In this document: positions 1 through 64,000 of the stretch, piece after piece
How positions within the stretch are numbered: position 1 is the first letter of the stretch
Layout of the letters: each line of letters begins with the position of its first letter
From: Tachypleus tridentatus
Taxonomy: Eukaryota
Direction: 5' to 3'
DNA length: 64,000 bases
NCBI RefSeq assembly: GCF_004210375.1
Contig: NC_134837.1
Span: 252,617,964 to 252,681,963 of the forward strand
Translations under genes and position numbers: made by a program
Notes under the pieces: model-generated
The model's input: the letters and a program-made list of their open reading frames with translations, nothing else
What the model was told of the DNA's origin: nothing
Databases searched by the model: none

Positions 1-2137
1 ACATTATTATACAAGGTAATAGAATTTAATAAACCCTTGATACAAGGTCTTTTCATGTGGCCAACCTCTTAATGACAGTGTAAATACCAGAGTTTGCATA
101 CTATAACTTTTAATATATTTTGCATGTCTCCACAAAATTTTGCAAGTTTTCATTACACATTACAGCTCTTTTGTACTCAAAAAATCAGATATTTTTAATT
201 CAGTATTTTTACTAAAGATTTGTTTACGAGTACATGGAATTAGTGTTGACTGTTCCAAGTGCAAAGTAATTTTCACGTTAAGATTAAAAATATTTTTCTT
301 CACTTAATACTTTTTATTCACATAACCTATAAAACCATCTTTAAAAAAATATTAAACCTTTTTTTTTTCTTCAGTAAAACTTTTAATTTTATCTGTCATT
401 TACTTTACCCAAACTCTGCATGTACTCAGTTGATTTGACTGACCTTTTAATCAAAATAAAAGAGAACCCAAATTATCCTTTATTTCTCTCTCAAATAACT
501 GCAGATTATAACAAAAAAATACAATTGTTTGTTCTGAATAACTTCAGGCTGGTAACAGTCTACATCTAATTATAATTAACTTCTTTGTTTTACTGCCATT
601 TGAACTGTAACTGATGTTCCCACCATACAAGCTACACAATAATTGGCTTATGTTACTGAATTATATATAATACACAAGCTGTTCACAAACATGTCTTGTG
701 AATAATTTATTTTTTCCATTTTCTTACCTAATCTAACCTAGCAGGTTTCTAATTTTTACATTTTAGTCACCTTTACATCACAAATAAAGAATTACATGAA
801 AAGCAATAAAAATAGTACTTATCTTTAACTTTTTGTTAGTTACAAATGAAATTTGTTTTTACAGTGATAGTACTAGTACACTAAGTAAATTTTGTTACTT
901 AAATGGTTTGCTTAACAGCACAGAATAATAACACAAATAAAACATACAATGTCCTGTAACTACTATAGTTTAACTGGTTTTCAACCCAGGACAAGAGGAG
1001 TTTACATTGATTCCTTTTGCTGCTTGATTTGAAAAGCACAAGATAAACTATCAAACTGAAGTTAATACAAGTAATATTACATACTGAAAATAACACAGCA
1101 TCATACCTCATTCAACAGTTTAAAACTTTGTCTTTCTATTAGTTATAAATAATATAACAATTCTGAGAGAATCACCTGTAATTTAAGAATGAAAGGATGC
1201 AACAGGTGAACATGGTAAGACATTCTGTTTTTCTAGTTTATAAATCTCTAAAGAAATATTATTAAAGGTTATGAACATTAGACTCTGTCTTAGTAATAGT
1301 TATATTATAATAAGTAATGTATATTAACTTCCATACTTCAGAGAGAGGGAATACCCAGAGAACAAACATCACACATTCTCATACTAGGAGAAATCAAGGA
1401 ACTTTTAAATATTTCCTCACAGACATAACTTAAAAATTATATTAAAACTTGATTTATCAACTGTGTTTTGATACCAGGTTTATTTGTATACGTTGCTATT
1501 TAAGTAAATTAATCAAATTTTAAATGTACTGCAGTGAAAAGTCGTGCACTTTGACCTATTCATTGCAAGAAAGTTAGTAATTCCTGGAATACACTCTATT
1601 TAGAAATGCTCTGGAAATAATTCTCTATCAACTGCATTACAACAAGTAAAACATAAGTGAGTAATGCATAATTTATTACAAAATTTGGAAGTTAAATTAT
1701 GAAAGTATTGCTTTATGTTTTAATCGGTACCAGCATTATATTTCCAAGATTATACAATTAGAAATTAAAATTCATTACTATTATGATATTGTTCTACATG
1801 TTCATTTATTCTTGAATACATGAATAAACAAATGAAACTTACGGATTATCTTTTATTGTATGGTTTAGTAAAAGGTTCTCATAACAGCTGTATTATTTTA
1901 AAAATTAAGCAACAGTTTTTAGTTGTGTGTGTGATTCAAATTGAGATAAAAATCATATTTATCTACATCTTAAAAAGAAATACCTCATAATGCTAAAAAG
2001 TACATCCTTATAAACACATTATTTGAAAAGTTGAATTTCCACAACCTTTACAGGAAATTTATCTATTTTATGGTAGATCCAAATATATAAGAAAGTCCTC
2101 TAACCATATTTCTGAAACCAAAAACTATAACATTTAC

Positions 2138-2311
2138 CATAAAAGTTGTCTTTCCACTTCCAGGCTTCCCAGAGATAACAAAAATTCCATCAAAACTTTT
2201 CAGTTCATCAAGACACTGTTTAAATTCTTCTTTCCAGCAAGCTGGGTACCTGAGGTATCTCTCAGCAAAACACTCATGAATAACATCTTCACTTGATTCT
2301 TCTAGTGTATC
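2138..2311 (-). CDS. TEP1: TEP1-like exon carrying the NACHT Walker-A motif: DTLEESSEDVIHECFAERYLRYPACWKEEFKQCLDELKSFDGIFVISGKPGSGKTTFM
   Basis: Acceptor TTTGCTTTAG|GAT, donor ATG|GTAAAT. It contains the P-loop GKPGSGKT and matches human ...HGRLSLVTGQSGQGKTAFL. The gene continues beyond the left end of the window. Confidence 0.85.
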
Positions 2312-3601
2312 CTAAAGCAAAATGAAATAAAACAAAATTTTATAATGGCATGAAAATAGTGGTGTTAATAAAACTGCAACCAAGACGTCACATGGTAAGA
2401 TTAACAATGTCCCCTGTTGTTAAAGAACGTGAAGGTCACATACAGATGAAAACAAAATGATAAGCAATCAAAATGGAAAACTCTTTGATAATCAAATGTG
2501 TATGTTTGCACAATTACAAAAATTAACTTAAACAATCAGTTCTAAATAACATAATTCAATCATCTACAATCAAATTAAGACTTTCAACATTCTTGTCATT
2601 AAATAAACCAATTTTTAAAACATTCTAAGTTAAAAGTATGTTTCTAATATACAAGTTTAAATTTTCTATCAGAAAAGTGTTAATTATATTAGCACAAGTT
2701 AATTACAGGCTCAAATGTGAATGCCTGCAACAAAAAAAAAATTTATTTGACTCAAGATTAAAAACTAAACAAAAAGTAATAGAAAAATCACAATAATCAA
2801 GCATTCACAAAACACTCAAAGAACCCTTATTATAAAAATCAATTTCATGAAATTCTGATTACATTTGGAACACATTCAAAGTTAATTATGTTTTCAACCA
2901 TTTCTTTTTATTTCACCAATGCATGATAATTTACTCCAAGAATGAACTTAGCACATACAGACTGGTGGTTGATGTGATAATGACGTAATTTATGAAAGAG
3001 GTGCTGCTATATATTTGCAAAGACACTGAACTACATGATTCAAAAGTAAAAACAAGAAAATACACAGTCCTCAGAAACTACGTCACTTCAGAAGCATAGT
3101 TTTACAGAGAATCTTTCTCTTTGCAAACAACTGAACCAATATGAACATACAAATTTTGCCACTTTTTTGATACAGTATTGCACCAAAACAATGTTACAGA
3201 ACTACAACATAGTATATCTGATAAGTTCAATACAATAAAAGATGTGCTTTAACTGCTCTGGCTGTCAATTAACAAAAGATGAGAATAACAACCAATTACA
3301 GACTTTATGACAGAAGAAACATGAAAAATTTGCTTTCACATTTATAGTTTACCTTTTCCATTCCTTTGAACCAGCGAAGCATTTTTCTACAAAACAAGCA
3401 TGACAACTGAGACTACAAGTTTGACTTTAAGCATTTTATAAATGACACTAATCAGGAATTTTGTTTTTCTTGTCACCCCTGATTAAACTACTTTACCCAT
3501 CAACAATTACCATACATTATTTAAACATTAAAAGAAGATTTGTAGAGATTCTATCATAAACTGAAATAAAGAAAACATGTTAATACACAAAATTATTTCA
3601 C

Positions 3602-3722
3602 CTTTGGTGAGTAGAATTTTCCCACTGCATTCCACAAGTTATCCAACACCCTCTGTCCAAATTCTTCTAGACTAGCAACTACAGGGAAGTCACCCACAAC
3701 TCCACCCCATCTACATGGGTAA
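3602..3722 (-). CDS. TEP1: TEP1-like exon: (S)YPCRWGGVVGDFPVVASLEEFGQRVLDNLWNAVGKFYSPK
   Basis: Acceptor TTGTTTCACAG|T, donor AAG|GTGAAA. It matches human [38 protein letters not shown]. Confidence 0.85.
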
Positions 3723-3740
3723 CTGTGAAACAATGTAATG

Positions 3741-3790
3741 TTTTGAATTTCACACAAAGCTACATGAGGGCTATTTGCTCTGTGAAACAA
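3741..3790 (-). repeat. Short fragment of the SINE tail (TTTGAATTTCACACAAAGCTACATGAGGGCTATTTGCTCTG)
   Basis: It matches the 3' region of the SINE family and lies just upstream of a TEP1 exon. Confidence 0.5.
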
Positions 3791-3934
3791 TGCATATAGT
3801 AATTAAATATCATTGAATATTCAAATCTTTATGGATTGATATATTTCATCATATATTATTCCAAAGTAATTCTCCTGCTTTCACATATTGTACTTCAAAG
3901 AAAAGAATGCTGTCATACTTAACCCTTTCCCAGT

Positions 3935-4720
3935 ACGTCAGTGTTCAAAGGCCATATCGTGTTTGTCGACTTGCATTCAAAATTTTATTGAACTACTATT
4001 TTATGAATTTATGTCAATAAGTTTGGAATCAAACTGTAGATTATAGTTCAAATTTGATATTATATACGAGTTATTCTCAATTTAAAATTTCACATTAAAA
4101 GAACACATATAAATATAAATTTTAGTGAATCACATGTTATGTTGAATGTAACACTGTTTCAAATTAAATGTTTGTGATGTCATAATAATAAGTCCTATAA
4201 TTTCATACAAATTCAGAAATAAAATTATTAATATTGACAAGCTAGAATATAAAATAAGAATCTCATATCTTTTTACTTTGCTAAAATATTGTTTATGTAT
4301 TAAATCAAACACAATGGCCCTGTTCAACTCTTTCAATTTTTGAAACAGTCCCTTATACAGTACATGACATATGAATAACCAATCAACAGCTTACAGTGTC
4401 CCAAATGTGGGTTTTTCAGCCATTTTAGTCTTTGAAAAGGCCATCACAATCTTTTGTTCCAAATTTTCAAAGAGGTAAGTTGTTTCTTTAGTCCAATCGA
4501 AGTTTCATAATTTTTAAAATCTCAATACATCACTGTTACTCAATTTAATAAATTATAGTGGAATTTTATGGTATCAGTGTAGTTATTTATGGTTTTTTTT
4601 TTTATTTAACTCTATATATAAAACCTATAAAAATTTTGTTTGATATCTTACATATACTAAATTGTAAAAGGCTTAACAACCTATGTCCAGCAAAAACAGA
4701 GTACAAAAGTCACAGCAATC
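3935..4720 (+). repeat. Dispersed interspersed repeat, roughly 750 bp, copy 1 (non-coding)
   Basis: It aligns over its full length, with many identical blocks, to 33262-33955 in the same orientation. Shared blocks include TTTATGAATTTAT(G/A)TCAATAAGTTTGGAAT, AGCTAGAATATAAAATAA and TGGTATCAGTGTAGTTATTTAT. Confidence 0.75.
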
Positions 4721-5125
4721 TTGTTTCAACTGTGATCCACCTTTCATTTTACTTTGCAAGTAACCTGAAATCTAATTTTTTACTTTGTTCTAACACTTTT
4801 GCACACTACTGAAAATAAAACTCAAAACATACAATCTCAGAAGGAAATAACAATTGCAACACAAGGTTTTATTTCTTATAAACTTATTGCATATCTTGTC
4901 AGAGATATGAATTTGTTACATATTATCTGCTTGTCTGTGAATAACAAAAAAAGCAGTATTTATCATAATATTTTAATTATTTTAAATGAAATCAAAGACA
5001 TAAAACAGAAGATAAATATTAAATTGTTGTAAGTAATTTACCTGTATCATTCTTGAAATTAAGAGCTTTCAAATTAGTACAATAACTTATCATCATTATT
5101 AGAGCTAAAATAACAAAAGCCTGAC

Positions 5126-5239
5126 CTATCAAATACTTCAAAACCACTTTTACGGATGTTTGTCTTTAGCTGTGCCATCTTCTCTTTAGAGATTGAATCC
5201 TCAGCTGTGAAATCTTTTTTCCAATTATTTGGTACTGTA
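5126..5239 (-). CDS. TEP1: TEP1-like exon: (S)TVPNNWKKDFTAEDSISKEKMAQLKTNIRKSGFEVFD
   Basis: Acceptor TTTTTTTATTATAG|T, donor AG|GTCAGG. It matches human [34 protein letters not shown]. Phases are consistent on both sides. Confidence 0.75.
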
Positions 5240-6818
5240 CTATAATAAAAAAAATTAATATTTCGAGATATAAATTTTAAAACAAGGTGACCAATAATTA
5301 CAGTAAATAGTATCAGAAATTCCAAGTACACCACGAAACAATTTTGAAGTAACTAAAGTATCTGAAATCAGCGACAATGTTACGGGATGTTCAATAATAA
5401 TTAGCAACAAAAGAGTTTAATTTAAAATTGTTGGGATCTAAGAATGAAAAAAAAAACAAAAAATAAACTAGGGAGCATTTGGAATGGGAGGAAAATAAGC
5501 ATTATTCATTCAACCACTCACAGGGTGGATACATATATAAAAGTTAGGTGGTTGAACTCCCAAGTATTTTACTATAAAACCATTAACTATTACTTTCTGG
5601 ATTTTTTTTTTTCTTTTATGATTAGTATTTATGATTAGTGGTGCCATCTGTTGATTGATATACATATTGAGCTATTTTAAACAATCTGTATCACTGCATA
5701 TATTTTGGGCTGTGACTAACCTATTGTGGATCACTACAGGTTTTAGATTCAACAGGTTATCTCAAGGAATAGTGAAGTGTTTAGGTATAGAGGCTGGAAG
5801 TAGACACTATGGTTTACAAGCTATAACTAATGTAAAGGAAGAAAGAAGAAAAGAAAATGAGAACTGGACTCATCCCAACAAAGACATTGGTGCTTTGCTG
5901 CCTGATAATAAATAATCATAAAGATATAACAACACTGATACTTTAACCCATTGAGTTCCTAAATTCATGCACCTTACAATATCTCAAATAACTGGAAAAT
6001 TAAATACATATTTCTTGATGATGAGAAACTCACTTGTAATAAAAATGTATCTCAGAACAACTGGTATGGGTATTAACAGTTTTATTGATAACTGTTCGAC
6101 TGAAGATGATCTAGGAAGGTTGAAACATTGTCCTCTGCTTTTCAGTAAAAGTATTAATACCTATATCAGATGTTCTAAGATACATTTTTAAATACATATT
6201 TATTATGAGTTAATGATGATAATATGGACAAATAATAGAAAAAGTGCATTCTCACTATGAATGTTTCAGATTTGTATTAATTCAGTTAGCTTTTAGTGCT
6301 GATTTGATCATCTTTTTCAAATTAATTAGTTTAATAGTATCAGAACTACCAACTTGTGTGTATATCTCATACTCAGAAATTAACAGTATCATAAATTAGT
6401 TTTTATTAGTCATTTTGCAATTTTAAAATTATTCAAAATACTTCAAATGTGCATCAAACTTGTCAACAAAAGTAAATTTTTCAAGCCAGTTATACAAGAA
6501 AGATAACTCAGAATCAGAAAAATTGTCTCTCAGGAATTTCTAAGAACAATAAGAATAGAACAGGATAAATCTTTACAGGGGTAGAACCATCAGAATGGTT
6601 AACAAAAAATAACACAAAGCTTTATAAAAAGAAGGTAAGATAAACTTCACTAAAAATTAACAGTATCTCTCTCTATCATTCTACTACTACACAATAACTC
6701 TGTTCTGATATGTCAGGATGCAAAGTTGAAGAACACAAACACACAAAACAAGAATTTCTTTCATTATCATTGTTATATAAATTTAGCATCTTAGTAAAAT
6801 GGATAAAGGAAATTATAC

Positions 6819-7060
6819 CTCTGAAGCTGAGGATCTCTGAAGTAAAAGAAAGCCTTTTCTCTTGCAGCAGTTGGATTAGATAGTGCAGCACAGTATATTT
6901 CTAGTTCTGTAACAGAAGCCCCTTTAGGATACTTTCGAACCCAATCAAATGTTGGATCTTCTGGGACCTTATAGGAACGTGGACACCATCCGTAACGTTC
7001 TCCCAGTATTGCTACAAAAAGTTGACACTGGCTGGCTTCAGATAAGCAGACTCCAAAGAG
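6819..7060 (-). CDS. TEP1: TEP1-like exon, rest of DUF4062-like region: LFGVCLSEASQCQLFVAILGERYGWCPRSYKVPEDPTFDWVRKYPKGASVTELEIYCAALSNPTAAREKAFFYFRDPQLQ
   Basis: Acceptor TTTTTTTCTTGTTGGATAG|CTC, donor AG|GTATAA. 242 nt = 80 codons + 2. It matches human [58 protein letters not shown]...LIYFRD. Confidence 0.85.
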
Positions 7061-7795
7061 CTATCCAACAAGAAAAAAATTTAAATATGTTAAACATAAA
7101 ATGCAAAAAATGCAGCTTCATGAGATATGAAAGTTCATAAAAGTCAAAATAATTTTACAACTGCAAAAGAAAAGTCAGTAAACAGTGAAGTATGCTACTT
7201 CAAAATTTAAATAATAGTAACTATAATTCCTTGAGCACTGTAAAAGTATAACATAAATCAAACTTAACAATTTTGTTCCATTTTTTAGATTTTGTAATTT
7301 TAAAAAGGGAGATTTTTATGCCATATTTATTTATTAATAATTAGTTTCTTCAAAGCTACGAGGGAAAGTGAAAAAACAACTGGAAATAACCTCATTCATG
7401 TTACAAACAATTTAAAAATATGGTTTTCACTAATAAAAACTCAGTTTCTTGAACTAAAATATTACTTTTCCTGACAATTTTGACAGTTGATCTTTTTTTT
7501 AAATATGTTATTCATAAAATTTATATATATTATACATATATATACACATGTAAATAAGAAGAATGACTCCTTTTCACAGTTCCGATAAAATCTCTTTACT
7601 AGAAACATGAGAAACATAATTTCAAAAAAAGAAATTATATCATTAAAAATTATGGTTTTGCTAATAATGGAATTGCTAATAGTTACTCTTCTGTTACGTA
7701 GCTTCATATCTTCAATTAGGCTTAATGTTTTGACAATGTAAAGTGAATTAGGTGACAAATTTAAATATTTTTTACCTTTCTTTTGTGGCCTCAAC

Positions 7796-7952
7796 TTCTG
7801 TGATTCCCCATCGTAGGTCTACTTCATGGATGTTAACAAAAAGTGACTGTGCTCGAGATCGAAGTTCTGGAAAGACATAACGAACCAACAAATCCCTCTC
7901 TCCATGCATGTCTTTGAATGTTGATGAGATGAAAACTTTGACTGTTTTCCAT
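7796..7952 (-). CDS. TEP1: TEP1-like exon, DUF4062-like N-terminal part: (K)[52 protein letters not shown]. The alternative end at 7776 would add VEATKE(R) but breaks the frame.
   Basis: Acceptor CTTCTCTACCAG|A. It matches human [28 protein letters not shown]...IDLRWGVTEEE. The phase-consistent donor is GAA|GTTGAG at 7796. The stronger-looking donor AAAG|GTAAAA at 7776 leaves phase 2, which does not fit the next exon. Confidence 0.75.
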
Positions 7953-8372
7953 CTGGTAGAGAAGCAATAAACTTTAAACATTGCAAACAATACTTGACAA
8001 GAATAAAAGCCAGTAGTTTTACTCATTTGATAAATTTGATTTACATGCATTAACTATACATCCATCAATTTTAGTATTTGTTTCTCTTCTTATTAATTAC
8101 AATTATACAACTTACAGTTCGATAAATATATTTTTAAAAATATTCAGTGGTAATTTTTTGGTAGATTATACATTTTTTGTTCAGCACTAAGTTATACCTT
8201 AAAATATACTATTTGGTGCTATTTGAACTCAGAATATTGTTATGAAATAATTTTGGTACATTAAACACAAGTTAGGCTAAGAATCCCACTACTAATCAAA
8301 TTTCTTTGATACATTACTCAGTTTTGGATGTTATCTTACTTTGGAGTTATGTGTTTTTGAATACTAACTCAC

Positions 8373-8540
8373 TTTGGAATGTATGCTAGATATGGAGTGC
8401 TTAATGTATTAAGTTGTTGTTCAACATGATTCTCAGTTCTTTTCATTAGTGCTGGCTTTGGAAGTGATCTCAGATTGTACTTTTTGTCAATGTTTTCCAC
8501 AAACGTCAGCTGTGATCCATTCCTTCTTTCTGCAACAAAA
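8373..8540 (-). CDS. TEP1: TEP1-like exon: FVAERRNGSQLTFVENIDKKYNLRSLPKPALMKRTENHVEQQLNTLSTPYLAYIP(K)
   Basis: Acceptor TTTTCTTTAG|TTTTG. Only this acceptor restores the frame from the previous exon (CG+T). Donor AA|GTGAGT. It matches human FIAEHGASHLLEHVGQMDKIFKIPPPPGK. Confidence 0.75.
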
Positions 8541-9025
8541 CTAAAGAAAATACAGGTGTAATAGCTTGCATGTAGAAAAATTTGAAGCAAAAACTGAAAA
8601 ATGGAGGATATGTAATAATCTATAACCAACACTAAATCTGTTATATCCAGTGAGGCTTTTTGCCCATTACCAGCAGGGCTAATCAGATGATATTAAAAAA
8701 CACAAAAATTATTAAAACAAAAACATTGATCAGTAATAGAAGTATAAAAAACGTTGCTTGCACATTTGATTTATGAATATATTACGATTTCATAAAACAA
8801 TTTATACAATAAAATATGTTAAGAATGCTTAAAACAATAATTTGGACAAGTGCTAAGTTTAAGTATTAACCATTTTAAATACCATAAAACGTATAACACT
8901 GGTTTTAGTATTAAAATTAGCTTGCTTCAGTCTTGTCTGAAAATGTAGAAAATTAGCAACTGAATGTATTGTTTAAATATGATGCTAGGGCCACTACATA
9001 TAAACACATTTGTTTCAGAGTGAGT

Positions 9026-9745
9026 AAATAATTACTCTATTCTCTGTTTATCAAGTTAATAGTAAATAATTACTCTATTCTTTGTTTATCAAGTTAATAG
9101 CAAATAATTACTCTATTCTCTGTTTATCAAGTTAATAGTAAATAATTACTCTATTCTTTGTTCATCAAGTTAATAATTACTCTATTCTCTGTTTATCAAG
9201 TTAATAGTAAATAATTACTCTATTCTTTGATTATCAAATTAATAGTTAATAATTACTCTACTGCTTGTTTATCAAGTTAATAGTAAATAATTACTCTATT
9301 CTTTGATTATCAAATTAATAGTTAATAATTACTCTACTGTTTGTTTATCAAGTTAATAGTAAATAATTACTCTATTCTTTGATTATCAAATTAATAGTTA
9401 ATAATTACTCTATTCTCTGTTTATCAAGTTAATAGTAAATAATTACTCTATTCTCTGTTTATCAAGTTAATAGTAAATAATTACTCTATTCTTTGATTAT
9501 CAAATTAATAGTTAATAATTACTCTACTGTTTGTTTATCAAGTTAATAGTAAATAATTACTCTATTCTTTGATTATCAAATTAATAGTTAATAATTACTC
9601 TACTGCTTGTTTATCAAGTTAATAGTAAATAATTACTCTATTCTTTGATTATCAAATTAATAGTTAATAATTACTCTACTGCTTGTTTATCAAGTTAATA
9701 GTAAATAATTACTCTATTCCTTGATTATCAAATTAATAGTTACCC
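9026..9745. repeat. Intronic minisatellite: a 38-bp unit (TAAATAATTACTCTATTCTCTGTTTATCAAGTTAATAG) in about 19 copies, organised as an alternating 76-bp higher-order dimer
   Basis: Direct reading shows two variants alternating: ...TTCTTTGATTATCAAATTAATAGTTAATAATTACTCTACTG(C/T)TTGTTTATCAAGTTAATAG. Confidence 0.9.
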
Positions 9746-10619
9746 AATAATCACATATTTGCTATTTTGCAGTGTTAGTTACTACGTTTAATTGGGAAAA
9801 AAGAAAAATATATGACAACATTCATAACAAATGCAACTATAGTACATATGAATAGCCAAATTATATTATGACCTTTATAACCTATTGCTTACTTTGAATA
9901 TGTTAAAAGATGACTTATGATGTAGACATTCAATAAATATTTTTCATAATTAAATTTTACCAAATTTGATCGAGAAGCATTATATTTTTGTACTTACATT
10001 AAAATGTTAGGCTATAAATACACATGTTCAAGGAATACTGTAAATTATAAACTGCTAATAGTTTACCAAATTAGAAATTAAATGAAACTTCTGCTCATAT
10101 TGAACTCAATTGGAAAACTGTTTCTTAATGGTTTGAATTATTGAAGTTTCATTATATGCAAGCTAGTTGTGCTTTCTTTATAAAAGGGTTTAATAAATTC
10201 ACATCTTAAAAGAATGCTACAAAAACATTCACACTAAAAGTACTTGGAAAAGTATAAATATGTTTAAACTAAGTGACTACAAATTATAAGACTTTGAAAG
10301 AAAGTACTATAACATAACTTTTCAAACAGAGGGTCATATAAACTGAATTCCAAGAACAGGGTCATGGCTTTTGACCTCTCTAGTCACAGCTAGGCACAAG
10401 TAAGTGACTGAAAATCAAACTAAGCACGAAAAAAACCTTTGGTATAATCTACTAGAAATAAAGTTATTTGCTCTATGATAACTATCATTAATGTGCAAAG
10501 AAAGGTAAACAGGAGTTCACTGTAAAGACCCTCAAGTCTCTGTGTGCTATTCATTTTAAGGTTGAAGTTTTACAATAATCAAAGTGTATAACCAGGTATG
10601 TCTTTCAGCAGCTGTGTGT

Positions 10620-10740
10620 GTATTTCTTATAGCAGAGCCACATAGGGATATTTGCTGTGTCCACCAAGCAGAATCAAACCCTTGATTTTAGAGTTGTAAA
10701 TCTAAAGATCTACTGCTGTCCCAGCAGGGAACTAGCAGTT
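10620..10740 (-). repeat. Possible tRNA-related SINE fragment of a different family
   Basis: On the minus strand it reads ...GGGACAGCAGTAGATCTTTAGATTTACAACTCTAAAATCAAGGGTTTGATTCTGCTTGGTGGACACAGCAAATATCCC. It contains a B-box-like GGGTTTGATTC. There is only one copy in the window, so this is weak. Confidence 0.25.
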
Positions 10741-10800
10741 ATTGACAATTTATAAAATATCTAATACATCAAGTACTTAAGGAAAATTAATACTACTTAC

Positions 10801-10863
10801 CGAAGTAGTTGGTCACTGAATCCAGAAATGTAAACATCATTTTGATGGGCACTTGGAGTTAGA
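10801..10863 (-). CDS. TEP1: TEP1-like exon: (C)LTPSAHQNDVYISGFSDQLL(R)
   Basis: Acceptor TTCTCTAACAG, donor CG|GTAAGT. It matches human DLNPNDVTLSGCTDAILKF. Confidence 0.65.
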
Positions 10864-11451
10864 CTGTTAGAGAAACAATAGAATTAAATATTTTCAGTAT
10901 TCTATTGTTTAAAATAAAATCTTACAGTTAAACATATAATTATTTTCTTCTGTGAATCTAACCTTCTTACAGCAGATTGTTTTACTAATCCATGAAGGAA
11001 AACATAAAGAAGTAAAAATACAGTACTGAATTTAATTCAGACTCAGAACCTCAAAAGAACAAGTATTTTTTAAGAAATCTTTAACCCTTAAACAGCAGGA
11101 ATGTTGTAGGTAGCAGCAACAATTGCCATTTAAGGGATAATACATGAAAACAATAATAATATTTAAGTAATGTAGGTACTTCTAAGTTACACATTACACT
11201 CTGGCTGATTGTGGAATAGGTTGTCTTGTAAAAGTAAAATCACTCACTCATTGTTTTTATCTTTACATTAAAATTACTGCACAAGAGTTTGGGTGGATTC
11301 ATAACACAAATATACATATCACTTTGTGATTATTATGAACTGATTGTAAATATTTAGTTACAGAAACAAGTTTCCTATTCTTTCACCTCTAAAGTCAAAT
11401 AGAAGTACATTAATAAATAAAAAAAAAGCCGTATGATGAGGTTAAACATAC

Positions 11452-11603
11452 CAAGAATGCGAGGAACCTGTTAAATCAACTTGGACATAAAGAAGATCTG
11501 GGTTTACCAAGTGACGGTACCTATACAAGAATTTCTGAATCACCTTGTGCCCAGAAGTTATTTCAAAATGTTCTCCATTTGTCAAGAAAATAATGTTATC
11601 TAG
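11452..11603 (-). CDS. TEP1: TEP1-like exon: LDNIIFLTNGEHFEITSGHKVIQKFLYRYRHLVNPDLLYVQVDLTGSSHS
   Basis: Acceptor TTTCATACAG|CTA, donor TTG|GTATGT. The outgoing phase 2 joins the next exon correctly (TG+T). It is similar to human VILLGQSMDDGMINVAKQLYWQRV... Confidence 0.6.
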
Positions 11604-11935
11604 CTGTATGAAAGAAAATATAATTAACACAATTTAAATACACATGTAAATACTGCTTAAACAAACACAAGCAAACTTGTTTTGGTACCATGTTGACATT
11701 TCTGCATAGAAAAACTGTACAACTTTCTTTCTGTTAAGCTTCTCAGTCACCTACAAATAACATAAGTTATGAATTTTTCAAAATAGATTTATTCTGGTGA
11801 TAGCAACTACCAAATTATTTTTAACTTGATTTAAACAGCAATAATAGGTATGAACAGCTGAACTTATGTTAGCACAACAGGTCACTATGTGCATAAAGAT
11901 GAGACTTTTTTTTCACAGTTTCATATTCTAGTTCC

Positions 11936-12670
11936 TCAAGTCTGAGTCTAATACCAAGTGTATTAATTACAGGTAAATATTATTTTGTCTTAAAAATGCA
12001 AGTAAGAATTTTAAAATGTGGCCTTTTGAAACAAATTAAGCAGGAAACAATGTAATGTGTTTTCATGCTTTGTTTTTCATAAAAATTTCAGTAAACAGTA
12101 AGTGAATTATTTTTATATTGAGATACAAGAATTGATACTTATTTTAGGAAAGTTATTTGTACGTAATTAGAATGAACAACTCAACTTATAACTTATATAA
12201 AATAATGATGAATCAGTGACATTTAAATTCTACTAGCTTAATATCCCCACACTCTTCTACAGGGTTCAAAGGCCCTCTTCAAGATTTTCAGAGCCTCCAA
12301 TGTACCATTCATTGCTTCTTTGTTGTCCACAATTATTTCTACAGCTACTCTATGTGGACAAACATCTGTACTTGCAAAAAAAAAAGATTATATCCCATCT
12401 GTGGTACACGAGCATTTGTGCCGTGTTATGTCCCATTAGCTTCTGAGTCAGGTATGAAAACAATTTTAGAAACAGTGCTTTTGAGATGCCAGATTTGGGT
12501 ACCTTGAAACTGATGACCTACACCTAAAGCCCCATCATGCCTGGATGACCAAACAGGTTTCCTGCTTAATTTGTTTCAAAAGGCCACATTTTAAAATTCC
12601 TACTTGCATTTTTAAGACAAAATAATATTTACCTGTAATTAATACACTTGGTATTAGACTCAGACTTGTT
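11936..12670. mobile_element. MITE or foldback DNA element with roughly 113-bp terminal inverted repeats (1 mismatch) and a roughly 500-bp non-coding core
   Basis: 11936-12048 (CAAGTCTGAGTCTAATACCAAGTGTATTAATTACAGG...GCAGGAAAC) is the reverse complement of 12556-12670. The core has no ORF. It lies in a TEP1 intron. Confidence 0.8.
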
Positions 12671-12827
12671 TTTGCATATAAAGGTTAATTTTATCTTCCC
12701 TTACAAAAAGAATGAGAAGTTCTTTATTATATCTTCAAAAGTTATATTATTAAAAAAACATGTATATTCATTCATGGAAATTAAACTCAAAATCCTAACC
12801 ATAGTAGAATGTTTTAAATATACTAAC

Positions 12828-12929
12828 CCATGTCTTCTTAGACGTAGGAGAAAACAAGTATTCTCCCAGTAGCTTCTCAAAATGACAGTCATAAAATTCT
12901 TCTGGACTGCAGGTATCTTCATCTTCATT
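12828..12929 (-). CDS. TEP1: TEP1-like exon: NEDEDTCSPEEFYDCHFEKLLGEYLFSPTSKKTW
   Basis: Acceptor TTGGACCAG|AAT, donor TGG|GTTAGT. Phase 0 in and out. It is weakly similar to human EFDENDGWSLNTFGKYLLSLAGQR. Confidence 0.6.
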
Positions 12930-13781
12930 CTGGTCCAATTAGAAGTGTTAATACATTCTTTCATGAAACTAAACATTTATTATCACAAGTCACACAATCT
13001 TACAGAAGAAGCTTTTTCTTTATTAGCTGACATTTGACCTCTGAGTATCTTTACATGTGTAATAACTAAAAAAAACAGTAACTTTTAAACAAGAGACAAG
13101 ATGCAATTTTAATAATTATGTTAAAAACAACATTGTAATTAACAAAATCAAAGCTTGCCCATTGTAAACATCACTGTTATTGTATTTTTAACTATTTTGG
13201 TTCATTGAGTTTCTCTACAAAAACTAACTTTGTGTTTGTGTGCTAGAAGCTGGAGTTATAGGTCATTACTGCCATAGGAAGCAATTTGGAGTGGAGGGCC
13301 ATTGCCATCTTGCTATTTCTAGGATGGTTTGGGGCATGCTCTCTAGAAAATGTTTGAAAATTTAATGTTATGAGATTTTATCTTGAACCATTTTAACTAC
13401 AAACACTACATACCTATAATTAATGTACTGAATTAAAAGAGGTAAGTTTTAATACAACAGTTGTAGCTAAACATATCATAAAAAAAAGTAGTCGGGCCAT
13501 GGACCAACAGGCCTTAGCACTTCCTATGGCTCTGGAGATTTTTGTTGTTTCTATTTACATAAAAATTAGCAAAATACAATAATAATTGTGAAGTACTTAA
13601 TTTCTTCAGTTTGAGAAAATAATTTCCTTTTAATTTTGGAAAATGACATAAATATGGAATGTTTTCACACGTCAATTCTATGCAAATAAAATATTAACTA
13701 ATATTATCACCTGTATTTACATAGTAAATTAATTACACTCTTCTAAGCACATCATAATATTTACTTAAATATTTCTATTAG

Positions 13782-14048
13782 TTGTTTGTTTGTTTTGAAT
13801 TTCGCACAAAGCTACATGAGGGCTATCTGCCCCTAATTTAACAGTGTAAGACTAGAGGGAAGACAGCTAGTCATCACCACCCATTGCCTACTCTTAGGCT
13901 ACTCTTTTATCAATAAATAGTGGGATTTACCATCACATTATGATGCCCTCACAGCTGAAAGGGCAAGCATGTTTGGTGTGATGGAGATTGGAACCCACAA
14001 TCTTCAAATTACAAGTCAAGTGTCTTAACCACCTGGCCATGCTGGGTC
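13782..14048 (-). mobile_element. tRNA-derived SINE copy, full length. Its head reads GGCCCAGCATGGCCAGGTGGTTAAGACACTTGACTTGTAATTTGAAGATTGTGGGTTCCAATC... on the minus strand. Flanked by a 10-bp TSD TATTTCTATT.
   Basis: A tRNA-like 5' end with A-box and B-box (GGTTCCAATC) and a (CAAA)n-type tail. Direct repeats TATTTCTATT lie at 13770-13780 and 14049-14058. It sits in a TEP1 intron. Confidence 0.8.
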
Positions 14049-15436
14049 TATTTCTATTGAGATATCAAATTAAATACTGAAGCAAAACATGTCATAATAA
14101 GTAAACATTGTAAGAAATGGAGGAAATTCAGCTGTTAAAAGTATTGGAACATACACCAATGTATTAATTTTTCCTTTACTCTAATACAAAAGTTAATTTT
14201 TAATAACAAAAAAAAAAGTTTCAAATATTAGCCCTAATTCTAGAAAATAAAAATTATACTTATAAGGATGAGATTAGAAAATATCAGTACATACAGATCT
14301 TATATCATAACACAAGATTTTAAAATTATATTTGGCTATTTTTAAAAATCTTCAGTCCAAAAGCTAAAAGTTATAATACAAACATAAATAATAGGCAGAC
14401 TTAATATACTTTGTTTATTTGTATGAATTGCACACAGAGGCATTTAGTATCATTATATTCACTATAAAAGCTCCAACATTATAAGAAAGTTTCAATGGAT
14501 GAATATACTCTACTGTGTGCATGTATAATACATTTTTTAAGATATGAAAATGGATATAATGCAAATTAAATAGAATTATACTGTGCCTCAAGTTTGTGAA
14601 ACTAAGAAGCCAGGATTTCAGACTACCTGTACATATGTAGGACCTGAAGCATGATAGTCAGAGAAGCAATTACCCAGTTATTCACAGATCCACATAATGG
14701 AACATTTGAAACTTTTACAACTTCATAAATCTATATAAACTGTTTCTAAAATGTAATTCCCAATATATTGTAAATTAAATGCATAAAGAACAAAACATGT
14801 AATAATATCCACCATGTTTCAAAATTGTATCCCAATTTTATCCACTGAAAATTAACAACGATTCTTTTCTCCATTCAGTTGCAGGTAGCTATTGTCAAAT
14901 GCCTTTGTATACCTTTCTTATATCCTCATTGTTCTCTCATTTCAAAATATTGTTAGAATTGTCAGGATTTCAATATTGTGACCTCAAGTAGTACAAACTA
15001 AAATCATCAAACCTGTTTATAAAAGTAATAATAAACTTCTACAATGGTTGTAAAATAAGATGAGATTCTTACATTGATATCACAAACAGTAAATCATTCC
15101 AATTGTGTCAAATAGTGGAAACTGTTTATTTAATTTCTTTTTACTGTTCTGGTCGTTTTTAAACTCTTATTTCCCAAGGCTTTGATCACTAATAATAACT
15201 AATTTTTACTTTAAAAAAAATAATAAACATATATACAGACACATACTTTCTCCCTCTTTTAAAGCTTTTGTTCTCAGATTATCACTGATCTCAAAAACGC
15301 CATCAGCAAAGTAAAAAAAAAAAAAAAAAATTCTAAGGGTCCATGAAAAATTCACATTTGTGATATGTAGCACTGAATAGTACATTTGTTTAGTAATTTA
15401 ATTCATAGCCTACCATCTATAACAAACAACAACTAC

Positions 15437-15598
15437 CTCATAATATTTGGCCATATGAAGAACATTTTCTAGTATGGATGTATCCTGTAAAAATGCAGTT
15501 TCCCAGCCTTTGTTTACAGCACCAGTAATAATTTTCATTTCACACTCTTCACAAGTAAATAAGCACATCAGCCCTAACAACAAAGCTCCATGGTACAC
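15437..15598 (-). CDS. TEP1: TEP1-like exon: VYHGALLLGLMCLFTCEECEMKIITGAVNKGWETAFLQDTSILENVLHMAKYYE
   Basis: Acceptor TTATTTTATAG|GTG, donor GAG|GTAGTT. It matches human LNYALLLIGMMITRAEQVDVVLCGGDTLKTAVLKAEEGILKTAIKLQ. Confidence 0.7.
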
Positions 15599-17153
15599 CT
15601 ATAAAATAATGCACACACTTTAATCATTTACAAAACTCTCAAAAGGAAATGTAATATAACTAGTGCAGAGGGATAACTCAAACAATTTTTTGTTGCTGGG
15701 TTATTCACTCTTGGATAACTACTTACAAAAACCTTCATTTAGTTTTGTTGTTGGTTGAAATGGTTCTTGAATGAAAAATTATTATAAATATTTTTTATGT
15801 TTGATTTCTGAGTTACTAAGTAAGTTTCAGATTTTTAAAAAAATGTTCAAGTAAATACAGCTTCCAAAAGTAGAAAAGATTACAGTGTAACATTATTAAT
15901 GGGTTAAAAATCATATGAATGTGCAAGAAGTACAAGGTTCAGAAGAATATATTTATAATATAAACACAATACACATAAAAGCAAAAAAATGCAATAACCT
16001 ATTTTATTAGCTCTTAAAAAGATGAAGAACCTATGAATGATAAAGAGTTATGTAGTTCATCTGTCATCCAGATACCAGATTTAAAAATTAGGAAAAATGT
16101 CTTTTCTGAAACTGCTGTACAAAATGACACTTTTGACATCACTGCTAGAATAAATTTATATGTATAGCATCATCAGTCATCAATGAGAATTCATGTTTGA
16201 TATCTAATAAGCTGTATTTCAAATCTAAACATGACAGAAACACAAGTTTGCAAATAAATGCTCAAATATTTAAAGTAAAATTTATATTATTCAAATGAAT
16301 TTTAGAAAATTAAAACTAACATTATGGCATGCAAAATCTTTCCAGTAGCCCTGTATTTAAATCATGGACACAGCTGATAAACCTATATTTAACATATTCT
16401 TTTCATTTATGAAAAATAGCTATAAGCAAAATTTAAAATGCTCTCTCATTACATTACATGATTATTTTGTCATATTAATAACGTAAGTCAACTGTAGAAT
16501 AACTTACATATGGAACAAATATTGTATATAAAAGCAAAGACAAGGTTTAAGTATACAAGCTGATATACCACTTATTTCCAAACAAAAATTATACAAACAA
16601 AATTTTAAAAAATTTATATGTAAATGTAACATTCATGTCTGAGATTCTTCATTGCATTTGGACATTATGTACATAAAACATCAAAGGAATACCTCAAAAC
16701 TTTTACAACATAGAACACAAAAATCATCCAAAAATTAAGTTCTGGACTAACAACTATTAATGCTAGCTGACATAACTATTCCATGCAATGGAAAATAAAG
16801 GAAGGTCAAATCCAAATGCTGGCCCTCCATGTTATTCCCTCTAATGTTGCATGCCATGTTTAGTAATAATCAGTCCAATATTCTGCCAGTTATAAGTGGA
16901 TATATACAGACTTTTATCAAAAAATAAATCAGAGGCATACACGTACATGTGGCATGCAAACTGTCTGGGATATGCATTTATTAGCATAAAAATACTTTTC
17001 AACTGCTATCTCAAATTAAATGTAGGTAAACTATTTATAGTCACAAGTTATATGTTGTACAGTATCTAAGATAGTATTGTAATCAAATAATCTGGAAACT
17101 CATAACGAATATCAAGAAAAATTAAGACTAATTATTGATATTTGAGTGTTTAC

Positions 17154-17337
17154 CTTATTCATATTGCTGGGAGATTTCTTTAAAGTCTGGTGTTCTTTCC
17201 CAGCAGATGACATAATACCACAGATAATTAGAGTATTCCCTGAAATTGGATCAAGATTATGTTGAGCTGCAATCTCAACTGCACTATTCACTGCATTTCT
17301 GTACTGTTCCAATAGGCGATGGTCAAAGTGTTTCATT
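17154..17337 (-). CDS. TEP1: TEP1-like exon: (R)MKHFDHRLLEQYRNAVNSAVEIAAQHNLDPISGNTLIICGIMSSAGKEHQTLKKSPSNMNK
   Basis: Acceptor TTTATATAG|A, donor AAG|GTAAAC. The entering phase fits the previous exon (AG+A=Arg). It is loosely similar to human ...YRQALETAVNLSVKHSLPLLPGRTVLVYLTDANAD. Confidence 0.7.
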
Positions 17338-17924
17338 CTATATAAACAATATTGCATTGTATAATTACAAATGAGCTTCAATTTCTCAAAAATTAACAAA
17401 CCATGGGAATTTTTTGTTTTGGCATAAACTGAATTTATTTCTTGCTCTATAGTCTAAATAGTCTTGATGTAGCATTACCAAAATATCAGACATTGGAGGA
17501 ATGAAAATGGTTTTAGTGATTTAGTTCTCTATATACGTCCTAATTTATTTTACCTATCACAAATCTTCATTGTACAAAATATTTCCTGTCTTGCTGTAAG
17601 TAACAAAGAAGAATATTACTTGCATTTATAAAATTCCTCTAGATCACACATTACTAAAAAAACACAGCTTTTTGAAGTTGAAACTAACCAATCACCCTGT
17701 TTGCCGAAAATTGCTATACTGATTAGTTTGGCTTCAATTTGCAGCCTTTGAAGCTGTGGTCATGTGGCCTACATAACAAAGTTGTACTTTTACCCCAAGT
17801 TTGAAATTTGTAGCCTTAAAGATATAACTGTGCACAAGGAACAGGCCCAGAGATGAAGAGAGAGAGAATATAAAGAAATATTTGCAATTATCTATATTTC
17901 TTTTTTTTTTTTCTGTTAACTTAC

Positions 17925-18115
17925 CTCTTTGATATTTTTTCCTGTTGTTTGATTTTCCATTTAGGAGGAGTTTTCATAGACTTCAGTGATGTGAAAGTTA
18001 CAAAAGATGGATTTTTCTTAAGATTTCTACTCTTCAATAACTTTTCCAGCTCACCTATTGCCTGGTATGCAGAGAAGAACTGAAGTGGGAACTGACGACT
18101 TCTGATAACAGCATC
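17925..18115 (-). CDS. TEP1: TEP1-like exon, TROVE region: DAVIRSRQFPLQFFSAYQAIGELEKLLKSRNLKKNPSFVTFTSLKSMKTPPKWKIKQQEKISK
   Basis: Acceptor TTATTATAG|GAT, donor AG|GTAAGT. It matches human SVIHSRQFPFRFLNAHDAIDALE, a TROVE-family motif. Confidence 0.8.
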
Positions 18116-19399
18116 CTATAATAAATGAAAAATGAACTTCATGATATATAACTTTTGAATGCTAATACTGCTTCAAATAACCAACATACTGGACATCTAA
18201 TTAAAAAAAATTATGAAAAAAAAAAAAAAACACAGCCATACTGGTTAACTTAGATCAACAATTCTCTCTAACTCTGAACAATAGTATTTGCAACTATGAT
18301 TCTTCATAAAGTAATAAATAAGTAATTTAAAATAACATCTTAAACCTATGAGTAATCCAAGAAGGTGAGAATACATCAAAGAAACCTTCAGAGCTAAATA
18401 TCCAATGAAGATAAATCTTAAGCATGTTAACTAGAGTCACAACATCTTGAAACACCCATCCATGTACAAACATTCAAACATCCAAGTTATAAAAATTATT
18501 ATAAAATCAAATGTGTTACACTGTCATCTGCTTCCAAAGTATTAAAAATTGTCTTGCAATGAACAAGATATCTTAATTCTAAACAGCAATGTATGGAGGA
18601 TACAAAGGAGGAAATTTGCTAAAATATTAAACAAATACTAAGATATATAACTAGCTAAATTTGCTAAAAATTTGTTTTTTATTTATGAGATTGACCATCA
18701 CGGTATAATGTCCTTGTAGGTCGTGAGTCAACTGCCCTAACCAACAAGCAATACCAGCCCTTTATAATGGCCAATAACCCTTCAGTTTTGATTCAAAAAA
18801 ATTTCAAAAGACTGCAGAATCATCAAATAAGCAAAAAATAAAGTAACCCTCATGTTAAAAGGTAGGTTATATCACATTATCTTGATCATATAATGGAAAC
18901 TTATAAGAACAAAAACAATATACTGAAACAATTCCTGAAATAATAACCAAGTTAACTGTTACTATAACATAACTTTTAAATATCTATAAAAATTATAAAA
19001 TCAAGAAGATCTGGAATCCCCTTAATTCTCTGTCACAAGCACAAATAAATTAAATGGCTTAAAACAGTAACCTTACAACTACAAATTGTTTCAGCTGAAG
19101 TATACAAGGTTTCCTAGGCTTCTAAATAATAATTAATAATAATAATCCATTAAGTGTTTTAGTTTTTGAATAAACTGATCTCCCTTCATTTCTGAATTAG
19201 AACATCCAAACTTTTCCTGATCTCACATGACAATGTTATGCACAAGTTGGAGGGTTATGACTAGATATAAGAATGAAACACAATTTTTAGCCTAACTCTT
19301 CATTTCCTGTTTAGCTTTATTAATAATATCTTTATTTACAGATTTAATGGTTATCCTATAAACTACGTGCATCAATAAATCATAATACTGGAACCTTAC

Positions 19400-19509
19400 T
19401 TCACTGGATATTTTCTGTACAACCTTCCTGTGATGAGATTTTGAAATTCCTACCACCAACAAGTTTCTCAAGTTGCGTAACATTGCCATGTATGGTAACT
19501 TATTATGGT
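19400..19509 (-). CDS. TEP1: TEP1-like exon: (D)HNKLPYMAMLRNLRNLLVVGISKSHHRKVVQKISSE
   Basis: Acceptor TTATTACAG, donor GAA|GTAAGG. It matches human KLPFMAMLRNLCNLLRVGISSRHHELILQRLQ. Confidence 0.8.
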
Positions 19510-21780
19510 CTGTAATAAAGAAGGAGGTTATTCCAGTCTTAAAAATATGTGCCTGTATTTTATACTTTAATTAGTTGTCTTTTAATAATAATTAATTTAT
19601 CCTTTTTTTAATTCTTATCATACCAATGAACACATGAAAGAACATGAAATATAATACTGCTTATTTTATTATCAATATAAGGTTTAATCTCTGAGTTATA
19701 TTTACAGTTATTCATCTTAAAGTAAATTCTAGAGAAAACCCTACTTGAGACAGCCAAAATTCTAAAAGTTCAATTAAAAAAAATTCACATTTCAGGAAGA
19801 CAGTGACCCAAAACACAAAGCCAAAGACACTGGAGTGGTTTCAAATGAAAATGAATGTCCTAGAGTGGTTTATACAATCACCTAATTTCAATTTATGTAT
19901 TTTCTTGGAAGGTTTTACTGACATCCAACCTCCTTCACACATAACCATTTTAAGTATGATCATCAGAGTTTTGAATAAAAACAAGTTTGATACAAAACAA
20001 TTGTTTACATTATTTGTATTTCATCGAAATGTGACATTATTAGTAAAGAATGAATACTTTTGCAAAGACTGTATGCAGAGTGTCCAAAAATTATCTGGCC
20101 CATTTTAAAAATTAGTAACTTAAAAATATTATAGATAAAACACCTCTGTTTTATATAATGTGACATCAAGCTCATAAAGTTCTTTTTTCCTTCCCATTGC
20201 AAATCCATTGTACGAGCATTGTTAGAATAGGAGAGAAAAAGTGACAAAAAAAAATTGTAAAACTCCAGGAAGAAGCACTGTGTGGGTTTTGTTTACTGAA
20301 TCCAAATCAATTGTGTCAATGCAACAAAATTACAGATGCATTTCTGAAAAAGATATACCAATCAAGAATAATATAAAAGCTTAGTTTGAAAAATTGCCAG
20401 CAACTGATAGCATATTACAACAAAAGGTGTCTGGACATCCAAGTGTATCTGATATAATAGTTGATCATGTGCTAGAAGCAACAAACAGTACACATGTGGA
20501 ATTATACTAAGACAAGGAAACACTTTGAGTTGTTCATCAAATTAAATAAAACAAGAGTGATATATCTATAATGTTTAATTTTTAAAATGTGTAAAATAAT
20601 TTATAGACATCCTGTATGTTATCTTTTGCTTTCTCTACACTTATACTAACTTTATCAAAACCATCAATGCATGATAAAATGAAGAGTTGAAAAAATATAG
20701 AGAAAAAAGAATACATTTTTGATATAACATTTTTCTATGATTTTCAGTTTACATATATTTACAATTTAACACCTTTCTTCTGATTTTATTGTAAATTTTG
20801 TACCCACTACTAAACATGAAAAGCTATAAACCACAGCAGTAGTCTATTAGGTGGATCCGTTGTAGGGAGTTTATGTATATAAACACCTCTCTGGCTGGTA
20901 TGAAGTTTCATGTACGGCATTAATAACACAAACAATTTTCAACATTTTATTTTAGACTGAAAGTTCTATAATAACTAAGTTTCAGTTGCATTTGTTAAAA
21001 ATATTTAACAATAAATAAAAATTTACATGAGAAAATTGAAATATGGCATCTACTCCTTGGTTTAGGCCTTTTGCTCTCAGTAATAAAACATTTTTATTAT
21101 TTAGTTGTCCAAAAAATAATTGAGAGAATTTTCAAATATGCATTTTCAACACAAAAAAATGTACAAGCCACTAGAGCAGAATATTGCTAATTTAAATGAG
21201 CAGGCTTTTTAAATAAGCTATAAATAGGTTTAAAATTTTCCTTTAATGCTCAGAGCACATGATAGGCCTCATTTACAAACAATGAATTACACTGAATTTG
21301 GTTTTATAGTACAAATCAAAGGATTCATAAGATTTACACATAGGAGAACCTGCTATTTCTATCGATTATAATGACAACATACAGATGATTGTGAATTTGT
21401 TTCAAAAGAGAAAAATATGAAAAATATTTCTTTGGTAGATTTGATAAATTTATTGGTATCTCAGTAAATTAAAATAACAGAAAATCCAAATTTTATATTC
21501 TTGGTTGCAATTACGTATAATTTGTGTTTTTATTTGTTTGAACACTCTCAAAATCATATTACTGAAGACATTTAACATCTAATGGAAAGTATTCAGAACA
21601 GAGAAGTGTCAGATGATATAGAGAAGTGAACACTGGAAAGTTTTTAAATGTATTACATTTTGAAATTAAAACTGAGATATTATACAATTTGGGTTAAAAA
21701 CTATGTTTCAATGCCAAGTATACTAACTCACACTGACAATAGATTTATTAAAATAAATTTTGAATAAAACTCTGTTAGAG

Positions 21781-22046
21781 TTTGTTTGTTTTGTTGAATT
21801 TTATAAAAAGCTACTCAACTGCAATCTGCACTAGCCATACAAAATTCTGAAATGACAAAACTACAGGGAGGTTAACTCATCAGAAATACCTACTGTTAAC
21901 TCATGAGCTATTTATTTAACAACAAAAAGTGGGATTCACTGTCACATTATAATGACTCCATGGTTGAAAGGGTGACTATATTTGGATACTGAATTCATAC
22001 CCAGAGATTACAAGTCAAGTGCGCTAACCACCAGGCCATACTGAGC
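21781..22046 (-). mobile_element. Diverged copy of the same SINE family
   Basis: It aligns with the other copies (e.g. AAGTGGGATTCACTGTCACATTATAATG..., ...GATTACAAGTCAAGTGCGCTAACCACCAGGCCATACTGAGC). It is older and more mutated, and lies in a TEP1 intron. Confidence 0.65.
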
Positions 22047-23228
22047 TCGTGTGCACTTTCACTAAGTTGTAAGAAAAAAAAAAAAAAAAAAAGAGTTAAA
22101 TTTCATGATGTTTTTCAAACTTAAGTTAATTACTTCTCAAGTCTTTCATGATGGAATTAGCAAAAAACTCCAAAATACCTGTCTTATAGATCTTTTAATA
22201 TTACACTGATTTTTTATATTCTTATAACTCTCCAATCTGACTCTTATGAATTTTTTTTAATCTTTGCAAAGAAATCACATAGCATCATCACAGCTTTTCT
22301 TGCCAAAAAGTAAACATTTTACTGTCATTGTTTTTATAGGAATGGCACAAACGTATTTCCACTGAATTATATATCATGTTTCACACATTGTAACCAGTCT
22401 TCACTAAGTTTATTACACGAGATCTAAGGACAATTATTTTAACAAAGAATTACTTTATTTAGTTTTAGTACAGTAACATCATGAAACTTTGTAAAAAGAA
22501 ATTCAGGAAACAGTATTATTTATGATGTTTTCAGACTGTTACAGCTTGTTCATACTATACTGCACATATATGTTTACATGGAGAATAGTTTAGAGATAAA
22601 AGAATAACTAAACCCTAAGCTGTTGTACTCGAAAATGTATTAGACAAAGGATAGTTCAAACCTTTCTTTACAAACTCCCAAAACAAGTTGGAAGAAGGAA
22701 GATTAGTGTAGAGTGAATAATCAATTAGATGAAAGTAATAGATCAAAGAACCAGATTAATTTCTTAGTAAATCTCATTAACTGCCTAGCTCTAGTAGTGA
22801 CAAACAACTTATACATGAAATTACATAACAAATTTTATGTAACTTTGTATAGAAATCCTTTGTGAAACACTTGAAAACAATGAGTAAACTATTTTTGCAC
22901 TGATAAATTAAATTTCTTTCTAATATTAATGAATTGTTAGTTTTGCCTTTGGATACTTTTAATTTTAGTTATTTAAAACACCAAGCTGCTGGGGAGGGTT
23001 CTGAAAAAAGTAACACATTATGGGGAGATAAAAGATGGAATTAAAATACTATTTTTTGAAATTTTGATTGAAAATCTTTACCCAATTAATTATAAAAAAA
23101 CATATAAAAGTAGGAACTTTCAAACATTACATTTGATAACATTTGCTACAAAAGACTTCTTGACTTTCCAAATATGGTGCAACATTGCAAATTTTGATTC
23201 TCACCCAGTCCTTAAGTAAATCACTCAC

Positions 23229-23386
23229 CAATCAATTCCTGCCACACTTCGGCATTATTCCCACGTGCTGACACTTGGGTTTCCCATGTTTCAGGTACCG
23301 GTAGTTTCATCCTTACTCCTGCCCGATCTTCTTCCCATACACCAGGAAGCCCACTTCTTCTAAAGAGTTCTGGGTCCTCAGGATAT
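23229..23386 (-). CDS. TEP1: TEP1-like exon: YPEDPELFRRSGLPGVWEEDRAGVRMKLPVPETWETQVSARGNNAEVWQELI
   Basis: Acceptor CTTGCAG|ATATCC, donor ATTG|GTGAGT. It matches human YPSNLQLFSRSRLPGPWDSSRAGKRMKLSRPETWERELSLRGNKASVWEELIENG. Confidence 0.8.
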
Positions 23387-24891
23387 CTGCAAGTGTATCA
23401 CTTCTTATTAACAACTACATTATTATAAAACAAAGTTTGTTTGATTTTTCCAATTATTTGGCACTCGTATAGTGTTCATCTGGTAGTCAGTTGTCAGTGG
23501 ATGGTGTGAAGTTATTCAATATGTATACTGATAATCTAGTAACTGTATAAATAAGTTCTTGTTTTTTAAAAACGTTACTCTCCTGAAGATGACAGACTGA
23601 TGTACATTGAAACATGTAGTGTGTGTGAAATGGTTTTCCAATCTCACAGGTTTTTTGCTAATTCTTACCCTGTACAGTAAGTTATTTATATTTCATTGTA
23701 ATTTGGAGACTGGAAATTGTCTCATTCTTAGAACTGTATAAATTAATTATTGTTTTTTAAAAATTGTCAGTTTTTTAACAAAGTTATTTGTTAACAATTA
23801 CATGGACACTTTTAACACTCAAAACTAAGGCACAGTCTTCAAGTATGGTTCAACTTTTATTGTTGATTGACCTGAAATGCTTCAGGTAGGGTTATATTTT
23901 CCTGTAATTAAAATATATAGATACAGTAGGAATGAATAAATAAACTTAGTGATAAGATGGACATTGTAAGAACAGAAGTTAAGTTTTGTTCTACAAAACA
24001 AGGTTTAAAGTTCTATACTGAGTATGTCTTTATGTTCTGATGTTTTACAATAATCATAAAAGTCAGTCACACAGTACAAAAAACTTTATTAACTATGTGA
24101 ACAAACTTTGGGTGTTATATGTGATTCACACTGTAAGACACTGGTCTCTTCTTAAATATCACAAACATGAAAATATAACAACATGTAAAAATTTAAAGTA
24201 AAAATAATAACCTATATTACAACATCATTCTCTGAAATCTTTAATAACAGAAAATTACTATATAAAATCATCAGATATAGTACTGATATTACATCAAATT
24301 GTACTACAAAAAACGAAAAATATCATACAATTTATTGATTTTTATAATATAGCTTTATAATTCCTTTGTTCGTTTTAAAACACAAAATTAAAAAATATTA
24401 AATTTAAGCAAAAATATGAGCATTTATGTTTTTGTTACATTTTAATTACTGCAAAAAAATGTTACATTTAATTACTTAGTATTATACAGTTCTAAGCAAT
24501 CATTGAAAGCATACAGTAATATAGTCAGCTCTCTGAAGATCAGTTGCCAAAGCTACTACAGTGTGAATTATCCACCTATATAGGATCACAGATAATTACA
24601 TGTTGTATATAGTTTTACAAAATTTTAATTTTAAGGTCATGAATATTAAATATAATTACAAGTCTTACACATGACATAGAGAAACTACCATACATATTAA
24701 AATTATGATAAACAAAAACCACATAGTGTTTACTTTCTGAATTTAACTTGCAAGCATTAATATACACCATTTATAATTAAGATAGATTAAAATTTGTACT
24801 ACATTACACTATTTAACACATTTTGTTCTTGGATAGTATGTGTTATTTCTTAATTGCTTATGTTGTAAAAGTACAGAAAAAAGCTGTTATT

Positions 24892-25186
24892 CCCTTCAAA
24901 CTTTGCTTTTGTGACCTGTATAACACAATTTATAAAATTAACCTATTTTCCATGTAAAAATGGGCAAATTTGCACATTTTCATTTACATGAGGTCTGAAT
25001 AAAACAACATATGAATTAAGATTTACGTGTATTTATACGAAACTTATACAAAAATGTTTAGAAATGAGCAGTTTTTCGAGATTTGCAACTGTAATGTAAA
25101 TTGCTTTCATGTATCGGCCCCCAAATATAGTCTCCCGTCATGTTTTCGTTATACGCTCCCAGGTCATAAAAGCAAAGTTTGAAGAA
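24892..25186. mobile_element. Small MITE-like element with roughly 27-bp TIRs (CTTCAAACTTTGCTTTTGTGACCTG / CCAGGTCATAAAAGCAAAGTTTGAAG)
   Basis: Inverted repeats at 24894-24918 and 25159-25184. The interior is GC-richer than the surroundings. It lies in a TEP1 intron. Confidence 0.55.
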
Positions 25187-25670
25187 TAAAATAGGTCTTT
25201 TCCATTTATTTTATGTATAAGTAATTGGGAAATAACACTTTCTGCCCAGGAACAAGAAAAAATAAAACTTCTGTTACATAGTGTTATATATACTTTTACA
25301 AGTTTAATAATTTGTAATTTCTCTATAAATTATAAATTTTCCCATCTTAGAATTTTGTGGCAGAGTTCCAAATAACTGACAGTGTATGTATGCACACTCT
25401 AGCACACCTTAAAAATTACACCTAAGCCTAGAAAATATTTACAATTTCTAAAGTTTTAAGATGAAGGATCTCTTCAAAGAGGGTATCATCTAACACAATA
25501 AGTTAAATAATTTTAAAAAATGTTCTTTTGTTTATTTGTAATCTAACTGAAGTTGAAAAAAAATGTATTTGAATAAAGTGTCTTATTTTCATTTTAATTC
25601 AAAAGTAAATGACTTAATTTTAATCTTTGTTTTAAAATTCACTATTTAAAAACAAGTAATTAAGATATAC

Positions 25671-25813
25671 TTCTTTCCAAGTAAACACATCACGTGGTCC
25701 ACAGGCTGGGTAATGTGCAAGAGTCGAATGAGTTGTTTCAAAGTAAATTTGCACTGTGTTACTTTCTTCTCAGTTTCCATCTCATCATTTATAGTGTAGA
25801 TTTTTGCTTTATT
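25671..25813 (-). CDS. TEP1: TEP1-like exon: NKAKIYTINDEMETEKKVTQCKFTLKQLIRLLHITQPVDHVMCLLGK(K)
   Basis: Acceptor TTCAG|AAT, donor GAA|GTATAT. It matches human ...SEKKNPPRFTLKKLVQRLHIHKPAQHVQALLGYRYP. Phases fit on both sides. Confidence 0.7.
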
Positions 25814-27393
25814 CTGAATTTAAAAGAATACAATATTGCTTAAAAAATCCACAAAGATGGCAAAATCAACTAATCATTAGGCTACATCACTGTATCTAAT
25901 TAGTAATTATTTTAAACTTTAAATTTTGTTTTTTACAGTAAGAACAATAATAAGGTATTTTTGTTGATTTAAATTACTTTTCTTTACTTAAAACCTGAAG
26001 CTTTTTTGTTGAAACCCTGAAGTATTTATTTAAAAGAATTCCAGTACCTTTCTTAGGATTCCACATACACAAACAAGTATTTTTAAAGTAATACACTTAC
26101 AACAGGATAAATTTAGGGCACCTCTATTATTTTTCACATATTTCTGTTAAGGAATATCAAGCTGAAAATTTCTTTAACTGGTGACTTTTTTCACACATGT
26201 TTATTTCTTGTACATGATCAAAGAGAATCTTATGCAGAAGAAAGATTAAATATAATTCAATAATTAAGGTCTAACATTAACAATTATTACAGTAGATAAG
26301 CTGATGAATTATTTCTTTAATCACTTGGTCTTACTGCATCACCCAATCAAATCTAAGCTCCAGTTAATACTTTAAACATTTTTATGAAATGTGATATAAT
26401 TATAAAGAAATCAAGTAAGGTTAGCAACCAATACTTTATTTTAGAGAAATGTGTCTCACATATTTTAATTCACAATGTTTTGTTCATATAACAGTGTAGC
26501 ATAAAAACTGTACACAGCGTTACACCATTTGAAATTGACATGTATAAGAAAACATTCTCATTAGCAAAGATAATTAGTGAAAATAACCAGAAATAAGCCT
26601 CATTTTAACATGATCATCATTCCCAAGAGTTAACAGTAATTCCCTCATAACCGTGAATGTTCAGAAACTTATTAAATTTTTTCATATGTTTCCTTTGAAA
26701 CTTTTCAATAGATTTAAAGTGCAATCTATATATTTAACAATTTTGATAGAAAATAATACATTTTAATGACCAATTTCATCTTCTAAGAATGATAAATTCA
26801 TCAGTCCATCTTTATCAAACAGTGATCTCAGACTTAGATATAAATACCTCCACAAAACTTCATGTACATACTTATAAGAGCTGAATCGAATTATTTTAAT
26901 AATTTGTCATGTGTATCTCACCACAAAAACATAGACTCAATGAAAAGTTGTGCAATGTTTAAATAACCAGTCTAAACTCGACCAAAAGAGAAAAAAACCT
27001 TTCTTAAGGACTTCCAACTGACCATCTGATAAAAAATAAAACTGCTGCTTAATTGTAGAAAACATAAAATGACAAATGTAAATTACAACTGACAATTTAA
27101 TTCATACATTTAACAACATTACTAATCAATTAAACCTACTGTTTTTAAAGTAGGTTAACATTTTAATATATTCAGTAACTGTAACAAAGTATGCTAAGTT
27201 CAGTGGTCTATATCTAGCAGAAATAGACAAGATTGTATGCAATAGTTTAATGAAGAAATGTTTATGTTTCTGATAATCTAATAAACCTAACAATTTTTTT
27301 TTCAAATAATACTACATCTACCAATTATAACAAACAATTATATATTCATTCTCTCATCAAAATCTCACAATTCAAAAGCAGAGAATTACTTAC

Positions 27394-27500
27394 TTCCTCA
27401 GATTCTTCATGTTCCCTTTTAACCTTTATGTTTTTATTATAAGCATTTGGAAATGTTGTAGCACATTTCTTTTTTCTATTTTTGCCTCGATTATATTTTG
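27394..27500 (-). CDS. TEP1: TEP1-like exon: (A)KYNRGKNRKKKCATTFPNAYNKNIKVKREHEESEE
   Basis: Acceptor TTTCTTAG|CA, donor GAA|GTAAGT. Joined to the previous exon it gives YQL-AKYN..., matching the human junction (YQLAKYNPRKHRAKR). Confidence 0.75.
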
Positions 27501-29094
27501 CTAAGAAAATAAAATACAAATACTAAAATCAGCCATATATATATATACACACACACACACACTATATTTTTCGCCTACTATTTAAACCATAACATTTACA
27601 ACATTTTCATTCTTGAAGTTGAAATGCAACATAAAATATCTACGATATTTAATAAATAACAAATATATTTTCTTACTTTAAAATACAAAAACACTGAATA
27701 CAGTCTCTATAACTAGATAGTTTTAAAATTTTATGAAATTATTATACACTATCATTAGTCACTATACCAAAATATAAACTTGTGTGTTAGTAACAAATTA
27801 TTTAATGATTATGAGAATGGTTCTTTATTAGTACTATCTTTCATTCATTGATATCAATACCCATATTTAAGACAATACTGGAATTCTTTGTTATCTTTCA
27901 AAATTTGATATTTCAATAGCAAAGTTAGTTTCAAACAGTACTACATTTGTAACGTGCTGAGCATGTGAACCAAAAAAAATATTCACAAAGGAATAAATGA
28001 AATGAATTATTTAAAAGACTGATGTATGCAAATGAAGAGAAAATTTTTCTCGGTTAGTTATTTTGACTTCATTCTTCAAACCTTTTTCTTCTGAAATACC
28101 TATTTTTAATGTTAATAAACTGCTCCTTAGATTGATTATATTACAAACATTTATTCCTTATATGATAAGATACTTACACAAAAGTACACATTTGTACTTG
28201 AAAACAAAATGTAGTTATGCACATAAAACCAGCACTAAAGAAAACTAATAAATATCGCACTAGAAATGCTACAGATAAACCTTCACAGAGTATTTCATGC
28301 AACAGTAGACTTTGTCTCATCTTATTCTCAGAAAGACTTTAAAATTTACATATTTTTAATTACCTCAACAATAATTTCACTGTACACAGAGAAAATCAAA
28401 ATGAAAAACTATTATATACTACTTGGAGTACATCTGTAAACCATGGAACCAAAAATATCAAAAATGTAACTTTCAATTAAATGGAAAATAAAATAATGTA
28501 AATGTCTATTGATTGAGTCACCTTAATATTCCTTAAAATAAAAATATGTAATTTCTTATTACTGATATGTACAGCATAAATAGCAAATATGAAAGTTAAC
28601 ATTTTCTTACAAAGAAAATGTATTTCAGAGAGGTACTTACCTACTCTCACCCAATGTTATCTCAATCCTGGACTGTCCAGTGAGCATTGCTAAAGTTTTT
28701 CACAAACAGCACACCAGTCTTTTATATGCTATCAGTTTTTATCCATTTCAGAACGTGTTGACCAATCATACTGTATCCCCTACACTAGTGTAGTTTGTTC
28801 TCTTTATTAGAGCAATCCCCACATTTTCAACTGTCATTCTAGTGTCTGGACATGCATTTAAATTTACCCTCCACATGATTATTTTTTTTTTTTGTCCTAG
28901 ATGCTCTCCTTGGGTGTGTTTTTTTCCCTGAAAGGACCACACGTCTTGATGTATGTCAATATATTTTGCAGTGTTTCCATTGGATGTCTTAATGAAAAAT
29001 TTTGGGAAAGTTTCAAAGGCAATCCAGAATTGAGACAGCTTTGAGTGAGAGAAGGTCAGGCTGTTTCAGAATATAAAAAATTTGGAATTCTTAC

Positions 29095-29191
29095 CAAGTT
29101 GATACTGATCAAATTCTGAAAACTTTGCTTTCATGGCCTTTCTCAAACATGCTGGTAGAGATCGCAAACATTTTCCTTTATCTTGAAAACT
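29095..29191 (-). CDS. TEP1: TEP1-like exon: SFQDKGKCLRSLPACLRKAMKAKFSEFDQYQL
   Basis: Acceptor GATTTTTAAG, donor CTTG|GTAAGA. It matches human ...DKNKLVPLPACLRTAMTDKFAQFDEYQL and leaves in phase 1. Confidence 0.8.
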
Positions 29192-30075
29192 CTTAAAAAT
29201 CATAGAAGTTTCAAAATATTTTCATCAAGCTTAAAAAAAACTGCTGTGATATAAAACTAATTAGCTTTTAGTCAGTTTCATTTGATAACAGACACAAATA
29301 CATTTGTTATCTACAAACTTGATTCTTGAAGATATAATACAATAGAGAGAAGTCATTATTCACACCTAAATGTCACTGGATCTCTATATACAACAAAATT
29401 CTTTAAAGACAAACTCTTAACCCTTTCACTACAACTGGGAAGTATATTTCCCAAATGCTCCCAACCTCCACTCACCGTGTAATTTGGACAAACACTTCCC
29501 GTTGTCATTCAGAATTACCACACATGATATACTGGAGTAAAATGAGTTGGAAACAATTTATCAGCATCCCAACTACTGTTGATATTTGGTTATTCTCAAT
29601 GTTTTCCACTCAGCTCTTCAGTAACCAAGAAGAATGTATGGTAACTTCTTGCTGACTAAGCCCACATTGCTATAGCACTGAGTAGTAACCCTAATTATTA
29701 TGTAAATATGCTTGATGTACTCAACTCAGCTTAGAAGATAGTGAACATGAGTTAAGTGATGTTTAAATGTGTGATGACAAAGAGACAAGAGGATGTTAGC
29801 TCTTCATGTAGTGATGATAGTCAAGGTGATGGACCTGAACACAGCAGATGAAGATATAGGCATGCATTGAGAATGAGAAACATTTATTTATGTGTGTGAG
29901 AGAATGGGAGCACTGGAAAGTATATGTCCAAGCTGCAGTAAATGAGTCAAATATAGTGGTTGTTTTGTAAATGTTTTTACATTGGAAAGATGTGTACCAA
30001 CACTTTGAAAACCTATCCAAGAAAGTATAAGTTTCAAAAGCCATTTTTAATGAAACCAATACAAGATATAGCTTA

Positions 30076-30238
30076 CCAAGTACAACTCAGCAACTTCAAT
30101 CCAGTCTGAAGGAAGCCTGATAGATGAAGTGAAGTACTTCATTAGGAAAGGCCTACAACTCTCTACGTATGCAGCATATGTTACTAAGAAGTTTGCAGTA
30201 GTGCGAATGTTGAGTTCTTGTCGGGTATACAATGCTAC
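30076..30238 (-). CDS. TEP1: TEP1-like exon: VALYTRQELNIRTTANFLVTYAAYVESCRPFLMKYFTSSIRLPSDWIEVAELYL
   Basis: Acceptor TTGTTGTAG, donor TTG|GTAAGC. It matches my recollection of human TEP1 (ASLYARQQLNVRNVANNILAIAAFLPACRPHLRRYF...LPSDWIQVAELYQ). The start coordinate may be off by 1 nt. Confidence 0.8.
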
Positions 30239-31020
30239 CTACAACAATCATGGTCAGTTACCTTTTAATAATTGCAATTATCAAAAGACAAGGCACAAAA
30301 GATTTTGATATCAGATAAATCTTGAAAGAAAAAAAAATTACTTTTCCAAAAGCAAGCTGATTAAAAAATGCTGTTGATGCACGAAACATTACAAGTAAGA
30401 TTTACAATAAGATTTTATAAGATCTGAAATATTATAACAAATGAAATACAAAAGGAAATTTCCAAAACAAATTTAATAATGAATAATACTGACTGTTAAC
30501 ATTTCTAACAACAACAACAAATTATCTGTTTTTCACTGCTCCTGATGGAACTCAGTGAAAGTAATATTTAAGCATGTGATTTTGATGAATATTTCATTTA
30601 TTAAAAACACTTAGAAACAAAAAATACTTTATGTTAGTGAACTCCTAACATAAGATAAGGTATGAAAATTATATTATGTAATTCAAACTACAATATGTAA
30701 GCTGGGTCTTCCAAGGCAACAGACAAAGAGGAAGGAATAATTAGACTATTTTCCAGCATTCTCTCAACAAAAGCAGTAAGGCTAGTTTGAATAAAATATT
30801 CCAGGAAATATTTGTTACTGACAGAATGTACAAAAGTAACTAACATTATGCCTATTGTTATTAAATTGTTTCATGCCCTTTTTTAATATAAAGTATACAA
30901 CATTTTACGATAATGTTCTTCTATTGGTTTACATAAGTCAATGAATTCATGTTTCTCATTTGGTTATAACTGCTGGGTGAGAACAAATTAAATAAAAAAG
31001 TTACATTTTCTTTATATTTA

Positions 31021-31156
31021 CCTTTAGAATGAACTCAGGGTCAAAAGAGGCCACAGCTGCAGCTTGAGACATGAGAACTTTTCTAGTAGTATCTTCAGTT
31101 GTTCTGAAGTTTGGGTTGTGGATAAGAGAGGTGCTCACAGTAGTTAGAAGTTTAAC
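31021..31156 (-). CDS. TEP1: TEP1-like exon: VKLLTTVSTSLIHNPNFRTTEDTTRKVLMSQAAAVASFDPEFILK
   Basis: Acceptor TTTACACAG, donor AAG|GTAAAT. It ends in the ...EPEFILK motif that I recall just before the TROVE region of vertebrate TEP1. Confidence 0.8.
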
Positions 31157-31728
31157 CTGTGTAAAGATATTTTCTCACATTTGTTACTGCCATTCACATC
31201 TTATTTCATTAGTTATCCATTATTATTACTCAGTTTAACAAGTTATCATTATTTTACATGTATAATAATGCAGTAATTTCAAAGAAAAATTTAGCATAAT
31301 CTCTATGACAACTAGAAATTCAAGGGCCAAGAATTTTAACTTGGCAGATGCATTGATTTGTTGAAAAGAACAGAAGAAACGATCAATAATGTTGAGTTGA
31401 AAAGTAAAATAAACTGAAGTTGAAGAAAGATAGCTCATGTGATCAGTGAAAGTGGTGGATGAAATGTTTAAACATGGGTAAAAACTTGACACCTTCAAGA
31501 CAGAAATAAATTCACCACAAATTTCTTGCATATTGCTTTAAGCTTTTGATCAAGAAGTTGAGAATGGTAATAACAACTATTATTGATCTCAGAAACTGAA
31601 CAGTGATTTGAGCTACATCCTTACTCCTAAATACTAGAAAACAAAATCTCTGGTTAACACCTAATATTTCTGTCAAATATTGTTTAAATCAATCAGGTAG
31701 GTTATAAAAATGTATTTATATACAATAC

Positions 31729-32010
31729 CTTTAATGTATCCTTGAAAGATGCTCGTTGTCTGGAAATAAAGGCAATATCTTTTTCAATATCAGGAAACTT
31801 TTCTATTTCAGGTTGTTTCAGAACCAGTGTTTTGAAATCATATACTGGCATATCTTCTTCAAGATGTGTTTCTCTTTCATCATCCTGACTTTTAGTGGCA
31901 ATGCCACTAGCTTCTGTATAAATATCTTCCCTGAATGAGTCTTTTACTTCGTATCTGGTCAGCTCCAACTCATCTCTTCTGTCACATGTGTTCGATGTTC
32001 TTGTAACGCC
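31729..32010 (-). CDS. TEP1: TEP1-like exon: VTRTSNTCDRRDELELTRYEVKDSFREDIYTEASGIATKSQDDERETHLEEDMPVYDFKTLVLKQPEIEKFPDIEKDIAFISRQRASFKDTLK
   Basis: Acceptor CTTTTAG|GCG and donor AAG|GTATTG. The frame is open across the whole 282 nt and is phase-compatible with both neighbouring exons. Confidence 0.7.
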
Positions 32011-33261
32011 TAAAAGATTTAGTTTTTGTAGCTTCCATAAATTGAGTCTTAGACAGTAAACAATTTTCTGTTCTGATTAAACCACTCATATTTATTTCTA
32101 CTAAGAAATTTAACATTGTTTTATGTGTATTGTTACACAAGAAACTTTGGATTTTACTTGACATAAACTGAATTTATATACTTTGAAAATTTACAGCATA
32201 AATTATGATATAACTTTCTCTCAAAAAATAACAATGCGAAAATACAAGTCAACTCACATTATATACTATACACTCATACAAGCTGACAGCTACTTGTAGC
32301 TCTCTGTTTTTTAATAAACAAAAATAAGACCCACTTCATTACAAGAGGATAAATACAACAGAAATTGACATACTACATTAAAAAAATACTAAAGTCTATA
32401 GCCTATAACAAAGTAAATTCTGGTACAAAACAGAATTTATGTAGTGAAAATAAATAGTCACATTTTTTTCTATATCCTATGATTATTGCATTTTGTATTA
32501 AATAATTATCAATAACTAACAGTACAAATAGAATTTCAAAAAGACTGAGTGCCCTAATACAACCTCTCTTGTGAACTATGATATTTAGTGAAATAAGCTC
32601 ACCAGAAAAAAAGGATAGTTTAAGAGCTGTTTCTATTTTTATTGTTGCTAGAAACATTTTATGAGTCAGTTACAAGTATATTTGAAATATAAAATGAGTA
32701 CTTTTATTGTTATATTTCATCATATGTGAATTTATATGCTATACATATATATAGCATTAGAAAATAAGCAAAGATTACTTTTAATTTTTGATAACAACGT
32801 ATAATAATAGGAAAAACGGGCATGTCTGTGAGTGTGACCACCATAGCTCCAAAAGGAAACTACTCATAAACCTGAAATTCTGCACACATACTAAGTGAAC
32901 CATGAGAATGTGTCACCTGGATATTATTACTTGTCCACTTGCATGCAATCAATGCGCGTCTTTCAATGATGTAAGCCAATCCAAAAAAGATATAAGAAAG
33001 AAATGGTTCTGTATATTACAAATAGGAGCCATAAACAGACAGCACACAGATCAACACACTCATTTTTAATGAGGTAAGTTTGTGAAAAAAAAAAACCCAC
33101 AGCAACCTGGTAACATTTTCCAACAATAGCTTTTATGTCACGTCTCTTAGTAAGAAAAATAATAACCTAACATTGTTGTTAGTCCATTTACTGAAAGTAC
33201 AAAATAAATTATATAAACTACAAAACTGAAATAATTTGTTGATTTCTTAACCATTTTGCAA

Positions 33262-33955
33262 TGTTTAGGGTTTAAAGGCCATGTCATCATGTTTGTTCAC
33301 TTTCATTCAAAATTTTATTCAACTAATATTTTATGAATTTATATCAATAAGTTTGGAATATAGATTTTAATGAGTCACATGGTACGTCAAATGCCACAGT
33401 TTAAAATTAGATGTTTGTGATGTCAAAATACTAAGTCTATAATTTTGCACAAATTAGGAACTCAAATTATTAATATTCACAAGCTAGAATATAAAATAAC
33501 AACCTCATATCTTTTTATTTTGCTCAGATATTGCTTATGTACTGAATCAAACACAGTGACCCCATTCAACTTTTGAAACAGTCCCTTATACACTCATACT
33601 ATAGTACATGATCTGAACAACCAATCAACAGCTTAGAATGTCTCCAGAGTGGTTTTCCCTGTCATTGTAATCTTTGAAAAGGCAATCATATTCTTTTGAT
33701 CCAAATTTTCAAGAAGATATGTCTTTAATCTGCTTGAAGTTTCATATTATATAAAATCTAAAAAAAACATCTTAAGTTACTAAACTTACTAAATAATAGT
33801 GGAATTCTATGGTATCAGTGTAGTTATTTATAATTTTTTATTTGTTCAACAATATACATAAAACCTAAAAATATTTTGTTTGATATCATCCACTTGCCAA
33901 ACTTTAAAAGACTTAGCAACCTGTTTAGCAACCAAGTACAAAGGTCATAGCAAGA
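33262..33955 (+). repeat. Dispersed interspersed repeat, copy 2
   Basis: See copy 1. Divergence is roughly 15-20%. The family is non-autonomous and unclassified. Confidence 0.75.
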
Positions 33956-34413
33956 ATAGATAATTGTTTGCTTTAATTCTTGATATACTGTTCTATATTT
34001 TAATATAAATAAGTGTAATAATTTATTTATAAATAGGAACAATCTATATACATATATATAATATATACTTGAAATGTGACTGTATATTACAATATACTAG
34101 TTGAACAAAACACAACCAAGACAGGATGAGTAAAGTCCAGTTTTATATTACTGGACATGTGGCCTGAGTGGACACGCACTGCATCAATGTAAGCTATGTA
34201 ATGTTAGGTAGGCATGACTGTAAGGTCAATAAGAAATAATAAATATATATGTTTACATATAGCATTATGAGACTTGAGCTGCGTCGACTAAAGATTTGTA
34301 TTTTCATGTTATAATATGTAGACATTCTAGTAGTAAAAAAGCATAGTTTATATTTATTTCCTAATTTTTTTATGGTGGTTACAAGGTTTAATAAATGACA
34401 AACACCACATGAA

Positions 34414-34826
34414 GTATTAGGTTGAGGAATAATTCGTGAGCGTTTTTAAATAATTTCATTCAAGCATTACATGCAAGACTATACAATACTTCAATGCATG
34501 AACACATTACACCCAAAACATTTATTATGATACTTTATTTCATGTAATACCTAGGTATATAGTATGCATTGTTTTAAACGAAATTGCAAGAAATTAAATG
34601 CTAAAAGCAGATGGTGTCGAAAATGCTCGATTTTGTCCACTTGACATTCCATTTAATGAGCTGAAAATGAAAGCAAAAATTAAAGACATATGAAAATCAA
34701 ACACACCATCTATTAGAGCAAAAAATTATCTACCAAATGACATGAAATATTTTGCGAAAGCGTTTCATTTATGTATATATTTTTTTAACTTGAAAAAACG
34801 CTCACGAATTATTCCTCAACCAAATA
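34414..34826. mobile_element. MITE-like element with roughly 30-bp TIRs (TTAGGTTGAGGAATAATTCGTGAGCGTTTTT)
   Basis: 34417-34447 is the reverse complement of 34795-34822. The roughly 350-bp non-coding core is AT-rich. Confidence 0.65.
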
Positions 34827-35711
34827 TATAAAATAGCATAAAATATAAAGTTTCACTGAAAACAAACAATTGAAATGTATTTAGGAGTCTTAGAGATTAT
34901 ACAAATAGCATTTAAGATTTTTGGGATAGAGAACAGTTTATTAGATATAACATGAAATCACTTTGCACTCAGACTAGTAATGAAACAGACTATTTTCACA
35001 AACAAATCTTTAGTAAAAACATTTAATTAAAAAAATCTCAATTTTTTGTGTAAAAATATTTATAATCTTTACTAAAAGTCTATCAAATATTGCAAGATGC
35101 ACATGCCTGTATTAAAGGTTATAGTGGAAATACTTAGTGTGCAAATGTGTAGATGAACTTGTGTACCGTTACGCTAAAGCGTTAATTTACAGTCTTTGTT
35201 GATTAAATTCAGAAGCGATTTAAGCTTAATATTGCATCAATATTTCTACTTGCATGATAAATTTTGTGCATTTGGTTCTAGACTAGGTTATCTCACACTA
35301 TGTATCTACTTTACGTTTATTTATTAATTTATTTAAACCATACCAACATTCACTACACTTACAAGGTTTCATGGCAACCTCCTTCAAGGATCCCTTGCAC
35401 TTGTCATTAAAATCATAATTTGTAGACATTAAACAAATTATTCTATCTGGATAAATGTATTTTGGCTTTCATGATTCCTCTTATTTCGAGAAATCAATAT
35501 TGACACTATGTGACATATACACAGGAATTTATAGAGGTTAGATAGTTTGATATATGGTGCCATCTAAAAGTATCTATAATAACTTTATTAATACAGTACC
35601 TTTATAACTTTATGTTTCTTGGAAATAAAAATATATTTAAAATATTTTTTACTAGTACATACATGCAAACAAATACATAATAAATAATACACATACAACA
35701 AGATTTACTTA

Positions 35712-35828
35712 CTACCAGAAAGCAGTCTGTTTTGCAGGGAGAAGTTAGTACTATACAATTGTTTTCCAATAAGACTTTTTTTTCCTTCAGGTTTGATACT
35801 GGTATCATCACACTTAACATTCTTCAGG
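35712..35828 (-). CDS. TEP1: TEP1-like exon (...LKNVKCDDTSIKPEGKKSLIGKQLYSTNFSLQNRLLSG). Acceptor TTTTTTCTCCTAG, donor GGTA|GTAAGT.
   Basis: Strong splice signals. This frame stays open to the acceptor, whereas the alternative ATG frame hits a stop. The outgoing phase 1 joins the next exon correctly (A+GC=Ser, then VTRTSNT...). Confidence 0.45.
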
Positions 35829-35935
35829 CTAGGAGAAAAAAATTCACAGGCTACAATGTAATGAATGCAGAGATACTGTAACACTGATTAAAGTCTTGGA
35901 AACTCAACTGTACAAACTAATTATATGTATATACA

Positions 35936-35936
35936 T

Positions 35937-35973
<37 letters not shown>

Positions 35974-35975
35974 CG
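35936..35975. repeat. (CA)n followed by (TA)n microsatellite
   Basis: ACACACACACACACACACACATATATATATATATA. Confidence 0.9.
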
Positions 35976-36652
35976 TAAATGTTTAATTTATTGTATTATT
36001 TATGAAAACAATGACCAAACTGAAAGAATAGTATGCCCACTGAATGCACATGGAAACATTTATGTAATACTGAAATTCAATATAAGTTTGTAGCTCAAAA
36101 CTTCAAGAAAACTGGTCACTTTATAGCATATTTTATGACGACTGCCCTATGAAATGTCCTCTCAAATACCACTCATAGAATCAGGATCAAACAGGAAATA
36201 ATTTCTAAATTAAAATATAAAAGTACATCTCATATTGATTTCTTGCTTTTTAAAAATTAAAATAATTTTGTATTTTAAAACCATTTTTCATATTAATGTT
36301 TTGTGTATGTTTTCTTAATCTTTCCTTGGTTTTAATTAACAGTTCATTACTCTTGTATTTAAATTTCTTATATTGACATTACTATATTTTTTACATTTCT
36401 TTCTACTTTATTCAACTTTCTTTTCTTGTGTATTGCATTCCTTTTAGAATATTCAATGGTAACTTGTCATTTATCTACATGGTTGTTTTGGTTTGAAAAA
36501 TTACTGAAAGTATAAACAAATAAAACTAAAAATGTGTCAGGTGATTTATTCCCAAAAGTCTAATTTCATTACTTTATCATATTAACAGTTCTGGTACAAG
36601 AAAATAAAAACAATGGTTTAGTACCTCAGAAAGAAATATATTTCCAAAATAA

Positions 36653-36832
36653 CTGGTAAGAGTATTAAAACTTTAATTAAAATGAAGTAAAAAACAATGT
36701 TTCAACTTTATTAGGTCATCTTCAGGTTAACAAAGAGAGTTTGCAACTATTTGTTAAACTGAGGATGACCTAATAAGGTCAAAACATTGCTCTGTACTTT
36801 ATTTTAATTAAAGTTTTAATACCCATACCAGC
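36653..36832. repeat. Long imperfect hairpin or foldback, with roughly 75-bp arms (about 85% complementary) and a roughly 30-bp loop
   Basis: CTGGTAAGAGTATTAAAACTTTAATTAAAATGAAGTAAAAAACAATGTTTCAACTTTATTAGGTCATCTTCAG pairs with 36759-36832. It could be a MITE or foldback element, or a hairpin RNA precursor. Confidence 0.55.
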
Positions 36833-37568
36833 CAATTTAAAAATAAATTTTTACTACAAGTGGGTTTCTCATCATTATGAAGAAAGAAATATAAAATTCA
36901 AAAAATAACTATACAACAGATTGGATATTAAAACCATGCACTGATATCCTTATGATGAATGATAGTGAATTATATATGTGTGTGTAGCCTAAGAGTTGTT
37001 TACATAATTCTTTGTAGTTGCAAAAATATGATAATGGTATAAATATCAAAGTGAGAAGAATTATTCAAAGCAAGTCTTCAAACAGTTTAATAAAGCAGAT
37101 GACTAAAGTACTTGTAATTGCATTCCTTATTCTTACAATAAATGAAATGTGAAGAATTTTTTTGCATTGTTTTTTAAATTAGTAACTCAAACAAAGGTTA
37201 TGTAATGTGTTCCAAGAGTTTGTGTTCATGACAGTAAATGAATTAAAAGTTTAACCTTTAAAAAGATAAATGCAAAACCAAATTTGCTACTAAAGAATTC
37301 ACTTGTATAATTATATCACTCTCCACTAGAAGAAACTTATAAAAGAAGTAGTGAATACTAAATCCTTGAAAGTTCACACTTTTGTTCATGATGGAACATA
37401 AACCTTGTAGTATTCTGATCTTTATAAATTCAAAAGGTATATTACCTTATTCAATAAAACTATGAACATCTATACATACAATAAAACATGCATTTTCACT
37501 GATAAAGATATTAATTTTATCATACAATATATCTGGTGGAACAAATTATATGCATTTTCATGATATAC

Positions 37569-37837
37569 CTTTTGGTGTCACATAAAAGATTGTTCTTTAC
37601 TAAATTAGGTCCTTTTGCAAGAAGGTTAAAATGCTTTTCCTCTCCTAGCTTCAAGTGGGATTTAAAAAGCTGTTCTGAACAAATCTTTGGCTTGGAATTG
37701 AGCAGGTTCAAAGTTACAGGTGAACCAATACATGACAACGTTAATGTTTTTGAAGCTGATGTCCCTAGGAGACGATTATTTGTGTCTGTCAGGGACGATG
37801 TGGGACAGTTGGAGATCAGATGTTGATTATTCATCAT
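37569..37837 (-). CDS. TEP1: Candidate upstream (possibly first coding) exon of the TEP1-like gene: MMNNQHLISNCPTSS...NNLLCDTK. Donor AAAAG|GTATAT; a TTTTATAG acceptor sits a few bases upstream of the ATG.
   Basis: Long minus-strand ORF. It ends in phase 2, which matches the phase-2 start of the next exon (35712-35828). There is no recognisable similarity to the known TEP1 N-terminus, so the call rests on phase compatibility only. Confidence 0.3.
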
Positions 37838-40144
37838 AGTTCATACCACTTCACCAGCTATAAAATATTACATGTATAATAAGTAAACATGAAGAGATTT
37901 ATTACCATAAGTGAAAAGAAAATGGTAAAAGTTTGAATAATATATAATTTGGCTACTGTTTATAACCTTTACAAGATATTCTTGGCATGCTTATAATATA
38001 AAATTACAAAATACATAGGGTTAATTCAGCCAAGAAATTACTAAACTGCTAAGTTTGTCAATCTTCAGATATTAAGGTTATCATAAACATTATCATAGAG
38101 AAAAAAACATTAACAAATAGAACTATTTAGAATTCTAGCATAAAAATGCACCTTGGTCATTTTAACAAGCTTATCCACTCTCTAGTTACAACTAGTACCT
38201 ACAGAATTATCTCAACTTTGGTTTATATGATTTCCATCCAGTATATCACAGCTTTCAACACTCACTTAATCTTAAAGTTACTGTTTTTCATACCATTAAC
38301 TAGTAGCAGGATCCACTTACTGCATCACATGAAGTAATTTTATATCTTAGATTTTTACAATATACAATGTAAAAACCAAACTCACACTCACTTTTTATGT
38401 AAAATACCCAAGTGTCCCCAGTAGTAACTGGTGGGATTACTTTCAGTATTGATGGTATCTGTACTTATTTATTTATGTGTATTTAATTCTTTAAGGCAAC
38501 TCTTATATTATTAAGAGCCCCTGTAATCAATAAAATCATGAGCTCACAAGCAATTTGGTCCATGAACAGTTCAGAAAAATCCCAACATCATATCAACTCA
38601 TCCTCATTCAAAGCAAAACATATAAACAAAGATAAGTTATCTTTCATTCCCCACATACTTGTTCACCAAAAGTATAGAAGAGTTTTGAGCTGCACATGAG
38701 ACTTGCCATCACACAAACCATTCTATAGGTTTTAAAACTTTACCAAAAAGTAGACTTATGAACATGTCTACATACAGATTTCCAAAGTTTAACACAATTA
38801 CTTCTGTTATTCATGTTCATGTTTGTACACTAATTTTCTTTCTTGTCATTTAACAATTCTAACAAGTTGTAGAAACTCCTGGAAATGTTTTAAAACAAAA
38901 TCTAGCCTATTCTTTTTCACACAAATTTCACAAAATAACACCTCACAGAAACTTGTTTCAACACTGCATCTGTGCTGATAGCCTACCTGTAAAAAGGAGG
39001 AACACACTACAACAAGTTTGTTTTTATTTTTTCACACAACATCAGTACTACTTTCATTCAAGCTAGTTCTTTCAAATTACAATATTCAATGACATGAGCA
39101 AAAGGATAATAGAAGGCCAATCAACTAATCTGTTGAGTATTGTAAATTAACCACAAATCCCCTAACTGTACAAATAAAATATATAAATAATAAAACAGCT
39201 GACAACATCGTCTACACCAACAAGCACCACTTCTTATTACATGCTATAAAAGTATGCTATCCATGGATTCCTGTGCATGCTTAGTATATTTTTTCATTTT
39301 ACACACCCCTTCAAATACAAATTTGAAAGTTAATCTCATATAAATAGAACATCTGAAATCTTTCTTTCATTAAACATAGCCTGGAATTCAAAACTGTAAA
39401 TACTCAACTCTGTATACTTACCATCGTAAGCCTTAAAATAAATTCATCTCAGATATCCTATTTCTAGATTTTCTTTTGTACTTACTCAACAAAGATTTTT
39501 TTCCCTCCTAAGTTTAGTAGATATTGCAAATATCATGTATAATTTTATTCTAAATTATAATAATATTAATTACATAGCAGCAAGGGCAGTTGAGACGAGC
39601 CCGTTCACACTCAAATCTCAATTCCAATGCTATACTTAAGCTGTTAACTATCAACGACACAGTATTAAACTAATGTATCTGTGGTCAGAAGGTCTATCAC
39701 AGTATCAGGCTTAACTAAACAATTATTGATTGTATTGTTTTATGGCCTTTCCTCGTTTTGTACATACTATTATTATTTGTATAATTGTATGGTCTTACGT
39801 TTTGAAAACCAGCTTTGTACTATTGAATAAAAGGTTGTACTAATTAATTGAAGTAATACATAAACAACTATAAGAATGACTAACAAATAGATATTTCATA
39901 TATTATGTTTACATTATTAGGTAGTCCTACAGTTTACCAAAAAACTACTTCGGTTACCTGTTACACTTTTGTTGCACTTCCGAGTGCAATCGTTTATTAC
40001 CGGTTATTTCGTCTACACTGAGATAGCTAGATATCGAAAGTACCTCAATCTCAGAGCAAAAAGATAATTGGAATGTAATCGTGGGAGTTAAGAAATATAT
40101 TTATTTTCAATGCACTCACTATTTAAAAATCATTCTTACGAGGC

Positions 40145-40431
40145 TTTTTGTTTTTTTGGAATTTCGCACAAAGCTACTCGAGGGCTATCTGTGCTAGCCG
40201 TCCCTAATTTAGCAGTGTAAGACTAGAGGGAAGGCAGCTAGTCATCACCACCCACCGCCAACTCTTGGGCTACCCTTTATACCAACGAAAAGTGGGATTG
40301 ACCGTAACATTATAACGCCCCCACGGCTTGGAGGGCGAGCATGTTTTGGCGCGACTCGGGCGCGAACCCGCGACTCTCAGATTGCGAGTAGAGCGCATTA
40401 ACCACCTGGCCATGCCGGGCCTTAAATGTTA
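40145..40431 (-). mobile_element. SINE copy, full length and GC-rich, so probably young. Its tRNA-like head GGCCCGGCATGGCCAGGTGGTTAATGCGCTCTACTCGCAATCTGAGAGTCGCGGGTTCGCGCCCG is on the minus strand.
   Basis: Near-identical to the 45927-46194 copy. It has CpG-rich tRNA-like A-box and B-box sequences and a (CAAAA)n tail at 40145-40160. Confidence 0.8.
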
Positions 40432-41366
40432 ACAGGTCCCACCGAGGCATAAAATATTTATATATTTTAAGATATAATATCTACCATTTTATGTTATGTT
40501 AAAATACTTTATTACACAACTGAAAATGACTGTACCTGTGATTTGTTGGTGATAAATGTCAACAATAAACGAACAGCACACAATACACTTCTTTTAAAAT
40601 AAAATATTCAAAACAAGCCAAACCTATGTACAAGCATTCTTTTCACTATTAGTTATCAAAATAATGCTCAAAACCTTAAACAATTCTTTTTCTTATCAAA
40701 AGAGTACACAGATTAGTTCAATTATTTTATAAATAATTCAGTTGGCAAGATGAATTATTTGTCTTCACTCTGCTACATTTCTTACTGTACGATCTATGAT
40801 AGATTCACTTAACATAATGGGTTACCGCAGTTGAATCCAGAAATACAAATAATTATATTATTTTCATCAGAGTTCAAACATTCTGGTTTAATTAGTTTAA
40901 AATGCCCTTTGTTAAGACAAATTGTTCTCCTTTTCTCTATTAAACTGTGAATCACATTAAATATCGTCCACTACGTCTAAACTAATACTCATGCAGTCTA
41001 ACTGCACTTTTATAATCCTAAATTTTTCTGAATGGCGCTGATTCGGTCGCCTATATATATTTTTTTCCACATGATGCTAAGAACTTTCTACAAACTACAA
41101 GACATTGTGATGCAACAATACTCACTTAAGGAAACCATAAGAATTCAAAAGGTTTGAGTAATGTGACGTCCATTTAAAACAATTCAGTTACATACATAAC
41201 GCAAAAGTCTTATCGAGTTACGTAACCAAAGTTGTCATTACTGTCCCTTCAGAATAGTTAACTTTTAATACTCTTATTATGAAAACTACATAATCGTTGA
41301 ATATTAAATCATTAAATGAAGTAAATAATAACACTTAGACTAAAGAGTTGAAGTTTTTCCAATAAT

Positions 41367-41572
41367 TTGTTTGTTTGTTTCTGAATTTTGCGCAAAGCTA
41401 CACGAGGGCGATGTGCACTAGCTGTCCCTAATTTAGCAGTGTAAGGCTAGAGGGAAAGTAGCTAGTCATCGCCATCCACCGCCAACTCTTGGGCTACTCT
41501 TTTACCAACGAATAGTGGGATTGACTGTCACATTGTAACGCCCCACGGCTGAAAGGGCGAGCATGTTTGGAG
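41367..41572 (-). mobile_element. SINE copy lacking the tRNA-like head (5'-truncated)
   Basis: It matches the body and tail of the family, then ends abruptly after GCATGTTTGGAGTC. Confidence 0.7.
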
Positions 41573-41882
41573 TCATAAATAATATATAGGTCTATATATA
41601 TATAATACATAATTTAAAGCTATCGGACCCAGCAAAGTATGCCTACAGTCCAGTCATCAACATATAAAATATAGAGTCACTCAGGAGAGTGCAAAATATA
41701 TGTGTTTTGTCTATAATCTGTATTCAAATATCATGGACGGTATATGTTCAGATGCTCTGGATTTCAAGAATTAATTTCACAAATAAACAGTGGGTAGCAC
41801 CGTGGCAGGCTGGCAGCACCATGGTACTGTGAATGTGACGTTGACGTTGACAAACAGAAGTTGAGATAAACAGTCATTCACC

Positions 41883-44421
41883 ATGTCAAGCCTGAAAAAG
41901 CAAAAGACACTGCATTGGTTCTTTAAACTCATTCGTGATGCTGAACCTTATCAATTTGCTGCAGCCAATCAGGTTGAATCAGAATTGTTAACTGAATTGT
42001 CAATGTCATCACCATGGCCTTCTACCACTGCTGCCACTACCACCTCAGGTCCAGTCTGGGACATTGGTAATTACATTTATGATGATTTCAGCATTGGTAA
42101 ACAGGTAAGTCGACTCCTCATTATATTAATTATGTACTAAAAATCATGCAAACAGTCTGATGAGTTTTAGACTGAATATTCATTGCTGCTAGTGATTGTA
42201 AACCTACAGCCACAGGATGTTAGGCCTGCTCTGTGAAGCACAGCTCTAAGCCTTTCTCTTTGAAGTTATTGTACTCTCATAACAAACTTTCCCATGTATG
42301 AAATAACTTAATTAGAACTATGTCTTTCTGTCTCTTTTAGATAAACGCTGAAACCAAAAAATGCCTCCTTGAAAATGCCTTGAAGCCAGGGAGTGATTAT
42401 GTTTTACCCCAGAGTGGTCCAAGAAAGCTGCGTTTTCAGCATCGTTGGCTTTCACAGTGGAGATGGCTACTCTACAGTCAACATGCAAAGGGTGCTTTCT
42501 GCAAGTACTGCTGTCTTTTTGCTCCTGATGGTGCTGGTGTTAGAAGCCAGAAATTGGGACAACTAGTGAAATTTCCATACACAAACTGGAAGAAAAAGCT
42601 AACAATTTTCTACAGGTCGTAAATACAAGTTCATCTGTGCATTTGCAGCTTGATGCAACTTACAAGTAAGAAATTAAAAAGAACCGGCAATATTTAATGC
42701 TTATTATTGATACTGTATTGCTGTGTGGGAGACAGGGTTTAGCTTTGAGGGAAAATGATGATCCTGGTCCAATGTTTGTTGGTGAAACTGATGAGGAGCC
42801 TATCAATAATGATGGGAATTTTTGGGCAATTTTCCGCCTTAAGAGTACAAAGAGGAATGCCACGTATCTGAGTCCTCAAATTCAAAATGAAATCATCAAT
42901 GCCTGTAATACTCATGTACTTGATGCTTTGGTCAACAGGATTAATGCTGCAAAGTGTTTCTCAATATTAGCTGATGAAACAACAGATATTTCAGGCATTG
43001 AACAGTTTTCGCTGTGTTAAATATTTGCATGCTAATGACAACTCTACTGTAATGAGAGAATATTTTTTGCAATTTATACCTGTTTATGATGTGACAGGCA
43101 GAAACTTGGCTGATGTTATTATAACCAATCTGACAAAATATGGTATTGACATCTTACCTGGGAGGACAAGGGTACGACAGTGCTGTCTCTATGAGTGGGA
43201 AATTCAATGGTGTCCAGAGACACATAACTGATAAATTTCCACTTGCACCCTCTGTACACTGCAGTGCTTATTCCCTAAACTTGACAATTTCTGATGCTTG
43301 TAAAGAAGTTCCTGTGCGAAATTGCATGGGAGTAATTTCTAGCATTGAAAACTTTCTCAATACACCCAAACAAAAGCACATTTTGGCTCTTTCGGTGGAG
43401 AATAAAGCACCTGAATCGAAAAAAAAGTTTGAAAAGTCTCTGCCCCACCCGGTGGGTTGAGAGGCATGACTCAGTCATTGTCTTTCTAGAATTAATCCAT
43501 GCAGTTGCAGATGCCCTTTAGACCATATCAGTTTGGCAAGACAGAGATTTTGTCACGCAAGCCAATCAATTGTTGTGTTCTATAACACAGCCAGAATTCA
43601 TCATTACTCTACTTACCAATGCTAAATTGTGTTCCTTTAGTTTACCTCTGTGAAACTTACTGCAGCAACAGAACATTAATTTAGGTGCTGCGATGCATCA
43701 CGCAGAAATAGTGGAAGATTTAATCCGTTCACTCAGGAATAATACTGTGAATGAATTTAACAACATTTTCTGTGAGGCTCAAACTCTGTGTAGTGAGCTT
43801 CAAATTGACATCATAATGCCAAGGCAGGCTAAAAGACAGATGTATCGTGCTAACCCACAAACCACTAGCCCTGAGGAGTACTTTCGTATTGTTGTATTTG
43901 TACCATTTGTTGATCACTTTCTTTCACAAATATGTGACCGTCTGTCCAGTCACAAAACTCTCATTACAAACCTCATGTGTCTACTACCATCAGGATCTAC
44001 CACAGAATGGTCAGAACCTACAACACAACAATGTGACCAAATTAAAGAGTTGGTCAATATATGCAAGGCTGACATTGACAGCACTTCACTAGCTGCGGTA
44101 GGTGAACTTAGGGTTTGATACAAATCACTTGCGAACAACAGACCAAAAAATGTCATAGATGCATATGCAATGTGCATTGCAGAAATGTTCCCAGTCATTT
44201 CTAGACTCTTGAAAGTATTTGCCAGGCTGCCTGTGTCAACGAGATCAGTGGAGCGTTCGTTTTCAACTCTCAGAAGACTGAAAACATATTTGAGAAATAC
44301 CACCACTGAAGATCGATTGAATGGCCTGGTCTCATTATACATTCACCGTGATATTAAAGTTGAACCAAACTGTGTTGTAGATGTCCTGGCAAGAACAAAC
44401 AGGCGTTTGAGCCTTTCATAG
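41883..44421 (+). mobile_element. hAT-superfamily transposase relic of the ZMYM1/ZBED (Charlie)-like type. It has a zf-TTF region (WLSQWRWLLYSQHAKGAFCKYCCLF), a DUF4371 region (LSPQIQNEIINACNTHVLDALVNRINAAKCFSILADETTDISGIEQ), an RNase-H-like core (GQGYDSAVSMSGKFNGVQ...SVHCSAYSLNL) and a hAT dimerisation domain (VSTRSVERSFSTLRRLKTYLRNTTTEDRLNGLVSLYIHRD). It is broken into at least 6 frames.
   Basis: The ORFs at 41883-42108, 42342-42622, 42697-43020, 42974-43231, 43140-43460, 43693-44118 and 44170-44421 lie in different frames but together give a colinear hAT transposase. One canonical intron (GTAAGT...TTTTAG, 42109-42341) sits near the 5' end. The frameshifts indicate a pseudogene. Confidence 0.8.
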
Positions 44422-45864
44422 ATATTCGATTGTATTTCTCTGGTTCTGACAAAACTTGCTGTATTAAAAGAGTGTTCAATCAGAAATTTGCATTTGACCA
44501 TTTGTTGTGTGTGAAATTATCTGCTATGCAATCACGGATCTTTATGAAACTTCACAGGTGGCAACTAAACTTGTCTAAAAAGTTTGGGTCCATGGGGGTT
44601 AACCCTCAACCCCCCTGGCTACACCCCTGGTGATCTTCGTACTGAAAGACGGGAAATTTGTGTACTCGCATCGAGTTTCAAAGATTCATTCTTCGATGAT
44701 TAATTAGTAAAACAGCAAAATGTACCTTTAACTTCTTTAGTTATGACTGTATGTTAAGTATTATAATTTATCTCAGACGGGTCTCTGATTTATTATGTTA
44801 CAGTCATTATAATTGGAAGTTGGACTGAGAAGTTAATTGAAAGCTGATATGCGTCATATTTTGGATATTTGCCAATAAGAATAATACACACATTTTACTT
44901 TCTTAACACAAATATATTTTAATATACAAACAAGAATATAATTTATAATAACAATTATTACAAAAAATTATTTACATTCAAATGTTTTACCAACTTGAAA
45001 AGAATACTGAGTCTTCTATCTGGTCTGGAACTGAATACTTTATCTACTGTTCACGAGGCGCAAATTAGTTTTATGTCCAAAGTTAACGTCCGAAGTTAAT
45101 TCTCTGAAGTTCGAAATAATGTTCGAAATCTATAAATGTTCCTGGTCAAATATCTCTAGTTTTTCGATTAATAAGCGTTAATCACAATTACAGCTTCCAA
45201 AGCTTATAGTATGTTGACTGTAGCTGACAAACAATATCATATTTGCCTCCCAACGTTTTGCGATAGCTTCCTTTTATACTCATTAGGCGAGATTCTCGAA
45301 AATTAATTGGCAACAATATTCGAAAATAAGCTAGTGCTTTCGTATATATATATTGTTGATTCTCATACTCGAGAATCTTCTACAAATCTATAGAACATGC
45401 GGGACTTGTGCGACACACATTTAATAGTATAAGTTACACACATTTCTAAATAGTTATATATTAAAGTGAAACAAACATAGATATTAAAATAATATTAAAT
45501 CATTTACTGATAGTTTACTGAATCTTGTTAATAATTAAATATACGATTGAATTCGATAATGAATAATTATAAACTATCCTAATAAATTAATAGATGCAGA
45601 ACTTTGCTTAAGTTTATACAAGTTTACTTTTAGATAAGTAGTGTATTTTTCAGACTCTCCTTAAATATAAATGTATAAGTAATTTATACTCTATACATTT
45701 TATACAATTAACCATAATTAGTTGTATTTCAGTTTGTTAGCAAACGATTTTAAAAAATTCAATTTCAATTGTGTTTTACTTTAAGTTTGTTTATGCACAT
45801 ATCATTTTTATAATAAATTATACTAAATTTTATTTTAACAATAAATAAAAGAAACTGTTAGTGA

Positions 45865-46215
45865 TACTACTTTTGGTTATTAGTATAATGACAACACTAC
45901 TAATATTTGTATTATAGTTTGAAGACTTGTTTGGAAATTTCGCACAAAGCTACTCGAGGGCTATCTGTGCTAGCCGTCCCTAATTTAGCAGTGTAAGACT
46001 AGAGGGAAGGCAGCTAGTCATCACCACCCACCGCCAACTCTTGGGCTACTCTTTACCAACAAATAGTGGGATTGACCGTCACATTATACACCCCCCACGG
46101 CTGGGAGGGCGAGCATGTTTAGCGCGACGCGGGCGCGAACCCGCGACCCTCGGATTACGAGTCGCACGCCTTACGCGCTAGGCCATGCCGGGCCAGTTTG
46201 AAGACAAGGAACAGG
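45865..46215 (+). repeat. Solitary 78-bp satellite monomer (GATACTACTTTTGGTTATTAGTATAATGACAACACTACTAATATTTGTATTATAGTTTGAAGAC...AAGGAACA) interrupted by the SINE
   Basis: Identical to the consensus of the array at 51.1-64 kb. It lies about 5 kb proximal to the array. Confidence 0.85.
45927..46194 (-). mobile_element. SINE copy inserted into a solitary 78-bp satellite monomer. It has a perfect 11-bp TSD AGTTTGAAGAC.
   Basis: AGTTTGAAGAC occurs at 45916-45926 and again at 46195-46205. The flanks (45865-45926 and 46195-46215) are the same monomer that forms the 51.1-64 kb array. Confidence 0.85.
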
Positions 46216-46679
46216 GATGGAGGGTATACACCCCCCATTTATTTTAGGTGGGGGTGTGGTGCATACAATCATCTCCCCCCTACAGTTTGGTCTGTTGAAT
46301 TGTTTTATTGCATCACAGTCCTACAAATTGTGTGTTTGTTCTTGTGATTCTCGTGTTCTTACCAATCGAATTACATAATTAGGCCTAGATGTAGGCTTTT
46401 TCAGCAGACGAAATGTACATCTTTAATATAGGCGTGCTTCTAAGCTTTTCGATGTAAGCGATAGTTCGTAAGTATCAGTCAGTAGGCCTAAGTATACATG
46501 CAAGGCTTGCAAGTACTATCACAGAATCTACATACGTCTTGTACGTAGTGTAAGATTAAGTAAAATTTTCATCACAACTGATTGAACATAGCATGAAATA
46601 CGAAAATATTACTCCCAAGCGTAAACTCCTGTGATCTAGATCTGGCAGGCCATTTGTAGCTTGTAGCTGCATCAATCTT

Positions 46680-46930
46680 AAGTGTATATTGCGCGGTTTT
46701 CCTACGCCATTTGTTCTTATGCATGTCTAGCCGGTTTTATTGTCGAACGCCTTACTCTCCTTAGCTGCCGAATTCGCTGACCATAGTGTACGTTTAGCGT
46801 ACAGTTAACGACAGGTCGGGTCGCTCGGATCCAGACGCGCCCTACATCACCCCCGTCCGCTCCCTTTGGTCTTAGCCTGGATTTTATGACAGGGCTCATT
46901 AGACCTGTGTTTGTGGCCCTCATAAAATTT
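46680..46930. other. Isolated CpG-rich, GC-rich island within otherwise AT-rich DNA
   Basis: GTCGGGTCGCTCGGATCCAGACGCGCCCTACATCACCCCCGTCCGCTCCC... It lies 400-700 bp upstream of the LINE RT fragment. It may be a retroelement 5' UTR or promoter remnant. No coding signal was found. Confidence 0.35.
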
Positions 46931-47279
46931 CAGATTATCACCGCCCTCTAATAAAGTGCTGGTGCTTTATGGTAGAATAATAAAATATATTCTTTTATCA
47001 TAGATAGTAAAAATATTATATTTTCTTGTATAATTAGAACATGAAAGGAGCGATTTCAACGGTCTGAAGCCTCTACTCGAATTGTATTATTGGTTTTTGT
47101 TTAGGTGTTTTTATTTAATAGACGTGCTTATAGACATTATATCACAACGTGTTTGCCTTTTGATGAGCTTTAACACAAATATAATATATTTGTGATTGTT
47201 TAAGTATTTTTCGAGAAACTCGCAATTACTTGTGTTGTAATTAGCACACATTATTGTCCCAGCGATGCTCAGGCGGTCA

Positions 47280-49450
47280 GGCGGCTCGGTAGTCACTGTG
47301 AGGTTCGCACGTTCGACTTAAATACATTGTACAGTTCAGTCCTACTTCCATCAATCCTAATTCTATTGATGAGTATCTATTAATCATCACCAACACGATA
47401 ATTAATGCAATGAACACAATAATTTCTAAGCGCCGTATCAACAATGACCCATCTTCATGGAAACTTACTAGAACAGTGCATTTACTTATCACTAAAAGAC
47501 GAAGACTCCGACGCCAATTCATGATCTCCCGCGACCCCGCGATTAAACATCAAATCAACCGAGTAACTAATCTTATCAGACGTCGAATTAATGAACAAAA
47601 AGATCAAAATTAGTCCGAGTTATGTGCGTCAATAGACAATTCATATACAGATTCGGCTACATTCTGGAGAAAGTTCAAGAACATATGTAATGACAACTCA
47701 ACCAACAGCATTCCTAATTTAAAACTTGATAGCAGCTCAGCAACTAGCGACCTGAAAAAGCCAACTTATTAGACGATTACTACAAACAGATTTTCACTAC
47801 TCCGAACTCGCCACACTTTGATAACAATCATTTTTGCACAATTCAAAATTTCGTCAAAGATAACAATCAAATAACACTATTTAGTAGGAATTTCCCATGC
47901 TATTTATCACACAATAGCAATGTCCGCCTTAACGACCTTCAAAAACTCACCAGATCAATAACCCGGATTGAAATCAAACTAGTAACCAAAACACTTAAAA
48001 ATAGTGCCCCAGGTGAGGATAGAATACGTAATATCATTCTTAACAAAGCCTCTACCTCGTTTATAGTCATCTAGTCAGCCTTATTTAACCTTTCTTTTTA
48101 TTCAGGGTACTACCCGCCTCAATGCAAGTCCGCCATAAATAAAGTTATACCTAAAACAAATCCTGCATCTAATAATCCAAAAGACTATAGGCCCATCAGC
48201 TTAATTAATAGCATTGGTAAATTATTGGAAAAAATCTTAGCCACTCGCATTACACGGTATTTGGAAAGCATTATGTTACTTTCTGAAATACAAAATGCCT
48301 CCCGAAGAAAAAGACGGACTGCCGATCATTTAGTTCGATTAACCGAATCCGTTATTCAAGGTTTTAATAGAAATCACACCACTGTGGGCTTATTTTTGGA
48401 TGTCAAACAAGTCTTTGATTCTGTCTGGCACCAGGGTCTAAGGTTTAACTTCCTTCAGTTTAACCTCCCGTCCACCCTAACAAGATGGATAGCTAGCTTT
48501 CTAGATAACAGGACAGCTAAAGTAAGAATAAACAACACTACATCCTACACTGTTCAGGCGTTCCCCAAGGTTCAGTACTAAGCCTTCTGTTGTATGTATT
48601 ATATGTTAATGACATCCCCTTTCCTAAGTTCAAGTACACCTATGCGTCGCAATATGCTGACGACATAGCAGTATGGAGCATGCCACGTGAACCCCTTTTG
48701 GCCGCCGCTAAAGTCCAATCCACACTAGATAGCATTACCACCATGTGTAACACCTGGCGGGTCGCGCTTAATGCCACTAAAACGCAGGCTATAATATTCA
48801 AACGCAAAATCTCGAGGAAAAACAAATCTATCTCTGAACTTAATATAATGGACAATGAACTTAAATTTTCTTCAACTATAAAATTCCATGGCATTATGTT
48901 CAACAAGTAGCTAACTTGGACCGATCACTTTAAAGCCATTCTCTCAAAAGTATATAAACGAATCTCCTACCTCAGAAGAATCAGTAGTATCGTCAGAGGA
49001 TGTAGAACAAAAACGATTCTCATAATATACAGAATTTACATTCGACCGATCATTGAATACGGCAACATGATCACTGCAAAAGCACCACTCTTACATCTTA
49101 AAAAATTACAACAGGCCCAGAATCTTGCCATTCGACTAGCACATCGAATCCCCAGGTACACACCGTGATAACGCAAGCACCTTCCCAACACTCAAGAAAA
49201 GACTTACCTATCTAGCAGCTAAATACTATAAAAAAGCAAACAACCGTACACCATCAACAAGACAATTTCCACAACTAGCAGCCACCCCACGATCTTGGCA
49301 GCGATACCTCTCACCACATAATTACATACAAGCCCTGAATGTAAACTCAAATGACTAACCATATATGCCTTTTTACTTCCAGCATTGGGTGCCCCACCAG
49401 TGAAAGTGTGTTTTCTCGGGGTACTCCCGTTTCTCCCCACATCAAAATTC
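47280..49450 (+). mobile_element. Degenerate non-LTR retrotransposon (Jockey/CR1-like clade) reverse-transcriptase fragment
   Basis: RT motifs appear in several frames: LKNSAPGEDRIRN, YPPQCKSAINKVIPK...KDYRPISLINSIGKLLEKI, RRKRRTADHL, LFLDVKQVFDSVWH, YADDIAVW, and a C-terminal region TKTILIIYRIYIRPIIEYG. Stops and frameshifts are present, and no endonuclease or ORF1 lies upstream, so it is 5'-truncated. Confidence 0.8.
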
Positions 49451-50058
49451 TTTTCTCTTAGGATTTATAGATCCCAGCCCTGAAAATAGGCCAGTTAGAA
49501 CGCATCTTAATCATCACCAAATTCTAGTACCAAAATTTCAGGTTAATTTAGAACATGAGTTCTAACCAAGCTGACGTACTGTTTGCATCTCTCTGCTCGT
49601 CTCAACTCATCTTTCTTCGACTACATTTACGTTTAAGAAACCTTTAAGTGGATGAATGAGTTGCTGAATCTCTCGCCGTAGTCTTCGTTCTCTCTCTCCG
49701 ACTCGGGGGCCTCCTCCGCAGCTTTTTCCGAAGCTCCTTAAGCAGTCACACAAGTATGTTAATTTCAGGGTCATCTGTGATCACCATTCCAGATTAACAA
49801 ATATCTTGCCACTCAAGTTCACTTCACCAATCACGTACTCCGTTTAATTTTATCTAGTCGCGTGTGGGGTGAAGAGAAACAGTAGTTTTTGACCACCCCT
49901 GGTTATTTTTCGTTCCCTTTGATGAACGGAATTATAAATTAACCTAAATACCTATCCAGTATCCACTCCTACTTCCATTCTGTTCTATCTTCGTTCGTTG
50001 TACGTTAGAGTTTTTCAATAAAGACTGTATTTTAGTCTGTGGAATCATCTGGGAAACA

Positions 50059-51150
50059 GATTCCAATTATGACAAGCAAGCGTCTGAAACTTTCTGATAT
50101 TAGACAATTCTATAAGCCAGTTACTAGTACTACAAGTGACAATGCAGATGCAGATAATCCAACAACCTCAAGCAAAGGAATATAAACTTGCCATACAGAG
50201 GAAATACCATGTTCATCAGAGGACGAGTGTGAAAATGCTTGTGCAACATCATGAACCACCAGATAGTTGTGAAATATGTTTATGCAGCAATGAAAAATCT
50301 GACACTCCACAGATACAGTGTGGAAAGCCATATCATCCAGATGCACAACTAATACCACGACAGAAAGCAAAATCTCAAAATATCAACTTCCAGGGCAAGT
50401 GGTTTCATGAGTTCCCATGGTTGCACTTCGACAATCAGACTCAAAAAGTCATATGCTTTCATTGCGCCAGGGCAGAAACTAGAGGCCATTTTACAGGAAA
50501 ATTGGAGAGGCCAGTGGAATATACCTTCATATCCACCGGTTTTTTGCAACTGGAAAAAGGCAAAACAGAAATTCAACGAACACAAATCCTCCTCTCAGCA
50601 CAGATTCGCTATATCTCCAGAAGGTTCACTTGATGTAACTCCAGTGACTGTCCAGCTACATGATGGAAAAAAGAAGCAGCAGGAAGAGTGAAAAGAAGTC
50701 CAGCCAAAATATTCAGAAGTTTACGTTTCTTACTGCGTTAAGGCTTAGCATTACGTGGACATACTGATACGGAGGGGAACTTCCTGCAGTTAATGAAGCT
50801 CCTGGAAGAGGAAGATCCTGAGTTGACAGCCAACTTGTCAAAGAAAACCACAGTCACATCATCCCAGGCTCAGAATGAAATAATGGAGATGTTCAGCCAA
50901 CAAATACTGAGGAACATAGCACAGGAAGTGCATCAGAGTAAAATATTTGCATTAATGGTTGATGGCACTCAAGATGTTACAGGTGCCAAACAGGAAGCAA
51001 TATGTGTACGATACGCAGATGAGAACCTTGACGTCAATGAGACATTTCTTGGTTTGTACAGTGTTTCCAATACAACTGGTGAAACAATATCCTCGACTAT
51101 ATGTGATGTACTGACAAAACTCAATTTACCACTGGCAGGATTAAGAGCAC
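50059..51150 (+). mobile_element. Second hAT-like transposase relic, from a different family. It has a zf-TTF region (FQGKWFHEFPWLHFDNQTQKVICFHCARA ... FISTGFCNWKKAKQKFNEH) and a DUF4371 region (SSQAQNEIMEMFSQQILRNIAQEVHQSKIFALMVDGTQDVTGAKQEAICVRYADENLDVNETFLGLYSVSN). It is frameshifted, has an in-frame TAA (RFLLR*GLALRGHTDTEGNFLQLMKL) and is 3'-truncated by the satellite array.
   Basis: The domain order matches ZMYM1-like hATs. Several frameshifts fall between 50160 and 50800. The coding similarity stops at ...LAGLRAQ, exactly where the 78-bp satellite begins. Confidence 0.75.
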
Positions 51151-51151
51151 A

Positions 51152-54100
51152 AACTAATATTTGTATTATCGTTTGAAGACAACGAACATCCCTCTCAGCT
51201 ACTTTTGATTATTAGTATAATGACAACACTACCAATATTTGTATTATAGTTTGAAGACAAGAAATATCCCTTCCAGCTAATTTTTGTTATTAGTATAATG
51301 AAAACACTACTAATATTCGCATTATAGTTTGAACAGAAGGAACATCCCCTTCAGCTACTTTTGGTTATTAGTATAATGACAACACTACTAATATTTGTAT
51401 TATAGTTTGAACAGAAGAAACATCCCTTTCAGCTACATTTGATTATTAGTATAATGACAACACTACTAACATTTGTATTATACTTTGAAGACAAGGAACA
51501 TCCCTTACAGCTACTTTTGGTTATTAGTATAATGACAACACTACTAATATTTGTATTATAGTTTGAACAGAAAGAACATCCCCTTCAGCTACTTTTGGTT
51601 ATTAGTATAATGACAACACTACTAATATTTGTATTATAGTTTGAACAGAAGGAACATCCCTTTCAGCAATTGTTGGTTATTAGTATAATGACAACACTAC
51701 CAATATTTGTATTATAGTTTGAAGACAAGAAATATCCCTTCCAGCTAATTTTTGTTATTAGTATAATGAAAACACTACTAATATTCGCATTATAGTTTGA
51801 AGACAAGGATCATCCCTTTCAACTACTTTTGGTTATTAGTATAATGACAACACTACTAATATTTGTATTATAGTTTGAACAGAAAGAACATCCCCTTCAG
51901 CTACTTTTGGTTATTAGTATAATGACAACACTACTAATATTTGTATTATAGTTTGAACAGAAGGAACATCCCTTTCAGCTATTGTTGATTATTAGTATAA
52001 TGACAACACTACTAATATTTGTATTATAGTTTGAACAGAAGGAACATCCCTTTCAGCTATTGTTGGTTATTAGTATAATGACAACACTACCAATATTTGT
52101 ATTATAGTTTGAAGACAAGAAATATCCCTTCCAGCTAATTTTTGTTATTAGTATAATGAAAACACTACTAATATTCGCATTATAGTTTGAAGACAAGGAT
52201 CATCCCTTTCAACTACTTCTGGTTATTAGTATAATGACAACACTACTAATATTTGTATTATAGTTTGAACAGAAGGAACATCCCTTTCAGCTACATTTGA
52301 TTATTAGTATAATGACAACACTACTAACATTTGTATTATACTTTGAAGACAAGGAACATCCCTTACAGCTACTTTTGGTTATTAGTATAATGACAACACT
52401 ACTAATATTTGTATTATAGTTTGAACAGAAAGAACATCCCCTTCAGCTACTTTTGGTTATTAGTATAATGACAACACTACTAATATTTGTATTATAGTTT
52501 GAACAGAAGGAACATCCCTTTCAGCTATTGTTGGTTATTAGTATAATGACAACACTACTAATATTTGTATTATAGTTTGAACAGAAAGAACATCCCTTTC
52601 AGCTATTGTTGGTTATTAGTATAATGACAACACTACTAATATTTGTATTATAGTTTTAACAGAAGGAGCATCCCTGTCAGCTACTTTTGGTTATTAGTAT
52701 AATGACAACACTACTAACATTTGTATTATAGTTTGAAGACAAGGAACATCCCTTTCAGCTACTTTTGGTTAATAGTATAATGACAACACTACCAATATTT
52801 GTATAATAGTTTGAAGACAAGGAACATCCCTTACAACTACTTTTTGTTATTAGTATAATGACAACACTACTAATATTTGTATTATAGTTTGAACAGAAGG
52901 AACTTTCCTTCCAGCTACTTTTGGTTATTAGTATAATGACAACACTACTAATATTTGTATTATAGTTTGAACAGAAGGAACATCCCTTTCAGCTACTTTT
53001 GGTTATTAGTATAATGACAACACTACCAATATTTGTATTATAGTTTGAACAGAAGGAGCATCCCTTTCAGCTATTGTTGGTTATTAGTATAATGACAACA
53101 CTACTAATATTTGTATTATAGTTTGAAGACAAGGAACATCCCTTCCAGCTACTTTTGGTTATTAGTATAATGACAACACTACCAATATTTGTATTATAGT
53201 TTGAAGACAAGAAATATCCCTTCCAGCTAATTTTTGTTATTAGTATAATGAAAACACTACTAATATTCGCATTATAGTTTGAAGACAAGGAACATCCCTT
53301 CCAGCTACTTTTGGTTATTAGTATAATGACAACACTACTAACATTTGTATTATAGTTTGAACAAAAAGAACACCCCTTTCAGCTACTTTTGGTTATTAGT
53401 ATAATGACAACACTACTAATATTTGTATTATAGTTTGAACAGAAGGAACATCCCTTTCAGCTACTTTTGGTTATTAGTATAATGACAACACTACTAATAT
53501 TCGCATTATAGTTTGAAGACAAGGAACATCCCTTCCAGCTACTTTTGGTTATTAATATAATGACAACACTACTAATATTTGTATTATAGTTTGAACAGAA
53601 GGAACATCTCTTTTAGCTACTTTTGGTTAATAGTATAATGACAAAACTACCAATATTTGTATTATAATTTGAAGACAAGAAATATCCCTTCCAGCTAATT
53701 TTTGTTATCAGTAAAATGAAAACACTACTAATATTCGCATTATAGTTTGAAGACAAGGAACATCCCTTCCAGCTACTTTTGGTTATTAATATAATGACAA
53801 CACTACTAATATTTGTATTATAGTTTTAACAGAAGGAGAATCCCTTTCAGCTATTGTTGGTTATTAGTATAATGACAACACTACTAATATTTGTATTATA
53901 ATTTTAACAGAAGGAGCATCCCTTTCAGCTATTGTTGGTTATTAGTATAATGACAACACTACTAATATTTGTATTATAGTTTGAACAGAAGTAGCATCCC
54001 TTTCAGCTATTGTTGGTTATTAGTATAATGACAACACTACCAATATTTGTATTATTGTTTGAACAGAAGGAGCATCCCTTTCAGCTATTGTTGGTTATTA

Positions 54101-57100
54101 GTATAATGACAACACTACTAATATTTGTATTATAGTTTTAACAGAAGGAGCATCCCTTTCAGTTACATTTGATTATTAGTATAATGACAACACTACTAAC
54201 ATTTGTATTATAGTTTGAAAACAAGGAACATCCCTTACAGCTACTTTTGGTTATTAGTATAATGACAACACTACTAATATTTGTATTATAGTTTGAACAG
54301 AAGGAACATCCCATTCAGTTACATTTGATTATTAGTATAATGAAAACACTACTAACATTTGTATTACACTTTGAAGACAAGGAACATCCCTTACAGCTAC
54401 TTTTGGTTATTAGTATAATGACAACACTACTAATATTTGTATTATAGTTTGAACAGAAGGAACATCCCTTTCAGCTATTGTTGGTTATTAGTATAATGCC
54501 AACACTACTAATATTTGTATTATAGTTTTAACAGAAGGAACATCCCCTTCAGCTTCTTTTGGTTATTAGTATAATGACAACGCTACTAATATTTGTATTA
54601 TAGTTTGAACAGAAGGAACATCCCTTTCAGCTATTGTTGGTTATTAGTATAATGACAACACTACTAACATTAGTATTATAGTTTGAAGACAAGGATCATC
54701 CCTTTCAACTACTTCTGGTTAATAGTATAATGACAACACTACTAATATTTGTATTATAGTTTGAACAGAAGGAACATCCCTTTCAGCTACATTTGATTAT
54801 TAGTATAATGAAAACACTACTAACATTTGTATTATACTTTGAAGACAAGGAACATCCCTTACAGCTACTTTTGGTTATTAGTATAATGACAACACTACTA
54901 ATATTTGTATTATAGTTTGAACAGAAGGAACATCTCTTTCAGCTACTTTTGGTTATTAGTATAATGACAACACTACTAATATTTGTATTATAGTTTGAAC
55001 AGAAGGAACATCCCCTTCAGCTTCTTTTGGTTATTAGTATAATGACAACGCTACTAATATTTGTATTATAGTTTGAACAGAAGGAACATCCCTTTCAGCT
55101 ATTGTTGGTTATTAGTATAATGACAACACTACTAATATTTGTATTATAGTTTTAACAGAAGGAGCATCCCTTTCAGCTACTTTTGGTTATTAGTATAATG
55201 ACAACACTACTAACATTTGTATTATACTTTGAAGACAAGGAACATCCCTTCTAGCTACTTTTGGTTATTAATATATTGACAACACAACTAATATTTGTAT
55301 TATAGTTTGAACAGAAGGAACATCCCTTTCAGCTACTTTTGGTTATTAGTATAATGACAACACTACCAATATTTGTATTATAGTTTGAAGACAAGGAACA
55401 TCCCTTACAGCTACTTTTGGTTATTAGTATAATGACAACACTACTAATATTTGTATTATAGTTTGAACAGAAGGAACTTTCCTTCCAGCAACTTTTGGTT
55501 ATTAGTATAATGACAACACTACTAATATTTGTATTATAGTTTGAACAGAAGGAACATCCCTTTCAGCAACTTTTGGTTATTAGTATAATGACAACACTAC
55601 TAATATTTGTATTATAGTTTGAACAGAAGGAACATCTCTTTCTGCTATTGTTGGTTATTAGTATAATGACAACACTACTAATATTTGAATTATAGTTTTA
55701 ACAGAAGGAGCATCCCTTTCAGCTATTGTTGGTTATTAGTATAATGACAACACTACTAATATTTGTATTATAGTTTTAACAGAAGGAGCATCCCTTTCAG
55801 CTATTGTTGGTTATTAGTATAATGACAACACTACTAATATTTGTATTATAGTTTGAACAGAAGGAGCATCCCTTTCAGCTATTGTTGGTTATTAGTATAA
55901 TGACAACACTACCAATATTTGTATTATAGTTTGAACAGAAGGAACATCCCTTTCAGCTATTGTTGGTTATTAGTATAATGACAACACTACCAATATTTGT
56001 ATTATAGTTTGAACAGAAGGAGCATCCCTTTCAGCTATTGTTGGTTATTAGTATAATGACAACACTACTAATATTTGTATTATAGTTTGAAGACAAGGAA
56101 CATCCCTTCCAGCTACTTTTGGTTATTAGTCTAATGACAACACTACCAATATTTGTATTATAGTTTGAACAGAAGGAGCATCCCTTTCAGCTATTGTTGG
56201 TTATTAGTATAATGACAACACTACCAATATTTGTATTATAGTTTGAAGACAAAGAACATCCCTTCCAGCTACTTTTGGTTATTAGTATAATAACAACACT
56301 ACCAATATTTGTATTATAGTTTGAAGACAAGGAACATCCCTTACAGCTACTTTTGGTTATTAGCATAATGACAACACTACCAATATTTGTATTATAGTTT
56401 GAAGTTAAGAAATATCCCTACCAGCTAATTTTTGTTATTAGTATAATGAAAACACTACTAATATTCGCATTATAGTTTGAAGACAAGGATCATGCCTTTC
56501 AACTACTTCTGGTTATTAGTATAATGACAACACTACCAATATTTGTATTATAGTTTGAACAGAAGGAATATCCCTTTCAGCTACATTTAGTTCTTAGTAT
56601 AATGACAACACTACTAACATTTGTATTATAGTTTGAAGACAAGGAACATCCCTTCCAGCTACTTTTGGTTATTAATATAATGACAACACTACTAATATTT
56701 GTATTATAGTTTGAACAGAAGGAACATCCCTTTCAGCTACTTTTGGTTATTAGTATAATGACAAAACTACCAATATTTGTATTATAATTTGAAGACCAGA
56801 AATATCCCTTCCAGCTAATTTTTGTTATCAGTATAATGAAAACACTACTAATATTCGCATTATAGTTTGAAGACAAGGAACATCCCTTCCAGCTACTTTT
56901 GGTTATTAATATAATGACAACACTACTAATATTTGTATTATAGTTTGAACAGAAAGAACATCCCCTTCAGCTACTTTTGGTTATTAGTATAATGACAACA
57001 CTACTAATATTTGTATTATAGTTTGAACAGAAGGAACATCCCCTTCAGCTACTTTTGGTTATTAGTATAATGACAACACTACTAATATTTGTATTATAGT

Positions 57101-60100
57101 TTGAACAGAAGGAACATCCCTTTCAGCTATTGTTGGTTATTAGTATAATGACAACACTACTAATATTTGTATTATAGTTTGAACAGAAGGAACATCCCTT
57201 TCAGCTACTTTTGGTTATTAGTATAATGACAACACTACTAATATTTGTATTATAGTTTGAAGACAAGGAACATCCCTTCTAGCTACTTTTGGTTATTAAT
57301 ATAATGACAACACTACTAATATTTGTATTATAGTTTGAACAGAAGGAACATCCCTTTCAGCTACTTTTGGTTATTAGTATAATGACAACACTACCAATAT
57401 TTGTATTATAGTTTGAAGACAAGGAACATTTCTTACAGCTACTTTTGGTTATTAGTATAATGACAACACTACTAATATTTGTATTATAGTTTGAACAGAA
57501 GGAACATCCCTTCCAGCTACTTTTGGTTATTAGTATAATGACAACACTACTAATATTTGTATTATAGTTTGAACAGAAGGAACATCCCTTTCAGCTACTT
57601 TTGGTTATTAGTATAATGACAACACTACTAAATTTGTATTATAGTTTGAACAGAAGGAACATCCCTTTCAGCTATTGTTGGTTATTAGTATAATGACAAC
57701 ACTACTAATATTTGTATTATAGTTTGAACAGAAGGAGCATCCCTTTCAGCTATTGTTGGTTATTAGTATAATGACAACACTACTAATATTTGTATTATAG
57801 TTTGAACAGAAGGAGCATCCCTTTCAGCTATTGTTGGTTATTAGTATAATGACAACACTACTAAATTTGTATTATAGTTTGAACAGAAGGAACATCCCTT
57901 TCAGCTATTGTTGGTTATTAGTATAATGACAACACTACTAATATTTGTATTATAGTTTGAACAGAAGGAACATCCCTTTCAGCTATTGTTGGTTATTAGT
58001 ATAATGACAACACTACTAATATTTGTATTATAGTTTGAACAGAAGGAACATCCCTTTCAGCTATTGTTGGTTATTAGTATAATGACAACACTACTAATAT
58101 TTGTATTATAGTTTGAAGACAAGGAACATCCCTTCCAGCTACTTTTGGTTATTAGTATAATGACAACACTACTAATATTTGTATTATAGTTTGAACAGAA
58201 GGAACATCCCTTTCAGCTATTGTTGGTTATTAGTATAATGACAACACTACTAATATTTGTATTATAGTTTGAAGACAAGGAACATCCCTTCCAGCTACTT
58301 TTGGTTATTAGTATAATGACAACACTACTAATATTTGTATTATAGTTTGAAGACAAGGAACATCCCTTACAGCTACTTTTGGTTATTAGTATAATGACAA
58401 CACTACTAATATTTGTATTATAGTTTGAAGTTAAGAAACATCCCTTCCAGCTAATTTTTGTTATTAGTATAATGAAACACTACTAATATTTGTATTATAG
58501 TTTGAAGACAAGGAACATCCCTTTCAGCTACTTTTGGTTATTAGTATAATGACAACACTACTAATATTTGTATTATAGTTTGAACAGAAGGAACATCCCT
58601 TTCAGCTACATTTGGTTATTAGTATAATGACAACACTACTAATATTTGTATTATAGTTTGAAGACAAGGAACATCCCTTCCAGCTACTTTTGGTTATTAG
58701 TATAATGACAACACTACTAATATTTGTATTATAGTTTGAACAGAAGGAACATCCCTTTCAGCTACTTTTGGTTATTAGTATAATGACAACACTACCAATA
58801 TTTGTATTATAGTTTGAAGACAAGAAACATCCCTTCCAGCTAATTTTGGTTATTAGTATAATGAAAACACTACTAATATTTGTATTATAGTTTGAAGACA
58901 AGGAACATCCCTTCCAGCTACTTTTGGTTATTAGTATAATGACAACACTACTAATATTTGTATTATAGTTTGAACAGAAAGAACATCCCTTCAGCTACTT
59001 TTGGTTATTAGTATAATGACAACACTACTAATATTTGTATTATAGTTTGAACAGAAGGAACATCCCTTTCAGCTATTGTTGGTTATTAGTATAATGACAA
59101 CACTACTAATATTTGTATTATAGTTTGAACAGAAGGAACATCCCTTTCAGCTATTGTTGGTTATTAGTATAATGACAACACTACTAATATTTGTATTATA
59201 GTTTGAAGACAAGGAACATCCCTTCCAGCTACTTTTTGGTTATTAGTATAATGACAACACTACTAATATTTGTATTATAGTTTGAAGACAAGGAACATCC
59301 CTTTCAGCTACTTTTGGTTATTAGTATAATGACAACACTACTAATATTTGTATTATAGTTTGAACAGAAGGAACATCCCTTTCAGCTACATTTGGTTATT
59401 AGTATAATGACAACACTACTAATATTTGTATTATAGTTTGAAGACAAGGAACATCCCTTACAGCTACTTTTGGTTATTAGTATAATGACAACACTACTAA
59501 TATTTGTATTATAGTTTGAACAGAAGGAACATCCCTTCAGCTACTTTTGGTTATTAGTATAATGACAACACTACTAATATTTGTATTATAGTTTGAACAG
59601 AAGGAACATCCCTTTCAGCTATTGTTGGTTATTAGTATAATGACAACACTACTAATATTTGTATTATAGTTTGAACAGAAGGAACATCCCTTTCAGCTAT
59701 TGTTGGTTATTAGTATAATGACAACACTACTAATATTTGTATTATAGTTTTAACAGAAGGAGCATCCCTTTCAGCTACTTTTGGTTATTAGTATAATGAC
59801 AACACTACTAACATTTGTATTATAGTTTGAAGACAAGGAACATCCCTTTCAGCTACTTTTGGTTATTAGTATAATGACAACACTACTAATATTTGTATTA
59901 TAGTTTGAAGACAAGGAACATCCCTTACAGCTACTTTTTGTTATTAGTATAATGACAACACTACTAATATTTGTATTATAGTTTGAACAGAAGGAACATC
60001 CCTTCCAGCTACTTTTGGTTATTAGTATAATGACAACACTACTAATATTTGTATTATAGTTTGAACAGAAGGAACATCCCTTTCAGCTACTTTTGGTTAT

Positions 60101-63100
60101 TAGTATAATGACAACACTACTAATATTTGTATTATAGTTTGAACAGAAGGAACATCCCTTTCAGCTATTGTTGGTTATTAGTATAATGACAACACTACTA
60201 ATATTTGTATTATAGTTTGAAGACAAGGAACATCCCTTCCAGCTACTTTTGGTTATTAGTATAATGACAACACTACCAATATTTGTATTATAGTTTGAAG
60301 ACAAGGAACATCCCTTCCAGCTACTTTTGGTTATTAGTATAATGACAACACTACTAATATTTGTATTATAGTTTGAAGACAAGGAACATCCCTTCCAGCT
60401 ACTTTTGGTTATTAGTATAATGACAACACTACTAATATTTGTATTATAGTTTGAACAGAAGGAACATCCCTTTCAGCTACTTTTGGTTATTAGTATAATG
60501 ACAACACTACTAATATTTGTATTATAGTTTGAACAGAAGGAACATCCCTTTCAGCTACTTTTGGTTATTAGTATAATGACAACACTACTAATATTTGTAT
60601 TATAGTTTGAAGACAAGGAACATCCCTTCCAGCTACTTTTGGTTATTAATATAATGACAACACTACTAATATTTGTATTATAGTTTGAACAGAAGGAACA
60701 TCCCTTTAGCTACTTTTGGTTATTAGTATAATGACAAAACTACTAATATTTGTATTATAGTTTGAAGACAAGAAACATCCCTTCCAGCTAATTTTTTTGT
60801 TATTAGTATAATGAAAACACTACTAATATTCGCATTATAGTTTGAAGACAAGGAACATCCCTTCCAGCTACTTTTGGTTATTAATATAATGACAACACTA
60901 CTAATATTTGTATTATAGTTTTAACAGAAGGAACATCCCTTTCAGCTATTGTTGGTTATTAGTATAATGACAACACTACTAATATTTGTATTATAGTTTT
61001 AACAGAAGGAGCATCCCTTTCAGCTATTGTTGGTTATTAGTATAATGACAACACTACTAATATTTGTATTATAGTTTGAACAGAAGGAGCATCCCTTTCA
61101 GCTATTGTTGGTTATTAGTATAATGACAACACTACTAATATTTGTATTATAGTTTGAACAGAAGGAACATCCCTTTCAGCTATTGTTGGTTATTAGTATA
61201 ATGACAACACTACTAATATTTGTATTATAGTTTTAACAGAAGGAGCATCCCTTTCAGCTACATTTGGTTATTAGTATAATGACAACACTACTAATATTTG
61301 TATTATAGTTTGAAAACAAGGAACATCCCTTACAGCTACTTTTGGTTATTAGTATAATGACAACACTACTAATATTTGTATTATAGTTTGAACAGAAGGA
61401 ACATCCCTTTCAGCTACATTTGATTATTAGTATAATGACAACACTACTAACATTTGTATTATAGTTTGAAGACAAGGAACATCCCTTACAGCTACTTTTG
61501 GTTATTAGTATAATGACAACACTACTAATATTTGTATTATAGTTTGAACAGAAGGAACATCCCTTTCAGCTATTGTTGGTTATTAGTATAATGACAACAC
61601 TACTAATATTTGTATTATAGTTTGAACAGAAGGAACATCCCTTCAGCTTCTTTTGGTTATTAGTATAATGACAACACTACTAATATTTGTATTATAGTTT
61701 GAACAGAAGGAACATCCCTTTCAGCTATTGTTGGTTATTAGTATAATGACAACACTACTAATATTTGTATTATAGTTTGAAGACAAGGATCATCCCTTTC
61801 AACTACTTCTGGTTATTAGTATAATGACAACACTACTAATATTTGTATTATAGTTTGAACAGAAGGAACATCCCTTTCAGCTACATTTGATTATTAGTAT
61901 AATGACAACACTACTAACATTTGTATTATACTTTGAAGACAAGGAACATCCCTTACAGCTACTTTTGGTTATTAGTATAATGACAACACTACTAATATTT
62001 GTATTATAGTTTGAACAGAAGGAACATCCCTTTCAGCTACTTTTGGTTATTAGTATAATGACAACACTACTAATATTTGTATTATAGTTTGAACAGAAGG
62101 AACATCCCTTCAGCTTCTTTTGGTTATTAGTATAATGACAACACTACTAATATTTGTATTATAGTTTGAACAGAAGGAACATCCCTTTCAGCTATTTTTG
62201 GTTATTAGTATAATGACAACACTACTAATATTTGTATTATAGTTTGAACAGAAGGAACATCCCTTTCAGCTACTTTTGGTTATTAGTATAATGACAACGC
62301 TACTAATATTTGTATTATAGTTTGAAGACAAGGAACATCCCTTCAGCTACTTTTGGTTATTAATATAATGACAACACTACTAATATTTGTATTATAGTTT
62401 GAACAGAAGGAACATCCCTTTCAGCTACTTTTGGTTATTAGTATAATGACAACACTACCAATATTTGTATTATAGTTTGAAGACAAGGAACATCCCTTAC
62501 AGCTACTTTTGGTTATTAGTATAATGACAACACTACTAATATTTGTATTATAGTTTGAACAGAAGGAACATCCCTTCCAGCTACTTTTGGTTATTAGTAT
62601 AATGACAACACTACTAATATTTGTATTATAGTTTGAACAGAAGGAACATCCCTTTCAGCTACTTTTGGTTATTAGTATAATGACAACACTACTAATATTT
62701 GTATTATAGTTTGAACAGAAGGAACATCCCTTTCAGCTATTGTTGGTTATTAGTATAATGACAACACTACTAATATTTGTATTATAGTTTGAACAGAAGG
62801 AACATCCCTTTCAGCTATTGTTGGTTATTAGTATAATGACAACACTACTAATATTTGTATTATAGTTTGAACAGAAGGAACATCCCTTTCAGCTATTTTT
62901 GGTTATTAGTATAATGACAACACTACTAATATTTGTATTATAGTTTGAACAGAAGGAACATCCCTTTCAGCTATTTTGGTTATTAGTATAATGACAACAC
63001 TACTAATATTTGTATTATAGTTTGAACAGAAGGAACATCCCTTTCAGCTATTGTTGGTTATTAGTATAATGACAACACTACTAATATTTGTATTATAGTT

Positions 63101-64000
63101 TGAACAGAAGGAACATCCCTTTCAGCTATTGTTGGTTATTAGTATAATGACAACACTACTAATATTTGTATTATAGTTTGAAGACAAGGAACATCCCTTC
63201 CAGCTACTTTTGGTTATTAGTATAATGACAACACTACTAATATTTGTATTATAGTTTGAACAGAAGGAACATCCCTTTCAGCTATTTTGGTTATTAGTAT
63301 AATGACAACACTACTAATATTTGTATTATAGTTTGAAGACAAGGAACATCCCTTCCAGCTACTTTTGGTTATTAGTATAATGACAACACTACTAATATTT
63401 GTATTATAGTTTGAAGACAAGGAACATCCCTTACAGCTACTTTTGGTTATTAGTATAATGACAACACTACCAATATTTGTATTATAGTTTGAACAGTTAA
63501 GAAATATCCCTACCAGCTATATTTTTTATTAGTATAATGACAACACTACTAATATTTGTATTATAGTTTGAAGACAAGGAACATCCCTTTCAGCTACTTT
63601 TGGTTATTAGTATAATGACAACACTACTAATATTTGTATTATAGTTTGAACAGAAGGAACATCCCTTTCAGCTACATTTGGTTATTAGTATAATGACAAC
63701 ACTACTAACATTTGTATTATAGTTTGAAGACAAGGAACATCCCTTCCAGCTACTTTTGGTTATTAATATAATGACAACACTACTAATATTTGTATTATAG
63801 TTTGAACAGAAGGAACATCCCTTTCAGCTACTTTTGGTTATTAGTATAATGACAACACTACTAATATTTGTATTATAGTTTGAAGACAAGAAATATCCCT
63901 TCCAGCTAATTTTTTGTTATTAGTATAATGAAAACACTACTAATATTCGCATTATAGTTTGAAGACAAGGAACATCCCTTCCAGCTACTTTTGGTTATTA
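51152..64000. repeat. Satellite DNA array. The 78-bp monomer is GTTTGAACAGAAGGAACATCCCTTTCAGCTACTTTTGGTTATTAGTATAATGACAACACTACTAATATTTGTATTATA. It spans at least 12.8 kb (about 165 copies) and continues past the window end.
   Basis: Strict 78-bp periodicity is visible throughout. Recurring monomer subtypes are GAACAGAAGG vs GAAGACAAGG, CTACTTTTGG vs CTATTGTTGG vs CTACATTTGA, and a distinct variant ...GAAATATCCCTTCCAGCTAATTTTTGTTATTAGTATAATGAAAACACTACTAATATTCGC recurring every 5-14 units. Confidence 0.95.

Follow-up and report, generated by a model that had tools for sequence, protein, structure and literature searches.

The window analysed here, a 64,000-nucleotide stretch of Tachypleus tridentatus DNA, carries at 45927-46194 a SINE copy which very probably arose when a copy of a tRNA-like, non-autonomous SINE entered a stray 68-bp piece of satellite DNA through a staggered 11-bp break, the repair of which gave the duplication of AGTTTGAAGAC. 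The insertion of this SINE into a stray, incomplete monomer is real, cleanly delimited and ordinary in kind. The fragment lies to the left of a long array of the same 78-bp satellite, and the most likely history of the site, with about an even chance of being right, is that the satellite once reached to 45867 and was afterwards altered by a hAT insertion, a LINE and a deletion or rearrangement.

Results

A SINE delimited by an exact 11-bp duplication

The features at the insertion site are as follows.

45867-45926, plus strand: left part of the satellite relic, 60 bp, positions 47-78 and 1-28 of the array consensus, matching array monomers at 100%; the final 11 bp form the left duplication copy
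45916-45926, no strand: target-site duplication, left copy, AGTTTGAAGAC, an exact repeat, unique at its spacing outside the array
45927-46194, minus strand: SINE copy, 268 bp, with head GGCCCGGCATGGCC... and tail ...GCGAAATTTCCAAACAA, recognised by family copies in the window, GC and the observed/expected ratio of CpG
45927-45934, minus strand: 3' tail of the SINE, CCAAACAA, one and a half units of the family (AAAC)n, as judged from the tails of other copies
46129-46185, minus strand: tRNA-like head (Rfam tRNA, 20.8 bits, E=0.09, under the gathering score of 29)
46195-46205, no strand: target-site duplication, right copy, AGTTTGAAGAC, an exact repeat
46206-46213, plus strand: right part of the satellite relic, 8 bp, AAGGAACA, with which the monomer continues seamlessly once the insert is removed

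A sequence-only reading of this DNA had proposed that a SINE retrotransposed into a stray satellite monomer with a perfect 11-bp duplication, and this central claim is upheld by the exact repeats, a flank match of 100% and insert ends defined by the family. On re-examination both copies of AGTTTGAAGAC were present, directly abutting the insert as 11-bp direct repeats 268 bp apart. They form the sole 11-mer identity at exactly that spacing in the 51 kb scanned outside the array, and the chance of such a word, estimated from composition, is ~3e-7. Taking out the insert together with one of the repeats restores an unbroken stretch of satellite monomer, in which 45867-45926 and 46206-46213, together 68 bp, align gap-free at 68/68 positions to six array monomers (E=2.6e-31), confirming that the flanks belong to the 78-bp satellite; nearly all remaining array monomers also match over this span. 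The predicted empty allele reads ...TATTATAGTTTGAAGACAAGGAACAGGG... (also given as ...TATTATAGTTTGAAGACAAGGAACAGGGATGG...) with a single AGTTTGAAGAC. The duplicated 11-mer occupies positions 50-60 in the 68-bp relic, and not the first bases of the monomer, as had been supposed. On a wider scale (45600-46500), the local sequence is a GC-rich block breaking up AT-rich DNA.

Two other origins of the repeat pair were weighed. About 51 array monomers contain the 11-mer, one copy apiece, so that the copies could in principle derive from two different monomers, brought to either side of a pre-existing SINE by recombination or deletion. However, the repeats adjoin the family-defined SINE ends to the base, no more than 8 bp of monomer follow the right copy and the visible array is without the SINE, making this origin highly improbable. 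Repeat-rich regions are prone to misassembly, and a SINE-containing read might have been misjoined to satellite sequence; such an artefact is scarcely credible, however, as a chimeric join would not yield a precise 11-bp duplication at family ends together with a seamless monomer.

Ends, relatives and relative age of the SINE

The insert is on the minus strand and is both GC-rich and CpG-intact, in agreement with the sequence-only reading: its GC is 0.57 vs 0.30 for the window, and it has 22 CpGs observed vs 21.5 expected (observed/expected 1.03). A BLAST of the insert against the window returned five further copies or fragments.

3739-3777, minus strand: SINE fragment (BLAST)
13790-14046, minus strand: old SINE copy, 77% identical, CpG observed/expected 0.08 (BLAST), with a 10-bp duplication, AATAGAAATA, adjoining the family head and the (AAAC)n tail
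21807-21951, minus strand: SINE copy or fragment, 72% identical (BLAST)
40152-40421, minus strand: full-length SINE relative, 90% identical, CpG observed/expected 0.95, the closest in the window (BLAST, alignment)
41375-41568, minus strand: 5'-truncated SINE copy, 88% identical (BLAST)

An alignment of five copies has the family starting at GGCCCGGCATGGCC and finishing in GCGAAATTC followed by (AAAC)1-3, and the insert ends at exactly those positions, its 5' end being the family head and its 3' end the family tail; the copies have the head GGCCCGGC and the body in common. A separate 10-bp duplication adjoins the family head and tail in the copy at 13790-14046, and the boundaries of the insert are thus independently confirmed; at the copy 40152-40421 no duplication was recognisable. 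The SINE is a short, non-coding, dispersed multi-copy sequence with conserved ends, a short-repeat tail and duplications of variable sequence (11 bp here, 10 bp at 13790-14046). All six SINE copies and fragments of the window, the insert included, are on the minus strand, and the three leftmost lie among minus-strand gene exons, in sense orientation to the gene. The left part of the window holds exons, at 7772-8050 and 17112-17399 on the minus strand, of a TEP1-like gene (telomerase protein component 1) with matches to DUF4062 and the TROVE domain, the closest public proteins being 67-71% identical.

The CpG observed/expected ratios of the copies (1.03, 0.95, 0.77 and, for the two most diverged, 0.08 and 0) drop with falling identity to the 45927-46194 copy, from which it follows that this genome erodes CpGs in old copies and that the 45927-46194 copy is among the youngest. 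The copy is so relatively young, an age that is relative only. The insertion had been called datable, which goes too far, as CpG decay gives a relative age and the window, holding no subfamily consensus, gives no date. The copies 45927-46194 and 40152-40421, the youngest two, are near-identical over the 3' 120 nt and differ at about one quarter of positions in the tRNA-like head, a contrast which suggests mosaic subfamilies or replacement of the head. A 13-mer, TATACACCCCCCA, is shared by the SINE interior (46085-46097) and the flank (46225-46237), 140 bp off, with the SINE version needing a copy-specific variant; the sharing is probably chance, the other option being that it is part of a hAT-like subterminal motif.

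The head of the insert is the most tRNA-like among the family copies of the window. The anticodon-loop position in the Rfam tRNA match reads CGU, and both an A-box-like TGGCCTAGCGC (46175-46185) and a B-box-like GGTTCGCGCCC (46131-46141) were read by eye. Against a tRNA origin of the head stand the Rfam score below gathering, the failure of ARAGORN to find a tRNA in the SINE and a minimum-energy fold of the head which has no cloverleaf; in two other SINE copies the Rfam tRNA model found nothing at E<=1. The head aligns far better than shuffles to a putative tRNA-Thr(CGU) sequence not taken from a database, and this alignment serves as a lead only. A possible resemblance of the SINE to a horseshoe-crab repeat was given no weight. 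Patterns from the SINE core, run in two metagenome scans, hit no locus, the SINE and satellite sequence strings had no match in the literature, and the literature on horseshoe-crab SINEs and '78 bp' satellites yielded nothing relevant.

An incomplete monomer beside a homogeneous array

51153-64000, plus strand: 78-bp satellite array, 164.8 copies, 93% matches, no indels of note (Tandem Repeats Finder), running off the window end

When cut into 164 monomers, the array shows two main types, with 99 monomers of type A (GAACAGAAGG) and 59 of type B (GAAGACAAGG). It is internally duplicated, the segments 51153-56908 and 58249-64000 (5.8 kb each) being 96.8% identical at an offset of ~7.1 kb (91 monomers); other array registers are ~92.6% identical, and the string of A and B types repeats in step with the internal duplication. 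A second tandem array, at 9023-9740, has a 38-bp unit in 19 copies with 87% matches and is very AT-rich. Tandem Repeats Finder gave no TE insertion in the visible 12.8 kb of the 78-bp array, while the 11 kb to its left are TE-dense, with three SINE copies, two hATs and one LINE at a GC of 0.36-0.46 vs about 0.28 elsewhere. The earlier suggestion that the array edge is being colonised by TEs therefore holds for the flank and fails for the array proper within the window.

The relic had been described as a complete monomer identical to the array consensus. It is 68 of 78 bp long, its similarity to the satellite stopping abruptly at 45867 and 46213, and its identity is to the consensus of the minority type-B variant, GAAGACAAGG, with 2 positions unlike the majority consensus. 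This identity was considered as proof of recent separation and set aside: 6 of the 59 type-B monomers are equally identical to the type-B consensus, so the perfect match of the relic is no sign of recent separation. A scan of 1-51152 for satellite sequence found the relic alone and no second fragment outside the array. A weak likeness of the 3' flank of the SINE copy at 13790 to the monomer (E=4.9) was taken as chance.

As the sole monomer outside the array, and a consensus-like one, the relic might be the seed, the original single copy behind the 78-bp array. However, 10 of 78 bp are missing from it, it matches a derived or minority B variant instead of the majority type, it lies 4.9 kb from the array with TE sequence between, and its flanks are without similarity to the monomer ends. 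An origin of the array from this copy is thus very unlikely.

Transposable elements on either side of the relic

41884-44629, plus strand: upstream hAT element with 3' end ...CACCCCTG (DUF4371 and the hAT dimerisation domain, Dimer_Tnp_hAT)
46212-46235, plus strand: hAT-like terminal motif, CAGGGATG then GAGGGTATACACCCCC, sitting precisely where the relic ends on the right, with CAGGGRTG enriched
46214-47351, no strand: unclassified block, 1.1 kb, GC about 0.45, unmatched in Pfam and Rfam and not repeated in the rest of the window
47352-49966, plus strand: LINE fragment, 5'-truncated, with broken reading frames (RVT_1 E=7e-10 and 4e-5; frame tracing)
50069-51152, plus strand: N-terminal part of a hAT-type transposase gene (DUF4371 E=4.6e-13, ORF 50793-51176 running into the array), cut mid-frame at the array start

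Only TE debris, namely a LINE RT fragment and two hAT relics, had been placed between the relic and the array. The RT fragment is confirmed by its RVT_1 matches; one of the hAT relics (50069-51152, DUF4371) does lie there and the other (41884-44629) is upstream of the relic, and "only" does not hold, as 46214-47351 matches no protein, RNA or window repeat. The RT domain of the LINE fragment is placed at 48075-48910, with a Pfam-supported reverse-transcriptase stretch at 48225-48910, and the broken LINE reading frame was traced from ~47302 to ~49400. A 12-bp direct repeat, TCCTACTTCCAT, at 47340-47351 and 49967-49978 may have arisen as the target-site duplication of the LINE; 3 of 500 shuffles give a repeat of that length. 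For the upstream hAT, a 5' end was looked for and not found. An exact look-up of the ORFs 50793-51176 and 46217-46378 in public assemblies gave no match, and neither did a protein homology search with the hAT C-terminal ORF and the RT fragment. Elsewhere in the window, a MITE-like element at 36628-36893 (~240 bp, with long internal inverted repeats) is flanked by a 13-bp direct repeat, AGAAAGAAATATA, and at 6377-6667 the two copies of a 14-bp direct repeat, AAATTAACAGTATC, stand 277 bp apart with AT-rich sequence between them and may have been left by a further short insertion.

At the right edge of the relic, CAGGGATG at 46212 fits YARNG, the start of hAT terminal inverted repeats. The octamer CAGGGRTG occurs 5 times in the window vs 0.91 expected, a count of five which was reached by 0 of 100 shuffles, and its sites include both the relic edge and the 3' terminus of the upstream hAT at 44629 (the end or terminus motif is also written CAGGGATGGAGGG and CAGGGATGGAGGGTATACACC). 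The 46212 edge and the upstream hAT end also have in common a subterminal motif, GAGGGT(A)TA(C)ACCCCC, a weak likeness whose score was equalled by 19 of 1000 shuffles in one test and by 35 of 500 in another. These data suggest that a hAT-type end abuts the relic and that a DNA transposon also inserted in the monomer, 6-8 bp from the SINE site. The AGGGATG directly after the relic (46212-46219) is the reverse complement of CATCCCT, the would-be continuation of the monomer, and given the reading of this edge as a hAT end, the complementarity was judged to be chance.

More copies of the hAT-like octamer, CAGGGGTG, lie at 49894-49901 and 3474-3481, both on the minus strand. The first falls within what resembles the 3' region of the LINE, where it might terminate a further hAT-type element. 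It was also considered as the opposite end of the element at 46212, for which CAGGGGTGG at 49901 (minus strand) is a candidate with an 8/9 match, 46212 and 49901 sharing their terminal nine bases only. A single TIR-bounded element from 46212 to 49901 was not confirmed: there is no subterminal similarity, and no 8-bp hAT duplication was found (ACAAGGAA at 46204-46211 vs GTTATTTT after 49901). A search for an inverted partner of the 46212 terminus with <=3 mismatches gave none. At most one of the two signals, CACCCCTG at 49901 or the 12-bp repeat at 49967, can stand for a simple boundary of an element.

Discussion

The insertion can be set out as a model in which, by analogy with SINEs in general, the tRNA-like head would direct transcription by Pol III, and a partner LINE recognising the (AAAC)n-type tail would carry out target-primed reverse transcription at a break staggered by 11 bp, the repair of which would leave AGTTTGAAGAC on both sides. 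Ends that agree with those of the family, a tail of short repeats and an exact 11-bp duplication, different in sequence from copy to copy, are the standard signature of target-primed reverse transcription by LINE endonuclease and reverse transcriptase. The insertion had been described as L1-like, a label for which there is no support: the tail is of the (AAAC)n type and not poly(A), and the priming-strand site reads GAAGAC/AAGG, unlike a TT/AAAA nick target. The 11-bp duplication is within the L1-type range of roughly 7-20 bp, but duplications of this size are common to many LINE clades and are not diagnostic of L1. A partner was sought in the window's only LINE fragment (47352-49966), which has no similarity to the SINE and ends differently, in ...TATCCAGTATCCAC.

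The tRNA-derived SINEs that are mobilised by LINEs recognising a specific or short-repeat 3' tail form a general class (PMC4824008). The present SINE resembles tRNA-derived SINEs in its length of ~270 bp, its GC-rich tRNA-like head with A- and B-box-like motifs, its unique body and short-repeat tail, its variable duplications of 10-11 bp and its dispersed copies of different ages, and it is unlike typical members in that the tRNA score of its head is sub-threshold.

The history of the site itself is less certain. The sequence-only reading had envisaged a longer satellite progressively interrupted by insertions. However, the phase of the monomers is discontinuous: the relic ends at monomer position 36-38, and the array starts again at position 1 within the cut hAT frame, so that insertions alone are insufficient and at least one deletion or rearrangement is also needed. 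In the most likely history, the satellite would once have extended to 45867; a hAT-type DNA transposon, with its end motif CAGGGATG at 46212, would have entered the same monomer 6-8 bp from the SINE site; the LINE would then have inserted inside or beside that transposon; and a later deletion or rearrangement would have fused the truncated hAT frame to the present array start at 51153. This order of events is consistent with the enrichment of CAGGGRTG, its presence at the relic edge and at the upstream hAT end, the hAT frame cut by the array and the 12-bp repeat that brackets the LINE. However, it must contend with the missing match for an 8-bp hAT duplication, the weak similarity of the hAT ends and the conflicting boundary signals at 49901 and 49967.

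The main rival to this history of a remnant, a hAT insertion and a deletion is that the relic was never in a continuous array, and that the fragment was placed secondarily, either as a repair patch templated from the array 5 kb away or carried with the hAT-type end, with the SINE arriving later. Both boundaries of the relic are abrupt and have no degenerate monomers alongside, and the relic is under one monomer in length, equals a variant consensus, adjoins a hAT-like motif and is not continued in phase into the array, all of which would accord with such placement, as would the isolated monomers with abrupt junctions beside TEs in other animals (PMC5139131). However, consensus identity is not unusual (6/59 type-B monomers), the window has no second example, and the history of insertion plus deletion accounts for the same facts; secondary placement is rated unlikely. 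More doubtful is a further proposal, rated as improbable, in which the relic would be a satellite fragment linked to the hAT-type end, DNA transposons would move or seed satellite pieces, and the SINE would belong to a currently active, satellite-entering subfamily.

Two comparisons bear on these readings. Isolated satellite monomers and short arrays with abrupt junctions near TEs are known from molluscs and Tribolium (PMC5139131, PMC10048060), and the relic is like them in being a single incomplete monomer with abrupt transitions, TE fragments and anonymous sequence nearby. Unlike those dispersed copies, it has a long array of its own satellite just 4.9 kb away, so that it may have been cut off from that array and not dispersed. 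The edges of human alpha satellite offer the second comparison. Schueler et al., writing in 2001, reportedly found that the outer, monomeric alpha satellite at human centromeres contains L1 and Alu insertions. The present locus shares with these edges a TE-dense flank by a homogeneous, TE-free array and a retroelement in a monomer with an intact duplication, but it differs in having one isolated sub-monomer fragment, no gradient of decayed monomers and a border which is a breakpoint in a hAT gene.

The importance of the finding beyond the locus is small, and it bears on no open question; the locus documents a TE-dense border beside a homogeneous array, that is, an ordinary pile-up of TEs next to a satellite. 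With its perfect duplication and exactly predictable empty site, the insertion is a clean presence/absence marker. For the SINE family, which still looks young in this genome, 45927-46194 is a reference copy that fixes the ends, and it may find use in repeat annotation of the genome and in SINE markers for population or phylogenetic work.

Follow-up and report, generated by a model that had tools for sequence, protein, structure and literature searches.

Gene and repeat content of the window

The window, by which we mean the whole stretch of 64,000 nucleotides of Tachypleus tridentatus DNA that was analysed, carries part of a conserved gene on its left side, a transposon-rich block and, on its right side, an array of 78-bp tandem repeats (Table 1). 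The gene is TEP1-like (telomerase protein component 1); its exons extend from ~19.5 kb down to 2.1 kb on the minus strand, and the gene reaches past the left end of the window. We identified TROVE (~19.4 and 17.3 kb), DUF4062 (8.0 and 7.0 kb) and NACHT P-loop (2.2 kb) domains, and the best database matches of the exons, led by Branchiostoma and also including spiders and Saccoglossus, are 44-55% identical. The nearest confirmed exon lies ~26 kb from the array and, since this exon belongs to an ordinary conserved gene of the single-copy type, the window is a gene-to-repeat transition zone.

Between the TEP1-like exons, and hence intronic, there is a 38-bp tandem repeat (9023-9740; 19 copies with 87% matches) that is unrelated to the 78-bp satellite. 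Moreover, the CpG observed/expected ratio is 0.19 in the gene region (positions 1-40000) vs 0.6-0.77 in the transposon-rich block (40000-51152), a contrast in base composition which suggests germline methylation of the gene body together with relatively young transposon insertions.

Table 1 Features of the 78-bp array and its left edge, with the monomer types that make up the array
Feature	Position	Strand	Description	Basis
Outermost satellite remnant	45867..45926	+	Monomer positions 47-78 followed by 1-28; B type (GAAGAC)	
SINE, read as tRNA-derived (268 bp)	45927..46194	-	Inserted within a satellite monomer	
Rest of the interrupted monomer	46195..46213	+	Duplicated positions 18-28, then 29-36 (AAGGAACA)	blast-short match
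Composite transposon block (4.9 kb)	46212..51152	+	GC ~40%	Pfam matches, GC profile, frame translation
Main array, proximal half	51153..57548	+	Monomers 0-81; every monomer exactly 78 bp; heterogeneous	
Main array, distal half	57549..64000	+	Monomers 82-163 and a 62-bp stub; more homogeneous; types A and B dominate	
Type A (83 monomers)			GAACAGAAGG with CTATTGTTGG or CTACTTTTGG	Clustering
Type B (37 monomers)			GAAGACAAGG with TTCCAG	Clustering
Type C, divergent (8 monomers)			AATTTTTGTT…GAAAACACT	Clustering
Types E and F (9 monomers)			ATTCGC at the start	Clustering

Size, register and composition of the array

Tandem Repeats Finder reported a single array at 51153..64000 with a period of 78 bp, 164.8 copies, 93% matches, 0% indels and a score of 21673. 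Plain chopping into 78-bp units lost the register after monomer 82. Segmentation guided by alignment gave 164 full monomers and a 62-bp stub that is cut by the end of the window; 149 of the monomers are 78 bp long, 11 are 77 bp, three are 79 bp and one is 80 bp. The 78-bp periodicity and the ~165 copies claimed in the first-pass annotation of this DNA are consequently borne out by both approaches. A 40-nt pattern spanning the monomer junction matched 117 times within the array and not once in 100 shuffles, and the orientation of the array is uniform with every match on the plus strand. While the array had been described as running off the contig end, it is the end of the window (position 64000) that it reaches; its right end is situated outside the window and the visible 12.8 kb is a lower bound on its size.

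At 29.5% GC the array is similar to the bulk of the window, and the 40-51 kb region to its left is richer (36-41%). The CpG observed/expected ratio is 0.05 within the array, i.e. CpG is nearly absent. Weak 34- and 44-bp periods were also listed by Tandem Repeats Finder. We considered whether the 78-mer is a dimer of a shorter ancestral unit and rejected this, the best internal alignment scoring 14 vs 12.7±2.1 in shuffled sequences.

Monomer types and their order

Among the 164 monomers 91 are distinct, and the mean pairwise identity is 92.6%. Both clustering and motif counts in the array (GAACAGAAGG, 79 occurrences; GAAGACAAGG, 50; CTATTGTTGG, 41; CTACTTTTGG, 81; CTACATTTGA, 5) identify the monomer subfamilies that had been named in the first-pass annotation as real. 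Six of the eight type C monomers have an E or F monomer directly after them and, for this reason, the divergent type mentioned in that annotation corresponds to the junction of a C+E/F dimer. This divergent junction, AAAACACTAC.AATATTCGC, is present nine times with spacings of 6, 5, 14, 6, 35, 5, 51 and 40 units; the divergent type hence exists and recurs irregularly, as had been stated, but over a range of 5 to 51 units rather than 5 to 14.

Types A and B are also distinguished at monomer positions 26-28, where CAG is replaced by GAC; the two changes are linked, and intermediates are almost absent (column counts 100/62 and 99/61). This linkage would go back either to one complex mutation or to haplotypes that were strongly propagated.

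Higher-order structure and homogenisation

The mean difference between monomers plotted against lag is flat, with 4.8-6.2 differences and weak dips only at lags 25-26 and 40. The longest near-identical consecutive run on any diagonal comprises four monomers, to be compared with a maximum of five when the order was shuffled. Based on the lag profile, the k-mers of the type string and the diagonal runs relative to shuffles, we exclude a long higher-order repeat (HOR), be it strict or partial; multi-monomer units that are far more identical to one another than neighbouring monomers are, which characterise HOR satellites, were not found in the array. However, diagonal runs of at least three monomers number 18 vs 4.7 in shuffles, a ~4-fold enrichment which indicates small block (segmental) duplications, and small patches with a periodicity of 5-6 monomers surround the C+E/F dimer. 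Given these patches and the enriched block duplications, it is fair to speak of "partial higher-order structure" short of a strict HOR, which is the wording that had been used.

The local homogenisation that had also been proposed is barely detectable at the scale of neighbours (5.55 differences between adjacent monomers, i.e. at lag 1, vs 5.76 overall), and the real signal is a large-scale gradient from edge to interior. Specifically, the proximal 82 monomers show 7.03 differences per pair vs 4.43 for the distal 82, a difference that was reached in none of 2000 permutations. The proximal half harbours nearly all divergent C (AATTTTTGTT..GAAAACACT) and E/F (ATTCGC) monomers. The 15 monomers that are 77, 79 or 80 bp long are confined to the distal half, and the first 82 monomers include none of them. 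A gradient of this kind, between a decaying edge and a homogenised interior, is what satellite arrays usually show.

The distal location of the monomers deviating from 78 bp, many of which represent homopolymer-length changes, could hint at lower consensus quality towards an assembly end, and with that at an assembly artefact, i.e. a tandem locus that was over-expanded or collapsed. We consider this very improbable: exact repeats within the array do not exceed 311 bp, the 91 distinct monomers appear in irregular order, and several indel variants recur identically at separate places (monomers 134 and 140; monomers 151 and 155). The identical recurrence favours inherited variants over random errors, and the 311-bp limit on exact repeats together with the irregular variant order argues against a trivially looped product of the assembly.

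True left boundary and the SINE insertion

The start of the array had been placed at position 51152. We found that the same satellite resumes upstream, at 45867-45926 and 46195-46213, which moves the start to 45867. The 40-nt junction pattern also matches at 45878, 5.3 kb upstream of the main array, and the segment 45867-45923 shows 100% identity to the consensus dimer (blastn, E 5e-28). The boundary with unique AT-rich DNA on the left is at 45866/45867. The satellite remnant is 68 bp in length and is split by the SINE, which is flanked by a perfect 11-bp target-site duplication (TSD), AGTTTGAAGAC, at 45916-45926 and 46195-46205, as read directly from the sequence. The presence of the SINE and its 11-bp TSD inside a monomer implies that the satellite is older than the insertion and that it formerly extended across the 4.9-kb transposon block.

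The SINE belongs to a family of ~270 bp with a (CAAA)n-like tail and at least five copies in the window (72-90% identity); the further copies are located at 40152-40421 (90%), 41375-41568, 13790-14046 and 21807-21951. It is read as tRNA-derived because its head gives a partial tRNA match of 20.8 bits, which is below the Rfam gathering score. ARAGORN predicted no intact tRNA. Its consensus closely resembles what we take to be an abundant SINE of horseshoe-crab genomes, and the SINE pattern gave no match in the JGI metagenomes or IMG/VR.

The transposon block between the remnant and the main array

At position 46212 the composite block opens with the hAT-like terminus CAGGGATGGAGGG, a TIR-like motif that is unique in the window and that starts part-way into the SINE-interrupted monomer, at monomer position 36. 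It is followed by a Jockey-like LINE reverse transcriptase at ~47302-49165 (Pfam RVT_1, E 7.5e-17 and 1.9e-11), for which the closest homologues are 36-41% identical, those with names being jockey/X-element-like and from arthropods and other invertebrates. Finally, the N-terminal part of a hAT/ZMYM1-like transposase is present at ~50088-51152 (DUF4371, E 7.8e-14); our searches returned no homologues of this hAT fragment. The transposase reading frame runs into the first monomer of the main array and the transposase is cut off at 51152, with the satellite resuming at monomer position 1. The monomer phase is consequently not restored across the hAT truncation, since the satellite breaks off at monomer position 36 on its left side and starts again at position 1 on its right, and this suggests that the history of the edge includes at least one deletion or rearrangement.

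A second hAT/ZMYM1-like copy, degenerate and frameshifted, was detected at 41800-44632 and ends in CCCCTGGCTACACCCCTG at 44629. Here the C-terminal dimerisation domain of hAT elements (Dimer_Tnp_hAT) scored above the Pfam threshold, while the DUF4371 match was weak and below it. At the nucleotide level this copy (41.8-44.63 kb) is not similar to the hAT fragment situated at 50.1-51.15 kb. No pairing of terminal inverted repeats was found for either hAT copy.

Since hAT fragments are present at 41.8-44.63 kb and at 46.2-51.15 kb, i.e. on either side of the outer satellite remnant, the question arises of whether the array is borne by, or derived from, a transposon, for example a hAT or Helitron element whose internal repeats expanded. 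The monomer, however, resembles nothing else in the window, be it the SINE, the LINE or either of the hAT copies, and the TSD of the SINE and the hAT-like terminus both fall within one monomer and look like insertions into a pre-existing array. A transposon origin accordingly appears far-fetched.

Coding potential, structure and motif searches

The array is non-coding. The consensus has stop codons in six of six frames, which contradicts the earlier description of one frame as free of stops and rules out a coding repeat with a 26-aa unit. Nor did we find the spurious repetitive open reading frames (ORFs) expected from such a frame, as no more than three ORFs in the array reach 60 aa and none exceeds 73 aa.

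No Rfam family was present at threshold anywhere in the 64-kb window. When the monomer dimer was folded as single-stranded DNA there was no hairpin/cruciform potential or dyad symmetry (z +0.59 vs shuffles), and a CENP-B-like box (TTCG....A..CGGG) had no match on either strand. Runs of the telomere repeats (TTAGG)n or (TTAGGG)n are likewise absent from the 64-kb window, which covers the array as far as position 64000.

The telomere search bears on whether the array could be a subtelomeric satellite next to the end of a chromosome. In animals, subtelomeric regions often carry tandem arrays with units of 50-400 bp, and the array does run off the window; no feature of the window favours a chromosome end, however, and in view of the missing (TTAGG)n or (TTAGGG)n runs within the 64 kb a subtelomeric position is improbable.

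Discussion

We report that the right part of the window comprises the proximal edge of a satellite-type array in a metazoan genome, which is genuine, AT-rich and non-coding, has a 78-bp unit, is presumably maintained by recombination and has an edge that is older and transposon-invaded, a reading to which we assign a probability of roughly 85%. Two properties by which satellites are recognised, head-to-tail tandem copies over many kb and the lack of coding capacity, are both found here. The array itself is ordinary and nothing about it is functionally unusual.

As to its origin, the array would have grown and been maintained by unequal crossing-over, gene conversion and small segmental duplications. 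Recombination may be less efficient at the edge, such that old diverged variants are kept and transposons accumulate there, and the interior would be more uniform. The order of events at the left boundary can be reconstructed: the satellite came first, the SINE inserted into an outer monomer, leaving its TSD intact, and a hAT element carrying the LINE fragment appears to have inserted into outer monomers as well. A later deletion, ending in the array, may have removed the 3' half of the hAT element and some of the monomers. Any role of the array would presumably be structural or epigenetic, i.e. in heterochromatin.

Where such an array belongs in the genome is a question with several candidate answers. 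It may be an interstitial tandem array restricted to one locus, resembling a VNTR or a minisatellite of very large size, and not part of a genome-wide satellite family. In keeping with this, the unit is <100 bp, the one locus seen lies among genes and transposons, there are no dispersed copies in the remaining 45 kb of the window, and the satellite pattern had no match in the JGI metagenomes or IMG/VR, collections in which this genome would not be expected. On the other hand, the copy number of at least 165, the divergence of 7% and the subfamily structure indicate an old and large array that is more satellite-like than minisatellite-like, and we regard the locus-specific alternative as possible but doubtful.

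Another candidate is a (peri)centromeric satellite, which would be part of the heterochromatin around the centromere and possibly bound by centromeric chromatin. A transposon pile-up combined with a homogeneity gradient is the classic border pattern of pericentromeric arrays, and the AT-rich array of at least 12.8 kb described here, with transposons piled up at its edge and homogeneity increasing towards its interior, has this appearance. We also observe, without attaching more to it, that the dimer, at 156 bp, roughly matches the spacing of nucleosomes. An edge littered with transposons would be expected at a heterochromatin border, although it is not confined to such borders. A CENP-B-box-like motif or dyad symmetry is present in many, although not all, centromeric satellites, and the array has neither of these (z +0.59 for the latter) and no HOR; in addition, a conserved gene is situated within ~26 kb. 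For Limulus, a chromosome-level genome paper proposed Gypsy-dominated centromeres and the candidate regions showed no tandem-array pattern (PMC11836539), which also argues against a centromeric assignment. Taken together, we consider a (peri)centromeric position unlikely, albeit less so than a subtelomeric one.

We found no relevant literature on a 78-bp satellite or on these sequences, exact-protein look-ups gave no match, and two other horseshoe-crab genome papers make no mention of satellites. As a horseshoe-crab repeat, the 78-bp satellite is probably undescribed, and it is probably not the centromere core. That it constitutes an uncharacterised major satellite of the horseshoe-crab lineage, which could mark pericentromeric heterochromatin, strikes us as a long shot; if true, the published picture of Gypsy-based centromeres free of tandem arrays (PMC11836539) would be qualified. 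Interest in the array would rise only if genome-wide data made it the main (peri)centromeric repeat of a lineage with supposedly satellite-free centromeres. As it stands, the locus has little significance beyond genome annotation, for which the monomer consensus and its subfamilies can be used in a repeat library, both for masking the array and for avoiding spurious ORF calls. The graded and transposon-interrupted edge is, moreover, a clean textbook case of satellite border decay versus a homogenised interior.

Compared with known systems, the array is related in organisation to the Tribolium TCAST, Drosophila 1.688 and tick ISR tandem repeats, which are classical animal satellites without HOR. 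Judged by general description rather than by sequence, these share with it an AT-rich, non-coding array in single head-to-tail orientation, in which monomer variants are shuffled by unequal exchange and the edges are more divergent and transposon-invaded; their units, however, are ~100-400 bp vs 78 bp here. Primate alpha satellite likewise consists of tandem AT-rich monomers of recognisable types, and has divergent, monomeric and transposon-interrupted edge layers around a homogeneous core, but its unit is 171 bp and the present array differs from it in having no HOR or CENP-B box. Finally, large minisatellites and macrosatellite VNTR loci resemble the array in having a unit of <100 bp at a single locus beside genes, whereas they are GC-rich and the array is AT-rich, comprises no fewer than 165 copies and combines 7% divergence with a structure of subfamilies.
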